Assembly: GCF_001194135.2 (NCBI RefSeq)
Contig: NC_069002.1
Coordinates: 16,363,351 to 16,427,120, forward strand
Origin: Octopus bimaculoides
Taxonomy: Eukaryota
Direction of reading: 5' to 3'
DNA length: 63,770 nt
This document shows positions 1 through 63,770 of the stretch, piece by piece. The position numbers and the translations under genes are program-made. The notes under the pieces are model-generated. The model saw only the letters and a list, made by a program, of their open reading frames with translations. It had not been told where the DNA came from and made no database searches. Each line of letters begins with the position of its first letter. The stretch's first letter is position 1.

Positions 1-31
1 ATCCACCACCACCACCACCACCACCACCACC

Positions 32-65
<34 letters not shown>

Positions 66-457
66 TCCACTACCACCATCAGCAGCAGCAGCATCTTTAA
101 AATGTCCACTTTCCCAAGTTTGCATGGGTCAGACCCAATTTGTTAAGGTTGATTTTCTACAAGAGGATGTTCTTCTGCTGACAAGTCTTTGAAACTATTT
201 TTCTTAAATTTACTAATAATTCACACTAAACTATAATTGCCAACTCAAGTTTGTGTCACTCCAGGCACTATTAAGACTATAATGATTAGAGTGTATTATC
301 AAATGACCCCCTTAAAGGGTCCTATAATCACTGACTTCACAAATTGTATTTATGGTATTTCACTGAAGTAACAAGGTTCTGTTGATAACCAGAAATATCT
401 AATGTGTTGGCAGGGAATACTGTTACATGTGATGAGGAATCTGTGTTGGCCAGAAAT

Positions 458-844
458 TTGTTGTTGTTAGCACTCCGTCGCTTACGACGTCGAGGGTTCC
501 AGTTGATCCAATCAACGGAACAGCCTGCTCGTGAAATTAACGTGCAAGTGGCTGGGCACTCCACAGACACGTGTACCCTTAACGTAGTTCTCGGGGATAT
601 TCAGCGTGACACAGTGTGACAAGGCTGACCCTTTGAATTACAGGCACAACAGAAACAGGAAGTAAGAGTGAGAGAAAGTTGTGGTGGAAGAGTACAGCAG
701 GGTTTACCACCATCCCTTGCCAGAGCCTCGTGGAGCTTTAGGTGTTTTCGCTCAATAAACACTCACAACGCCCGGTCTGGGAATCAAAACCGCGATCTCA
801 TGACCACGAGTCCGCTGCCCTAATCACTGGGCCATTGCGCCTCC
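458..844 (-). mobile_element. tRNA-derived SINE, family D (full length, (CAA)n tail)
   Basis: A box TGGCCCAGTG, B box GGTTTTGATTCC, TSD ggccagaaat/ggtcagaaat. Confidence 0.88.
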
Positions 845-856
845 TGGTCAGAAATA

Positions 857-1230
857 TTACATATGGAAAAGGTTATATTGGGTGAGAGCAGCTGAAAATA
901 TATAGCATGTGTGAACATGTAGCAGCTGAAAATATAAAATGGTGTGACATGTAGCAGCGAGAAATGTAAAATGGTGTGACATGTGACAGCTGGAAATATT
1001 GTAATATGACATGTGGCAACTAGAAATAATGTGTGGGACTACCATGTGGCAGCTGAAAAATACAGGGTGGTGTCACATGTGGCAGCTGGAAAATACAAGG
1101 TGGTGTCACATGTGGCAGTTGGAAAATACAAGGTGATGTCACATATGACAGCTAGAAATATGAAATCGTGTAGCATGTAGCAGCTAGAAATATTGTATGA
1201 GATGACATGTGGCAGCTAATAATACTGTAT
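857..1230 (+). repeat. Degenerate minisatellite, ~35-40 bp unit (catgtggcagctg(g/a)aaatac...gtgtca)
   Basis: About 10 imperfect units; more decayed units continue to ~1790. Confidence 0.7.
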
Positions 1231-1789
1231 TTCTTTTATTTCTTTATGGTTTTGGTGAGAGGAGGAAGGTCGGTGGCCATGATGCTTGTCGGGGCCTTGA
1301 GAAACGGTAGAGGAAAGGAAAGAATCTCCAAAAACAAGGATCTGGTCAAAATAATTGCAACAGAGTGGTAAAGGAACTCAAAGAAACAAGTGGTGGATTA
1401 GGTAGACACCCCACCACATGTGGTCTACTGCTACCACATGGTTGGTGTTAGTCTGTTAATAGAACAGTACAATGTGTCTCATGTGGTAGTTGGAAATAGA
1501 GTTTGGTGTTTAATGTGATATGAATTAGCTCAAAATAATAAACCATGTGGTTATAAATGAAGCTGATGTCTAGTATGATTCATCATGTGGCAGCTATGAA
1601 TATAGTAGGATGTGTCATAATGTACCTGGAAGTATAGTACGATATGTTGTGTGGTAAGCGCTATCAGAAAATATAATAAACCGTGCTATGTGATACATAG
1701 ATGTAGCGTATGAAGTAGTGTGAGGTAGTGTATGCTACATGAACTATACATGTGATATGTGGAAATATAGTATGATGTAATATCAGATA

Positions 1790-2000
1790 TAATGTGTGTG
1801 TACATATCTATATATTCTAAGGCAGCTCAAAGTAATGTTTTGTTATCATTCATGACTTTAATAAATATTATATTTGATGTGTGTAGAATCCTGGTGAATA
1901 GATTTTGTCATTACTTATTAACACATATATACATGTTAATATATATGTCAATAAATATTTATATATATATATACATATGTATGTGTATACATCTATATAT

Positions 2001-2064
<64 letters not shown>

Positions 2065-2187
2065 CTATACATATAAATATATATACATGCATATATATTT
2101 ATATAAGTATGTGTGTATGTGTGTGTATGTATGTGTGTATACACATATATATTATATATATTATATACATATATATATTATATATAC

Positions 2188-2275
<88 letters not shown>

Positions 2276-3071
2276 NNNNNNNNNNNNNNNNNNNNNNNNN
2301 NNNNNNNNNNNNNNNNNNNNNNNNNNNNNNNNNNNNNNNNNNNNNNNNNNNNNNNNNNNNNNNNNNNNNNNNNNNNNNNNNNNNNNNNNNNNNNNNNNNN
2401 NNNNNNNNNNNNNNNNNNNNNNNNNNNNNNNNNNNNNNNNNNNNNNNNNNNNNNNNNNNNNNNNNNNNNNNNNNNNNNNNNNNNNNNNNNNNNNNNNNNN
2501 NNNNNNNNNNNNNNNNNNNNNNNNNNNNNNNNNNNNNNNNNNNNNNNNNNNNNNNNNNNNNNNNNNNNNNNNNNNNNNNNNNNNNNNNNNNNNNNNNNNN
2601 NNNNNNNNNNNNNNNNNNNNNNNNNNNNNNNNNNNNNNNNNNNNNNNNNNNNNNNNNNNNNNNNNNNNNNNNNNNNNNNNNNNNNNNNNNNNNNNNNNNN
2701 NNNNNNNNNNNNNNNNNNNNNNNNNNNNNNNNNNNNNNNNNNNNNNNNNNNNNNNNNNNNNNNNNNNNNNNNNNNNNNNNNNNNNNNNNNNNNNNNNNNN
2801 NNNNNNNNNNNNNNNNNNNNNNNNNNNNNNNNNNNNNNNNNNNNNNNNNNNNNNNNNNNNNNNNNNNNNNNNNNNNNNNNNNNNNNNNNNNNNNNNNNNN
2901 NNNNNNNNNNNNNNNNNNNNNNNNNNNNNNNNNNNNNNNNNNNNNNNNNNNNNNNNNNNNNNNNNNNNNNNNNNNNNNNNNNNNNNNNNNNNNNNNNNNN
3001 NNNNNNNNNNNNNNNNNNNNNNNNNNNNNNNNNNNNNNNNNNNNNNNNNNNNNNNNNNNNNNNNNNNNNNN

Positions 3072-3114
<43 letters not shown>
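1790..3114. repeat. (TA)n/(CA)n microsatellite field spanning an N gap
   Basis: Direct reading. Similar fields at ~4975-5260, 13564-13640, 43280-43385, 47590-47780. Confidence 0.9.
2276..3071. other. Assembly gap (others: 7318-7327, 8431-9328, 10394-10645, 13106-13563, 21825-22110, 46690-47040, 53050-53651)
   Basis: N runs, mostly bounded by simple repeats or SINEs. Confidence 0.99.
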
Positions 3115-3117
<3 letters not shown>

Positions 3118-3119
3118 TT

Positions 3120-3480
3120 ATTGTCACCAGATCCTTCGTATTTAAGATCAGAAAAGAGATCCTGGCCCCTGGCAGGAATGCATCTTCTGTGGCCAAAAGA
3201 CAAAACAAACATTCTTGATGGTCAGACATTGTTAAAGGAGTTGAGTTTGTCCAGCATATCCAGGGCATCATTAACTTGAACCCCAGCAATTCAATGAGGG
3301 TTATTGCCTGTCATTTTCATGTGTTGGAGTCAATGATTAGATGTTTGGTGCACAAAGACATCAGGTAGAAATCTAATGCTATGAGAAGAGAGCATTTCAG
3401 GGAAACTGTTTAATCTGATCAAAATGCTTGCTGAACAAACTCAAGTACCCTGAAAAACATGACATTCTCTTGCTCTTCTC
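3120..3480 (+). mobile_element. Decayed mariner/maT-like transposase fragment
   Basis: EFVQHIQGIINLNPSNSMRVIACHFHVLESMIRCLVHKDI (HTH-like) followed by LLNKLKYPEKHDILLLFS, i.e. the region preceding the first catalytic D. Stops present. Confidence 0.7.
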
Positions 3481-3484
3481 AAGT

Positions 3485-3517
<33 letters not shown>

Positions 3518-3577
3518 GGTATATATGTATATGTGTATACACACACACATAACTCATATATATATATATATATATAT

Positions 3578-4170
3578 CATCATCATCGTTTAATGTCTGC
3601 TTTCCATGCTAGCATGGGTTGGATGATTTGACTGAGGACTGGTGAACCAGATAGCTACACCAGGCTCCAATCTGATTTGGCAGAGTTTCTACGGCTGGAT
3701 GCCCTTCCTAACGCCAACCACTCCGAGAGTGTAGTGGATGCTTTTACGTGCCACAGGCACGAAGGCCAGTCAGGAGGTACTGGCAACGGCCACGCTTGAT
3801 ATGGTGTATTTTATGTGCCACCTGCACAGGAGCCAGTCCAGCGGCACTGGCAACAACCTCGCACAAATGTCTTTTCACATGCCAGGAAGGCGACGCTGGT
3901 AACAATCACGCTCAAATGGTGCTATTTACATGCCACTGGCATGGAAGCCAGACAGCTGCTCTGGTAACAACCACACTCGGACGGTGCTCTTAGCGCTCCA
4001 CTGGTACAGGTGCCATCACGATTTCGCTTTCACTTGCCCCAACAGGTCTTCGCAAGCCAAGTTTAGTGTCCAATCAAGGAGATGTTGGCATGGGTGCCAG
4101 TCGTCAAATTTAGTTCGATTACGATTTCACTTGCCTCAACAGGTCTTCGCAAGCAGAGTTTAGTGTCCAA
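3578..4170 (-). mobile_element. RTE-derived 3' UTR element with internal repeated modules
   Basis: catcatcatcgtttaatgtctgctttccatgctagcatgggttgg tail, near-identical to 44570-44795 and complementary to 49290-49505. Confidence 0.8.
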
Positions 4171-5104
4171 TGAAGGAAAGGTATGTATAAGTGGGCGGAT
4201 CAATATAATCTATCACCATCACCTATTCCCTTAAAAAGGTTCACCCTTTTACAAGTCAGAACAAATCTAAGATGAAAGACACTCCATCCATGAACATCCC
4301 AGCATTTTTGACGAGCGATTCTCCTTTTTTAAGACATTTCAATGTGATTTTACTGCTGTAAAGAAACTGAGTAATGACTCCCACATGGATTTGACTCTCC
4401 TCCTCCTCCTTTTCTTCCTCTTCCTTCTCTTCCTCTTCCTTCTTCTATTCCTCCTCCTCCCAACAGGTTAGCTGCAATCAAGTTGCTGTTGTTTAACCCT
4501 AGGTCAACCCGAACCAAGTAGACATTCCAGCCATGACAATCCTGTCTATGCTTCTCATAAATGTCCTGCCTCTAGAGCACTGTTCTCTTATGTCCTTCAT
4601 TTCTTGAAGACAATAAAGAACGATTTGAGATAAACGTCTGCTACTTCTTGCAGATCAGCCAACCATGTAGTAGTTCTCTGACAAGGTCAAGAGGAGTTCA
4701 GTGGAATTAATTAGTTCTTTGTTAGCTGGGAAAGCTGGTCTTAATTAGATGTAAATAATGTTTGGTGTTTCTCTCAAGACTTTATGATGATTAAACAATA
4801 ACGATGATGACGACGATGACAACAACAACAACAACAGCAGCAGCAGCAGCAGTAATGATATTAACAATAAATTAATTCTGTCTATGACACCTGTTCAGGT
4901 GTGAGTCAGTGTGTTGGCCATTGTTGGCCCCTTAATCTCTTCATCACTTTGAAGTGATTTGAATTAAGTAATTTATGCATGTGTGTGTATGTGTGTGTGT
5001 GTGTGCATGTGTGTGTGTGCATGTGTGTGTGTGTATGCATATATTTTTCTCTCCCTCTCTTTCTCTCTCTCTCTCTCTTCTCACTCTCTCTCTCTATATG
5101 TGTG

Positions 5105-5141
<37 letters not shown>

Positions 5142-5173
5142 GGACGGACAGACAGACAGACAGACAGGCAGGC

Positions 5174-5250
<77 letters not shown>

Positions 5251-5339
5251 CAGACAGACATATGAATAGCAAAAGAATCAGAACCATGTAATCAACTTCA
5301 TTAGCTTACCACTGTTTCTTTTATAAGAAGCAGTGCACT

Positions 5340-5780
5340 TGAAACTGGGTACTTGTGCAATATCTGAAGGAATCCTCAGAGCCAGTGGTATGTAAAAATA
5401 CTTTCTGAGCATTGGCAGGCAAGGACTGAGACCATTTAGCATTATGCCGCGCTTTGAGTGTTGTGCCTCACGGAGGCAATGACCGAGTCCATTTGGCACT
5501 ATGCCATGCTTAAGAAGAAGACCCATCAAGCCAAGTAAAACCAGTCATGGCAGATACCAGTGTCATGCAAATGGCACTTGTGCCAGTGGCATGTAAAAGC
5601 ACCCATTACAATCTTGGAGTGGTTGGCATTAGGAAGGACATTGAGCCATAGAAACCATGCCAAAACAGATTGGTGTCTGGTGCAGCCTCCCTGCTTGCTG
5701 GCCCTGGTCAAACCATCCAATCTATGCCAGAATGGACAACAAAAGTTAAATGATGATGATGATGATGATGATGATGATAT
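5340..5780 (+). mobile_element. RTE LINE extreme 3' end with (GAT)n tail
   Basis: LTEAMT...AMLKKKTHQAK* followed by the same UTR as 55095-55330 and (GAT)n. Confidence 0.75.
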
Positions 5781-7690
5781 ATACACACAGACATTCATAT
5801 ATACCCTCTTTAACTCTTTTAATGGTTGTTGCTTTTGTAACTACACCATGTTTTTATTTTTACCTATGCACACACATACACACATTCATGCATGTACGTG
5901 TACATATGTGTGTGTGTGTAAGTTTTACAATCATATACCTTTTATTTTATGGTTAATTAAACTAATACCTGGAACTGTACCAATTTCTCTCATTCTCATT
6001 TCCACAAATGGCTGTATTCAATCAATTATTCTTTATTGATTATCAATATTTAGTTTCTCATGAAATGGCCAGCACAATATTTATTTTCTTTGTTTGTTAA
6101 TGTGGATTTTTTTATTGTAGAATATAAATGATCAATATATTTTCTTTCTGTGACAATTGTTTAATCAGATATAATGAACACACTGCAAACCAATTAATTC
6201 TTCATTGATCCTCCCATTGGTCACTCCTTGTAAGGTAGGTCACATCTGTCCTGGCCACCAGTTTTGTATTTTGACTGAGCTTGGGTTTCTAAACAAGTCT
6301 TTGGCAGATACTTAAGTCCCAATATGCACTGAGTGTCATTCTATGATTCATTGTGTCATATAATGAATAAGCTCTACCTTGTTTGCATGCATGCACACAC
6401 ACATGCCCGTGTGTGTGTGTTGGTGCACGTGCATGTATCATCATCTTCATCTTTTTAACAGCTGCTTTTTCACGCTGGTATGGATTAGAAGATACTTTTG
6501 AGGCAGTATTTTAAAACTGGACACCCTACAACCAGTTCTTATCAGTTGCCTCTTACAACCATCAAAGATGTTGTGCATCTATTCTAAAAAATAAGATAAT
6601 GGGATACATATCTAATACATATTTGGAAATCTGTGGGTGTGCTTGTTTGTGGCATTGTTATCTAACTCTTCCTGCATCGTTTTATCGATTTTGCTGAAAC
6701 TTGAAATGTGAGTAGAACTCATGTCTGGAAAACTAGTGACATACTTAGATTATTGAAAAATTTGATAATAGGGCACCTGGAAAGGATTCTTATACCTACT
6801 ACAAATAACTAATATATTATTTTTAAAAATCCAAGAGAAATAACCCATTCGCTCCTGAAAGGGATAGTTATATATAGCCAAGGGAAATAACCCATTCATG
6901 TTCATAAATTATTTCGTATAAATTCAATTGAGTATGCTTATTTCTTAGTATTTGAACTATGTGAGTTATTTTCGCAATTTATCCAGTAAAACGCTTAAAG
7001 AAGTAAATAGTATTTTCCTAAATAGATCCACCTATTTCTGTTAGTGACTTATTCATGATTTCATGTTATTATATAACTGACTTCACAATTTAGGTATTCA
7101 TAACTTATTGGGAATTCCTAAAACAAGATCCTGTGTAAGACAATAAAGGGACAAAAACCGTTTTAAGGGCTACATACTTTGTATTGTTGTTACTGGATCA
7201 GATGAGTGTATGTATATACATAAGTGTGTGTGTATGTGTGAGTGTGAGTGTGTGTGTGTGTATGGATGTATATGTGTGTATGTATGTATATGTGTGTGTG
7301 TGTGTGTGTGTATATATNNNNNNNNNNTAATAGCCTCAGACCGACCAAAGCATTGTGAGTGGATTTCGTACATGGAAACTAAAAGAAGACTGTCGTATAT
7401 ATGTGTATGTTTGTGAGTGTGTGTATGTCTGTCTGCATTTGTACCCCCACCATTGCTTGACAACCGATGTTCCTGTGCTTACATTCCCATAACTTAGCAG
7501 TTCAGCAAAAGAGACCGATAGAATAAGTACTAGGCTTACAACGAATAAATCCTGTGGTCGATTTTTTCAACCAAAGTTGGTGCTCCAGCATGGCCACAGT
7601 CACATGACTGAAACAAGTAAAACAATAAAACAAAAACTATGCCATTTTAATCCCGAGCAAGGCTGGGTATCTCTGCTAGTATATATACAT

Positions 7691-7803
7691 ATAATGATAA
7701 AGTGGCCAGCAAATATAAATTAAATATGCAAAATATATAATAATATGCAAAATGTTATATATTTTGCATATTTGGATTATGTTGCTGGCCACTTCATCAT
7801 TAT
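7691..7803. repeat. ~113-nt imperfect hairpin (50-bp arms, 14-nt loop)
   Basis: ataatgataaagtggccagcaa...ttgctggccacttcatcattat. Confidence 0.75.
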
Positions 7804-9939
7804 TTTTATAGATAATGATAACTTATTTGAATTTTATATATATATATATGATAAGCATTTTTCAGTTTCCATCTATCAAATCCACTCACAAGGATTTGGT
7901 CGGCCCAAGGCTATAGTAGAAGACACTTGCCCAAGGTACCATGCAGTGGGACTGAACCCAGAACCATGTGGTTGGGAAGCAAGCTTCTTACCACACAGCC
8001 ATACCTGCGCCTTATATATGTATTATATATATTAACTTTATGCATATATTATATAAGAATATTTTAATGTATATTACGTGTGTATGTGCATAGCTGCACA
8101 CACACACACACACACACATACATAAATATGTATATGTCTATATTTATGAGTGCATATACATAGGATATAGTTGAAACTGAATGACTTAAAGTTATATTGG
8201 GAAGCTTGAAGATGCTAAAAATATGTAACCTTTGCATATGGTTTGCTCAGGAATGGAACAATGATGGCATTTTATTATCTTAGAACACTTGAACCATTAA
8301 TGGAATCAGAAAGATCAGGCCTTAGTGACCTTGACATTATTCCAGGTTTGCCTATCTTTGTATCTCAAAAATATTTGAGATTCTTGGACACTGTTCATAA
8401 CATCTGTGGTGGTGGTGGTGGTGGTGGTGGNNNNNNNNNNNNNNNNNNNNNNNNNNNNNNNNNNNNNNNNNNNNNNNNNNNNNNNNNNNNNNNNNNNNNN
8501 NNNNNNNNNNNNNNNNNNNNNNNNNNNNNNNNNNNNNNNNNNNNNNNNNNNNNNNNNNNNNNNNNNNNNNNNNNNNNNNNNNNNNNNNNNNNNNNNNNNN
8601 NNNNNNNNNNNNNNNNNNNNNNNNNNNNNNNNNNNNNNNNNNNNNNNNNNNNNNNNNNNNNNNNNNNNNNNNNNNNNNNNNNNNNNNNNNNNNNNNNNNN
8701 NNNNNNNNNNNNNNNNNNNNNNNNNNNNNNNNNNNNNNNNNNNNNNNNNNNNNNNNNNNNNNNNNNNNNNNNNNNNNNNNNNNNNNNNNNNNNNNNNNNN
8801 NNNNNNNNNNNNNNNNNNNNNNNNNNNNNNNNNNNNNNNNNNNNNNNNNNNNNNNNNNNNNNNNNNNNNNNNNNNNNNNNNNNNNNNNNNNNNNNNNNNN
8901 NNNNNNNNNNNNNNNNNNNNNNNNNNNNNNNNNNNNNNNNNNNNNNNNNNNNNNNNNNNNNNNNNNNNNNNNNNNNNNNNNNNNNNNNNNNNNNNNNNNN
9001 NNNNNNNNNNNNNNNNNNNNNNNNNNNNNNNNNNNNNNNNNNNNNNNNNNNNNNNNNNNNNNNNNNNNNNNNNNNNNNNNNNNNNNNNNNNNNNNNNNNN
9101 NNNNNNNNNNNNNNNNNNNNNNNNNNNNNNNNNNNNNNNNNNNNNNNNNNNNNNNNNNNNNNNNNNNNNNNNNNNNNNNNNNNNNNNNNNNNNNNNNNNN
9201 NNNNNNNNNNNNNNNNNNNNNNNNNNNNNNNNNNNNNNNNNNNNNNNNNNNNNNNNNNNNNNNNNNNNNNNNNNNNNNNNNNNNNNNNNNNNNNNNNNNN
9301 NNNNNNNNNNNNNNNNNNNNNNNNNNNNTTACTTCAGCTCTCCTTTTCGTGATTCACTCCAGATAAACAAATGGCACAACACAAACTTTTCAAAACCATT
9401 TATGGAAATATTAAAAATATGACAGTGATTGTGTATAAAGTGAAAGCAACAGACAGACAAACTGACAGGCAGGCAGTCTGGTAAGCTGGCAGAGCGCAAA
9501 TGTCTGATTTTCTGTGAAGGATTTTTTTTTTTTTTAAATGGGTCAATAAGAAGGAATGGGATCTTAGTCGGGATCTTTACCATTTCTCTTGTAATGGTGA
9601 GAATCAATGAGCTTGTTGCTTTTGGTTGTAGTGGTGGTGGTGGTGGTGTTCAGTTTGAAAGTTTACAGGTTGCTGTAAGGAAGCAAATGTAGGTGTGAGA
9701 GGAATTTCCAAAGAATTCTAAAGAATTCCAAAGGAATTTCCAAAGTCTAAGAGAAAAACGGAATGATTAAGAAAAAACAGAAAGCAAGGGTTTGGAAGTG
9801 GAACAATATATACAGTGGGTAATGAGGGAGAGAGAGAAACAAATAAATTTGGTGGAGTGAGGTGGGCCTGGGTGGAGAAGATATGGATCCAGTCAGATCA
9901 GAAAACTTTGTAAAAGTTCACAACTGAAGAAGCTTTACC

Positions 9940-10003
9940 TTATTCAGACTGTACTTTATTCAGACTGTACTTTATTCAGACTGTACTTTATTCCCACTGT
10001 ACT
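9940..10003 (+). repeat. 16-bp tandem repeat (ttattcagactgtact) x4
   Basis: Three exact units and one variant. Confidence 0.85.
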
Positions 10004-10352
10004 ACATTTAGAGTGTACTTTCTCAATTTCCAAACTGATAAGATCATATTTGAATTTCAAAAATTGAGAGCAAATAAAAAACAAATTATGTAAACCATTT
10101 TTGGTTCTTCATTTTTTACTCATTACTCTCTTTTTCTCTTTTTTATTTGTTTCAGTCATTTGACTGTGGCCATGCTGGAGCACTGCCTTTAGTCGAGCAA
10201 ATCGACCCCAGGACTTATTCTTTGTAAGTCTAGTACTTATTCTATCGGTCTCTTTTGCCAAACCGCTAAGTTATGGGGATGTGAACACACTAGCATCAGT
10301 TGTCAAGCGATGTTGGGAGAACAAACACAAACACACAAACATATACCCACAC

Positions 10353-10393
<41 letters not shown>

Positions 10394-10812
10394 NNNNNNN
10401 NNNNNNNNNNNNNNNNNNNNNNNNNNNNNNNNNNNNNNNNNNNNNNNNNNNNNNNNNNNNNNNNNNNNNNNNNNNNNNNNNNNNNNNNNNNNNNNNNNNN
10501 NNNNNNNNNNNNNNNNNNNNNNNNNNNNNNNNNNNNNNNNNNNNNNNNNNNNNNNNNNNNNNNNNNNNNNNNNNNNNNNNNNNNNNNNNNNNNNNNNNNN
10601 NNNNNNNNNNNNNNNNNNNNNNNNNNNNNNNNNNNNNNNNNNNNNGTGTGTGTGTAGCTGCAAGTATGACTGTGGTAAGCTGGCTTCCCAACCACATGGT
10701 TCTGGGCTCAGTCCCACTGCATAGCACCTTGGGCAAGTCTTTTCTACTATAGCCTTGGGTCGACTAAAGCCTTGTGAGTGGATTCAGTAAATGAAAACTG
10801 AAAGGAAACTGT

Positions 10813-10844
<32 letters not shown>

Positions 10845-10900
10845 TATGTATGTATGTATATATATCATCATCATTTAACATCCACCTTGCATGCTAGCAT

Positions 10901-10937
<37 letters not shown>

Positions 10938-11795
10938 AAGAGGCAGCAGAGTCGGTGGCAGAGGCGGTGGCGATGGCAGAGGTGGCAGTGATGGTGGGCA
11001 GTGGATGAAATCAACCATGTATCAACTCTGAACGCATAGAAACAGAACAAATACCAAGAGGTATTTTAATCTGATCCCCTAACAGTTTTGCCAATCTACT
11101 TCCCTAGCGCAGTACTTTATGGACACCCCTGTTTCCACTCCAACAATCTGAATCCTAAAGGGTTTAAACCTGTTCTAGAAGTGAAGCTTGGCATTAAACA
11201 CCAACAACATGTAAGGGTCAGCAAAGACCTCCCAACAGCAAAGGCAATGAGAACACTCGTCTATGCACTCTGTCTGTGGCCCCCACAAACCTGCAGTGTC
11301 CTCTCTTCCTGTTGTTTTTATCACTACTACCATAACTTGTGATCTTCAAAGTTGGCCACTTTCAAGCCACTTCCATTCAAGAATCCCTCACTCACTCATC
11401 TCTTCTTGTCTTTTCATCAGTCATATTGTCTACTACCCCACCTAGACGACACCTTGACTGCCTTCATATCCAGGCCTTCCTCCTCTATCTCTGAAAAAAA
11501 AAATGCTGTGATGGTGATGACAGATCGATCGTAGCTGACCTGGTGTTAAGCAAGGGAACTTTTACCCTTAAGTAGTCGCTCGACAGGCTAGAAATAGCAG
11601 CCGATTCTTCATCTGATTACAATTTAGCGTCTTAAAAGCGGAAATGTGGTGGTGAAATCCCTTACCGCCTGATAGAATCATGGGGGTGGGCGTCAGGATG
11701 TTTGGTGTTTCTTGAGTATTTTTAAACAGCTGGAACCCAGACCTCTCCAGATCTAAACACGATAAGAGATGGAGGGAGAGAGAGGGGGGAGAAAT

Positions 11796-11946
11796 GAAGA
11801 AGAAGAAGAAGAAGAAGAAGAAGAAGAAGAAGAAGAAGAAAAGGAAGAAGAAGAAGAAGAAGAAGAAGAAGAAGAAGAAGAAGAAGAAGAAGAAGAAGAA
11901 GAAGAAGAAAAGGAAGAAGAAGGAGAAGAAGAAGAAGAAGAAGAAG
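11796..11946 (+). repeat. (GAA)n tract of ~150 bp
   Basis: Direct reading; three small interruptions. Confidence 0.95.
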
Positions 11947-12223
11947 ACGATGACGATGAATGCAACTGGCGCTTTATTTATCGACGTCGAAGGATCAAAA
12001 TCGAAGGTGACTTCGATGAGATTCGAACACGGAGCGTAAGAGGGGGAGTGGGAATGACAGCGAGAGAGAGAGAGAGAGAGAGAGAGGTGGAAAGAATACC
12101 GCAAAGCATATAGTAATCAAATAATGTAACTTAGGACAGAATGGTCGCGGCTGGAACGCCTTTCATCGTAAGAGATCTATCGATCAAACTGCCTTGTGGA
12201 GGAAGAGGAAGTAAACAATACCC

Positions 12224-12254
<31 letters not shown>

Positions 12255-12961
12255 TATCGCCATTCAGACAATGACGTCTACTATCGCATAAAAACCACCA
12301 CCACCATCATAACACCAATACCCTCATAACTTACATCATAACAATAAGCACCACTGGCTCCGCCGTCATCACAGCTGAGATTCCATCTCGTACAAGGGAA
12401 GCCGCCTCTAATCTGGGTCACAGATCACAGTCTGAGAGTGTCATGACAGTTATTGCTTCCCAGTTAAACCACGTGGTCTTGGTAGTCTTATGACCAAATA
12501 CGGTTGTATATTTCAAGAGAAGACGGCGGCTTTCGAATACTACGGAAGACCAACTGTGTAAACATTTGTCATAAGAGCTATACATTATACATATAGACAC
12601 GCACTTATACACACTCCCATCCGCTTTCTCCTCATGTCAGGCAAGTATCCATTAGCATCAATAAATACTCGATTATCTTTTATCTTTTACCTGTTTCAGT
12701 CATTAGACTATGGCCATGCTGGGGCACCACCTTAAAGAATTTTAGTCGAACGAATCGACTCCAGTACTTATTTTTTTTGTAAAGTCTGGTACTTGTTCTA
12801 TTGTTCTCTGTTGCCGAACTGCTAAGTTACGAGAACGTAAACACGCCAACGCTTTTTTTTTTTTAGCTGTGGTAGGGGACAACCACAGACACAAAGACAC
12901 ATACACGCCTGAGTGGATTTGGTAGACGGAAAATGATAGAAGCATGCTGTATATATATTAT

Positions 12962-13026
<65 letters not shown>

Positions 13027-13563
13027 TTCTCTCCTTTTTTCTCTCTACTTGTTTCTTTCTGTGTTCCTTTCTGTGGAAGAGCCTAGGCTCGAAACATTAA
13101 AGACTNNNNNNNNNNNNNNNNNNNNNNNNNNNNNNNNNNNNNNNNNNNNNNNNNNNNNNNNNNNNNNNNNNNNNNNNNNNNNNNNNNNNNNNNNNNNNNN
13201 NNNNNNNNNNNNNNNNNNNNNNNNNNNNNNNNNNNNNNNNNNNNNNNNNNNNNNNNNNNNNNNNNNNNNNNNNNNNNNNNNNNNNNNNNNNNNNNNNNNN
13301 NNNNNNNNNNNNNNNNNNNNNNNNNNNNNNNNNNNNNNNNNNNNNNNNNNNNNNNNNNNNNNNNNNNNNNNNNNNNNNNNNNNNNNNNNNNNNNNNNNNN
13401 NNNNNNNNNNNNNNNNNNNNNNNNNNNNNNNNNNNNNNNNNNNNNNNNNNNNNNNNNNNNNNNNNNNNNNNNNNNNNNNNNNNNNNNNNNNNNNNNNNNN
13501 NNNNNNNNNNNNNNNNNNNNNNNNNNNNNNNNNNNNNNNNNNNNNNNNNNNNNNNNNNNNNNN

Positions 13564-13630
<67 letters not shown>

Positions 13631-14154
13631 TGTGTGTGTGTGACTGCAGTCAAATGACTAAAACAAGTAAAAACAACAGTTCCAATTTACAGAAAACAAA
13701 AGACAAAGACAAGTGAGGGAACAACGAGGTGTATTAGTTTTGACACTTGGGAAGAATGGGAAAGCCTTTGATGTTTCGAGCCTATGCTCTTCGACAGAAA
13801 GGATTGAAAGGCAAAAAAATGGAGAGAGAAAGAAAAAGAAAAAAAAACAGAGAGAGAAAAAATGTGTAGGGATACGGGTCAACATGATGAAAAAAAAATA
13901 CATACATACATACATGATGGCCATCCACTATTGACCAAGGAAGATCATTGCTGACCTTAAGAACATTGTGCACCCTAGCACTAACTTATACCCTATTCAC
14001 GGTATCAAAGGCCTTGGTTAAACATAAATGAATATCTGGACAAGATCCATATTCTGCTCATAGCACTTCTCCTGCATCAGTCTTGCTGTGAAAATCATAT
14101 TCATTGTCCCTCTACCAGATCAGAAGCCACGTTGAGATTCAGATAGGACATCAT

Positions 14155-14420
14155 TTATGAGACACCCATTAAGGTGGGTAAGAATATTTGCCAGAACCTT
14201 GCCAGCAGCTGATAGTAGAGCAATACCCCTTTTCCTTTATAGAAAGGAAGAATAATTGCATCCTTCCAGTCCTTAAGCATTGCACCATCCCTCCAGACTG
14301 CAGTAATAAGTTCATGAAGGGACTGTATGATGTAATCACCACCAAATCGCAAAACCTCAGCATAAATTCCATCCCTTACAGGTGCCCTACCAAGATTCAA
14401 TTTACTTATTGATGTCATTA
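14155..14420 (-). mobile_element. RTE-type LINE RT fragment
   Basis: RAPVRDGIYAEVLRFGGDYIIQSLHELITAVWRDGAMLKDWKDAIILPFYKGKG. Confidence 0.8.
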
Positions 14421-15014
14421 CCTCATCTATTGATGTTGGTGCATTTACGTCCCCGTAACTTAGCAGTTCGGTAAAAGAGACCAATAGATTGAGTACTAGA
14501 CTTACAAAGAATCAGTCCTGGGGTCGATTTGTTCGACTAAAGGTAGTGCTCCAGCATGGCTGCAGTCAGTTGACTGAAACAAATAAAAGAATAAAAGAAT
14601 GAAAATATATATTAAAAATTAAGATACATATACTGAAAATAAAATAAATATATATGGGGGTGGGAAGCAGCACATATTAAGCAGAGGCCAGCAATGTCTG
14701 TGCAGAGTTTTAGATCCAATAAGGCTTGCACAACACCTCATAGACCCTCTCCACTTTATTGACATTATCCAGAGACAAACCAGAGCGAGATGTTTGGTGC
14801 CAATATGAATCGCAGGTTCAGGGATGTGGGAGCGCCATGATTTTTGGCACAAACCAAAGATCCCCAAAATGTCCAATAGCATTCCCTGCATATCTGGTTT
14901 TATATCAGAGTAACCTTCTCCTAGAGACATGTTTCAACAGAAGCTGAAGGGGTACGTCACTCCCAGTGGTCTTCTAGCATGCTGGACACCATCACAGTCT
15001 CATACATACATACA

Positions 15015-17318
15015 ACTGCGATCCAGAAACTCCCGGATGGAAAAGCACCTGGTAGAGACTTGATTGTTGGATATTGGTACAAGAAGCTACCATTCTACTG
15101 ACCATATCTTATCTATTTGAACTAGCAAGCTCAGCTCTCATTGGGAACAGTAGCATACCACACTAGTTAGCTCTGGCAGAGACAAAATTGATCCCCAAAT
15201 GCAGAACCACCCACACGGCAAAAAAACTACCAGCCAATTGTGTGCCAGAACTTAATGTATAAGATTTGTACAGCATATTTAAACTTCTTCCTCCAAAACC
15301 ATTATGAAACCAATAACATTATCACAACAGAACAAGCAGCTGGGAAGAAGGGAGTCTGGGGATGTGCTGAGCAATTGTTAATCAACAAAACTGTGATGTC
15401 AGAGTTGCAAGAGTATAGGAGGAACCTAGTTTCAATGTGGCTGGACTACAAGAAAGCCTTTGACTCTGTTCCCCACTCATGGATGCAAGGAGCCCTTCAA
15501 TTTGCTAAAGTTCCAGTGAGAATAGTCAAAACTATAGCTGACCTGACTTTATCATGGGGCACCATCTTGAAATTAAATACAAAGAGTGACTGTATTATCA
15601 ATGATAGAATACAGTATCACAAAGGCATATTCCAAAGAGATAGCCTCTCTGTGATGTTGTTTATACTTTCTGTAAAGCCCTTGTCATTTGTGTTAAGGAA
15701 GTCTGAAGGATATCTCGCTGGTTCACAAGGAAACAGAAATACCAAAATCACATACTGTTTCTTTGTGGATGACTTAAAACTTTATGCAAAGAATATGCAT
15801 GAGATGAAAAAGAGCCTTGACCTAGTTACAACATTCTGAAAGGATGTAGGAGTTTGGTCAGGATAAATGTTGCGATATGATTGTGTAAAGGGGGGAAACT
15901 ATAAACCAGACTAGTAACATCTCCATCAATGATTTGACTGTTTCCCCTGTATCTGACGAGAAATGTTACAGGTATCTAGGGGTGGATGAAAATATATTTT
16001 ACAATGGCACCTGTAACAAAACACATGTCACTAAAGAATATTACAGCCGAATAAAGAAATTTTGGACCTCAGAAATCTCTGCATTCAATAAAACAGTGGC
16101 CCACAATGTGTCTGCAGTGCCAGTACTCATACCAACATTTGGGCTGCTTGATTGGATGGCAGAGGCATCATATCCCTTTGGCAATATCTTTTAACCACCA
16201 ATCTTGCACACATGGGGCTGATAATATCATAAGACTTGGAAGGCAGCTCTTTGAGCAACATTCTTTGTCTGATAACCTAGAATACATGCCCAAAGAAGCC
16301 ACACAACTCTACCGCATCATATCATCAGATGAAAGGAGGAACCTATATCAGCAGAAGACTCTGCATGGATATGTTAGTAGAAAGCTCCATGATGATAGTA
16401 ACATTGATCATCAAAGCAGTCTATCATGGACCAATAGCTGGATTACTACCTCCCACTTTGAAGAGTATGCGTTTGCAATCCAGGAACAGGAAATATCAAC
16501 CAAGTACCTGATGCACAAAAGGGACAGAGATGCAGGAAAAGCCGTGAAATATGACAACCAATGCAGACTTTGTGGAGTTCACACTGAAGATATCACCCAC
16601 ATCAGAGGCAGTTGTCCAAAAATGTCATCACGGTATTATCTACCGATGAGACATGATGTTGTAGCTAAGATAGACAAAGAAATAAGAACTCACAATATGG
16701 TAGAAGCCATAGCCACTCATAATAAAAAGGAATACTAGTGGAATGTCCCAGTGAAGACCTCAATAAAATGTAAGCACAACAGGCCTGATATAATGATTTG
16801 GGATAGAGAAGAGAAACTGTGTACAGTTCTGGAAATTAGCTGCCCAGTGGATGTTAACATAAAGCTGAAGATCAGTGAAAAAGCGAATACTTACGCTGAA
16901 CTATTGAGCAATCTACAGTTACTCTATCCAGATTACAAGTTCAGGTTTATACCTGTAATTATTGGGCCCTTGGATATATAACACACTGCCTAAATGCCAA
17001 TCTTGAGAAATTAGGCTTCTCAAAACCAGAAAGGAAAAAGCTAATTTGAAGACTACAGATCCAATCCATCACTGGAACTGTAAAAATTTGTAAAACTTTC
17101 CAGAAGTTTCTCATTTAAATATATATATATAAGTATGTCTAGATATGCAACTATATGCATAAGAATACAGACATAAAACATACAAATCTGCACATACATA
17201 CATACAAAAATACCCTGCTGTTGATGTTGAAATGCCAATGAAGGAGCCTTGGATCTAGGTTAGAAACCGGTTCTTTCTCTATTGGCAAAAAATATTGAAA
17301 TAAACTGAATAATGACAA
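15015..17318 (+). mobile_element. 5'-truncated, decayed R4/Dong-like non-LTR retrotransposon (RT + CCHC + restriction-like endonuclease)
   Basis: KAPGRDLIVGYWYKK, WLDYKKAFDSVPH, GIFQRDSLS and FVDDLKLYA (RT). CRLC-X8-H-X4-C knuckle at ~16560-16618. HNRPDIMIWDREEKLCTVLEISCP PD-(D/E)xK-type nuclease. Stops and frameshifts present. Confidence 0.9.
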
Positions 17319-17429
17319 CAGACATACATACGACATGAAAATTTCCAAATGTTTAAAACAGTTCACATCCTTTATTCGCCAGAATGTCAACAAATTTTAT
17401 ATCCGTAATGTGCTTTCATAGAAATAAAT

Positions 17430-17749
17430 CATATATCGTTGTAAAGCCGGCCTTTTTGTTTGCAGCAGGTGTGGCTTGCGGAATTTGCCGACAACTAACG
17501 GAAATGTTGCACCCCCATCATATATACACACGCACGCACGCACACACACACACACAAACATACACAAATAAATGAATTTATACAACCATATAAATAAATA
17601 TTTATATATATTATATAGTTATATACATATATACACACATATGATGCATTTATTTCTAATGTATGTCTAGGAAACCGAAAGCAGTTCCGGGAATAAGCGG
17701 GCGTTGACGGAAATATCTCCCCCATTTGTCTGCACAGCAATCAGCGGCG
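17430..17749 (+). promoter_or_regulatory. WDR1 promoter / 5' UTR, CpG-retaining, with several CGGAA (ETS-like) cores
   Basis: Dense CpG immediately upstream of the ATG (gcggaatttgccg, aacggaaatg, ccgggaataagcgggcgttgacggaaat). No clear TATA box. TSS not determinable from sequence. Confidence 0.6.
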
Positions 17750-17765
17750 ATGTCTTACACACTCA
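17750..17765 (+). CDS. WDR1: WDR1 exon 1 coding part (MSYTL + first base of K)
   Basis: ATG TCT TAC ACA CTC A|GTAAGT. The phase-1 donor matches exon 2, which starts AA. The 16-nt coding length equals vertebrate exon 1 (MPYEIK; recalled). CpG-rich context. Confidence 0.88.
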
Positions 17766-20700
17766 GTAAGTTGGCTGCAATTTCTTTTGTCTTGGGTTTC
17801 TGTTTACAACCACAGTAATGTCTGTCCAACATCTGCCTTATGTATCTGTAATCTAGCCATTGTTATATAAAATGTAAATCTGAACCACTTCAGAAATCTT
17901 GTTCTTCTCTCCGCCTCCTCTTTTTACTCGTGATTTAAAAATCTCTTTAGAGAGATTTCCAACTTTCTACTTTCGTTCTTCTTTTATTCCGGCTTCCAAC
18001 ATCATCCATTTCTTCTTCACAGTCGTTGAACTTTCCATGTATTATTAGATTCAATTACTTTTCCCCATGCCCACAGCTATTACTAAATTAAACACCGTAA
18101 ATACATTAAGTGCTAAGATATAACTACACTTTAATGCCCCGCCTCGTTGTTTTCGCATAACTTTCCCGAAAGTGCCTTTTTTAAAATGAAATTTTGCAGA
18201 TCTACGTTTTCCAAGAGGTTGATTATGTAATGTCGATGTCTTAGGCATAGAAATCTGAAAAAGTAGAAAGTGCGGGAAATTGTTGGTAAAAAAATGTGAG
18301 AGGGGGAAAAAAAAAAAGGAAGATTGTCTGAAGTAAAATTTATTTTATCATTTCCATCAACATTATTATAATTTGTTCCTTCGATTACGTATTTCTGCAA
18401 AGTTCCTTAAAAAAAAAAAAAAAAAAAAAAAAGATTTCAGAAAATTGTAAGGTAGCAAATTCGGGGGTGGGGCACCTTTTTGTAAGATATGTCATATTAT
18501 CATATACTCACACAAACGCACATTTCTATATTGGGAAAAAATTGCTCTGTTATTGCCTGTCCTTCGCCGCTCCCTTTCAATTATTAAAGAAGTCAGGAGC
18601 CTGTAAGCGGTCAGTTGACCTTTCTGAAAGAACAACCAAACTCCTTTCATATCAGGTGAACGACCTAATAGAAAAGTAGGATGCAATTTGAATAATAGTT
18701 CTGAATGTATTGTCTGAAAATAAGATGTGATGGTGATGGCTAGATAATGGCTTTTGATAATATTTTAGATCAGTTTTCATCTCCCGTGTTGCGACTTTCC
18801 TAAAATAACAGGATTAAAAATTTAACGGAAGCATATATAATTTACAATTAACTCTTAATTTTTAGTAATATATATGTCTTCTACTGTAGCCCTAGGCTGC
18901 CCAAAGCTTTGCGAGTGGATTTGATAGAGGGAAACTGAAAGAAGCCCGTCGTGGGGCTGTGGGTGTCTTTGTGTCGATGTTTGTCCCCCACCACCGCTTG
19001 ACAATCGGTGTTGGTGTGTTTACGTCCCCGTAATCTAACAGTTTGGCAAAACTGATCGACAGAATAAGTATCAGACTTTAAAAATGTACTTCTTGTGTCG
19101 ATTCGTTCGATTAAAATTCTTCAAGGCGGAGCACCAGTTTAGCCGTTATCTTATAACTGAAACAAGTGAAAGAAAAAGCTATGTATGTACGTACGTTTAA
19201 TTGTATCCTAACCTTAATTTTATTAAAAGGGGTGGGTCACGTAGGATGCTATTTGGTACTTGGGGTGTCTGTTTAATTGGGGCTGGTTGTTTGATGTCAA
19301 ACTTCTAACCGATTTTATTTGCCCAACACAAACTTGTTATATTTTCAAACACTTCAGTATACGAAGGTAGTGTTTAACCCACGGCCAGTACTGACCAAAG
19401 CCATTCCAGTCTCGTGGTAGTTAGATATTTTTGTAGTCATCACTTCATTGTCTAACTTTTTTTTTGTTTTGTTTTAAGGCTGGCGGATGTGATATGAAGA
19501 TTTGTCTACTATTTCTAGCAGGTCAAACGACCACGCAACGACACCCTCGTTTGTGTGTCTTATGTTTGTTGTTGCTGTTGTTTACTCTTATCGGTTAAAC
19601 TTACGAGCAGAGATAACCCAGTCGTGATCATCCCATTTACATGTGTCTCTTTATTTTTTCTAACGGCGGTAGAGTATGATTTGAGTTAGATATGGTTGCT
19701 ATTTCCAGCCGCTCAAATGACCACATAGTAGCTCCTCCTTTTAGCTTGTAAGGTCTACCCCAGGTGAAGCCTGTTATAATAGACATTCCAGCCTTGACTG
19801 TACCGTAAGACAACCAATGTGGACCACATCCGTTCTCTTAAAGTACGTTAGGTGTGCTTTGAAGAAAACCTGGTTGCTATGTCTAGCAGATCGAATGACC
19901 GCGTAAAGGTACTCATATTGGCCAGTAAATGTTTCATTGTGTGTACTTAAAATCGGTTGGCATGTGTGTGTGTGTGTGTGTGTACGTACTTATATCTGTT
20001 GGCTTGCCTGTGTTGCAAAAAATTAGTGAACTGCTTAACTTAGATGCAGAAAACACCTGCTCCTAGTCTGTGTTGAAGTGCCCCTCGCCTTGTCTGACTT
20101 AAACAATTGCACTTCTTATATTACCAGTGCTCGTGTGCGTCTGTCCTGTGTACACACGATCAGTAACACGATGCTATCGTTATCATTGTTGTGATAATCA
20201 TTTTCGTCATTGTCACATTTTCTATTGCTCATTGCAACTTTTCAAGCTTTCTTGTCTTTCGTCTATGAGTGTGTGCATATATGTATAATGTATACGTAAT
20301 GTGAGTTGTCTGTGGGTGTATAGACGTTAGCTAATTTTATATTTTGACGATTTATTATCTCTTTTTAATAAATGTAAACATAATAATATTCCTCTACACT
20401 GCCTTAAGTATTTTCCGATTCGTTTCGGCCATTCCCGGTGGCCAAATTATCTTTACACATTCGTCATTGTTTCTTAGTTTCATCTTCGTTAACTATCCAA
20501 ATTGAAAATTGTTATTTGCGGTATCGTTATATTGATAGCAACATATATAAATTTAAAGCACATACATGTATATACAAACTATGTACCGTATTGCGAACAG
20601 AAAACACGACTGTTTTCTCTGTTATCTTTTTATCAAGTTTTCATTTTCTTATTTTCATCCGAATTTCTGGCATTTTATTCAAAACAGATTCCTGAAATGC

Positions 20701-23700
20701 ATTTATCGACGTTTATTATGTCGTCTGCACGACGAGTTCAAATCCCAGATCCCGGTGCCCCTTCATCCTGCAGATGAGACGGTAAACATCTAGAAATGTT
20801 AATGATAGAATTAAAAACTTTATAACTTAACCAATCAAACTGCTAGAAACGTCTACAGTATAAAATATTTTTTTCTACTCTAGGTACAAGGCCCGAAATT
20901 TTATGGGGAGGGGGCCAGTCGATTAGATCGACCCCAGTATGCAACATAATTTGCTGAGATAGGTTTTTCTACAGCCAGATGCCATTCCTGTTGTCAACTT
21001 CCATTTGTTTTCAAGTCAGGTAATGTCTCCTTATGGTCAGACATATTTTTGCAGTATATTAGAAACAAAGGACTCTGCTTGTATGGCAGTGACACTCATT
21101 TACAACTATTATATGATGTCAAGGCAGCGAAACAGTAACACACATACTCACACACACTTACTTGTGTGTGTGTGTGTGTGTGTGTGTGCAGGTGTGGCTG
21201 TGGTAAGAAGCTTGCTTCCCATCCACATGCTTCTGGGTTCAGTCCCACTGCGTGGCACCTTGGGTAAGTGTCTTGTATAATAGCCTCAGGCTGACCAAAG
21301 CCTTGTGACAGAAACTGAAAGAAGCCTGTCATATATACATATGTATGTGTGTGTGTGTGTGTGTATGAAGTACTAAGGTCAATTCATTCAACTGAAAATT
21401 CAAGGCAGTGCCCCAGCATAGCCACTGTCAAATGACTGAAACAAGTAAAAGATAAAAAAAAGAAGATAAAAGATATATAATGGCACAGGAGTGGCTGTGT
21501 GGTAAGTAGCTTGCTTACCAACCACATGGTTCTGGGTTCAGTCACACTGCGTGACACCTTGGGCAAGTGTCTTCTACTATAGCCTAGGGCCGACCAAAGC
21601 CTTGTGAGTGGATTTGGTAGACGGAAACTGAAAGAAGCCTGTTTCTAAGACCTTTGGAAATGTGCTGTGCGTGAGAAGACCCGGCAAGCCAAGTGAGATC
21701 GTTGCCAGTGCCCCTGGACTGGCTCTTGTGCGGGTGGCACATAAGATGTACCATCCTGAGCGTGACCATTGCCAGTACCGCCTGACTGGCCTTGTAGGGT
21801 TTTCGAGCGAGATCGTTGCCAGTGNNNNNNNNNNNNNNNNNNNNNNNNNNNNNNNNNNNNNNNNNNNNNNNNNNNNNNNNNNNNNNNNNNNNNNNNNNNN
21901 NNNNNNNNNNNNNNNNNNNNNNNNNNNNNNNNNNNNNNNNNNNNNNNNNNNNNNNNNNNNNNNNNNNNNNNNNNNNNNNNNNNNNNNNNNNNNNNNNNNN
22001 NNNNNNNNNNNNNNNNNNNNNNNNNNNNNNNNNNNNNNNNNNNNNNNNNNNNNNNNNNNNNNNNNNNNNNNNNNNNNNNNNNNNNNNNNNNNNNNNNNNN
22101 NNNNNNNNNNGACGTTAAACGAAGATGATGATGATGATATATATATGTATGTATGTGTGTGTATATGTTCGTGTGTCTGTGTTTGTCCCCTCAACATCGC
22201 TTGACAACCGATGGTGGTGTGTTTACGTCCCCGTAACTTAGCGGTTCGGCAAAAGAGACCGATAGAATAAGTACTAGGCATCCAAAGAATAAGTCCTGGG
22301 GTCGATTTGCTCAACTAAAGGTGGTGCTCCAGCATGGCCACAGTCAAATGACACCAGTAAAAGAGTAAAGAGTAATGGACTTCTTTCAGGTTATGTCTCC
22401 CAAATCCATTCAAGGCTTTCATTAGCCTAGAACTATAGTTGGAGACACTTCTGCAAGGTGCCATGCAGTATGCAGTTGGACTGAACTCAGAACCATGTGG
22501 TTGGGAAGCAAACATCTTACCTCACAGCCACACCTGCACCTATGTATATACACACATATATATAACATGTTTTTGTGTTATTTCCAATGAGATTGCAAGA
22601 GTGAAACTAATGAAATAACACTTGTGACAGTTGTCACTCCTTTTGTTCCATTTTCAAACAACTCTGGAATATCTGTGTCTTTGGTTTTGTCCGCCATTCT
22701 CTTCCTTCTCTATATCAGTGATCTTGCCATCTCATCCACCAAGGCCCACTTTTATGTAGATGATACAATCATTCATTCATCCCTCACCTTCTCCAGCTAC
22801 ACATTATTCATGTTCAACATAGACACCTTATGCCAAACCTGCACTGGTTTCAGCAATGGAGACTTCAAAACCAACCACTTGTGAGGCTGCAACCATCTTT
22901 CCTCTTTAATGGGAAAAATCCCTCAAGTATTATTCATATCAAAATTTCATCACACCTTCTCTCTAAAACGTGGGCAGCCCTTAACTAAAATCCTCAGAGT
23001 TGCTCTAAATGCGAGCTTTTACTATCGTTGAGGATCTCTCCTGGCAGAAACATGTCCTTAACAAAGCTAGGACTGCATCCCTAAAGCTGGCCCATCTTTA
23101 CAGGGCCAGAAAATATTTGGCTCTCAACAATTGCTGATACTCTACAAAACTGAAAGGAGGCAAGGTCCACAGTGGGGTATTACTCTATCTCTGAGACGGT
23201 GATACTGTTACACATCCAGACATTCTGGATTGTATCCAGAAAAGGGCCACTTGATTGATTGGCATAAAATCACTCACAGCACATACTCCAGCCTCAGGCT
23301 GACTTTTTTTGTCCCCCTGTCTTTTCTGTCATTTCTTTAATGGCCTTTGTTTTTCAGAATTATTTGCTCTTATATCTCCTCCACTCAAAAGTCTCGGTCA
23401 TTGCTTCCGTGAGGCCCAACACTCAAAAGGAACTCAGCCACTTTGCCTCTGTGAGGGTCAACATTCGAAAGGAAATCATTTTGCCTTCCCGAGGCCCAAC
23501 AATCAAAAGGAACTCAGCCACTTTGCCTCTGTGAGGCCCAACATTCAAAAGATGTTTTTTATGTCACCAGCATGGGTGCACTTGGCTTGATGGATGCTCT
23601 CAAGCACAGCACATCGCCAAAGGTCTTGGTCACCAGTCATTGCCTCTGTGAGACTCAAAGTTTGAAGATTATTCTTCACCACCTCGTCCCATGTCTTCCT

Positions 23701-26700
23701 GGCTCTACCTCTACCATAGATACCTGCCACAGTTAGAGATCGGCACTTCCTTACACAGCTGTCCTCATCCATACACATCATATGACCATACCAGTACAGT
23801 CGTCTATCTTGCACACCACATCTGATTCCTCTTATGCCTAACTTTTCTCTCAAGATGCTTACACTCTGTTGAACATGCACACTGACATTGCACATCCAGC
23901 GAAGTATGCTGGCTTCATTTCTTTCAAGCCTATGCATGTCCTTGGCTGTCGTAGCCCATGCTTTACTGCCATGCAGCATAGCTGTTCACACACAGGCATC
24001 AAGCAATCTGCTTTTCACTCTGAAAGAGATGCCCTTTGTTGTCAGCAGTGGTAGGAGCTCTCTGAACTTTGTCCATCCTAATCTTATTCTCACAGCTACG
24101 CTCTTGGAGCATCCACCTCCACTACTAATTTGGTCACCTTGATAACAGAAGGTATCTACTACCTCTAGCTTGCCTCCCTGACACTCGATGGAGTCTATTT
24201 TCAGCATTTATTGGACCTGTGCATCTTCCACACACAAAAGCTAGTTTCCCTGTTAACCTTCACTGATAATCAGTTTACAGATATTGAGGAAACTTTTCAG
24301 CATTATTTTATTTTAACCCCAAAATATGCTTTGTGGTGATTTTTGTTGCGGAAAATAAAATAAGCATTTTGGGTTGTCCAATTTCAGATTCACTGCAACT
24401 TGCTACTTGCTACCATATTAGAATATTACAAATCTTTCTATTGAACAGCAATTGGTGAGAGCAGTGGTGGTAAAGCAGAAGCTTTCCCATGGCTTTGAAG
24501 TATCTCTTACATTGGCGTAATTAAGTGGTGTAGATAGAAAATGATATTGAAACATTTAACCTCCTCCTCCTCCTTCTCCTCTTATTCATTTAGTAGTGTA
24601 CTTTGTACTGCTTCCAGCATGATAACGAGTTACAATGAACCAGAATTCAGAGTATAGTAAGATGGCCGGTAATTATTTTTTCCTACAACAAAAACTATCC
24701 AGAAATATTCGCCTGTCGTATGATTTAGTTTGAAAATGGTTTTGTGTTTATTTTTCATTAAAATTTTGATATCAACTGAGGTGAAAATAAACCATTGCTA
24801 TACAAAAATAGCTTATTGTACATCAATATAGACTGTTGAGTAATATAAATTGTAAAGGAACCACACCCCCTCAGAGGATGAGGTCACCTATGGACTTCTC
24901 TTTAGTATTACACCTCTGTTACACTGGATTTATTTCATTGAACATTGACTTCTTCTTAGTCATGAAAGTTAATACTTGTTTTTAAACTTGACGACTATTG
25001 TGTATGTGTATATGTGTGGGTGTGCGTGTGTGCATAGATTAATCCACTCATAGCATAATAAACGCTTCATTTGATCAGACTGATTTAATCTATTATTAAA
25101 CTTATCATCCATCTCTGGACTTATTAATCACTGCTTATGGTCAGGCAGATGTTTTCATCTTGGTTAATATAGTCACAATGTTTCGGCCATTTTCAGGTTT
25201 TTCTCATATTCAGTTAATGTTCCAAGAATTTGGAACCAAACTGTTCATTAAATGTCCAAAGATATTCTCCTTATTGGTTAGTCTACAACTTGTGATGCCT
25301 ATACTTTGTTATACATTAAAAAGTGGATGTAGGCATAAGTGTAGTACTTTGGGGAGTGGTAATAAGTTCAATCCGCAAAGCAGTCAAGATACACACACAC
25401 ACATGCACATATGTAAAAGACCCTCTTTGGTCATGAGACTGACCATGGGATTGCACTGAGAAAGTTACCCTCTGAGGCATAAGTCCAGGTAAGGTTGTTT
25501 ATAGAAGACCAGCAGTTACCCATACTCCCCTCTTCATGCCACTGACATTATCCAAGGGAAAGGCAAAGGCTGATACAGCTTGGCACCAGTGACATCGCAT
25601 CTCATTTCTACAGCTGAGTGAACTGGAGCAACGTGAAATAAAGTGTCTTGCTAAAGAACACAACACAGCCTTGTCTGGGAATCAAACTCACTATCTCATG
25701 ATTGTGAGCCCAACACTCTAACCATTGAGCCATACGCCTTCGCATATATATATATATATCATCCAACTGTCTGGATGTTTTGTTGTCACTTGTCGCATTC
25801 TTGTCCAATTTAAAAATTCTTTTTTATATACATATAGTGGCATATATACACTTTGGTCTCTTATATGTAAGTACACACACACACACACACACATAAATTT
25901 TGTATAACTCTCTTATTCTTTCACTCTCTCTTTCTTTCAGCCCCTTCACACTTATTTCGTTCTTTCCACCCTTCTTTCTTTCACTCCCCCTCTCTCACAT
26001 TTCCTGGCCTTCCCTTCATTCTCACCTTCCCTCCTCTTTCACTTCACTCTGTCTCTTTTTTTTTTTCTCGTCCCTCCCTAATTCTTCTATCCCTCTACCT
26101 CTCTCCTCTCCTTCCACATGACCGGTGTTCGACCAAGCCTGACCTTTCTTTCTTGGTTGTACTACCATTCATGCAACATCTATATTCCTTCCCATGCCTG
26201 TCATCTCTTATGTCCCTGCTGTAAGGCTTCACTTCCACACACGCCAGCTTAATTTTATTCGTCCTTAGTCGAAAGACACCTGTTGTTAATGTCTTGTTGT
26301 TTACATTTGTATTTGTGTACCATTTCTCCATTTTTGTCCGCCCTTGTTTTCATATACATTTGCTGCTTCTTTCCAAGGAATCTAGTGCTCTTAGCTTAGA
26401 TTTTCCTTGGGGCTAGCCAGATTGGAGCGGTCTCGAGTATAACCAGCCGAAACTGCAAAGATAATCTGGAACTCAACTGACGAATGAAAACTCCAAATGA
26501 CCCGTCCTTTTTTCATGTCCTTTTTTGTATCATCTAACTGTCTGGATGTTTTGTTGTCGCCTGTCACGTTCTTGCCCCATTTTTTGTATTCTTTATATAT
26601 ATATATGTGTGTGTGTATATGTATGTATGTATGTATGTACGCACGTGTGCTCCTCCTGTTAATAATCGTCACTTGTTTCCAAGTAAGGTAATATTTCCTT

Positions 26701-29138
26701 GTGACTAGACTTGTTTTTCATGGCAGATTGGAAATAAAGGACTCTGTTTGCATTATGGTGACACTTGTATATGACTATCATGTGATATCAAGGCAAAGAG
26801 ACAGTAACATACATACACACATACATGATGGTCTTCTTTCTGTCTTCCAAATCCACTTAGAAAGCTTTGATCAGCCTGGGGATATATTAGAAGACACTTG
26901 TTCATGCAGTGTCGATGTAGTGTTCACACTTGTCCAATGGGACTGAACCTAAAACCATGTGGTTGGGAAGCCAAAATTCTTGCTACACAGCCATGCCTGC
27001 ACCAGCAAGTCGTACCTACACCTATCATCATTGTTTAATGTCCTCTTTCCATGGTGGCATGGGTTGGACACTTTGACACAGAGCTGGCTAGCAGGGAGCT
27101 GTCTAAACTCTAATTGTCTGTTGTGGCATGGTTTCTACAGCTGGATGCCCCTCCTAACACCAACCACTAAAACAGAGTGTGCTGGGTGCTGTGCTTTTTA
27201 TGTGCCACTGGCACACGTGCATGAATGCAGCACTGGCATGGGTGCCTTTTTCTAAGTGGCACCAGCACCTGAAAGACAAGTCTGTATGTGTAAAAAACAG
27301 TAGGTGTGGCTGTGTGGTCTGTAGTTGGCTTCCCAACCACATGGTTCTGGGTTCAGTTCCGCTGCATGGCACCTTGAGCAAGTGTCTTCTGCAATAGCCT
27401 TGGGTGGGCAAAGCTTTGGAAGTGAAATTGCTTAATAGAAACTGTGTGGAATTAGCGAGCTGGCAGAAACGTTAGCACGCCGGGTGAATGCTTAGTATTT
27501 CGTCTGCCACTACGTTCTGAGTTCAAATTCTGCCGAGGTCAACTTTGCCTTTCATCCTTTCAGGGTTGATTAAATAAGTACTAGTTACGCACTGGGGTCG
27601 ATATAATCGACTTAATCCATTTGTCTGTCCTTGTTTGTCCCCTCTGTGTGTAGCCCCTTGTGGGCAGTAAGGAAATAAGGAAACTGTGTGGAAGCCCTTT
27701 ATTTGTGTGTGTTGAATATTTACACTTAGTGACTTTGCACAATGCTCTTTGTACTAAACGGTGATATCTGGTTTGCATACTTTGTAAACAGTGTTTTGTG
27801 GTTCTGCACTTTGATGACGAGTGGAATAAAAAAAATATTCCTTGAAAAATTGGTCAGTTTGGTGATATGAAAGGTATCCACCTCAATAAGTCTAACCCAT
27901 GCCAGCATAGAACAACATATGTAAAACAAATGAATTAATGAATATATGCAATGTATTGAAGGGAATTTAGCTGCTATTTCTAGCAGGTAGAGTCACCCAC
28001 ATAAAGGCACACTTGTTGGTTCATCACAAAATGTATGAGAGAGGTCTTTTGAGTCAAATGTAGGTTAGCTTGATTTCTTCTATTTACTCCAACCTCATAT
28101 CTATGGAACAGCGAAAGTGCAGAGAAGTTACTCATGCTTGAAACATTGCCAAAATGTACAAGACCCACTGAACTAACACGCCCACACACATTTAGACAAT
28201 TTTGTTTGTCTTGCCTGTATGTATACATTTGTAGACACACACACACACTATTTTACTCACACACACACTATTTTACCCTCCACACACTATTTTACACACA
28301 CATACACACACACACACACACACAGACATGTGTAAAATAGCATTAACAAGCTCGTTATTTAATTTACATTATACATGTAATTGAGTTTTTACAAATAAAG
28401 CAGGCATCATTATTTTATTTCTATAAAGAAAGAAAGGAGAATGTATTTAATTTGGGTTTAGTTTCACAAAATATTTTTCTTTTTTTTCTATGGCCATTTG
28501 TAAATGAGAAAAAAAACTAATTGTGAGATGAAAAAGCCAGCAAGTCACAACTATGTTTGTTATTGTTTGTCTATATTTGTATAACAGCGCTCCTTTAGTT
28601 GTATTGTAAGAACCGAAGGAGTGTTACTAGAGGATAGCTGAATATCAACCAATAAAAGATGAGCCAATTAGATAAAACCACATACTTCTCATTCCTGGAA
28701 GCCAGATTGTCCTAACTTTATCTTATTTGTTGTTGTCATCTTCAGTTAACACTCTAAACCCAGTTGTTTGAGATTTGTTCTGGATGCCTGAATTGGAGAG
28801 GCTGAAAGAAAGGACTAAAACAGCGCATTTGAGTCTGTTTGACACATGCTCACAGACTAATAGGCGTGTGTGTGTATGTTGAAATGGATGAAGCTGTGGT
28901 CAAGTGGTTATAAAGTTTATTTCAAAATCACGAAGTACCTGGTTCATTCCCACTGTGTGTACTATTATTCTAATATCTTTTACCATGGGGCTCTTACTGA
29001 AATGCTGCTTCTGTTAATTCCATCATGACTGTGTGGTAAGAAGCTTGCTTCCCAGCCACATGGTTTCAGGTTCAGTCCCACTGCGTGACACCTTGGGCAA
29101 GTGGCTGGATTTGGTAGACGGAAACTGAAAAAAGCCTG

Positions 29139-29186
<48 letters not shown>

Positions 29187-31108
29187 ATATATATATATAT
29201 ATGCCACTACATATATATACACACACACACACATACACTGTTGTGGTGGACACCCCCAAGTGAGAAGTGGGCTGTTCCACTACTGATAAATAGTGGACAA
29301 GCACAACAAGCAGTGTCAGTCGGCGAGGTATGATGTTCAGGCCAGTCACGCAGACAATGAAATACATCATCATAATGCAGGGCATTACATATCATATACG
29401 CATGTATATATTTTTATGGGTGTGTCTTTGTGTCTGTGTTTGTCCCCACCACCCATCCCTTGACAACTGATGTTAGTGTGTTTACATCCCCGTAACTTAG
29501 CAGTTCAGCAAAAAAGACCAATAAAACGAGTACTAGGCTTACAAAGAATAAGTCCCGGGGTCAATTTCTTTTACTAAAACCTTTTAAGACAGTACTCTAG
29601 CATGGCCACAGTCGATTGACTGAAACATATAAAGGAAAAGAATAAAAGAAAAGAATCTGTTTAGGCAGAATTTCCATTATCATCATCAGCAGCAACAGCA
29701 ACAAGCTAATGAGGGTTAGGGTTAGGGTTAGGGTTAGTTGACCTGCTAGAAATAGTTGTTTATCTCCCTCAGATAACACCTGACCACTTAGATAATAAAA
29801 ATTTTATCTTGTTACTTCAATCATAATTCAATTCAATCAGGGCTGACCTAGGCCTTAATAGCTACAACAACCTCCACAGCAAAGTGATTTTGTGAGCAAC
29901 AATACAAGTGAGAAGCTTTTACAATGTTCTTGCTGTTCTTGTTGCTGAGTAACCAAGGACAGCTTTAATCTGGCAGATCTATGATATGTGAGTGGCTGAC
30001 CAAATGAATAGGTGTGGCCCACACATCTCCTCTTCTCTCTTCCTCTCCCTTGTCTCTTTTTTCTCATCCACACAAACTGCTCACAAGAGGAGCCTCTGAC
30101 ATCAACTATTGTGAAGTATTTTAGAAGAGGTTTAATACTTAACACACACACACACACACACACACTCTGGTGTCAATGAGAAGGTGAAATTAGATCCCTG
30201 CCTGCTACAGTTGCAACTCTACACAAATACATTAGCTGCATGTTTGGATTGAAGCAGCTTGCTGCTGAGACTTCTGATGAGCAAATATGTAATTTTTAGC
30301 TTCTTACCTCAAATAATGTCAGGTTTCCTGTACGATGCACATGGTTGAGATGTATGGAATCTCTTGATTTTTTTCTCACTATGAACTGCTATGTGGACTC
30401 CCTATTTGCTAGAAATAGCAGCCAAATTCCCCTCAAATTACATTTACCAGCTAAAACAAAAAACAAAAAAAGATTGGACAATGTAGTTCCTGATATATAA
30501 AGATGGGATGGTCACATTCAAAATATTTGCTTGATCTCCTGGAACAATGACAACAATATTATTACTACACCACACAGTATTACACTACACACAGGATAAT
30601 GTTCTATTTGGTGTACTGTAGCTGAATAAAAACTGGGATGGTCATGGCTGGAATGTCTTTGATTATTGGTCTGCATGATGATGATGATGTGTTTGTGTGA
30701 GATGTGCAGATATATGTGAAAATGTAAAACAACATGAAATGTGTAAAAGTTAACGTTTAGCTGTGATATTGTGATATTAAATCTCCTTTGCCCCTGGATA
30801 GATTGTCAGTTTATTTGAGGTGACTTTCCCAGAGATCTACAACCTGTTTCTGATAGCTGGTGTATAGAATAATTGTACTGCCCAAATAATCCTGGATTAT
30901 TTGTTGGTAAGCAAACACCACATCCATTTGGCTCTAATTCTACTGTGTGTGTAGGGGATGGATCTACAAAAGTACATTTTTTTGGTAAAATAGAAGGTAA
31001 AAGGAAGGCAGCCAAAGAGAAGAGCAAGATAGGTGGAAAATATTAGTGAATAACATTCAAGATTCAACAGAACTGCTATTGGAATGGTTTGAAATTGTAT
31101 ATATTGTT

Positions 31109-31162
<54 letters not shown>

Positions 31163-32588
31163 ATCTGAAGTGCAGTTGGTTTCTGATTGCATTGAAAATT
31201 AGGTTCAGTGCTATACAATAGTTTATCCACTCAAAACAAATTCGCACACAGAAACATCTTGGACTCATGGAACATTTGCATGGAATTTACTGAGTTTAGG
31301 AAGCAGTCTTACTCAGTCACCAAAGTGACTTCCACCATATACAGTATCTCACAGAAATATGTACAAGGCGGCAAGTTGGCAGAAACGTTAGCACGCCGGG
31401 CGAAATGCTTAGCGGTATTTCGTCTGCCGTTACGTTCTGAGTTCAAATTCCGCCGAGGTCGACTTTGCCTTTCATCCTTTCGGAGTCGATAAATTAAGTG
31501 TCAGTTGCGCACTGGGGTCGATGTAATCGACTTAATCCCTTTGTCAGTCCTTGTTTGTCCCCCTCAGTGTTTAGCCCCTTGTGGGCAATAAAGAAATAAG
31601 AAATATGTACCCTTCTAAAAAATTTCAGTGAAATTGTCATTACTCTGACAACATCAAAGGAAATGAAACGGAAGTAATACTGAATGAAATATATTATGCA
31701 CACAAAGTTATACTGAATGAAATATATTATGCACACAAATATTATACAAATTTGGAACACCAAACAATAAACATGATTATTCCCAAACTCCTTTCCCTTA
31801 CATAGGTTTTGGCAAAAGAAAGAGGACTTGATTTATGCCTGGTAGTGAGGAGAGGCTTCCTACGAGGAACGCATCCATGAAGACAACACTGGTTCAAACT
31901 TCAGCAAACTGTTTGGGTGGATACACTCTTTCCACTAACAGAAGACACACCTTGGGCCAAAGATGAAGCGGTATGATGCCTGTCATCCATCATGCAACGT
32001 TGGATATGGCGAATATCACACGCAGTTAAAATAGAAAGACAACCTGGAAGATGTTTATTGCTTAGCCGTCCAGTAGCTTTGTACTTCTGAATTACTTTGA
32101 CAACCGTGTTAACTTGTATACTAAACCAGGTATGAACGAAATATTAATTTTCAAAGTTACAAAAATATGTACACCATGAAGGAAATTTGCTATATTCAAT
32201 ATTTTATCCACTTTTTTTTACTAAATTCAGATGTTGCTGATAATTTCAATTCTAATAAATTATTTCTCCTGGCATTTTTGCATTGGTCATTGCTATTGCA
32301 TCTGCAGGAATTCTGATTTGTGTACCGTGGTGAAAATCTTCTTCATTGTGATTAAAGTGGCACCAAAAGGAAAAGAAGTGTCTGAAGATTTGAAGAAAAT
32401 TATTTTTAATTTGTACAAGGAATTATAAGCGCAGGTGTCTGTGTATGGTAAGAAGCGTGCTTCCTTACCACATGGTTCTGGGTTCAGTCCCACTGTGTGG
32501 CACCTTGGACAAGTGTTTTCTAATATAGCCTTGGGCTATATTAGTAAATTTGGAAGACAGGAACTGAAAAAAGCCCATTGTGTGTGTG

Positions 32589-32629
<41 letters not shown>

Positions 32630-35600
32630 ATGTATGTATGTATGTATTTATGTGTGTGTTTCTTTGTGTCTGTGTTTGTTTCCCTATTGTCACTTGACCA
32701 CCGATGTTGGTGTGCTCATGTCCCTGTAACTTGACCGATAGAATAAATACCAAGCTTACAAAGTCCTGGGGTTAATTGCTTCAGCTAAAAGGTGGTGCTC
32801 CAGTATGGCCACAGTCAAATGACTGAAACAAATAAAACAATAAAAGAAAAGAATGGTTTAGTATACAAGTTAACACGGTTGTCAAAGTAATTCAGAAGTA
32901 CAAAGCTACTGGACGGCTAAGCAATAAACATCTTCCAGGTTGTCTTTCTATTTTAACTGCGTGTGATATTCGCCATATCCGACGTTGCATGATGGATGAC
33001 AGGCATCATACCGCTTCATCTTTGGCCCAAGGTGTGTCTTCTGTTAGTGGAAAGAGTGTATCCACCCAAACAGTTTGCTGAAGTTTGAACCAGTGTTGTC
33101 TTCATGGATGCGTTCCTCGTAGGAAGCCTCTCCTCACTACCAGGCATAAATCAAGTCCTCTTTCTTTTGCCAAAACCTATGTAAGGGGAAGGAGTTTTGG
33201 AATAAAATTCTTTTTTCTGATGAGACTAAAATTAATTTGTTTGGGTTAGATGGTATTAAACAAGTATGGTGATGATCAGGTAAAGATAATAGCGACAAAT
33301 GCACTATGCCTTCCATGAAACATGGCGGCAGAAGTGTTATGCTTTGAGTGCGGCTGGTGTGTGAGGATTCACATTTATTGAGAGAACACTGGATTCAAGG
33401 CTTTATTGTGACATATTGCAGAAAACAATATTGAAAAGCATCAAGGAACTAGGAAGACATTCCATGTTCCAACATGATAATGACCTTAAAAACTCTTCAA
33501 AGATGGCGACTAAGTTTTTATCAGATTAAAAGATAAAGATATTACCTTGGTCTACCATGTCATCTGATTTAAACCCAGTAAAACATTTGTGAGGTGTTTT
33601 TGAAAAGGAAGGTTGAGGAGAAAAAAACCCCACAATGCAACACGCTTGAAAGACATCATTCAGGATGAATGGAGGTCGATTCCATCACTTATATTCAGAA
33701 ATTTAGTCGACTCTATGCCCAGAAGACTTAATACAGTCATTGAAAGCAAAAGTGGTCACACCAAATATTGAATATAGCAAATAATTCTTTAGGGTGTACA
33801 TATTTTTGTATGGTTTGAAGATTAATATTTCATTCATATCTTTAAAAATGTTTATTGTTTTGTGTTCCAAATTTGTATAATATTTGCATGTATGATATAT
33901 TTTATTCAGTATAAATTTTGTTTGATTTACTTTGATATCATCAGAGTAATGGCAATTTTACTGAAATTTTTTAGGGGTGTATATACTTCTGTGGGATACT
34001 GTATATTTTCATGTGTGTGGTTTAGTGGTTAGGGTATTCAGCTCACGATCATAAGGTTGTGAGTTTGAAAACTGGTGGCACATTGTGTCTTTGAGCAAGT
34101 CACTTTAGTCTGTGTTGTTCCCATTCATTCAGCTGGCAAAAAATTAATAGTATCTGTAATTCAAAGGGCCAGCCTTGTCAAATTCTGTGTCACACTGAAT
34201 CTCCCTGAGAACTATGTTAAGGGTTTGCATGTCTGTAGAGTGCTCAGCCAACTTGCTTATTAATTTCATGAGCAGGTTGTTCTGTTGATCAGATCAACTG
34301 GAACCCTTGTCGTCGTAACAGACAGTGTTATTTTCATGTGGATGTAGTCTGATGATGATGATGATTTTTGATTTCAAGTTGGCCTTCAACCATTCCCCAT
34401 CTCTTAAAACAAGACTTAATCACATTTTATTGGAAGTTGGTCTGAGTTGACTGTCTAAAAAATCTCGGTGAATTGTGTCTTTGAGATTTATTGACATTTA
34501 AACTAAATCTCCTCTTCAAACCTGATTAGTGTTCTTGAGTCATTTGCTGTAAGAGCTTAATTATATAAATCTTCTGCCACTAATGAAAGAACTCAACTTT
34601 TTTTTCCTATCAAAGCAGCCACTTTATATAAATCTGTAGAAAAGCCAATAAATAGAACCAGTGCCAGACATCTTGCTTTTTTTTTGTTGCTATAGTTACT
34701 GTAACACTCAACAATGAAGCATTATTTTATTCTACCAGGCTCTTCATTCATAAACTTCCAGGGTTTTATTGTTTTTGTTTTGTTTTTTTTATCTCATTAA
34801 ATGGTCGAAGTTTTTTTTTTTCCTGATGTTAGAGAAACAATCCATGTTTTGTTTTATTGACATACAACACTTGTAGAATGTTTTATTCCTTTCTGTTTTG
34901 TATTGCATGTTGTTGCTGCTGCTGCTGCTGCTGCTGTTGTTGTTGTTGTTGTTGTTGTTGGTGGTGGTGGTAGTGGTAGTGGAGGTGGTGGTGATAGTGC
35001 TTCCTTGTTGAGGACGTCACCAAGGTTTCTGAAACTGGGTGTGGGTGACATTTGCTAGAGAGTTAGATTAGCATGGAGAAAGGACTTGCAAGTTCAATTC
35101 CCATCATAAGCTAGTCTTTAAAAGCCCGTGTTTTCATAGTTGAGATAACAAGATGCAGGGAGATGTTAACCTCACAGTCTATTGTGGTCCTCTTTCAGTA
35201 TGTGAGGGCTAATGGTGACCTAGTTATTTCATAGTACTTCAAGTTAAAATGCCAGTACCATGAAGGCCATAAAAATTTTTGGATATGTTTATCATATTTC
35301 TCTGAATTTTTTATTTTATTCTTACCGATTCCTCCTTCTGAAAGTGTTGGTCTGTTTTTGCTTTAGTCTTAAGAACCGTCCAGCTAAGTAAAATTGAGGC
35401 CAAGAAAGCACATCCTTTATAACCATGCCCCTGCATACAATCTGTCCGCAGATAAATCTCCCCCACATCCCCTCTTCCCAACACTTACCTCTTTATCCCA
35501 CTTGCCAACCCACCTGCACACAATATGTCCTCGTCAAATCTCTTCCCAAGCCCCCATCTCTCAAGCTCTCCCTTCCTCTACCTACTCACTCCATTCCCTC

Positions 35601-38600
35601 CCCTTCATCCCCCTTCACTCCTTTTGCAACTTACCCACCCACCCACTTACTCTATCCAATCCATGCTCCACTTCACTATATACATCATATATCTCCCCGG
35701 AACTTGGGCGGATGCCCCCTCTCATCTTCAGCATCTTATCTCTCTCCTCTCTCTTTCTCCATTTTCCTTTTGACTGAGGTACCCCTGTATCTCCTCTGTT
35801 GCAAGACACCTGTTTTTGTCCCTTATTCGTAGTTTAACCTCTCTTCGCCTGGCACAAAGTCACCTTTCTTGATACTCCTTCTCTCTTCAGTTTAAGGGGT
35901 CTTGTCCTGCAAGTTGTTTAATGCCCTTCCTGCTGCTGGTGCTATGTAAAAAGCACCCAACACACTCTGTAAAGTGGTTGGCATTAGAAATGGTATCCAG
36001 CCATAGAAACTATACTAAAGCAGATAGCAGAACTCAACAGTCTTCTGACTTGCCAGCAAAGAAGGGGGGGGGGGGCATAATATGATGAGCGATGATGATG
36101 ATGATTTCCTTGTTTAGTTTAATAATCTCTATAATCTGTAATAATTCAACAATTATCTAAACTACAACATGATATTTGATAGGGTTAACTTCTCCATGTT
36201 AGAATACAGTGTGATGTCTGCATCAGCACCATATCTTGAATTTATGGATTTATGGATCACATCTGGTTTATTTGGTTGACAACTTATCACAGCTAGACTG
36301 ATGCAACACAAGAATTAATACCCTACAGTGTCATTCTAAAAAATAAACAATCACATCAATGAAGTCTCAATGCTACCAGGTAATGCATGATTAATTCAAA
36401 GCCATGTGAATAAATATTACAATTTGACAGTAATGTGAATGCTAAATGGTTGATTGTCGTCAAATGCAGTAGGAGCAACATCCAGTACTCTCTCACAATA
36501 AATGTAGTTTATCACTGAGGTTACCCTTGCTTTAGCAGGTAGACCTATGGGCAAAACCATTCCAGCCATGACACATACTACTTGTTTAGGAAATGTCTAA
36601 AATGCATTATCTAACGTGTTCTCTTTTGTAAGATAAGAGTGTGACTTAGCTGCTATTTCTGACTGGATAGCTGACTATGAAAAGGTTCTTTTTTGGATCA
36701 TTGTGGTTTTTTAATTGACGTGTGCTGCTTGGTGAGCCATACTGAACCCATTAATAATTTCCTTACACAGATTATATTTTATTATCTCTTACAGAAATGT
36801 ATTAACTATTAAGATATAAAGAATTTTTTCAACTCTTGGAAAGACCTCTTCCCTTCCCCATAGATATTAATTAGGTTAATTAAGTTGTATTGTTGGATTT
36901 AGACATGCTCTAAACTACTGCCAATTTCTCCTCCAGTACCATCAATGTTAATTATTGAATCTCTCTCTCTCTCTCTCTGGTTAGGTAACCATGTACCTTC
37001 TCTACAGTAAGACACCTGTTTCTATCTCTCTGTCACACCTTACCCTTTCATCATCTAACACAAGATCACCTCCTCCAATTCCCCCTTCCCTCTCAAAGAT
37101 TCCTTGTCTTGCAAAGTTACCTGGTGACCCTGCCAGTGCTGGTGCCACTTAAAAAGCATCCAGTCCACATTGTAAAGTGGTTGGCATTTGGAAGGGCATC
37201 CAGCTGTAAAACCCATACCAAAACTGACCTCACTTGTGTTAGTGCCATATAAAAAGCACTCAGCCCACTCTGTTGGGTCGTTGGTGTTAGGAAAGGCTTC
37301 CAGCTATAAAAACCATGCCAAAACAGACACAGTAGTATGGAGCAGGCTCTTGCCTGGCCAACTCCTGTCAAACTGTCCAACCCATGCCAGCATGGAAGGG
37401 GGACGTTAAACGATGATGATGAGGAGAACAATATTCAACAGCTGAAATTATTGCTCTATAAAATTAAGAAATATTCTTCATAGCTATTTTAGTTAACATC
37501 ACAGACCAAGCGAGGTCTCATTATCAATGGCAATGCTTTATTTATGTTCCACTTCGTGAAATTTGAGTAACTTTTTTCTTTACTTCCTTACACAATCTGT
37601 TTCTTGTATTTTTAAGCTGTAGGCTTTCACTTCCTTGAGATGCTTTAAATAACCTGTTGTTATTTGAGCTGTGTGGAACTTCCAGAAATAAATTCTTCCT
37701 TTATTTTGTTTTCTTTTTTTTTGTTTTTTGTTTTTTTGTTTTTCTTGTGTAATCACTATACAGTTCTATACTAAAGCATTGGTTGTTGGTCTTATTTGTA
37801 AACTTATAACATGTTATATTCTATCCTTGGATATATCAGCCCATTACAACTGCTATTTCTTCTTGATAAACTAACACCCATTCCTCTTCACAATGTTGGA
37901 TGGTGTAGGCGTTACCATAACCAATTAGATAGGTCCAAAGTATGGCTATTGCTGCTTGAAAACTAATTTCCTATCTGCATACAAGAAAGAGCTTCTATTC
38001 TAAGATTCTTGTAATAGATTCAATATTATTTGGCAGATGAAAACATATTGGATTAAATATCGTAGTCTGTAAAAATACATTCTTGTAAATTTAGATCTAA
38101 TTGAAGCCATCACATAGCAACAGTTCCATTGAGTCGGTTGAAATAATTTGGTGTAGAACCACCAGCCAAATAAACTGGTGGTTCAAATATTGTTTTGTGG
38201 TCTACTATTTCATGCCTCAATCCATCTGGCTGTAAATAGGTACCATCTCACTGCTGCACTTACAGAAGTACTGTGTAATTGATTAGTGTCTTATTCTTCT
38301 TATTTTTTTTCAAAGTCCTAGTGAGAGAGGAAGGTCAGCTTCTGTGATTTAGAAGGGAGGGGGGCAATCCTCATTACCTAAAAGAAGGGTAATTCTCCCC
38401 ACCCCTGCCAACTCATGGGTTGTTGTTCTAGAAGGAAGCAGTATAATAAGGAAATTAGTTTATTTTAGAGTAGATTTTTTTAACAACTTCAATCATGGAT
38501 AAAAAAGTAAAACTATTTTTTAATTTTTATTTTTCATTTATACAAAAATACAGTTAAATAACACATACTGAGTCAATTTTTAAAGAATTCAATATTCAAT

Positions 38601-41600
38601 ATGCTTAATTCTTGGCATGGATAAATAAAAAATTTTGCTTACACAAGGTAAAAAAAATACCAATTTACTTACAGCTGTGAGATTTACAAGAAAGCACGGC
38701 CATCCTCTATAGCTTGTGAGCAAACACTGAGTCAGAATCACATTTAGAAATGTCCAGTGAATTGGTATCTGTGACTCAACTTAATTATAATCTATAGTTC
38801 TTTTGTAATTTATGCTGAAAAATTATCCAATTTATTGGACAAAGTGACTGAAGGAATTAAGGTACCTAAGGGCCAGCTAGTGGTGTTCAGCTGGGTGATA
38901 GAGTAACCCTTTATCATTTAAACTGGCCATATCTGGCCCAAAATTTTCTACTTGTTTTATGTTCAAACTAACCAGGTCTGGCCTCTCACACTTATCTAAA
39001 TGGCATTCAATCACAATCATTGTGATTGTCATTCAATAAACAATCACATCATTGAAATCTCAAAGCTATAAAGACAATGCATGCTTAATTGAAAACAATG
39101 TGAATGAATATAAATTACATTTGGTAGAGAAATATGAACACTAAAGGGTTAAGTATAGAATTCAAGTATTGGGCTTCCACATAGTTTCCATTTTCTCAAT
39201 TTCTCTCACAAAGCTTGGGTTGACCTTAGACTATGGCCAAGCACATGCTTAAGGTATTGCACAATTGAATAAAACACAGAGCTATGTGATTCCAAAGTGA
39301 ACTTCTTTTTAGTATTGAGATTGAGACCTTTCTACAGTCAACAAAAGTGGAGGCGCAATGGCCCAGTGGTTAGGGCAGCGGACATGTGGTCATAGGATCG
39401 CGGTTTCGATTCCCAGACCAGGCGTTGTGAGTGTTTGTTGAGCAAAAACACCTAAAGCTCCACGAGGCTCCAGCAGGGGATGGTGGCGAACCCTGCTGTA
39501 CTCTTCCACCACAACTTTCTCTCACTCTTACTTCCTGTTTCTGTTGTGCCTGTAATTCAAAGGGTCAGCCTTGTCACACTGTGTCACGCTGAATATCCCC
39601 CGAGAACTACGTTGAGGGTACACGTGTCTGTGGAGTGCTCAGCCACATTAATTTCACGAGCAGGCTGTTCTGTTGATCGGATCAACTGGAACCCTCGATG
39701 TCGTAAGCGACGGAGCGCCAACAACAGTCAACAATCTGCTCCAAAGTGGCACCCTACTTAATCCTCGAATGTTTACAGATCTCTTTTTCTGCCAACTTTT
39801 CTTATTTCTTTACTGCCCACAAGGGGCTGCACACAGAGGGGACAAACAAGGACAGACAAACAGATTAAGTCAATTATATCGACCCCCAGTGTGTAACTGG
39901 TACTTATTTGGTTGGCCCAAGGCAACAATAGAAGACACTTCCTCTGAACCCCAGAGCCATGTAGTTGGGAAACAAGTTTCTTACCACATAGCCACACCTG
40001 TGCCTATCTCTAGTTTGCTATAAACAGATTTATGTTACAGTCGCAAAAAAATCAAACATTTAAAAGAGAATCCCGCTTTGTAATACTAATTAATATGGTT
40101 GGCATTGCCGTTATATCATTATTGCTGTTTGTTATTTTTTAGCCCCAGAGCGTTGAAGAGCTAAACTTGATATTATTCCAAAACTAACTAACATCTAGGT
40201 TAGCAACTTGTTGATTTGATAATTTCTGTGTGTGTGCCATTAACACACTTACAAAGCTGAAACTGGAATGGTCTAAGTTAATCAAAGCTTAGCTTCTAGT
40301 TGACTTCGAACAGTGAACATATCTTTGGAAGTGAAGTCTTCACAACTATTGAGTATTATGAGAACATAGACTTCTGGTTTCTTTGAGGAAATATTCACTT
40401 CCAAAAGTGAAGTACAATTAGTAAAAACCAGCTAGTTTGTATTTTTAAAGTTGAGAATAGCAGCACCTTACATATCACAACAACAAAAATTTAGGTTCAT
40501 GGATTCCTTTTTTTTTTTTTTATTTAAAATTTAAAATTGATAAAATTAAGACGTTCTCTGGAAGTGGATAATTAAACTTCTGTGATTGAAATTTAATTAA
40601 AATAAAAAATGAAATTTCGTTTTTGTATTTGGTTTGCAAGATTCTTGGTATGGACTTTCATGTCAGCACAACTTTTATTTTTGATATTTGTTCATAATTT
40701 TTTCTGCATGGAAAATTTCGTATACACACTTGTGTTTCCATTCTCTCTCACACTCATGTTCCAACTCTCTTTCATACTCAAGTAAGTCTCTCCCATATCT
40801 TGTTCTTTGCTGTAATGCAAAATAGAATGTAATGGTCATCACAGTTGAAATGTTGTCGAGATGAAGCAACTGCCCATTGGCTACCAAACCAACAAAATGG
40901 AATTCTAAATATTAATTAGCATTCACAGAATTTATTGATTCAAATAAAGAAATAGCTAAAGTATGTAGCCTAGTGGTTAGGATTGTTGGTTCAATTCCCA
41001 GGCTCAGTATTTTTGAGCAAAATAATTCATTTTATGTTGCTTCATTTCTCTTAACTGAAAAGGAGTCACAGCAAAAGTTGGGGTTTGATCCTGAGGCCGA
41101 TTAGCATTCCATTCTGAAGAGGGGCTAGTTTCAACCACTTGGTTACTTTAGAAACGGGAAATAGACCTGGGCCTAATGAACCTGTGAACTGAAGAAACAC
41201 TTACACTGACTTAAATGTTTGTGTATGTGTGTGTGTTCCTTAAGTGGCTGACTCAAACATGTTGGATAAAGTTGGCATGACTCTTGAAGCCACAAAATAA
41301 TCAAACAAGCAATTACTTGTGACACTTCCAAGTAAGAATTGAAACACTTCAAGACATAGAACTACTCTAAGATTAATACAATCTTGGAAATGGAGATACT
41401 GAATGTTAGTCAATTACATATAATGTACCAAGGGGCCAACTATGTCTGGGGTTAAATTCCCACTCAATTTGGTTTCGTGACATTTTCTCTGTTCTTAGAA
41501 TGTTTTTTTGTTTTTATTTTTTTAACCCTTTAGCATTCAAACCGGCCATATCCGGCCAAAATATTCTACCTGTTTTATCTTCAAAACAGCCAGATCTGGT

Positions 41601-43289
41601 CTCTCACACCTATCCTACAACGTCATTTTAAAAATAAACAGTCACATCATCAAAATCTCGAAACTATGTGATAGTGCATGATGAATTCAAAATAATGTAA
41701 ATCAATAAACATTACATTTGTTAGATTAATCTGAATGCTAAAGGGTTAAATATATTTTTCATTCAGTTGTACAAAAACAGTACTGCTGCATGACCTTGAG
41801 TGTAACAGATAAAAATGGCTAAAAATTAATCCTTAACAAAATTTACTTCTATAAATGTCATTATTTTTCAGAAACCACATTTCCAACTCTTCCTCGAACC
41901 CAGCGTGGCATGCCTATAGTTTTAGGTGCTGACCCCAAAGGAAAATATTTTCTCTACACCAATGGACACAATGTTGTCATCCGAGACATCGAAGTAAGTC
42001 TGTTTTAAATACAATATTTCATATTATGTTTCATCTAAATGTCCCATTTCCTTCTCATCTATATTCATTGTTGTTGGCACTCCGTCACTTACGACGTCGA
42101 GGGTTCCAGTTGATCCGATCAACGGAACAGCCTGCTCATGAAATTAACGTGCAAGTGGCTGAGCACTCCACCGACACGTGTACCCTTAACTTAGTTCTCG
42201 GGGATATTCAGCGTGACACAGTGTGACAAGGATGACCCTTTGAATTACAGGCACAACAGAAACAGGAAGTAAGAGTGAGAGAAAAGTGTGGTGGAAGAGT
42301 ACAGCAGGGTTCGCCACCATCCCCTGCCGGAGCCTCGTGGAGCTTTAGGTGTTTTCGTTCAATAAACACTCACAACGCCCGGTCTGGGAATTGAAACCGC
42401 GATCCTATGACAGCGAGTCCACTGCCCTAACCTCTGGGCCATTGCGCCTCCACCATCTATACTCACAGTATAGAATACCAACAACTATGAAGTTCACTTT
42501 TAAAACCCATTTCATTTATGACATCATTGTTTTAGAGCTCCAGTGACTTTGATGTCACTGCCATTACTAAACCCTGATACCAGTAATTGTATCCTTCGTT
42601 GTAGGACTCCATCACAGCCTAAAACCTGGTTTACTGTGTCCCACCCCCCAATACTATTAGACCTCTAGTTGTGATATCCCTAGTTGTAGGGTCCTGAATG
42701 ACAACTATACCCTCTAATTGCAGAGCCCTTACAACAACGTTCCTGGTTACAGGCCCCAACTAGAGTGGACATTCCTAGCTATAGCCCCTAACTCCTACCC
42801 ATTCCATGCTGTCTAATGTCTGTGTTATGTCATCATTCTAACTGCTAATGATTTGTCTGTTGTCGTAGAACCCCAACAAATGTGATATGTACACAGAACA
42901 TTCCGGTAATGTGATTGTTGCCAAATATTCTCCGAGTGGTTTCTACATTGCCTCTGGAGGTAAGATACCTTTCTCTTTTTCTTATCATTTTACGCTATTA
43001 ATGAGTCACCAAGGAACTGAATTCTTATCAGTCATGTTTCTATTGAGAACAACTGTCATTCTGAAGTGTTTAAATAAATTATAGGATTCAATTACATACA
43101 TATATATATATGTATATAGGTGCAGCAGTGGGTGTGTGGTAAGAAGCTTGCTTCCCAACCACATGGTTCGGAGTTCAGTTCCACTGCATAGCACTTTGGG
43201 TAAGTGTCTTCTACTACAGCCTTGGGCCAACCAAAGCCTCGTGAGGGGATTTGGTAAATGGAAACTGAAAGAAGCCCATCGTGTATGTA

Positions 43290-43386
<97 letters not shown>

Positions 43387-44265
43387 GTGTCTGTATGTAT
43401 TTGTGTGTTTGTGCTTGTTCCCCCACCATTGCTTGACAGCCGATGTTGGTGTGTTTACATCCCCATAACCTAGCAGTTCAGCAAAAGAGATCAATAGAAT
43501 AAGTACTCGGCTTACAAAGATTGAGTCCTGGGGTCGATTTGTTTGACTAAAGGCGGTGCTCCAGCATGGCTGCAGTCAAATGACTGAAACAAGTAAAAGA
43601 AAAGAATAAAAGAACATATATTTATATATGTATATATATCACACATCACCACATTGTTTAATGTCTGTTATCCTTGCTGGTATGGGTTGGACAGTTTGAC
43701 AGGAGCTGGCCAGCCACGGAGCTGTCCAAACAACAAATTGTCTGTTGTGGCATAATTTCTATGGCTCGATGCCCTTCCTATATAAATTTTGGCACAAGGT
43801 TTGAAGTTTTGGGGGAAGGGGCAAATTGATTACATTGATCCCCAGCGTATAACTGATACTTATTTTATTGACCCCGAAAGGATGAAAAACTAAGTCAGCC
43901 TTGGCAGCATTTGAACTCAGAACTTAAAGACCGATGAAATGCTTGGCGTGCTAATGATTCTGCCAGCTTGCTATCCTACTACCATTATCATTTAATGCCC
44001 ATGTTACCTGCTGGCATGGGTTGGACATATACATACATGTACACATGTATATTATATCTCAAATAATGAAAAAGAGGGGAAGTGAGTTGCCAATTATACA
44101 AACTTCTCCCAGTACTTGACTAGTATTCTGTTTAGTTGTTGACCCCAAAAGGATGGAAAACAAAGTTGACTCTAGTGGAATTTGAACTCAAATTAGAGTC
44201 AGAAGAAATACTATGAATCATTTTATCTGATGCTCAACAACTCTGCCAGTCCACCACCTGTATAC

Positions 44266-44302
<37 letters not shown>

Positions 44303-44823
44303 CCTTTCTGCTCTAGGCACAAGGCTTGAAATTTGTGGGGAGGGGGTAAGTTAATTACGTAATAATAATAATAATAATGATGATGAAGATGATTTAGGTA
44401 CAAGGCCAGTAGTTTTGAAGGGGAGAATGTAGTCAATACCTTTTGAATACAGTTGTTATTTATTTTATTGACCCCGAAACAATGAAAGACAAAGTTAACT
44501 TCTGCTGGATTTGAACTCAAGAATGTTAAAAAGTGGGAAGAAATACTGCAAGGCATTTTGTCTGTCTCATCATCATCATCATCATCGTTTAACGTCTGCT
44601 TTCCATGCTAGCATGGGTTGGACGATTTGACTGAGGACTGGTGAACCAGATGGCTGCACCAGGCTCCAATCTGATCTGGCAGAGTTTCTACAGCTGGATG
44701 CCCTTCCTAACGCCAACAACTCTGAGAGTGTAGTGGGTGCTTTTACGTGCCACCGGCACAAAGGCCAGTCAGGCGGATACTGGCAACGGCCACGCTTCCT
44801 AATGATTTTGCTAGTTTGCTGTC

Positions 44824-44858
<35 letters not shown>

Positions 44859-45662
44859 TATGGTTTCAAATTTTACCGTAAGGCCAGCAAGTTTGGAGGT
44901 GGGGATAAGTCGATTACATCGACCCAGTATTCAACTGGTATTTATTTTATCGACCCTAAAAGGATGAAAGCAAAGTTGACCTTGGCTGAATTTGAACTCG
45001 GAACATAAAGATGAATGAAATGCTGCTAAGAGTTTTGCCCAGTGTGCTAACAATTGTACCAGCTCAGACCTTAACCTGTTGAGCATGTCTCTCAGTGGCT
45101 AAAGATAAGTGTATCTCTGATTACCAGCTCTGAGTAGCGGGGGAGCATCATTGACATGTGTTGAGAGGGATTCTTTGGGGTTTAAATAATTCACCCCTGG
45201 AAACATTGGTGTTTCTTTCATCATCCTTGGACAGCTCTCATTCAGGGACCTTTTGATTAGGATGAGCTACTCAACCTGCAGAAAATTCTAACTGGACCAC
45301 ATCTGCAAAGTCATGTGCTGTGATACATGTTCCTTGTGTATCTTTATCAGATGGGTAATCATGATGGATATTTGGGCTTTGTATATTTGCACCTCAGCAT
45401 CATATTGATGGTGTGTGCTGCTCTCTCAATCAAGAATAATAGCAATAATAATAATAATCATACATGTATTTGTTCCAGATGACAGGGGCAAAATTCGAAT
45501 TTGGGATACAATCAACCCAGAACATGTTCTCTCCAAAGAATATCAACCAATCGCTGGAATAATCAAAGACATTTCCTGGTCTCCAGATAGTAAGAGAATG
45601 CTTGTTGCTGGTGAAGGCAAGGGAACGTACGTGATCAAATCTATAACATCTCTCTTTTGCTT

Positions 45663-45709
<47 letters not shown>

Positions 45710-47040
45710 CTCTTTCTTTCTCACCCCTTGTTTTTTTTTATTTTGTTATTTAGCCATAGGCCAGCAAACTATATCAAGCACATTTGCAATCTATCGTATT
45801 CCAGCTTTAATCACTTTATCTTTTCAGGTGTATTATTAAAGAGAGGAGAGTGTCATTCATATGAAATTGGCTGCTATTACTAGCCGGTTACGCCTCCATG
45901 TACTGGCTTCTTTTTGTTGGTGTGTAGCCCCAATCAACTCACACTAACATATACAAAAAGTGATATAACTGCAAGAGCTTCTTTTGTCTTTTGGATGATG
46001 AATATTTTAAATGATAACAATGTAAACATCTAAAATTTGTAAAATTATTTAAACCATACTATCATATAAGTATAAAAAAATTAAAAAGCCACAGCAATGT
46101 TAATTACTCCAAACTGGAATTTTGTTGATGTTAAATTATAATTTGATATTTTTACCAGGTTCGCTCGTGCTTTTCTGGTGGATACAGGTTCCTCTGTTGG
46201 AGAAATTAGTGGCCACAGCAAACCAATCAATTCCTGTGACTACAGACAAATTAACCCCTTCAGGGTGGTGACGGCCAGTGAGGACTACTCTATTATCATG
46301 TGTGAAGGCCCACCATTTAAGTTCTCCAAAAAGATTGATGTGAGTATTTAGTTTTTGTTTAATGGATTATTGTTGTAGTGTAGTCTCTGGTTGGCTCTGA
46401 TCAAGGCGAATTATGTAGTAACCCACAGGTTACCCAGTCAGAGCGTACCTGCAGGTGCCATGAGTACTTCCCACCTCTCATATATCTGTATGTGTGTGCA
46501 TATATATATATATGTGTGTGTGTGTGTGGAGGTGCAATGGCCCAGTGGTTAGGGCAGCAGACTTGCGGTCATAGGATCGCGGTTTCGATTCCCAGACTGG
46601 GCGTTGTGAGTGTTTATTGAGCGAAAACACCTAAAGCTCCACGAGGCTCCGGCAGGGGATGGTGGCAAACCCCGCTGTACTCTTCCACCNNNNNNNNNNN
46701 NNNNNNNNNNNNNNNNNNNNNNNNNNNNNNNNNNNNNNNNNNNNNNNNNNNNNNNNNNNNNNNNNNNNNNNNNNNNNNNNNNNNNNNNNNNNNNNNNNNN
46801 NNNNNNNNNNNNNNNNNNNNNNNNNNNNNNNNNNNNNNNNNNNNNNNNNNNNNNNNNNNNNNNNNNNNNNNNNNNNNNNNNNNNNNNNNNNNNNNNNNNN
46901 NNNNNNNNNNNNNNNNNNNNNNNNNNNNNNNNNNNNNNNNNNNNNNNNNNNNNNNNNNNNNNNNNNNNNNNNNNNNNNNNNNNNNNNNNNNNNNNNNNNN
47001 NNNNNNNNNNNNNNNNNNNNNNNNNNNNNNNNNNNNNNNN

Positions 47041-47082
<42 letters not shown>

Positions 47083-47582
47083 CAAATTTGTACAAAAAAC
47101 AAAATATAGATGAGTTAACAAACAATGTGTTTTAGTTTGACATTCAGGAAAAATGTAAGAAGCCTGAATGTATATAATGTATGTATGTGTCAAATTCAAT
47201 AAGATCAGAGATTTATTATACTTAAGGGTCATTTCTCTTAAGTCGATTGTATCTCTTCCTTATATCAATAAATCCCTGCCTAGTGTAGAGATCAGTAATT
47301 CCTCTGGATTTTGGTCTGTGTTTTAAATTCCATGTTTTTCATTTGCAGACACACACAAATTTTGTTAACTGCATTCGTTACTCTCCAAATGGTGAAAAAT
47401 TTATCTCTGGTGGTGCTGATGGAAAAGTAAGTACTAAGGATAAATGTTTGGGTTTGTTTTCATTTTGTGTGATGTCCTTAAAGTAATAGTGCAGGGATTA
47501 CTCTGCAATTAAGAACACACACATACACGTGTGTGTGTGTGTGTGTGTGTATAAGGACTCTAATTTGCTGCCAATGTATAAA

Positions 47583-47628
<46 letters not shown>

Positions 47629-47719
47629 CACACGTATATATATATATATATATACATACACACGTATATATATATATACATACACACGTATATATATATA
47701 TATATATATACATACACAC

Positions 47720-47786
<67 letters not shown>

Positions 47787-48285
47787 TTTATACATTGGCA
47801 GCAAATTAGGGTCCTTTATGTCTGACTGATCCCTTCAAAGTTCATTTACAATTATTCTGCAATAAAGCTTTCATCTTATTTCTATTTTATAAAAATTATA
47901 ACTGTAATGAAATTAAAAGAAAAAAGGTCTATTGTGAATTCTGAACCATTTTCTCACTGGACTGTAATTAATTTGTCTTTAGTTAGATATGAAAATAACA
48001 TCCACTGAAAACTGATTTTGTACTAAAATTGTTATCTCTCTTTTTATAACTGCCATTTCGTTTTAATCATTGTCGATATGCCAATAGTGAAATAGTTACC
48101 TAGATTATAGTTTAGTATGAAAATATTTACTCATATTTAACTGTTTTTATATTAACATTCATTTGGTGACTTGTAAAAATATGGAAGTTCTTGCGGAAAT
48201 ACAAAAGCAAAAATGAAAATAAAAAAAAATATTGTGAAAATCCAGTGATGTTGAAGTTTGATTCGCACACATACACACAAACCCA

Positions 48286-48319
<34 letters not shown>

Positions 48320-51300
48320 AAGACAGCATGTAAGCTGAAACTTCAAAGCCACTTTCAACTTTTCTATTACTATGGTAATGTGAGGATGTCCCATCTTCCT
48401 TGAAATAAAACTCTACATCTTCAAAGTTTACTTGAATAATAGGTGTGTCACCTGTGTGAAAAGACTGCTGTTGGCTTGTGCAGGCTCTCTTTACCATATA
48501 TACACACACAAGAGTTAATATATAGATGATTTTAGTGTTAGGAAGAGCATCCTGCCATAGAAACCATGCCAGAACATACAGTGGAATCTGACACAGCCAA
48601 TGGCTTTGCCAGCTTCTGTCAGACCATCCAACCCATGTCCGCATGGAAAACATGTTAAATGATGAAGATGCTTTATCCAAGTGTTGTTTATTCAACTCTA
48701 TTTTTGCTGTTAATTATTGAAAAATTAATCCTTGTTGTTTTATTACATTTTTTTTTCCTAGGCCTTTGTTTATGATGGAAAAAATGGTGAAACAATTGGT
48801 GAACTTGGTTCTCCTGCTCACAAAGGTGGTATTTATGGGGTAAGAAGATAATCATTTTTCCCTGTTTGTTTTTTTTCTTTGTAAATCTTCTGCAAGTTGT
48901 ACAGTTTTATAAAGTTCTTATATTTTATTTACGTCATTTCCTGAACAAAATTTTATTATCTTTTATTTTTACCATATTATAAAGCGGAACCATGGTTTAT
49001 GTGCGGGCGACACATGAAATCTTTCAAGCGGGATCGTTGCCGGTGCCCCTGGACTGGCTCATGTGCGGGCAACACATGAAATCTTTCGAGTGGGATCATT
49101 GCCGGTGCCCCTGGATTGGCTCATGTGCGGGCGACACATGAAATCTTCCGAGTAGGATCGTTGCCGGTGCCCCTGGGCTGGCTCTTGTGCGGGTGACACA
49201 TGAAATTTCTTCGAGTGAGATCGTTGCCGGTGCCCCTGAACTGGCTCTTGTGCGGGTGACACATGAGGTTTCTCGAGCGAGATGAGCGTGGCCGTTGCCA
49301 GTACCGCCTGACTGGCCTTCGTGCAGGTGACACATAAAAGCACCCACTACACTCTCTGAGTGGTTGGCGTTAGGAAGGGCATCCAGCTGTAGAAACTCTG
49401 CCAAATCAGATTGGAGCCTGGTGTAACCATCTGGTTTCACCAGTCCTCAGTCAAATCGTCCAACCCATGCTAGCATGGAAAGCGGACGTTAAACGACGAT
49501 GACGACGACATTCTTTCAAGTCCAACAGAATGCCACTCATTTACAGAGGAAGTAACCTCACCATCACCCACATCATGATAGGATGTGTGATGGAGCAAAA
49601 GGGTTGTTAACTAAAGCTTCTCATCTGCAGCATCTGCATCACATCTAAGGACAGAGATTCAGTCCATCAGGTCTCTTCTTTTCATTTCTGGATCATCTCA
49701 TTGGCTCTAGAATTAAGGAGATATTTACCCTGGTTAGGACTTAATAAATAATATCACCAATTGGGATATCAAAGGAATAACTATTTTGACAGCTGCATCC
49801 CCTTCTTACTGCAAACTGTTTAACTCTTTAGCATTCAAACCAGCCATATCTGGTTCTTATTTTTATGTTCAAACTGGCCAGATCTGGCCTCTCACACATA
49901 CCCTACAATGTCATTCTAGAAATAGGCAATCACATCATCATAATCTTGAAGCTTCAAGATAATGTATGATTAATTCAGAATGATGTGAATGAATAAGCTT
50001 GGCATTTGACAGAATAATCTGAATGCTAAAGGATTAACCATGAACTGGAACCCATTTCTGTCGGTTGGTTGGTTGGTTGTGTTGTGCTGGGGAACAAAGA
50101 CACATATTTTATTCAGGAGTGCAACATAATGGCTGTTGTACTTGAGGTTTGATTTGAACTCTTGATTTTGTAGTCCATTGTCCAACACCTTAAAATAACA
50201 GCTACTATGCTTCTCTCCCTCTCTTTTCAGAAGGTTATCAAACTAATGCAAACACGAAACTACATCTTATGTAGAACTAGGATGTCCTAGTACATCTTAT
50301 CTAGATCTAGGATGTCATTGTTAGATACTACAGATTATTAAGTTTCTGTTATTAACACCAGGTCTACTCTCCGATTTAGCAGATCTATAATCAAAGACTG
50401 GGTGGATTTGAGGGAGATCTGATTGCTATTTCTAAAACTCCTGGTAACCATATACACTCCTTTCTTGATCATTGATAATTTGTGATTTTTTTAGCTCCAG
50501 GTCAGACATCCCAACTGACAACTGTCTAATTTTTTTTTTTTCAGATAGTGTATCTATGACTACACAATCTAATGTAGAGTCTGTCTCTCTCTTTTTTTTT
50601 TTAAGTAATGTGTAATTTGAAGGAGATTTAGCTGTTATTTCAAGCAGATTAAGCAACCACATAGAGGCTGTAAATGCACCCCTGTTTGCTGTGACCTTGT
50701 ACAAAAAAAATGTTTGACTACTGTGAAATATTTTTCCATTTTTATGTGAAGGATTGTGGTTTGTTTTCAAGTTACACTGAGGCATCTTCTGCAGACAAGG
50801 ACATCAGCTATCAGTGGGACGTTTATTTTTAACTGAGACATCTGTTGTAGGTAGCATTTCTGCTGTAGGCTAAGACATCTACAACAGCTGAGATGTTTAC
50901 TACTGACTTGGGTAGATATTCCAGTCTGTGGCAGCTATCAAAATGCACAACACAAAACTTAAATCATAATATTTGTATTTATATCTGAGACAAGTGTCTC
51001 TGTCAACAAATATAACTATTTCTGTGTGAAATTGTTTTCTTTTTAATCTGATCAAATCTTGACATTGGAACTTGCATTTCCGATGCTGCTTTCATGTTTC
51101 TTTGATCACCTTAGATCAATTAGACATATTCTTCTATGTTGCCAACATGAATATTTCTATCCAATATCACTATCTGTTTTGGTATAATTTGTTATGGCTG
51201 AATGCCCTTCCTGATACCAAACACCCCATAGAGTGGGCTGAATGCTTTTTATGTGGCACCACCACAATCAAGGTCAGTTTTGGCATAGTTTTTACAGCTG

Positions 51301-54300
51301 GATGCCCTTCCAAATACCAATGTAGCACCAGCACGAGCAGGGTCGCCAAATAACTTGCAAGACTAGAAATTCTGAGAAGGGAGAGGGCATTGGAGGAGGT
51401 GATCTTGTGTCAGCTGATGAAAGGTGAGAGTGTGATAGAGAGACGGAGAGGCAAAAACAGGTGTCTTGCTACCTGGCCAGCTCCTATCAAACTGTCCAAC
51501 CCATGCCAGCATGGAAGATGGATGTTAAATGATAATGATGATGATCTCAGTTTATGACCATTTTCATTCTGGTTTTCTTTCTCTTCGTGGCTATACTATC
51601 TTTATTATGAAGTATTCTGGCCCCTGGTTTATAAAGACAAGGAATTAATTGAAACATGACTGCTATATTGATGATCACTTGACCACAGATGCAAGACGAT
51701 TCTTCAACCCTATTTCTGTCCACTGCTTCTTCAAATTAATTATCATCTATGTACTGCCTCCCTTCATGTCCATCTCATTACCATATCTTCCCTCTTTGAC
51801 CTTTCATTTAGCACTTTTCTCCCAATCCTTCCTTTTCCAGGGTCAGCATCACTCTGGAAATCCCTCCCACTTTATATTTTTCTGACAGACAAACTCCTAT
51901 AGATTGTGAATCTCAACATCTGCATCAATCTCATTAGTCACTCCCACTTACTTTGATTCATCATCATCATCACCATTGTCATCTTATGCTAATTTTCCGA
52001 TGCTGGCATGAGTTTGTTGAGTTATCATGGGCCGCTCAGTTTTTATTTAGAATTGTTGCTCTTTTAGGAATGGTCGGAGGGCCACATCTCACTCAAGCAT
52101 TTTCTTTTGACTTGGTTTTCACAACTGAATGCCCTCCCTCATATTAACCATTGTACAAATAAAATGCTGGTTGTGTTTTGGTGTGGCACCAACACTAAAG
52201 AGGTACCATCCTTGACAGTGCAAGAGTTGGGAAATCCTATCTTGTTTAAAAAAAAATAAACAGATACAAACAAGCCCTCCATAATGATTTATTCTCAATA
52301 CTATTGATTTAGTCTCCGTTTTATTGATTGACGAACGAACAAAAACTTTAATCAAATTTTCCATTTTGACAGTTCTTATTTCTCTCTTGTTCTTCACTTT
52401 AGATTGCTTTCAATCCAGACAATTCTGAAGTGCTGACAGTCTCTGGTGACAAAACTGCCAAGATCTGGGATGCTAATACATATACTTTGATCAAGTAAGT
52501 CTTATTCAATTATTTTAATTCTTAACACCCTGTACGACTTCAGTCTTCGCCACACCACATCACATCTGTCTGTTAATCATGCCGTGTCTGACACTGAGGA
52601 ATCAAACTTCTGGTGCTTATATTGGCTGTAACAGGAAGTTAAACTCTGTGATATAGGGGAGATAACTGTATTCCATTCTTCTGTCATTTATTTACATCAT
52701 CATCATCGTTTAACGTCCACTTTCCATGCTAGCATGGGTTGGACGATTTGACTTAGGACTGGCGAACCGGATGGCTGCACCAGGCTCCAATCTAATCTGG
52801 CAGAGTTTCTACAGCTGGATGCCCTTCCTAATGCCAACCACTCCAAGAGTGTAGTGGATGCTTTTACGTGCCACTGGCTAGCCCCTTTTTTCTAAACACA
52901 ACACAACTCTTTATTCCATGCATCCTAATCTTTCTAACAATTATCTACATGGATTACCATTGAACTTTAAAAGCTCAAAGACAATATAATGTATTGATAT
53001 ATTTATTTTTTTATATATTATTTTTTATTTTTTTGTAAAAAACATTTTCNNNNNNNNNNNNNNNNNNNNNNNNNNNNNNNNNNNNNNNNNNNNNNNNNNN
53101 NNNNNNNNNNNNNNNNNNNNNNNNNNNNNNNNNNNNNNNNNNNNNNNNNNNNNNNNNNNNNNNNNNNNNNNNNNNNNNNNNNNNNNNNNNNNNNNNNNNN
53201 NNNNNNNNNNNNNNNNNNNNNNNNNNNNNNNNNNNNNNNNNNNNNNNNNNNNNNNNNNNNNNNNNNNNNNNNNNNNNNNNNNNNNNNNNNNNNNNNNNNN
53301 NNNNNNNNNNNNNNNNNNNNNNNNNNNNNNNNNNNNNNNNNNNNNNNNNNNNNNNNNNNNNNNNNNNNNNNNNNNNNNNNNNNNNNNNNNNNNNNNNNNN
53401 NNNNNNNNNNNNNNNNNNNNNNNNNNNNNNNNNNNNNNNNNNNNNNNNNNNNNNNNNNNNNNNNNNNNNNNNNNNNNNNNNNNNNNNNNNNNNNNNNNNN
53501 NNNNNNNNNNNNNNNNNNNNNNNNNNNNNNNNNNNNNNNNNNNNNNNNNNNNNNNNNNNNNNNNNNNNNNNNNNNNNNNNNNNNNNNNNNNNNNNNNNNN
53601 NNNNNNNNNNNNNNNNNNNNNNNNNNNNNNNNNNNNNNNNNNNNNNNNNNNTATATATATAATTTAATGTACACAATATGAGCTACTCATAGTTTCCTGC
53701 TTTGGAGAAGCAGGTCTAGGCAGGTTTTTATTACACACCATGTGTCTCCAAGCAGTCTTCAGGCTGAGCTATGTTAAGTTGAGTGACCCTAAAGATTCTA
53801 CCAATTTACATGCTATCATGCCAAACATATATAAATTATGAATTTGCAGTAGAAAACTGTTGGATATAGTTTGCTGTTCTGTTAGGTTAAGATCAACAAA
53901 AAAGTTCCATCCAGTTATATATTGTTCATGTGTGTATGTATATATCATTTAACGTCTACTTTCTATGCTGGTATGGGTTGGACAGCTTGACAGGAGCTAG
54001 CTAAGCAGAAGACTGCACCATGCTTCACTGTCTGTTTTGGCATGGGTTTTATATCTGGATGCCCTTCCTAATATCAACCACTCTACGGAGTGGAGTGAGT
54101 GCTTTTTACATGGCACTAGCACATACAATGTCAGTTTTGGCATGTTTTTTTTTTTGTACAACTGAATGCCCTTCCAAGCTAAGTTTAGTTAAGTTTATAT
54201 AGAAAAAGAGAAAAAAAAAATCTTAATGTTTCATAAGGAATCTTTCATTAGAAACAAGAATTGATCTAAATTAACTTTCTTAATTAGGAAGTTCATTTTC

Positions 54301-57300
54301 TCACAATGCTATTAATTAGTTATTAAATATATCTAAATTAACTTTCTTCATTAGGAGAGTCATCATTTCACAAATGGTATTAATTTGTTGTTAAACAAGT
54401 TGTTTGTTTTTTTTTTTCCAGGGAATTTGTGTTTGGGAAGACACTGGAGGACATGTTGGTCAGTTGTATTTGGATTGGTAATAGCATCATCACAGTCTCT
54501 TTGTCTGGATTTGTTACATATTTAGACAGGAATTGCCCAGAGAAGCCTCTTCGTGTTCTTAAGGTGTGTTTAACATCTCACAAGCGGTGTATGTGTGTGT
54601 GTGTTTTCTTAAGTTGACTTGCAGCTGTTGTTTCTTATTTCTTTATTGCCCACAAGGGGCTAAACATAGAGGGGACAAACAAGGACAGACAAAGGAATTA
54701 AGTCGATTACATCGATCCCAGTGCGTAACTGGTACTTAATTTATCGACCTCGAAAGGATGAAAGGCAAAGTCGACCTCGGTGGAATTTTGAACTCAGAAC
54801 GTAACGGCAGACAAAATATGGTTAAGCATTTCGCCCGGCATGCTAACGTTTCTGCCAGTTGACTTGCAACTGTTGTTTCTGTCAGTCAGTTGGTAGGAAT
54901 CAAGTTTTGAATGTGGATATTTTTACCATTATGTGACTCTGCATATTTTTTTAGGTCCACACAGGTAAAAAATGCTTTTTTAGGACTTCAACTTCATTTA
55001 CATCCTCTAACATCTCATGATCAGGTCATGAATATTACAACATCAAATTTGTGGCTTTGTGATAATGTAGGAGATTGTTAATGGTAAAATAATTAATAAT
55101 CATCATCATCACTTAACGTCCCTTGTCCATGCTGGCATGGGTAGGACGGTTTGACCAGGGCTGGCAAGCTGGAAGGCTGCACCAGACTCCACTCTGATTT
55201 GGTATGGTTTCTATGACTGGATGCCCTTCCTAACGCCAACCAATCTGAGAGTGTAATGGGTTCTTCTGCGTGCCACTGGCACAGGTGCCATTTGCATGAC
55301 ACCAGTATCTAATACGACTGTGATTTTACTTGGCTTGATGGGTCTTCTTGTCAAGCGCAACATAATGCCAAAGTCTCTCAGTCATTCATCGTTGCCTCTG
55401 TGAGCCCCAAAACTTGAAAAGAGCTTTTCACATGCCACCAGCATTGGCCACTTTGCCTCCATAAGGCCCAATGCTCATCAGGTGCTTTTTATGTGCCAGT
55501 TACGAGACTCCAGCATTGGCCACGACTATGATTTCACTTGGCTTGACAGGTCTTCTCAAGCACTGCATATCACCAAAGGTCTCGGTCACTAGTCATTGCC
55601 TCTGTGAGGCCCAAAGTTTGAAGATCATGCTTCACCACCTCATCCCATGTCTTCCTGAGTCTACCTCTACCATAGGTTCCCTCCACAGTTAGAGATCGGC
55701 ACTTCTTTACACAGCTGTCCTCATCCATGCGCATCACATGACCATACCAACACAGTCCTCTTTCTTGCACACCACATCCGATGCCGCTTATGCCCAACTT
55801 ATGTCATACATGCACAGACATGCACATCCAGCAAAGCATACTGGCTTCATTTCTTTCAAGCCTACACATGTCCTCAGCTGTCACAACCCATGTTTCACTC
55901 CCATGTAGCATAGCTTTTTGCACACAGGCATCGTACAATCTGCCTTTCACTCTGAGGGCGAGGCCCTTTGTTGCCAGCAGAGATAGGAGCTCCTTGAACT
56001 TGGCCCTATTCTTATTCTCACAATATTAAGTATTATGAAGTATTAGGACGGAGAAGAGTAACAGGTGTACTGTTAAGGATTTCATTCTCTCCACTGTTTC
56101 ACATTGATATTTATAATTTCATTAGCAGCATTATTATATTAAAACTTAGGCAGTTAATTCTTTTTATTGTTTATTTAATAGCTACATCAATTATTTCCTT
56201 TTTTTATTCAGTGCTAAAAGTTTGTACATCGTAGAACACTTGTGTGTGAGTGTGTGTGCAACTATATATATAGTGAAGGCACATGGATCAGTGGTTAGAA
56301 TGTTGGCTTCACAATCATGAGGCAGTGAGTTCAATTCCCAGACTGGGCTGTGTGTTGTATTCTTGAGCAAGACACCTTATTTCACATTGCTCCAGTTCAC
56401 TCAGCTGTTGAAATGAGTTGTGACATCACTGGTGCCAAGCTGTATCAGCCTTTGCCTTTCCCTTGGATAATATTGGTGGCACAGAGAGGGCGACAGCTAG
56501 TCATCCATAAACAACCTTTCCCAGACTTGTATAAATATAATATAAAAGACGGTTTGATGTAGAATGTATAGAAACAGTTCCATGATAATTCTATTTCAAT
56601 ACCTGTTCATTTTTGGGGAACAGAGATATATTCATTGTAGTGCTTACAATCCTGGAAGTATTATATTCTAGCTTCCTGTTCTGAAGGTTGCTGGTAATAA
56701 TTCCACAAAACACATACCTACCAATTGTACCAAATATTTTACATTGTAGACATCTCTAACATTATTAGAGTGATCTTAACTGTTCATTATTTCACAGTTA
56801 ACTGAGACAACAGCTGTAACTACTTTACACTCAGTCATGCCCTCACAGATATGTCAGCACTTGGCTATGAAAAATGGTTAATATGTAATTCTTTTTACAT
56901 GTAATTTTTTAGGCTTCAAACTTTGAGACTAAGTGGTATTTCTTCCTCAATGAAGGGTCTCATATATTTATTGTTTACTGAAACAGATCATCCTTAGTTT
57001 TTTGTTTTGTTTTTTTTTATCTTACTATTTACCTATTCTATTGTGTAAACTTTTTAAATCATTAAAGAATTAGTTCTTTAATGATTCCAATATTTCATGT
57101 CTTGTTTCTTTGTTAGAAATATAAAACATTCAAGTATCTTTATCTTCTGTGGAGAGCAACTTTGCCTTTCAACCTTCTGAGATCAATAAAACCACCAGTC
57201 ACATCCTGGGGTCAATATAATTGACTGACCCCTGCCACCAAAATTTCTGGCCTTGTACCTATATTAAAATTATTATTAAGAAGGTGGCAAGCTGGTACAA

Positions 57301-60300
57301 TCATTAGCATGCCACATAAAATGCTTAGTGACCTTTCATCCTTTTGAGGGTCAATGAAATAAGTACCGGTTATGCGCTGTTGCTGTATTTGACTAGCCCC
57401 CCCCCCTCCCACCAAAATTTTGGGCCTTGTGGTTATAGTGAAAGGGATGGCAAGTTGGCAGAATCATTAGTGTGCTGGATGAGGTGCTTAGCAGTATTAC
57501 ATCTGTCACTGTGTTCTGAGTTCAAATTCCGCCAAGGTTGACTTTGTTTTTCATCTTTTCAAGGTCTTTAAATTAAGTACCAGTGAAACACTGGGGTTGA
57601 TGTAATCAACTAACTCCCCCTCCCCTCAAAATTGCTAGCTTTGTGCCAAAATTAGCAACCATTATTATCATCATCATTATTATTATTATTAATGTTGTTA
57701 TTATTTTTGTTTGTCTAGGGTCACAACAAACCAATAACAGCCCTGGCCACCACACCTGACAGAAAATTGGTTTTCACTGGCTGCAGTTCTGGTCACATCA
57801 ATATCCTTTCGTCTTTGTTCACTGTATTTGTTATTCTATGTTTACTGTATGTTTTTAATGTGTTTGTTTTATTTTTATTCCTGACTTATAACATTGTAGT
57901 CTTCTATAACACTTAGGAAATAGAATGTATAATGAATGGGTGCAGGGGTGTATAGTGAGAAGACCAGATATTTGGAAGGTGTATTTTGCTGATAATAAAG
58001 ACTGTGTTTATGATGCATTGAGAGTGGAATGTAGAAATGATGAGAAGGGATACAAAGAACAGGTGGGGTATATAATGAGAAGACTAGATATTTGGAAGGT
58101 GTATTTTGCTAAAAATAAAGAGTGTATATATGACGTATTGAGTGTGGAATGTAGAAGCAATGTCTCATCTAATGTGTTTGGTCTTTTGGCCTAAACTGGT
58201 CTCTGGTCCTTAACTGGCCCTGGGAAGATGGAAGATAAAATTGAATTCAGTGTTATTTGAACTCAGTCTATCAGTTCACTGCCTAGTGAGATGATTTATG
58301 AATATAGAGTGATTTGATTAATGAAGAATTGATCAGTATATAGTAATGTCATTAATGAGGGTGTATGCAGTGATTTATTTAATGTGATTACAACATAATA
58401 AAGCTCGTCTGAGGATTTATTCATCAACCTAAAGAAATTTCTGGGCAAATGAATAAAATGAATTTTTTAAATTATTATTATTATTGTTATTATTAATAAT
58501 AATAATAAGTTGATAATGATGATAATAAGTTGATAATGTAATAATAATAATTATTATGATAAGTTGATAATGATGATAATAAGAAGTTGATAATGTAATA
58601 ATAATAAGTTGGTAAAGATAACAATAAGTTAATAATGCTAATCCATTGCTAGAGTTAAATCCTCTAGAGTGTTCATCAGATTTGGGAATGTGTGTGTTAC
58701 AACAATACTTAATGCTATCTGTTTATTAATTGTCAAATGAATGCTATTTATGGCTGAGGATGAATGATTATGATAATGACGATGATTTAAAGCTTTTCCT
58801 TAATTCCTGTCACATTACTGGGATCTTGTCAATGGACTTGATGATAGAATCGTTGGTAAACCTCACCAGAGTCAGATACAGGATCTTGTGGTGTCTGGCG
58901 ATAATTTGATTTCCATCAGCATGGACGACACAATTCGATTCACCTCAATTTCCTCAATGCAATACGGGTAGGTTCTTCAGAATCTGATCCTTCTTTCAGC
59001 TTGCAGAATTCCATTTATTGTGTCCCTCAGGGTGAAATGCCTTTGTTAGTGTCTCATGTTCCTAACTTTAAATTTAGAGATTCAGAAGTTTGCAACAGAG
59101 GGGACTCAGCTAAAGGAACCCAAACTGATGGATTAAGTCTACCACCTAAGTAAACCACAGCAGATACAGTTCCTTATTTAAGTTACCATTATTGTAAGAC
59201 CTCATCCAAGACCTCATCCAAAGGAAAAATTCAGTAAAAAGCACCCTTTGAACACTGGGCGATATGCTGTGCCTGAGAAGACCCATCAAGTCAAGTGAGA
59301 TCATAGTCGTTGCTGATGCCAGTGTTTCATAACTGGCATCTGTGCCATTGGCATGTAAAAAGCATCTTTTGAACCTTGGGCATCAGAGAGGCAGTGACAA
59401 GTGACCAAGACCTTTGACAATATACTGTGCTTGAAAAAAACCTGTCAAGCCAAGTGAGATTGTAATCATGGCCAATGCCAGTGTTTTGTCAAAAGCACCC
59501 ATTACACTCTTGGAGTGGTTGGCGTAAGGAAGGGTATCCAGCTGTAGAAACCATGCCAAATCAGATTGGAACCTGGTGCAGATCCCCAGCTTACCACTTT
59601 TCAGTCAAACTGTCCAACCCATGCCAGCATAGAAAACTGATGTTATGATTGACAGTTTTAATGAAGTTCAACATGGTTGAACAATCAATCCCAACCAGTT
59701 GGGATGCACGGAACAGGTTGTACTATTCATCTTTTTGATCGCTGAACACAAGAGGTGGCTCATGAGACTTCCGTTCGGGTTATTATCCTGAGTTACCAGC
59801 TCATCCTTGCATCCCAATCCATCACAGAGTTATCCATTCACAGCTGAGTGGACAGGGGCAGTGTGGAATGAAGTGTTTTTGCTCAAGAACACAACTCACA
59901 ACCAGTTTGGGAATTGAAACCACAATCTTGCAATTGTGAGTGTAGCATCTAAACCACTAGGCTACAAACATTGTTTATATGTTTTCTCTCCAGGGATGAG
60001 TTATGTATATGTAGTCTTAAGAAACAATCAGAAATACTACAAATTGTAGTGATTGTATATTTAATGTCCTCTGTTTAATGACTAATTTATTTTATTTTTA
60101 CTTTTATTTTTGTATGTCATTAACACACACACACACACAGATTTTTTTTGTTTTTTATCTTTTACTTGTTTCCATTATTAGACTGTGGCCATGCTGGGGC
60201 ACTGACTTGAAGGGATTTAGTCAAACAAATCAATCCCAGGACTTATTTCTTTTTTAAAGCCTGTTACTTATTCTCTCAGTCTCTTTTGTTGAACCATTAA

Positions 60301-62663
60301 GTTACGGGGATGAAAATACACTAACACTGGTTGTCAAGCAGTGATGTGGGACAAAGACAGATACAAATACACACACACACACATATATAGATATATACAG
60401 ACACACACACATATATGATGGGCTTCTTTTAGTTTCCATCTCTCAAGTCCACTCACAAGGCTTTGGTTTGCTTGAGGCTATAATAGAAGACACTTGCCCA
60501 AGGTGCCAATGCAGTAGGACGGAACCCAGAACCATGTGTATGTGTGTGTCCATGTATGGAAGGGAATCCAATTGTAGAAACCGTGCCAAAGCAAACATCA
60601 GAGCTTGGCATAGTCCCGTGTCTCACTAGCTCTTGTTAAACCATCCAACCCATGCCAGCATGGAAAATGAATGTTAGATAATGATGATGATACACACATA
60701 TATACATACACATGCACACATACACACATATTTATATATACACTCACACATAGTGTTGATATTTTTCCATTTTAATTACTATTTTCAGAAATGCCTCAGT
60801 AAAATTAGAATCTCAGCCCCGTGCAGTTGCAGTCCACAACAACCTTACTGCAGTTGCCTGTGTCAAACATGTAATTATTGGGGGTTTTTTTTTTTATTAT
60901 CTTCTTTCTGCTTTCATGTTGCTGTTTAGCCCCAGGTCAATTCTTGTTTAATAGACTTATAATCCAAGGCCAGTTTTCACCGATTCAAAGTTGTTTGTTA
61001 GTTGTAGTAGTACAAATAGGATCACATTGTCCTTCTTTTTTTAAAGATGATTGAATGAGTTATTTCTAACAACCATGTAGAAGCTCCCTCATTAGTTAAA
61101 AAATTATATTTAGAGCAGAAGTGGGAGGAGAAACAGGCAGAGGAAGGCAACTAAATGCAATTCCTGTGAATATAGAATATTGTTCTGCCAACTTTTGCTG
61201 TTATTGTTGAGTACAGTCAGGAGAGTATAGTGAATAGAGTACAGTTCCTAGAGTACAACTGGTGGTAAATAGACATCCATGGTTTCAATGGTGGGTATCG
61301 TGTGGTTATCTGAGCCCCTTGTACATTGACTCAGCCTCCGAATGGTTGAGTGTTCCTTAGGCAGAATCAGCAGGGGACCTAATGAACTGCAGGTACAATC
61401 CATCTGACAGGCTTCCAAACAGTTTCCATCCTGATGTCAAGATTTTGGTCAACCAGTGACTCAGGTACACTCAACATGCTTTGCAATGGGATTGAACCTG
61501 TGGCCTCACACATGCACGTGTTTCATCTGTTTGCTTTTTTTATTTTAATTAATTTTGTATTTATCATATTTTATGAACAGTTGTATTGTTGGTTACATGT
61601 CTGCAACTGACCAATCACTGGTTCACTACATTCCTGACTGCAAGAGTAACAAGGGAGTGCCTGTAACTTGGCACAGAACAAATTTAATGAGATTTCATTC
61701 AAAGAAAGAAAACAAGAATTTCAGTCCCTTCTTTGATGTTTGTTGCCTTTGACAATATCAGAAAATGGAAGACATCATCTTTCCATTTCTGTTAATTAAA
61801 ATTCTTCACACAAGGCATTGGTTTAAGCCAGTTCTATGGGAGTCCATGTGGAGGTGCAATGACCCAGTGGTTAGGGCAGCAGACTTGCGGTCATAGGATC
61901 GCGGTTTCAATTCCCAGACTGGGCGTTGTGAATGTTTATTGAGCGAAAACACCTAAAGCTCCACGAGGTTCCGGCAGGGGATGGTGGCGAACCCTGCTGT
62001 ACTCTTTCACCCACAACTTTCTCTCACTCTTACTTCCTGTTTCTGTTGTGCCTGTAATTCAAAGGGTCAGCCTTGTCACACTGTGTCACGCTGAATATCC
62101 CTGAGAACTACGTTAAGGGTACACGTGTCTGTGGAGTGCTCAGCCATTTGCACGTTAATTTCACGAGCAGGCTGTTCCGTTGATCGGATCAACTGGAACC
62201 CTTGACGTCGTAAGCGACGGAGTGCCAACTCATGGGAGCCCATGGCCATTCCTGGTTCCTGCTTGAATAAGTGTAGCAGTTGTTTAACCCCAGGTCAGCC
62301 CTGATCCCCCAGACTATCATCAAAGTTGCTCCACCCATGACCATCTTACTTTTTCCTTATTATTTTTCAGCATAGTATGTTTAGGTTGGTGTGACCTTCA
62401 GTGGATGAGATGTATGGGAATTTTGACTTCTATTTCTATACTGTTAGATACCCCTCACCATTGTATTTATTCTTTTATGGTGTTAGGTAGGTGATAGTGG
62501 TTCAATTTCTCTTCTCTTCTCTGTTATTTTAACAAATGTTTTTTTTCTTTTCCAGGTAATATTATTGCAAGGTGAACGCATTGTCCTAACACTGCCAATT
62601 TCATATGATGGATGTTCAGTTGCTTTTAATGTGAATGGCTCACTGTTGGCAGTGGGTGGACTG
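17750..62663 (+). CDS. WDR1: WDR1/AIP1 actin-interacting protein 1 (WD40 repeat), 13 coding exons in window, 3' part continues beyond window
   Basis: Spliced translation [86 protein letters not shown]...EGPPFKF...GHNKPITAL...GHINYWD...SMDDTIRF aligns by eye with WDR1/AIP1. All intron phases are compatible; 1374 nt coding in total. Confidence 0.97.
22620..23330 (+). mobile_element. Decayed CR1/L2/Jockey-like LINE RT fragment
   Basis: LFLLYISDL...[12 protein letters not shown] and downstream [10 protein letters not shown] motif. Confidence 0.7.
23390..24215 (-). mobile_element. RTE LINE 3' fragment (ORF2 C-terminus plus repetitive 3' UTR)
   Basis: [15 protein letters not shown]..., [21 protein letters not shown]...[13 protein letters not shown]...[11 protein letters not shown]. 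Confidence 0.88.
25420..25742 (-). mobile_element. tRNA-derived SINE, family E
   Basis: Complement of 56275-56530 (tggatcagtggttag...gagttcaattccc...tttcacattgctccagttcactcagctg). Confidence 0.75.
29713..29737 (+). repeat. Interstitial telomeric repeat (GGGTTA)4G
   Basis: gggttagggttagggttagggttag. Confidence 0.9.
31366..31598 (+). mobile_element. tRNA-derived SINE, family C, inserted in the Tc1 left TIR
   Basis: B box GAGTTCAAATTCC; TSD agaaatatgtac at 31353-31364 and 31599-31610. Other copies at about 27455-27679(+), 54625-54860(-), 62895-63145(-). Confidence 0.88.
31777..32128 (-). repeat. Inverted copy of transposase segment 32854-33205 (352 bp)
   Basis: Reverse complement of 32854-33205, with about 3 mismatches seen. 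Confidence 0.93.
32430..32853 (+). mobile_element. Bipartite tRNA-derived SINE, family A, inserted in the Tc1 transposase
   Basis: Head gcaggtgt..ggtaagaagc..ggttcagtcccact, (TA)n/(TG)n hinge, tail ...gactgaaacaaataaaacaataaaag. Confidence 0.85.
39349..39726 (+). mobile_element. tRNA-derived SINE, family D
   Basis: ggaggcgcaatggcccagtggttagggcag...ggagcgccaacaaca; flanking acagtcaacaa repeat. Confidence 0.88.
41526..41745. mobile_element. piggyBac-type MITE (220 bp)
   Basis: TTAA|CCCTTTAGCATTCA...TGAATGCTAAAGGG|TTAA. Older copies at 38907-39148 and 49824-50033, partial copy near 36300-36450. Confidence 0.85.
41872..41993 (+). CDS. WDR1: WDR1 exon 2 (122 nt)
   Basis: ttatttttcag|AA ACC ACA TTT...GAC ATC GAA|gtaagt; [40 protein letters not shown]. 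Confidence 0.96.
42068..42451 (-). mobile_element. tRNA-derived SINE, family D (intron 2)
   Basis: Reverse complement of the family D consensus; TSD catctatattca/catctatactca. Confidence 0.88.
42869..42959 (+). CDS. WDR1: WDR1 exon 3 (91 nt)
   Basis: gtcgtag|AAC...GGA G|gtaaga; [30 protein letters not shown]. Confidence 0.96.
43119..43614 (+). mobile_element. Bipartite tRNA-derived SINE, family A
   Basis: Same head, hinge and tail. Other copies at about 7330-7630, 18880-19180, 21188-21460, 29025-29650(+), 60140-60535(-) and many fragments. Confidence 0.85.
44570..44795 (-). mobile_element. RTE-derived 3' UTR element
   Basis: Reverse complement of 49285-49505. Further copies at about 27020-27290(-), 37100-37425(+), 51180-51545(+), 52705-52880(-), 53940-54170(-), 59230-59650(+). 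Confidence 0.8.
45479..45626 (+). CDS. WDR1: WDR1 exon 4 (148 nt)
   Basis: tgttccag|AT GAC AGG...GGA AC|gtacgt; [48 protein letters not shown]. Confidence 0.96.
46159..46339 (+). CDS. WDR1: WDR1 exon 5 (181 nt)
   Basis: tttaccag|G TTC...ATT GAT|gtgagt; [60 protein letters not shown]. Confidence 0.96.
46528..47046 (+). mobile_element. tRNA-derived SINE, family D (intron 5, middle lost in N gap)
   Basis: Head at 46528-46689, then a gap, then an aacaac tail at 47041. Confidence 0.8.
47349..47426 (+). CDS. WDR1: WDR1 exon 6 (78 nt)
   Basis: atttgcag|ACA...GGA AAA|gtaagt; [26 protein letters not shown]. Confidence 0.95.
47553..47816. repeat. Foldback inverted repeat around a (TA)n/(CACACG) core
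   Basis: aaggactctaatttgctgccaatgtataaatgtgtg...cacacatttatacattggcagcaaattagggtcctt. Confidence 0.85.
48762..48839 (+). CDS. WDR1: WDR1 exon 7 (78 nt)
   Basis: ttttcctag|GCC...TAT GGG|gtaaga; [26 protein letters not shown]. Confidence 0.95.
49001..49508 (+). mobile_element. RTE-derived 3' UTR element headed by a ~62-bp tandem array
   Basis: About 4.5 units of gtgcgggcgacacatgaaat...cccctggactggctcat, then the conserved tail ...gcatggaaagcggacgttaaacgacgatgac. Confidence 0.8.
52403..52494 (+). CDS. WDR1: WDR1 exon 8 (92 nt)
   Basis: cactttag|ATT...ATC AA|gtaagt; [30 protein letters not shown]. Confidence 0.95.
54422..54563 (+). CDS. WDR1: WDR1 exon 9 (142 nt)
   Basis: ttttccag|G GAA...CTT AAG|gtgtgt; [47 protein letters not shown]. 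Confidence 0.95.
55095..56015 (-). mobile_element. RTE LINE 3' fragment with complete 3' UTR and (GAT)n tail
   Basis: [20 protein letters not shown]...[17 protein letters not shown]...DRDLW, then UTR ending in the (+ strand) catcatcat tail. Confidence 0.88.
57719..57800 (+). CDS. WDR1: WDR1 exon 10 (82 nt), followed by U12 donor
   Basis: ttgtctag|GGT CAC AAC...CAC ATC A|atatcctttc; [27 protein letters not shown]. Confidence 0.93.
57801..58813 (+). other. WDR1: U12-type (minor spliceosome) AT-AC intron
   Basis: 5' site ATATCCTTT, branch box TTTTCCTTAAT at 58794-58804, 3' end CAC| about 10 nt downstream. Splicing restores the GHI-N-YWD reading frame. Confidence 0.93.
57945..58157 (+). repeat. 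120-bp tandem duplication inside the U12 intron
   Basis: Units start at 57945 and 58065 (agatatttggaaggtgtattttgct shared). Confidence 0.85.
58814..58967 (+). CDS. WDR1: WDR1 exon 11 (154 nt)
   Basis: cac|AT TAC TGG GAT...TAC GG|gtaggt; [50 protein letters not shown]. Confidence 0.93.
60789..60870 (+). CDS. WDR1: WDR1 exon 12 (82 nt)
   Basis: attttcag|A AAT GCC...AAA CAT|gtaatt; [27 protein letters not shown] (cf. VVKLDVQPKCVAV). Confidence 0.92.
61848..62229 (+). mobile_element. tRNA-derived SINE, family D
   Basis: Full length; TSD atgggagtccat/atgggagcccat. Confidence 0.88.
62556..62663 (+). CDS. WDR1: WDR1 exon 13 (108 nt)
   Basis: ttttccag|GTA ATA...GGA CTG|gtaagt; [36 protein letters not shown]. 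Confidence 0.92.
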
Positions 62664-63770
62664 GTAAGTTGTTATATTTTCTGTGAGAAAATCTTGTTGA
62701 TATTTAGAAATGTTTGTCTGAGTTCTCCATTCTCACAGAATGAAGAATGTTTTGTTCTATAACTGAAGCTTTAAATCATCATCTTGGGTGCTTCCTCTGC
62801 TAATCCTGTGGATTAAGGTCTCAGTAGGGGTACTGACTGTGACCACCCTTATAAGGTACACATTTCAGTGAGATGCGTGAGCATCATGGCCTTCTTGTTT
62901 CTTATTTCTTATTTCTTTATTGCCCACAAGGGGCTAAACATAGAGGGGGACAAACAAGGACAGACAAAGGGATTAAGTCGATTACATCGACCCCAGTACG
63001 CAACTGGTACTTAATTTACCGACCTCGAAAGGATGAAAGGCAAAGTCGACCTCGGTGGAATTTGAACTCAGAACGTAACAGCAGACGAAATATCGCTAAG
63101 CATTTCGCCCGGCAGGGTAACGTCTCTGCCAGCTCACCGCCTTCTTGTTTCTAAATATCCTACTTCATTCACCAACTGCCTTCAACTTCACTGTTAGACT
63201 CTGTGCTAATCTACTCAATCTCTTGGTCAATTTCCCTCGTCCTCTTTTTCTTCAATTGAATTGAGCCCTCATAGCACTCTTTATTACAACCTATACACCA
63301 ATATTCTGGGACTTTGGACCAACCTGCTCACCAACCAACCAACCAACCAGCCAACCAACGTATCATATATCTCCTTCCAATTCCTCTCTCTGCTGCCCAG
63401 GTAACATTCTATTGACAGAATCTAAAGACCTAGAGTGTTAGATTCCTTGATATGCAGACAGCTGATCAAAATACAATTTATCAAACAGTTGGCTTTTAAA
63501 AACCAATCAATTGAAGTGACATTTGATTGAAGCAGTAATTAGTAACAAATTTTTAAATAATTTCACTGGGAATTTAGCAGAAAATTCCCCAAAATGTTTT
63601 TTTTTTTTTTGTATTCAAATGTTTATATCAGTTATAACTTGCAGTTAGATTATTGTGAAAATTTGCCGTATTGCAGAAAAAGCAGTTTTTTGTAATATAG
63701 TCATTTTTGCTAAAAGTAATGTCGTGCACATGTGATTATCAATTACATAACTAAAAGAAACATACACAAA

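Follow-up and report, generated by a model that had tools for sequence, protein, structure and literature searches.

The window, i.e. the whole stretch of 63,770 nt of Octopus bimaculoides DNA considered here, comprises the second exon of WDR1, which is the first exon of this gene recognisable by homology, and upstream of it a Tc1-like DNA transposon that harbours two nested SINEs and an inverted copy of a segment of its own transposase gene (Table 1). Exon 2 was located by tblastn, with a human WDR1 query. The putative exon 1 encodes MSYTL plus one base and ends at a donor GTAAGT at 17766; among 16 candidate combinations of ATG, phase 1 and donor it is the only one that resembles WDR1 N-termini and, when joined to the acceptor at 41871/41872, it gives the same spacing as in the homologue P0116. 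An earlier sequence-only reading had placed the transposon in WDR1 intron 1, and this exon 1, deduced from the sequence alone, makes the placement very probable when taken together with the exon 2 acceptor: the intron would extend from 17766 to 41871 and contain the element on the sense strand. A protein search aimed at the orthologous locus of Octopus vulgaris returned no cephalopod WDR1, its best match standing at 69% identity.

Table 1. Features of the locus, in order along the window (positions counted from the first nucleotide of the window).
Feature	Positions	Strand	Remarks
WDR1 exon 1, coding end (inferred)	17750-17765	+	ATG TCT TAC ACA CTC A, then GTAAGT
Dead Tc1-like (IR/DR, Sleeping-Beauty-like) DNA transposon	31342-34001	+	CAGT...ACTG termini; TA target duplication at 31340-31341 and 34002-34003
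SINE-A, in the outer part of the left inverted repeat	31366-31598	+	12-bp target duplication AGAAATATGTAC (31353-31364, 31599-31610)
Private 33-bp tandem duplication in the left inverted repeat	31672-31737	+	2 units, 1 difference; repeat search and alignment
Junction 1 filler GA	31775-31776	+	Matches neither the family inverted repeat nor the donor; filler or ambiguous bases
Left arm, inverted copy of 32854-33205	31777-32128	-	Replaces 7-9 bp of the left inverted repeat
Spacer (loop), 725 nt	32129-32853	+	
SINE-B	32424-32853	+	tRNA-like head, internal microsatellite, purine-rich tail ending ...AATAAAAGAAAAGAA
Right arm, original segment, in normal place and orientation in the transposase gene	32854-33205	+	Runs on into the downstream transposase as in family copy L002
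Right inverted repeat, uninterrupted	33763-34001	-	Inner (33787-33810) and outer direct repeats
WDR1 exon 2, first exon recognisable by homology	41872-41993	+	Acceptor tttttcag; tblastn

Judged by its sequence, the transposon is a dead, non-autonomous member of the Tc1/mariner superfamily and of its Tc1-like IR/DR group. Its ends read TA/CAGTATCTCAC...GTGGGATACTG/TA at 31340-31342 and 34001-34003, which are termini and a target duplication of the Tc1 type; its terminal inverted repeats are long (about 230-250 bp) and contain two direct repeats apiece, an outer and an inner one, and the core AAATATGTACACC is present at both the inner and the outer positions. Pfam recognises a paired-like helix-turn-helix, HTH_Tnp_Tc3_2, in the element (E=1e-14, 55 bits against a cut-off of 31.5), and the homologues of its transposase are Tc1-like transposases with HTH_SB and DDE_3. 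Neither an intact DDE domain nor an intact open reading frame is left in the window copy: the start codon is mutated (GTG at 32357, ATG in the copies of O. vulgaris), at least six stops and frameshifts interrupt the coding sequence, and DDE_3 is not found by Pfam in the read-through translation. The right inverted repeat served as reference for the state of the left one before insertion; once SINE-A, one tandem unit and the 352-bp insert are taken out, the left repeat is 88% identical to the right, i.e. the element's own inverted repeats diverge by about 12%. The sequence-only reading had put their identity at about 80% overall, which has to be raised to about 88% after removal of the nested insertions, the values block by block being 80-89%. 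Rfam and tRNA scans of the interval 29-36 kb returned no tRNA, and only microsatellite-driven look-alikes of miRNAs below threshold.

Compared base by base as well as by blastn, 31777-32128 and 33205-32854 are reverse complements over 352 nt without a gap, with 349 matches (99.15%), so that the arms, 725 nt apart, diverge by 0.85%. An initial repeat search had given wider arms, 31766-32128 and 32854-33216 (363 nt, 98%); the true homology is 352 nt, and identity drops to chance immediately on either side of the block. The near-perfect inverted duplication reported earlier, with about three mismatches, is therefore found again at the same coordinates and with exactly three: 31784 is C, where A would pair with T33198, 31794 is T against G33188, and 32001 is T against G32981. 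No other real inverted repeat of the 63.8-kb window is as long or as perfect, the longer matches being N runs.

The right arm sets in at the tail end of the first helix-turn-helix, takes in the HTH_Tnp_Tc3_2 domain (composite residues 61-131, about 32972-33182) and a linker, and stops about five codons short of the first catalytic Asp (FSDETK); as had been proposed, it is the DNA-binding region of the transposase that was copied. The left arm sits between the outer and the inner direct repeats of the left inverted repeat, a position that had been read from the sequence and is upheld by repeat search, blastn and family alignment. The spacer begins with the junction bases GG (32129-32130) and continues with the inner part of the left inverted repeat, in which lies the inner direct repeat (32158-32181); then come the 5' leader, the first 22 codons of the transposase (32357-32423) and SINE-B.

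Two copies of the family, L001 and L002, both from O. vulgaris and 84-93% identical to the window element, were available for comparison. In each of them the left inverted repeat is contiguous and the transposase segment is present once, and the two junctions of the window element are absent from both (0/2); these two copies thus give no sign of a rearranged, MITE-like subfamily amplified with the long internal inverted repeat. Where the family has AAACATTTTCAAAGATATGAAC, the window element has AAACAT-GA-[352 bp]-GG-TATGAAC, i.e. GA, the 352-bp copy and GG stand in for 7-9 bp of the left inverted repeat; junction 1 (31776/31777) reads AAACATGA/TTATTCCC and junction 2 (32128/32129) reads CTAAACCA/GGTATGAAC. 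A private deletion of 27 bp and about 12-15% of private substitutions relative to the family are common to the two arms, and the donor is therefore this very element; by the same comparison with the two O. vulgaris copies, the templated origin advanced by the sequence-only reading stands. On the 352-bp insert neither a target duplication nor transposon ends were found, and nested transposition of a sibling copy is accordingly rejected, for it would bring transposon ends and a TA duplication. Identical proteins are not on record for any of four open reading frames of the window, one of which spans junction 1.

Microhomology of at least 2-5 nt is expected at junctions made by MMBIR or FoSTeS; junction 1 has 0 nt in addition to its GA, and junction 2 at most 1 nt (T32854) in addition to its GG. 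Such an anatomy suits end joining with filler bases better than microhomology-mediated template switching. At 39 bp from junction 1 comes the 33-bp tandem duplication, which neither the right inverted repeat nor L002 has; it may belong to the same error-prone repair as the 352-bp copy, and is consistent with error-prone synthesis involving multiple switches.

All this is read from one gapped scaffold assembly, with eight N runs in the window, and the left arm may have been falsely placed by it, as a haplotype variant, a gap-filling error or a chimeric read, in a left inverted repeat that is in reality uninterrupted; the arm difference of 0.85% is within the range of heterozygosity. An artefact of this kind is nevertheless unlikely. 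The nearest N run is more than 9 kb from the element, and both junctions are novel joins without shared sequence, whereas graph-based misjoins need shared k-mers; moreover, the two arms carry distinct bases, so that separate evidence for each was available to the assembler, and the bases lost exactly at the insertion, with the private tandem duplication nearby, make up a typical scar of biological repair.

Polarised by the family, the three differences between the arms fall two on the left arm, where 31784 and 31794 are derived, and one on the right, where the family state at 32001/32981 is A and the right arm has changed (A to G on the + strand); decay of a CpG in the left arm at 32001/32981 is thus ruled out. 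The duplication had been called recent, and relative to the element it is indeed young, the arms differing by 0.85% and the element's inverted repeats by about 12%. Of the nested SINEs, SINE-A stands at about 3.6% and SINE-B at about 8-10% from rough consensus sequences that were built from only 10-14 copies.

Gene conversion between the arms could, on the other hand, make an old duplication look young. Inverted repeats separated by less than 1 kb convert efficiently, as the palindromes of sex chromosomes do, and an old pair of arms kept alike in this manner might later have received SINE-B at the base of a potential hairpin or cruciform; if structured DNA attracts insertion, the coincidence between the SINE junction and the arm boundary (see below) would be explained as well. 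Homogenisation would however have to go on continuously while SINE-B gained 8-10% of change, there is no independent sign of conversion, and the adjoining 33-bp tandem duplication, with a single difference between its units, is also young. For these reasons a homogenised old duplication is held to be improbable.

The SINE family to which SINE-A belongs has many copies in the window, at 78-92% identity. SINE-B is inserted cleanly at the family site CAAGAAT^GGTTTAG, with a target duplication of 4-7 bp and no deletion; the family copies have 41 bp and no SINE at this site, and three further copies of SINE-B in the window likewise end in ...AAAAGAA. The exact end of SINE-B is ambiguous by up to about 7 nt owing to the target duplication (GAAT to AAGAAT), which merges with the A/G-rich tail. 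Within this uncertainty the right arm does begin at the 3' junction of the nested SINE, as had been noticed from the sequence: the target duplication ends with T32854, and the arm contains no SINE-specific base. A deletion of about 30 bp of the transposase by the SINE-B insertion, also considered, proved wrong, the missing 27 bp being a separate deletion inside the arm that is present in both arms. A retro-copy of a read-through transcript of SINE-B was likewise discarded; the copy has no SINE sequence, and a 5' end exactly at the boundary between SINE and flank would be left unexplained.

By my own estimate, the chance that the copied tract stops within 1-7 nt of the end of the SINE is about 1-2%, and some causal link is therefore likely, the tail of the SINE acting as a barrier being only one option. 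A different reading is that of a single event, in which the staggered break of target-primed reverse transcription gave rise to SINE-B and to the inverted copy alike, the end of the latter being the second-strand cut at 32854/32855. By the established geometry of target-primed reverse transcription, the second strand would be cut at the final base of the target duplication, and this is where the right arm starts. The ages are nonetheless 10-20 fold apart, the insertion of the SINE is clean, with a target duplication and without a deletion, and a second simultaneous break would be needed 1.1 kb away in the left inverted repeat, all of which makes a joint origin very unlikely. Since SINE-B differs from its rough consensus, drawn from only 10-13 copies, by about 8-10% and each arm accounts for 0.43% only, SINE-B most likely is about 10-20 times older than the duplication and predates it by a wide margin; a link between the duplication and repair at the SINE insertion, as suggested by the sequence-only reading, finds no support here.

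The reading that I favour, with a probability of roughly 0.7, is that of a private structural mutation of one long-dead Tc1-like copy, brought about by end-joining or template-switch repair and young compared with the element itself. Between the outer and the inner transposase-binding repeats of the left inverted repeat, the DNA would have broken or repair synthesis would have stalled, and the lesion would have been healed by insertion of a 352-bp copy, in reverse orientation, of part of the transposase gene that the element itself carries about 1.1 kb away, either through two template switches in repair synthesis or through capture of a fragment by end joining. The lack of microhomology fits template switching less well than plain end joining; the repair would have cost the 7-9 bp of inverted repeat and left 2 + 2 unexplained junction bases. 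The copied tract would end where the template meets the purine-rich tail of the older nested SINE, which is taken as a putative point of stalling or dissociation and not as a mark of common origin. As a passive result, the pre-mRNA of WDR1, if transcribed through intron 1, would include a long near-perfect hairpin.

A precedent is the Goblin MITE of Aedes aegypti, in which a subterminal segment of the Tc1/mariner element Ozma stands in inverted orientation, credited to template switching in gap repair followed by end joining (PMC3814204); there too an element's own segment lies inverted beside a terminal repeat, with small scars at the junctions. Goblin, however, is an amplified family of miniature elements with microhomology at its junction, whereas the duplication in the window is a single case, absent from two of two other copies and devoid of microhomology, in an element that keeps its full-length, though dead, form. 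Fold-back duplications and templated inverted insertions, ascribed to template switching in replication or repair (FoSTeS/MMBIR, end joining by polymerase theta), likewise copy a donor in cis, within about 1 kb, in reverse orientation; the acceptor suffers a small deletion and gains a few filler bases, and another small duplication lies close by. Yet 352 bp is much longer than typical templated inserts of polymerase theta, and the microhomology expected of MMBIR was looked for at both junctions and is absent (0-1 nt).

The end of the tract at the tail of SINE-B, together with the tandem duplication and the small deletion at the other junction, raises the possibility of a general rule, by which SINE tails would be barriers that set the points of template switching during repair synthesis and would thus seed the SINE-dense introns of the octopus with long perfect hairpins. 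Though quite unlikely, such a rule would, if true, help to explain the exceptional load of double-stranded RNA and the hyper-editing of transcripts in the octopus.

A stem of 352 bp with a 725-nt loop, as claimed earlier, is the predicted RNA fold: the stem covers all 352 positions, with a minimum free energy of -866 kcal/mol for 1461 nt, and the three differences between the arms amount to one C/U mismatch and two G-U wobbles. Hairpin-RNA loci of such architecture, long inverted repeats with a loop, exist in Drosophila, where they give rise to endo-siRNAs, and a functional locus might be imagined here along similar lines, small RNAs (siRNAs or piRNAs) from the long perfect predicted stem, in a probably transcribed intron, silencing the Tc1 family, or the stem regulating WDR1. 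The processing pathway of the Drosophila loci is seemingly absent or undetectable in molluscs, for a survey that includes O. bimaculoides found neither a dedicated siRNA pathway nor any detectable endo-siRNAs, and proposes editing as the fate of double-stranded RNA (PMC12479628). In addition, every family copy seen is dead, only 6-14 of the 332 21-mers of the arm are present in the two O. vulgaris copies, and the structure is private and young, so that no conservation argues for a function. A functional locus is for these reasons extremely unlikely, and the silencing of the Tc1 family in trans by endo-siRNAs, which the sequence-only reading had envisaged, has to be considered unlikely too; no function of the duplication is evident, and nothing indicates one.

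The predicted fold does offer the long, nearly perfect intramolecular duplex that is typical of ADAR substrates. The octopus has an exceptional load of long near-perfect double-stranded RNA and of hyper-editing, tops the metazoan ranking for the latter, and its hyper-editing sits in such inverted-repeat RNA (PMC5625713); from this literature, hyper-editing of the predicted hairpin by ADAR is plausible as a reasonable expectation. The likeness to intronic double-stranded RNAs hyper-edited by ADAR, be they inverted Alu pairs in primates or those of the octopus (PMC5625713), lies in two inverted repeat-derived copies that would share one pre-mRNA and form a long near-perfect stem. The arms described here, unlike those, stem from a duplication inside one element and not from two independent repeat insertions, and for this reason the stem is both unusually long and unusually perfect (99%).

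The finding is ordinary in kind, hairpins with the same predicted consequence being abundant in the octopus (PMC5625713), and its significance is modest: it would be a clean case of a long near-perfect RNA hairpin arising de novo in an intron from a repair accident, and it has its origin within a single dead transposon, with both junctions, the donor and the relative ages all readable from the sequence. The locus may also serve as a convenient natural substrate for studies of ADAR hyper-editing in the octopus.

N runs excepted, no inverted repeat of the window is longer or more perfect than one inside a Tc1-like transposon, whose structure is mostly as the sequence-only reading had described it. 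A repeat search returned arms at 31766-32128 and 32854-33216; base-by-base comparison and blastn narrowed the homology to 31777-32128 versus 33205-32854, an ungapped block of 352 nt with 349 matches (mismatches at 31784, 31794 and 32001) and a spacer of 725 nt, beyond which, on either side, identity drops directly to chance level. At such a length, chance origin is no concern. The terminal inverted repeats of the host element measure ~240 bp, each holding an outer and an inner direct-repeat copy, and the read-through of its decayed coding region matches Pfam HTH_Tnp_Tc3_2, Sleeping-Beauty-type Tc1-like transposases (top identity 51%) and two Octopus vulgaris proteins (61-68%). Judging from its GTG start codon (ATG in the O. 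vulgaris copies) and from several stops and frameshifts, this copy is dead.

Coordinates of features in the window
Feature	Position	Remarks
Tc1-like DNA transposon (host element)	31342-34001	CAGT...ACTG ends, TA target duplication
SINE-A	31366-31598	nested in host element, 12-bp target duplication
SINE-B	32424-32853	nested in host element
Inverted repeat, probably SINE pair	39347-39600 / 42200-42453	254 nt, 94%
Inverted repeat pair	42290-42453 / 46526-46689	164 nt, 93%, within WDR1 transcription unit
Inverted repeat pair	44644-44776 / 49304-49436	133 nt, 93%, within WDR1 transcription unit
N runs (eight)	2276-3071, 7318-7327, 8431-9328, 10394-10645, 13106-13563, 21825-22110, 46690-47040, 53050-53651	

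Starting from these O. vulgaris proteins, the family was traced to two genomic loci (L001 and L002) on different chromosomes of GCA_951406725.2, each holding a copy with 84-93% DNA identity to the window element. Both have an unbroken left inverted repeat, with the sequence AAACATTTTCAAAGATATGAAC, and a single transposase segment; on this comparison, the inverted copy is therefore outside the family's design. SINE-B was found in neither of the two. As a side observation, the gene model P0099 at L002 5001-48948 (OX597837.1), which bears a fusion-like name, has a first exon with an HTH_SB domain that derives from a copy of this family, through either exonisation or an annotation artefact.

The left inverted repeat of the window element reads AAACAT-GA-(352 bp)-GG-TATGAAC: 7-9 bp were removed by the insertion and two unexplained bases flank the insert on each side, while comparison of these junctions with the family reveals no target duplication and at most 1 base of microhomology; this near-absence of microhomology argues against strictly microhomology-mediated models. 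Nested transposition was rejected as the source, for the insert has no transposon ends. A 33-bp tandem duplication with 1 difference (31672-31737), private to the window copy, lies in the same left inverted repeat, 39 bp from the junction at 31776/31777. In the alignment to L001 and L002, 27 bp that the family has after GGTTTAGnATACAAGT are missing from the two arms alike, and the arms have private substitutions in common (roughly 12-15%), so the donor was the window element itself, already decayed, rather than some generic member of the family. Of the two arms, the right one is the original; it runs on into the remaining transposase gene exactly like L002, spans the DNA-binding region and ends ~five codons ahead of the first catalytic aspartate. 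Polarised against the family, the arm differences amount to two changes on the left and one on the right, as expected of two real loci diverging after duplication.

The junction scars, the donor and the absence of the insert from two out of two other copies favour, with a probability of roughly 0.7, a private repair event in the window copy. The left inverted repeat would have been broken and then mended by error-prone repair, either by synthesis switching template twice or by fragment capture through end joining; such repair fits a cis donor ~1.1 kb off, its reversed orientation, the deletion at the acceptor, the filler bases and the 33-bp duplication nearby. The Goblin MITE offers a close precedent, for it bears an inverted segment of a Tc1/mariner element, Ozma, put down to template switching during gap repair, then end joining (PMC3814204). 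The rearrangement is of a type known for transposons, and its consequence for RNA is likewise of a known type. The window is a gapped scaffold assembly, broken mostly at microsatellites and SINEs, and its N runs yield spurious perfect palindromes in repeat searches. An assembly artefact is nonetheless improbable as the origin of the insert: its junctions have no sequence in common with each other or with the donor, bear a repair-type scar and are distant from every N run, and the two arms differ.

The interpretation given by the sequence-only reading finds partial support. The claim that the duplication is templated and recent stands. The arms diverge by 0.85% (3 differences in 352 nt; Poisson range roughly 0.2-2.5%), or ~0.43% per arm, and the element's own inverted repeats by ~12%. 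Measured against rough consensus sequences of just 10-14 copies, SINE-A diverges by ~3.6% and SINE-B by ~8-10%, figures that SINE subfamilies inflate. At face value, the duplication would be 10-20 times younger than SINE-B and also younger than SINE-A. Gene conversion between the arms could make an old repeat look young, and SINE-B would then have come in afterwards, at the base of the stem; this scenario is unlikely, for it requires long-term homogenisation of which there is no independent sign.

The right arm begins at T32854, the final base of the SINE-B target duplication, and contains no SINE-specific base. A SINE end within a few bases of any of the four arm boundaries has an estimated chance of ~1-2%, so some causal link is likely. 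The sequence-only reading had tentatively tied the duplication to the SINE insertion event, which the ages (~8-10% versus ~0.43%) do not support; a single event is very unlikely given this 10-20 fold gap and a clean SINE-B insertion, at the family site CAAGAAT^GGTTTAG, with a target duplication of 4-7 bp merging into the purine-rich tail of SINE-B (its ...AAAAGAA end is common to three other window copies). Since SINE-B looks much older than the duplication, the favoured link is that leftward synthesis along the transposase gene would stall or dissociate at this tail. In L001, at 8330-8929, three head-to-tail SINE-A copies, ~90% identical to that of the window, form a small tandem array.

From 41872 on, the + strand carries WDR1 exons, and the sole convincing first coding exon (ATG at 17750, encoding MSYTL plus one base, donor GTAAGT) would splice in phase and matches homologue N-termini in sequence and spacing. 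With this candidate exon, WDR1 intron 1 probably extends over 17766-41871, with the host element inside on the sense strand; the proposed intronic location is thereby probable. The proposed hairpin is likewise retained as a prediction, for in the predicted fold of 31760-33220 all 352 positions are paired, with one mismatch and two G-U pairs. Octopus gave the strongest hyper-editing signal among surveyed animals, tied to long near-perfect inverted-repeat dsRNA (PMC5625713), so ADAR editing of the stem is a fair prediction, but an ordinary one. Other inverted SINE pairs, both in intron 1 and in the gene, measure 130-250 nt at 93-94% identity; WDR1 bears several potential long dsRNAs beyond this stem. 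The 254-nt pair, a further putative ADAR substrate, brackets exon 2 (41872-41993). Exon-flanking inverted repeats are an arrangement favouring back-splicing and circular RNAs.

A functional small-RNA hairpin, as had also been suggested, is very unlikely: a mollusc survey including O. bimaculoides found neither a dedicated siRNA pathway nor detectable endo-siRNAs (PMC12479628), every examined copy of this Tc1 family is dead, and the arms have few 21-mers in common with other copies. Rfam matches to mir-297, mir-466 and similar families (29134-29240 and 32574-32642) were dismissed as false positives, scoring below gathering thresholds on (TA)n/(TG)n microsatellites. Finally, reverse-transcriptase-fragment-like ORFs upstream of WDR1 intron 1 (14155-16738) and within it (23545-23979) look like LINE remnants, candidate partners of the SINEs.
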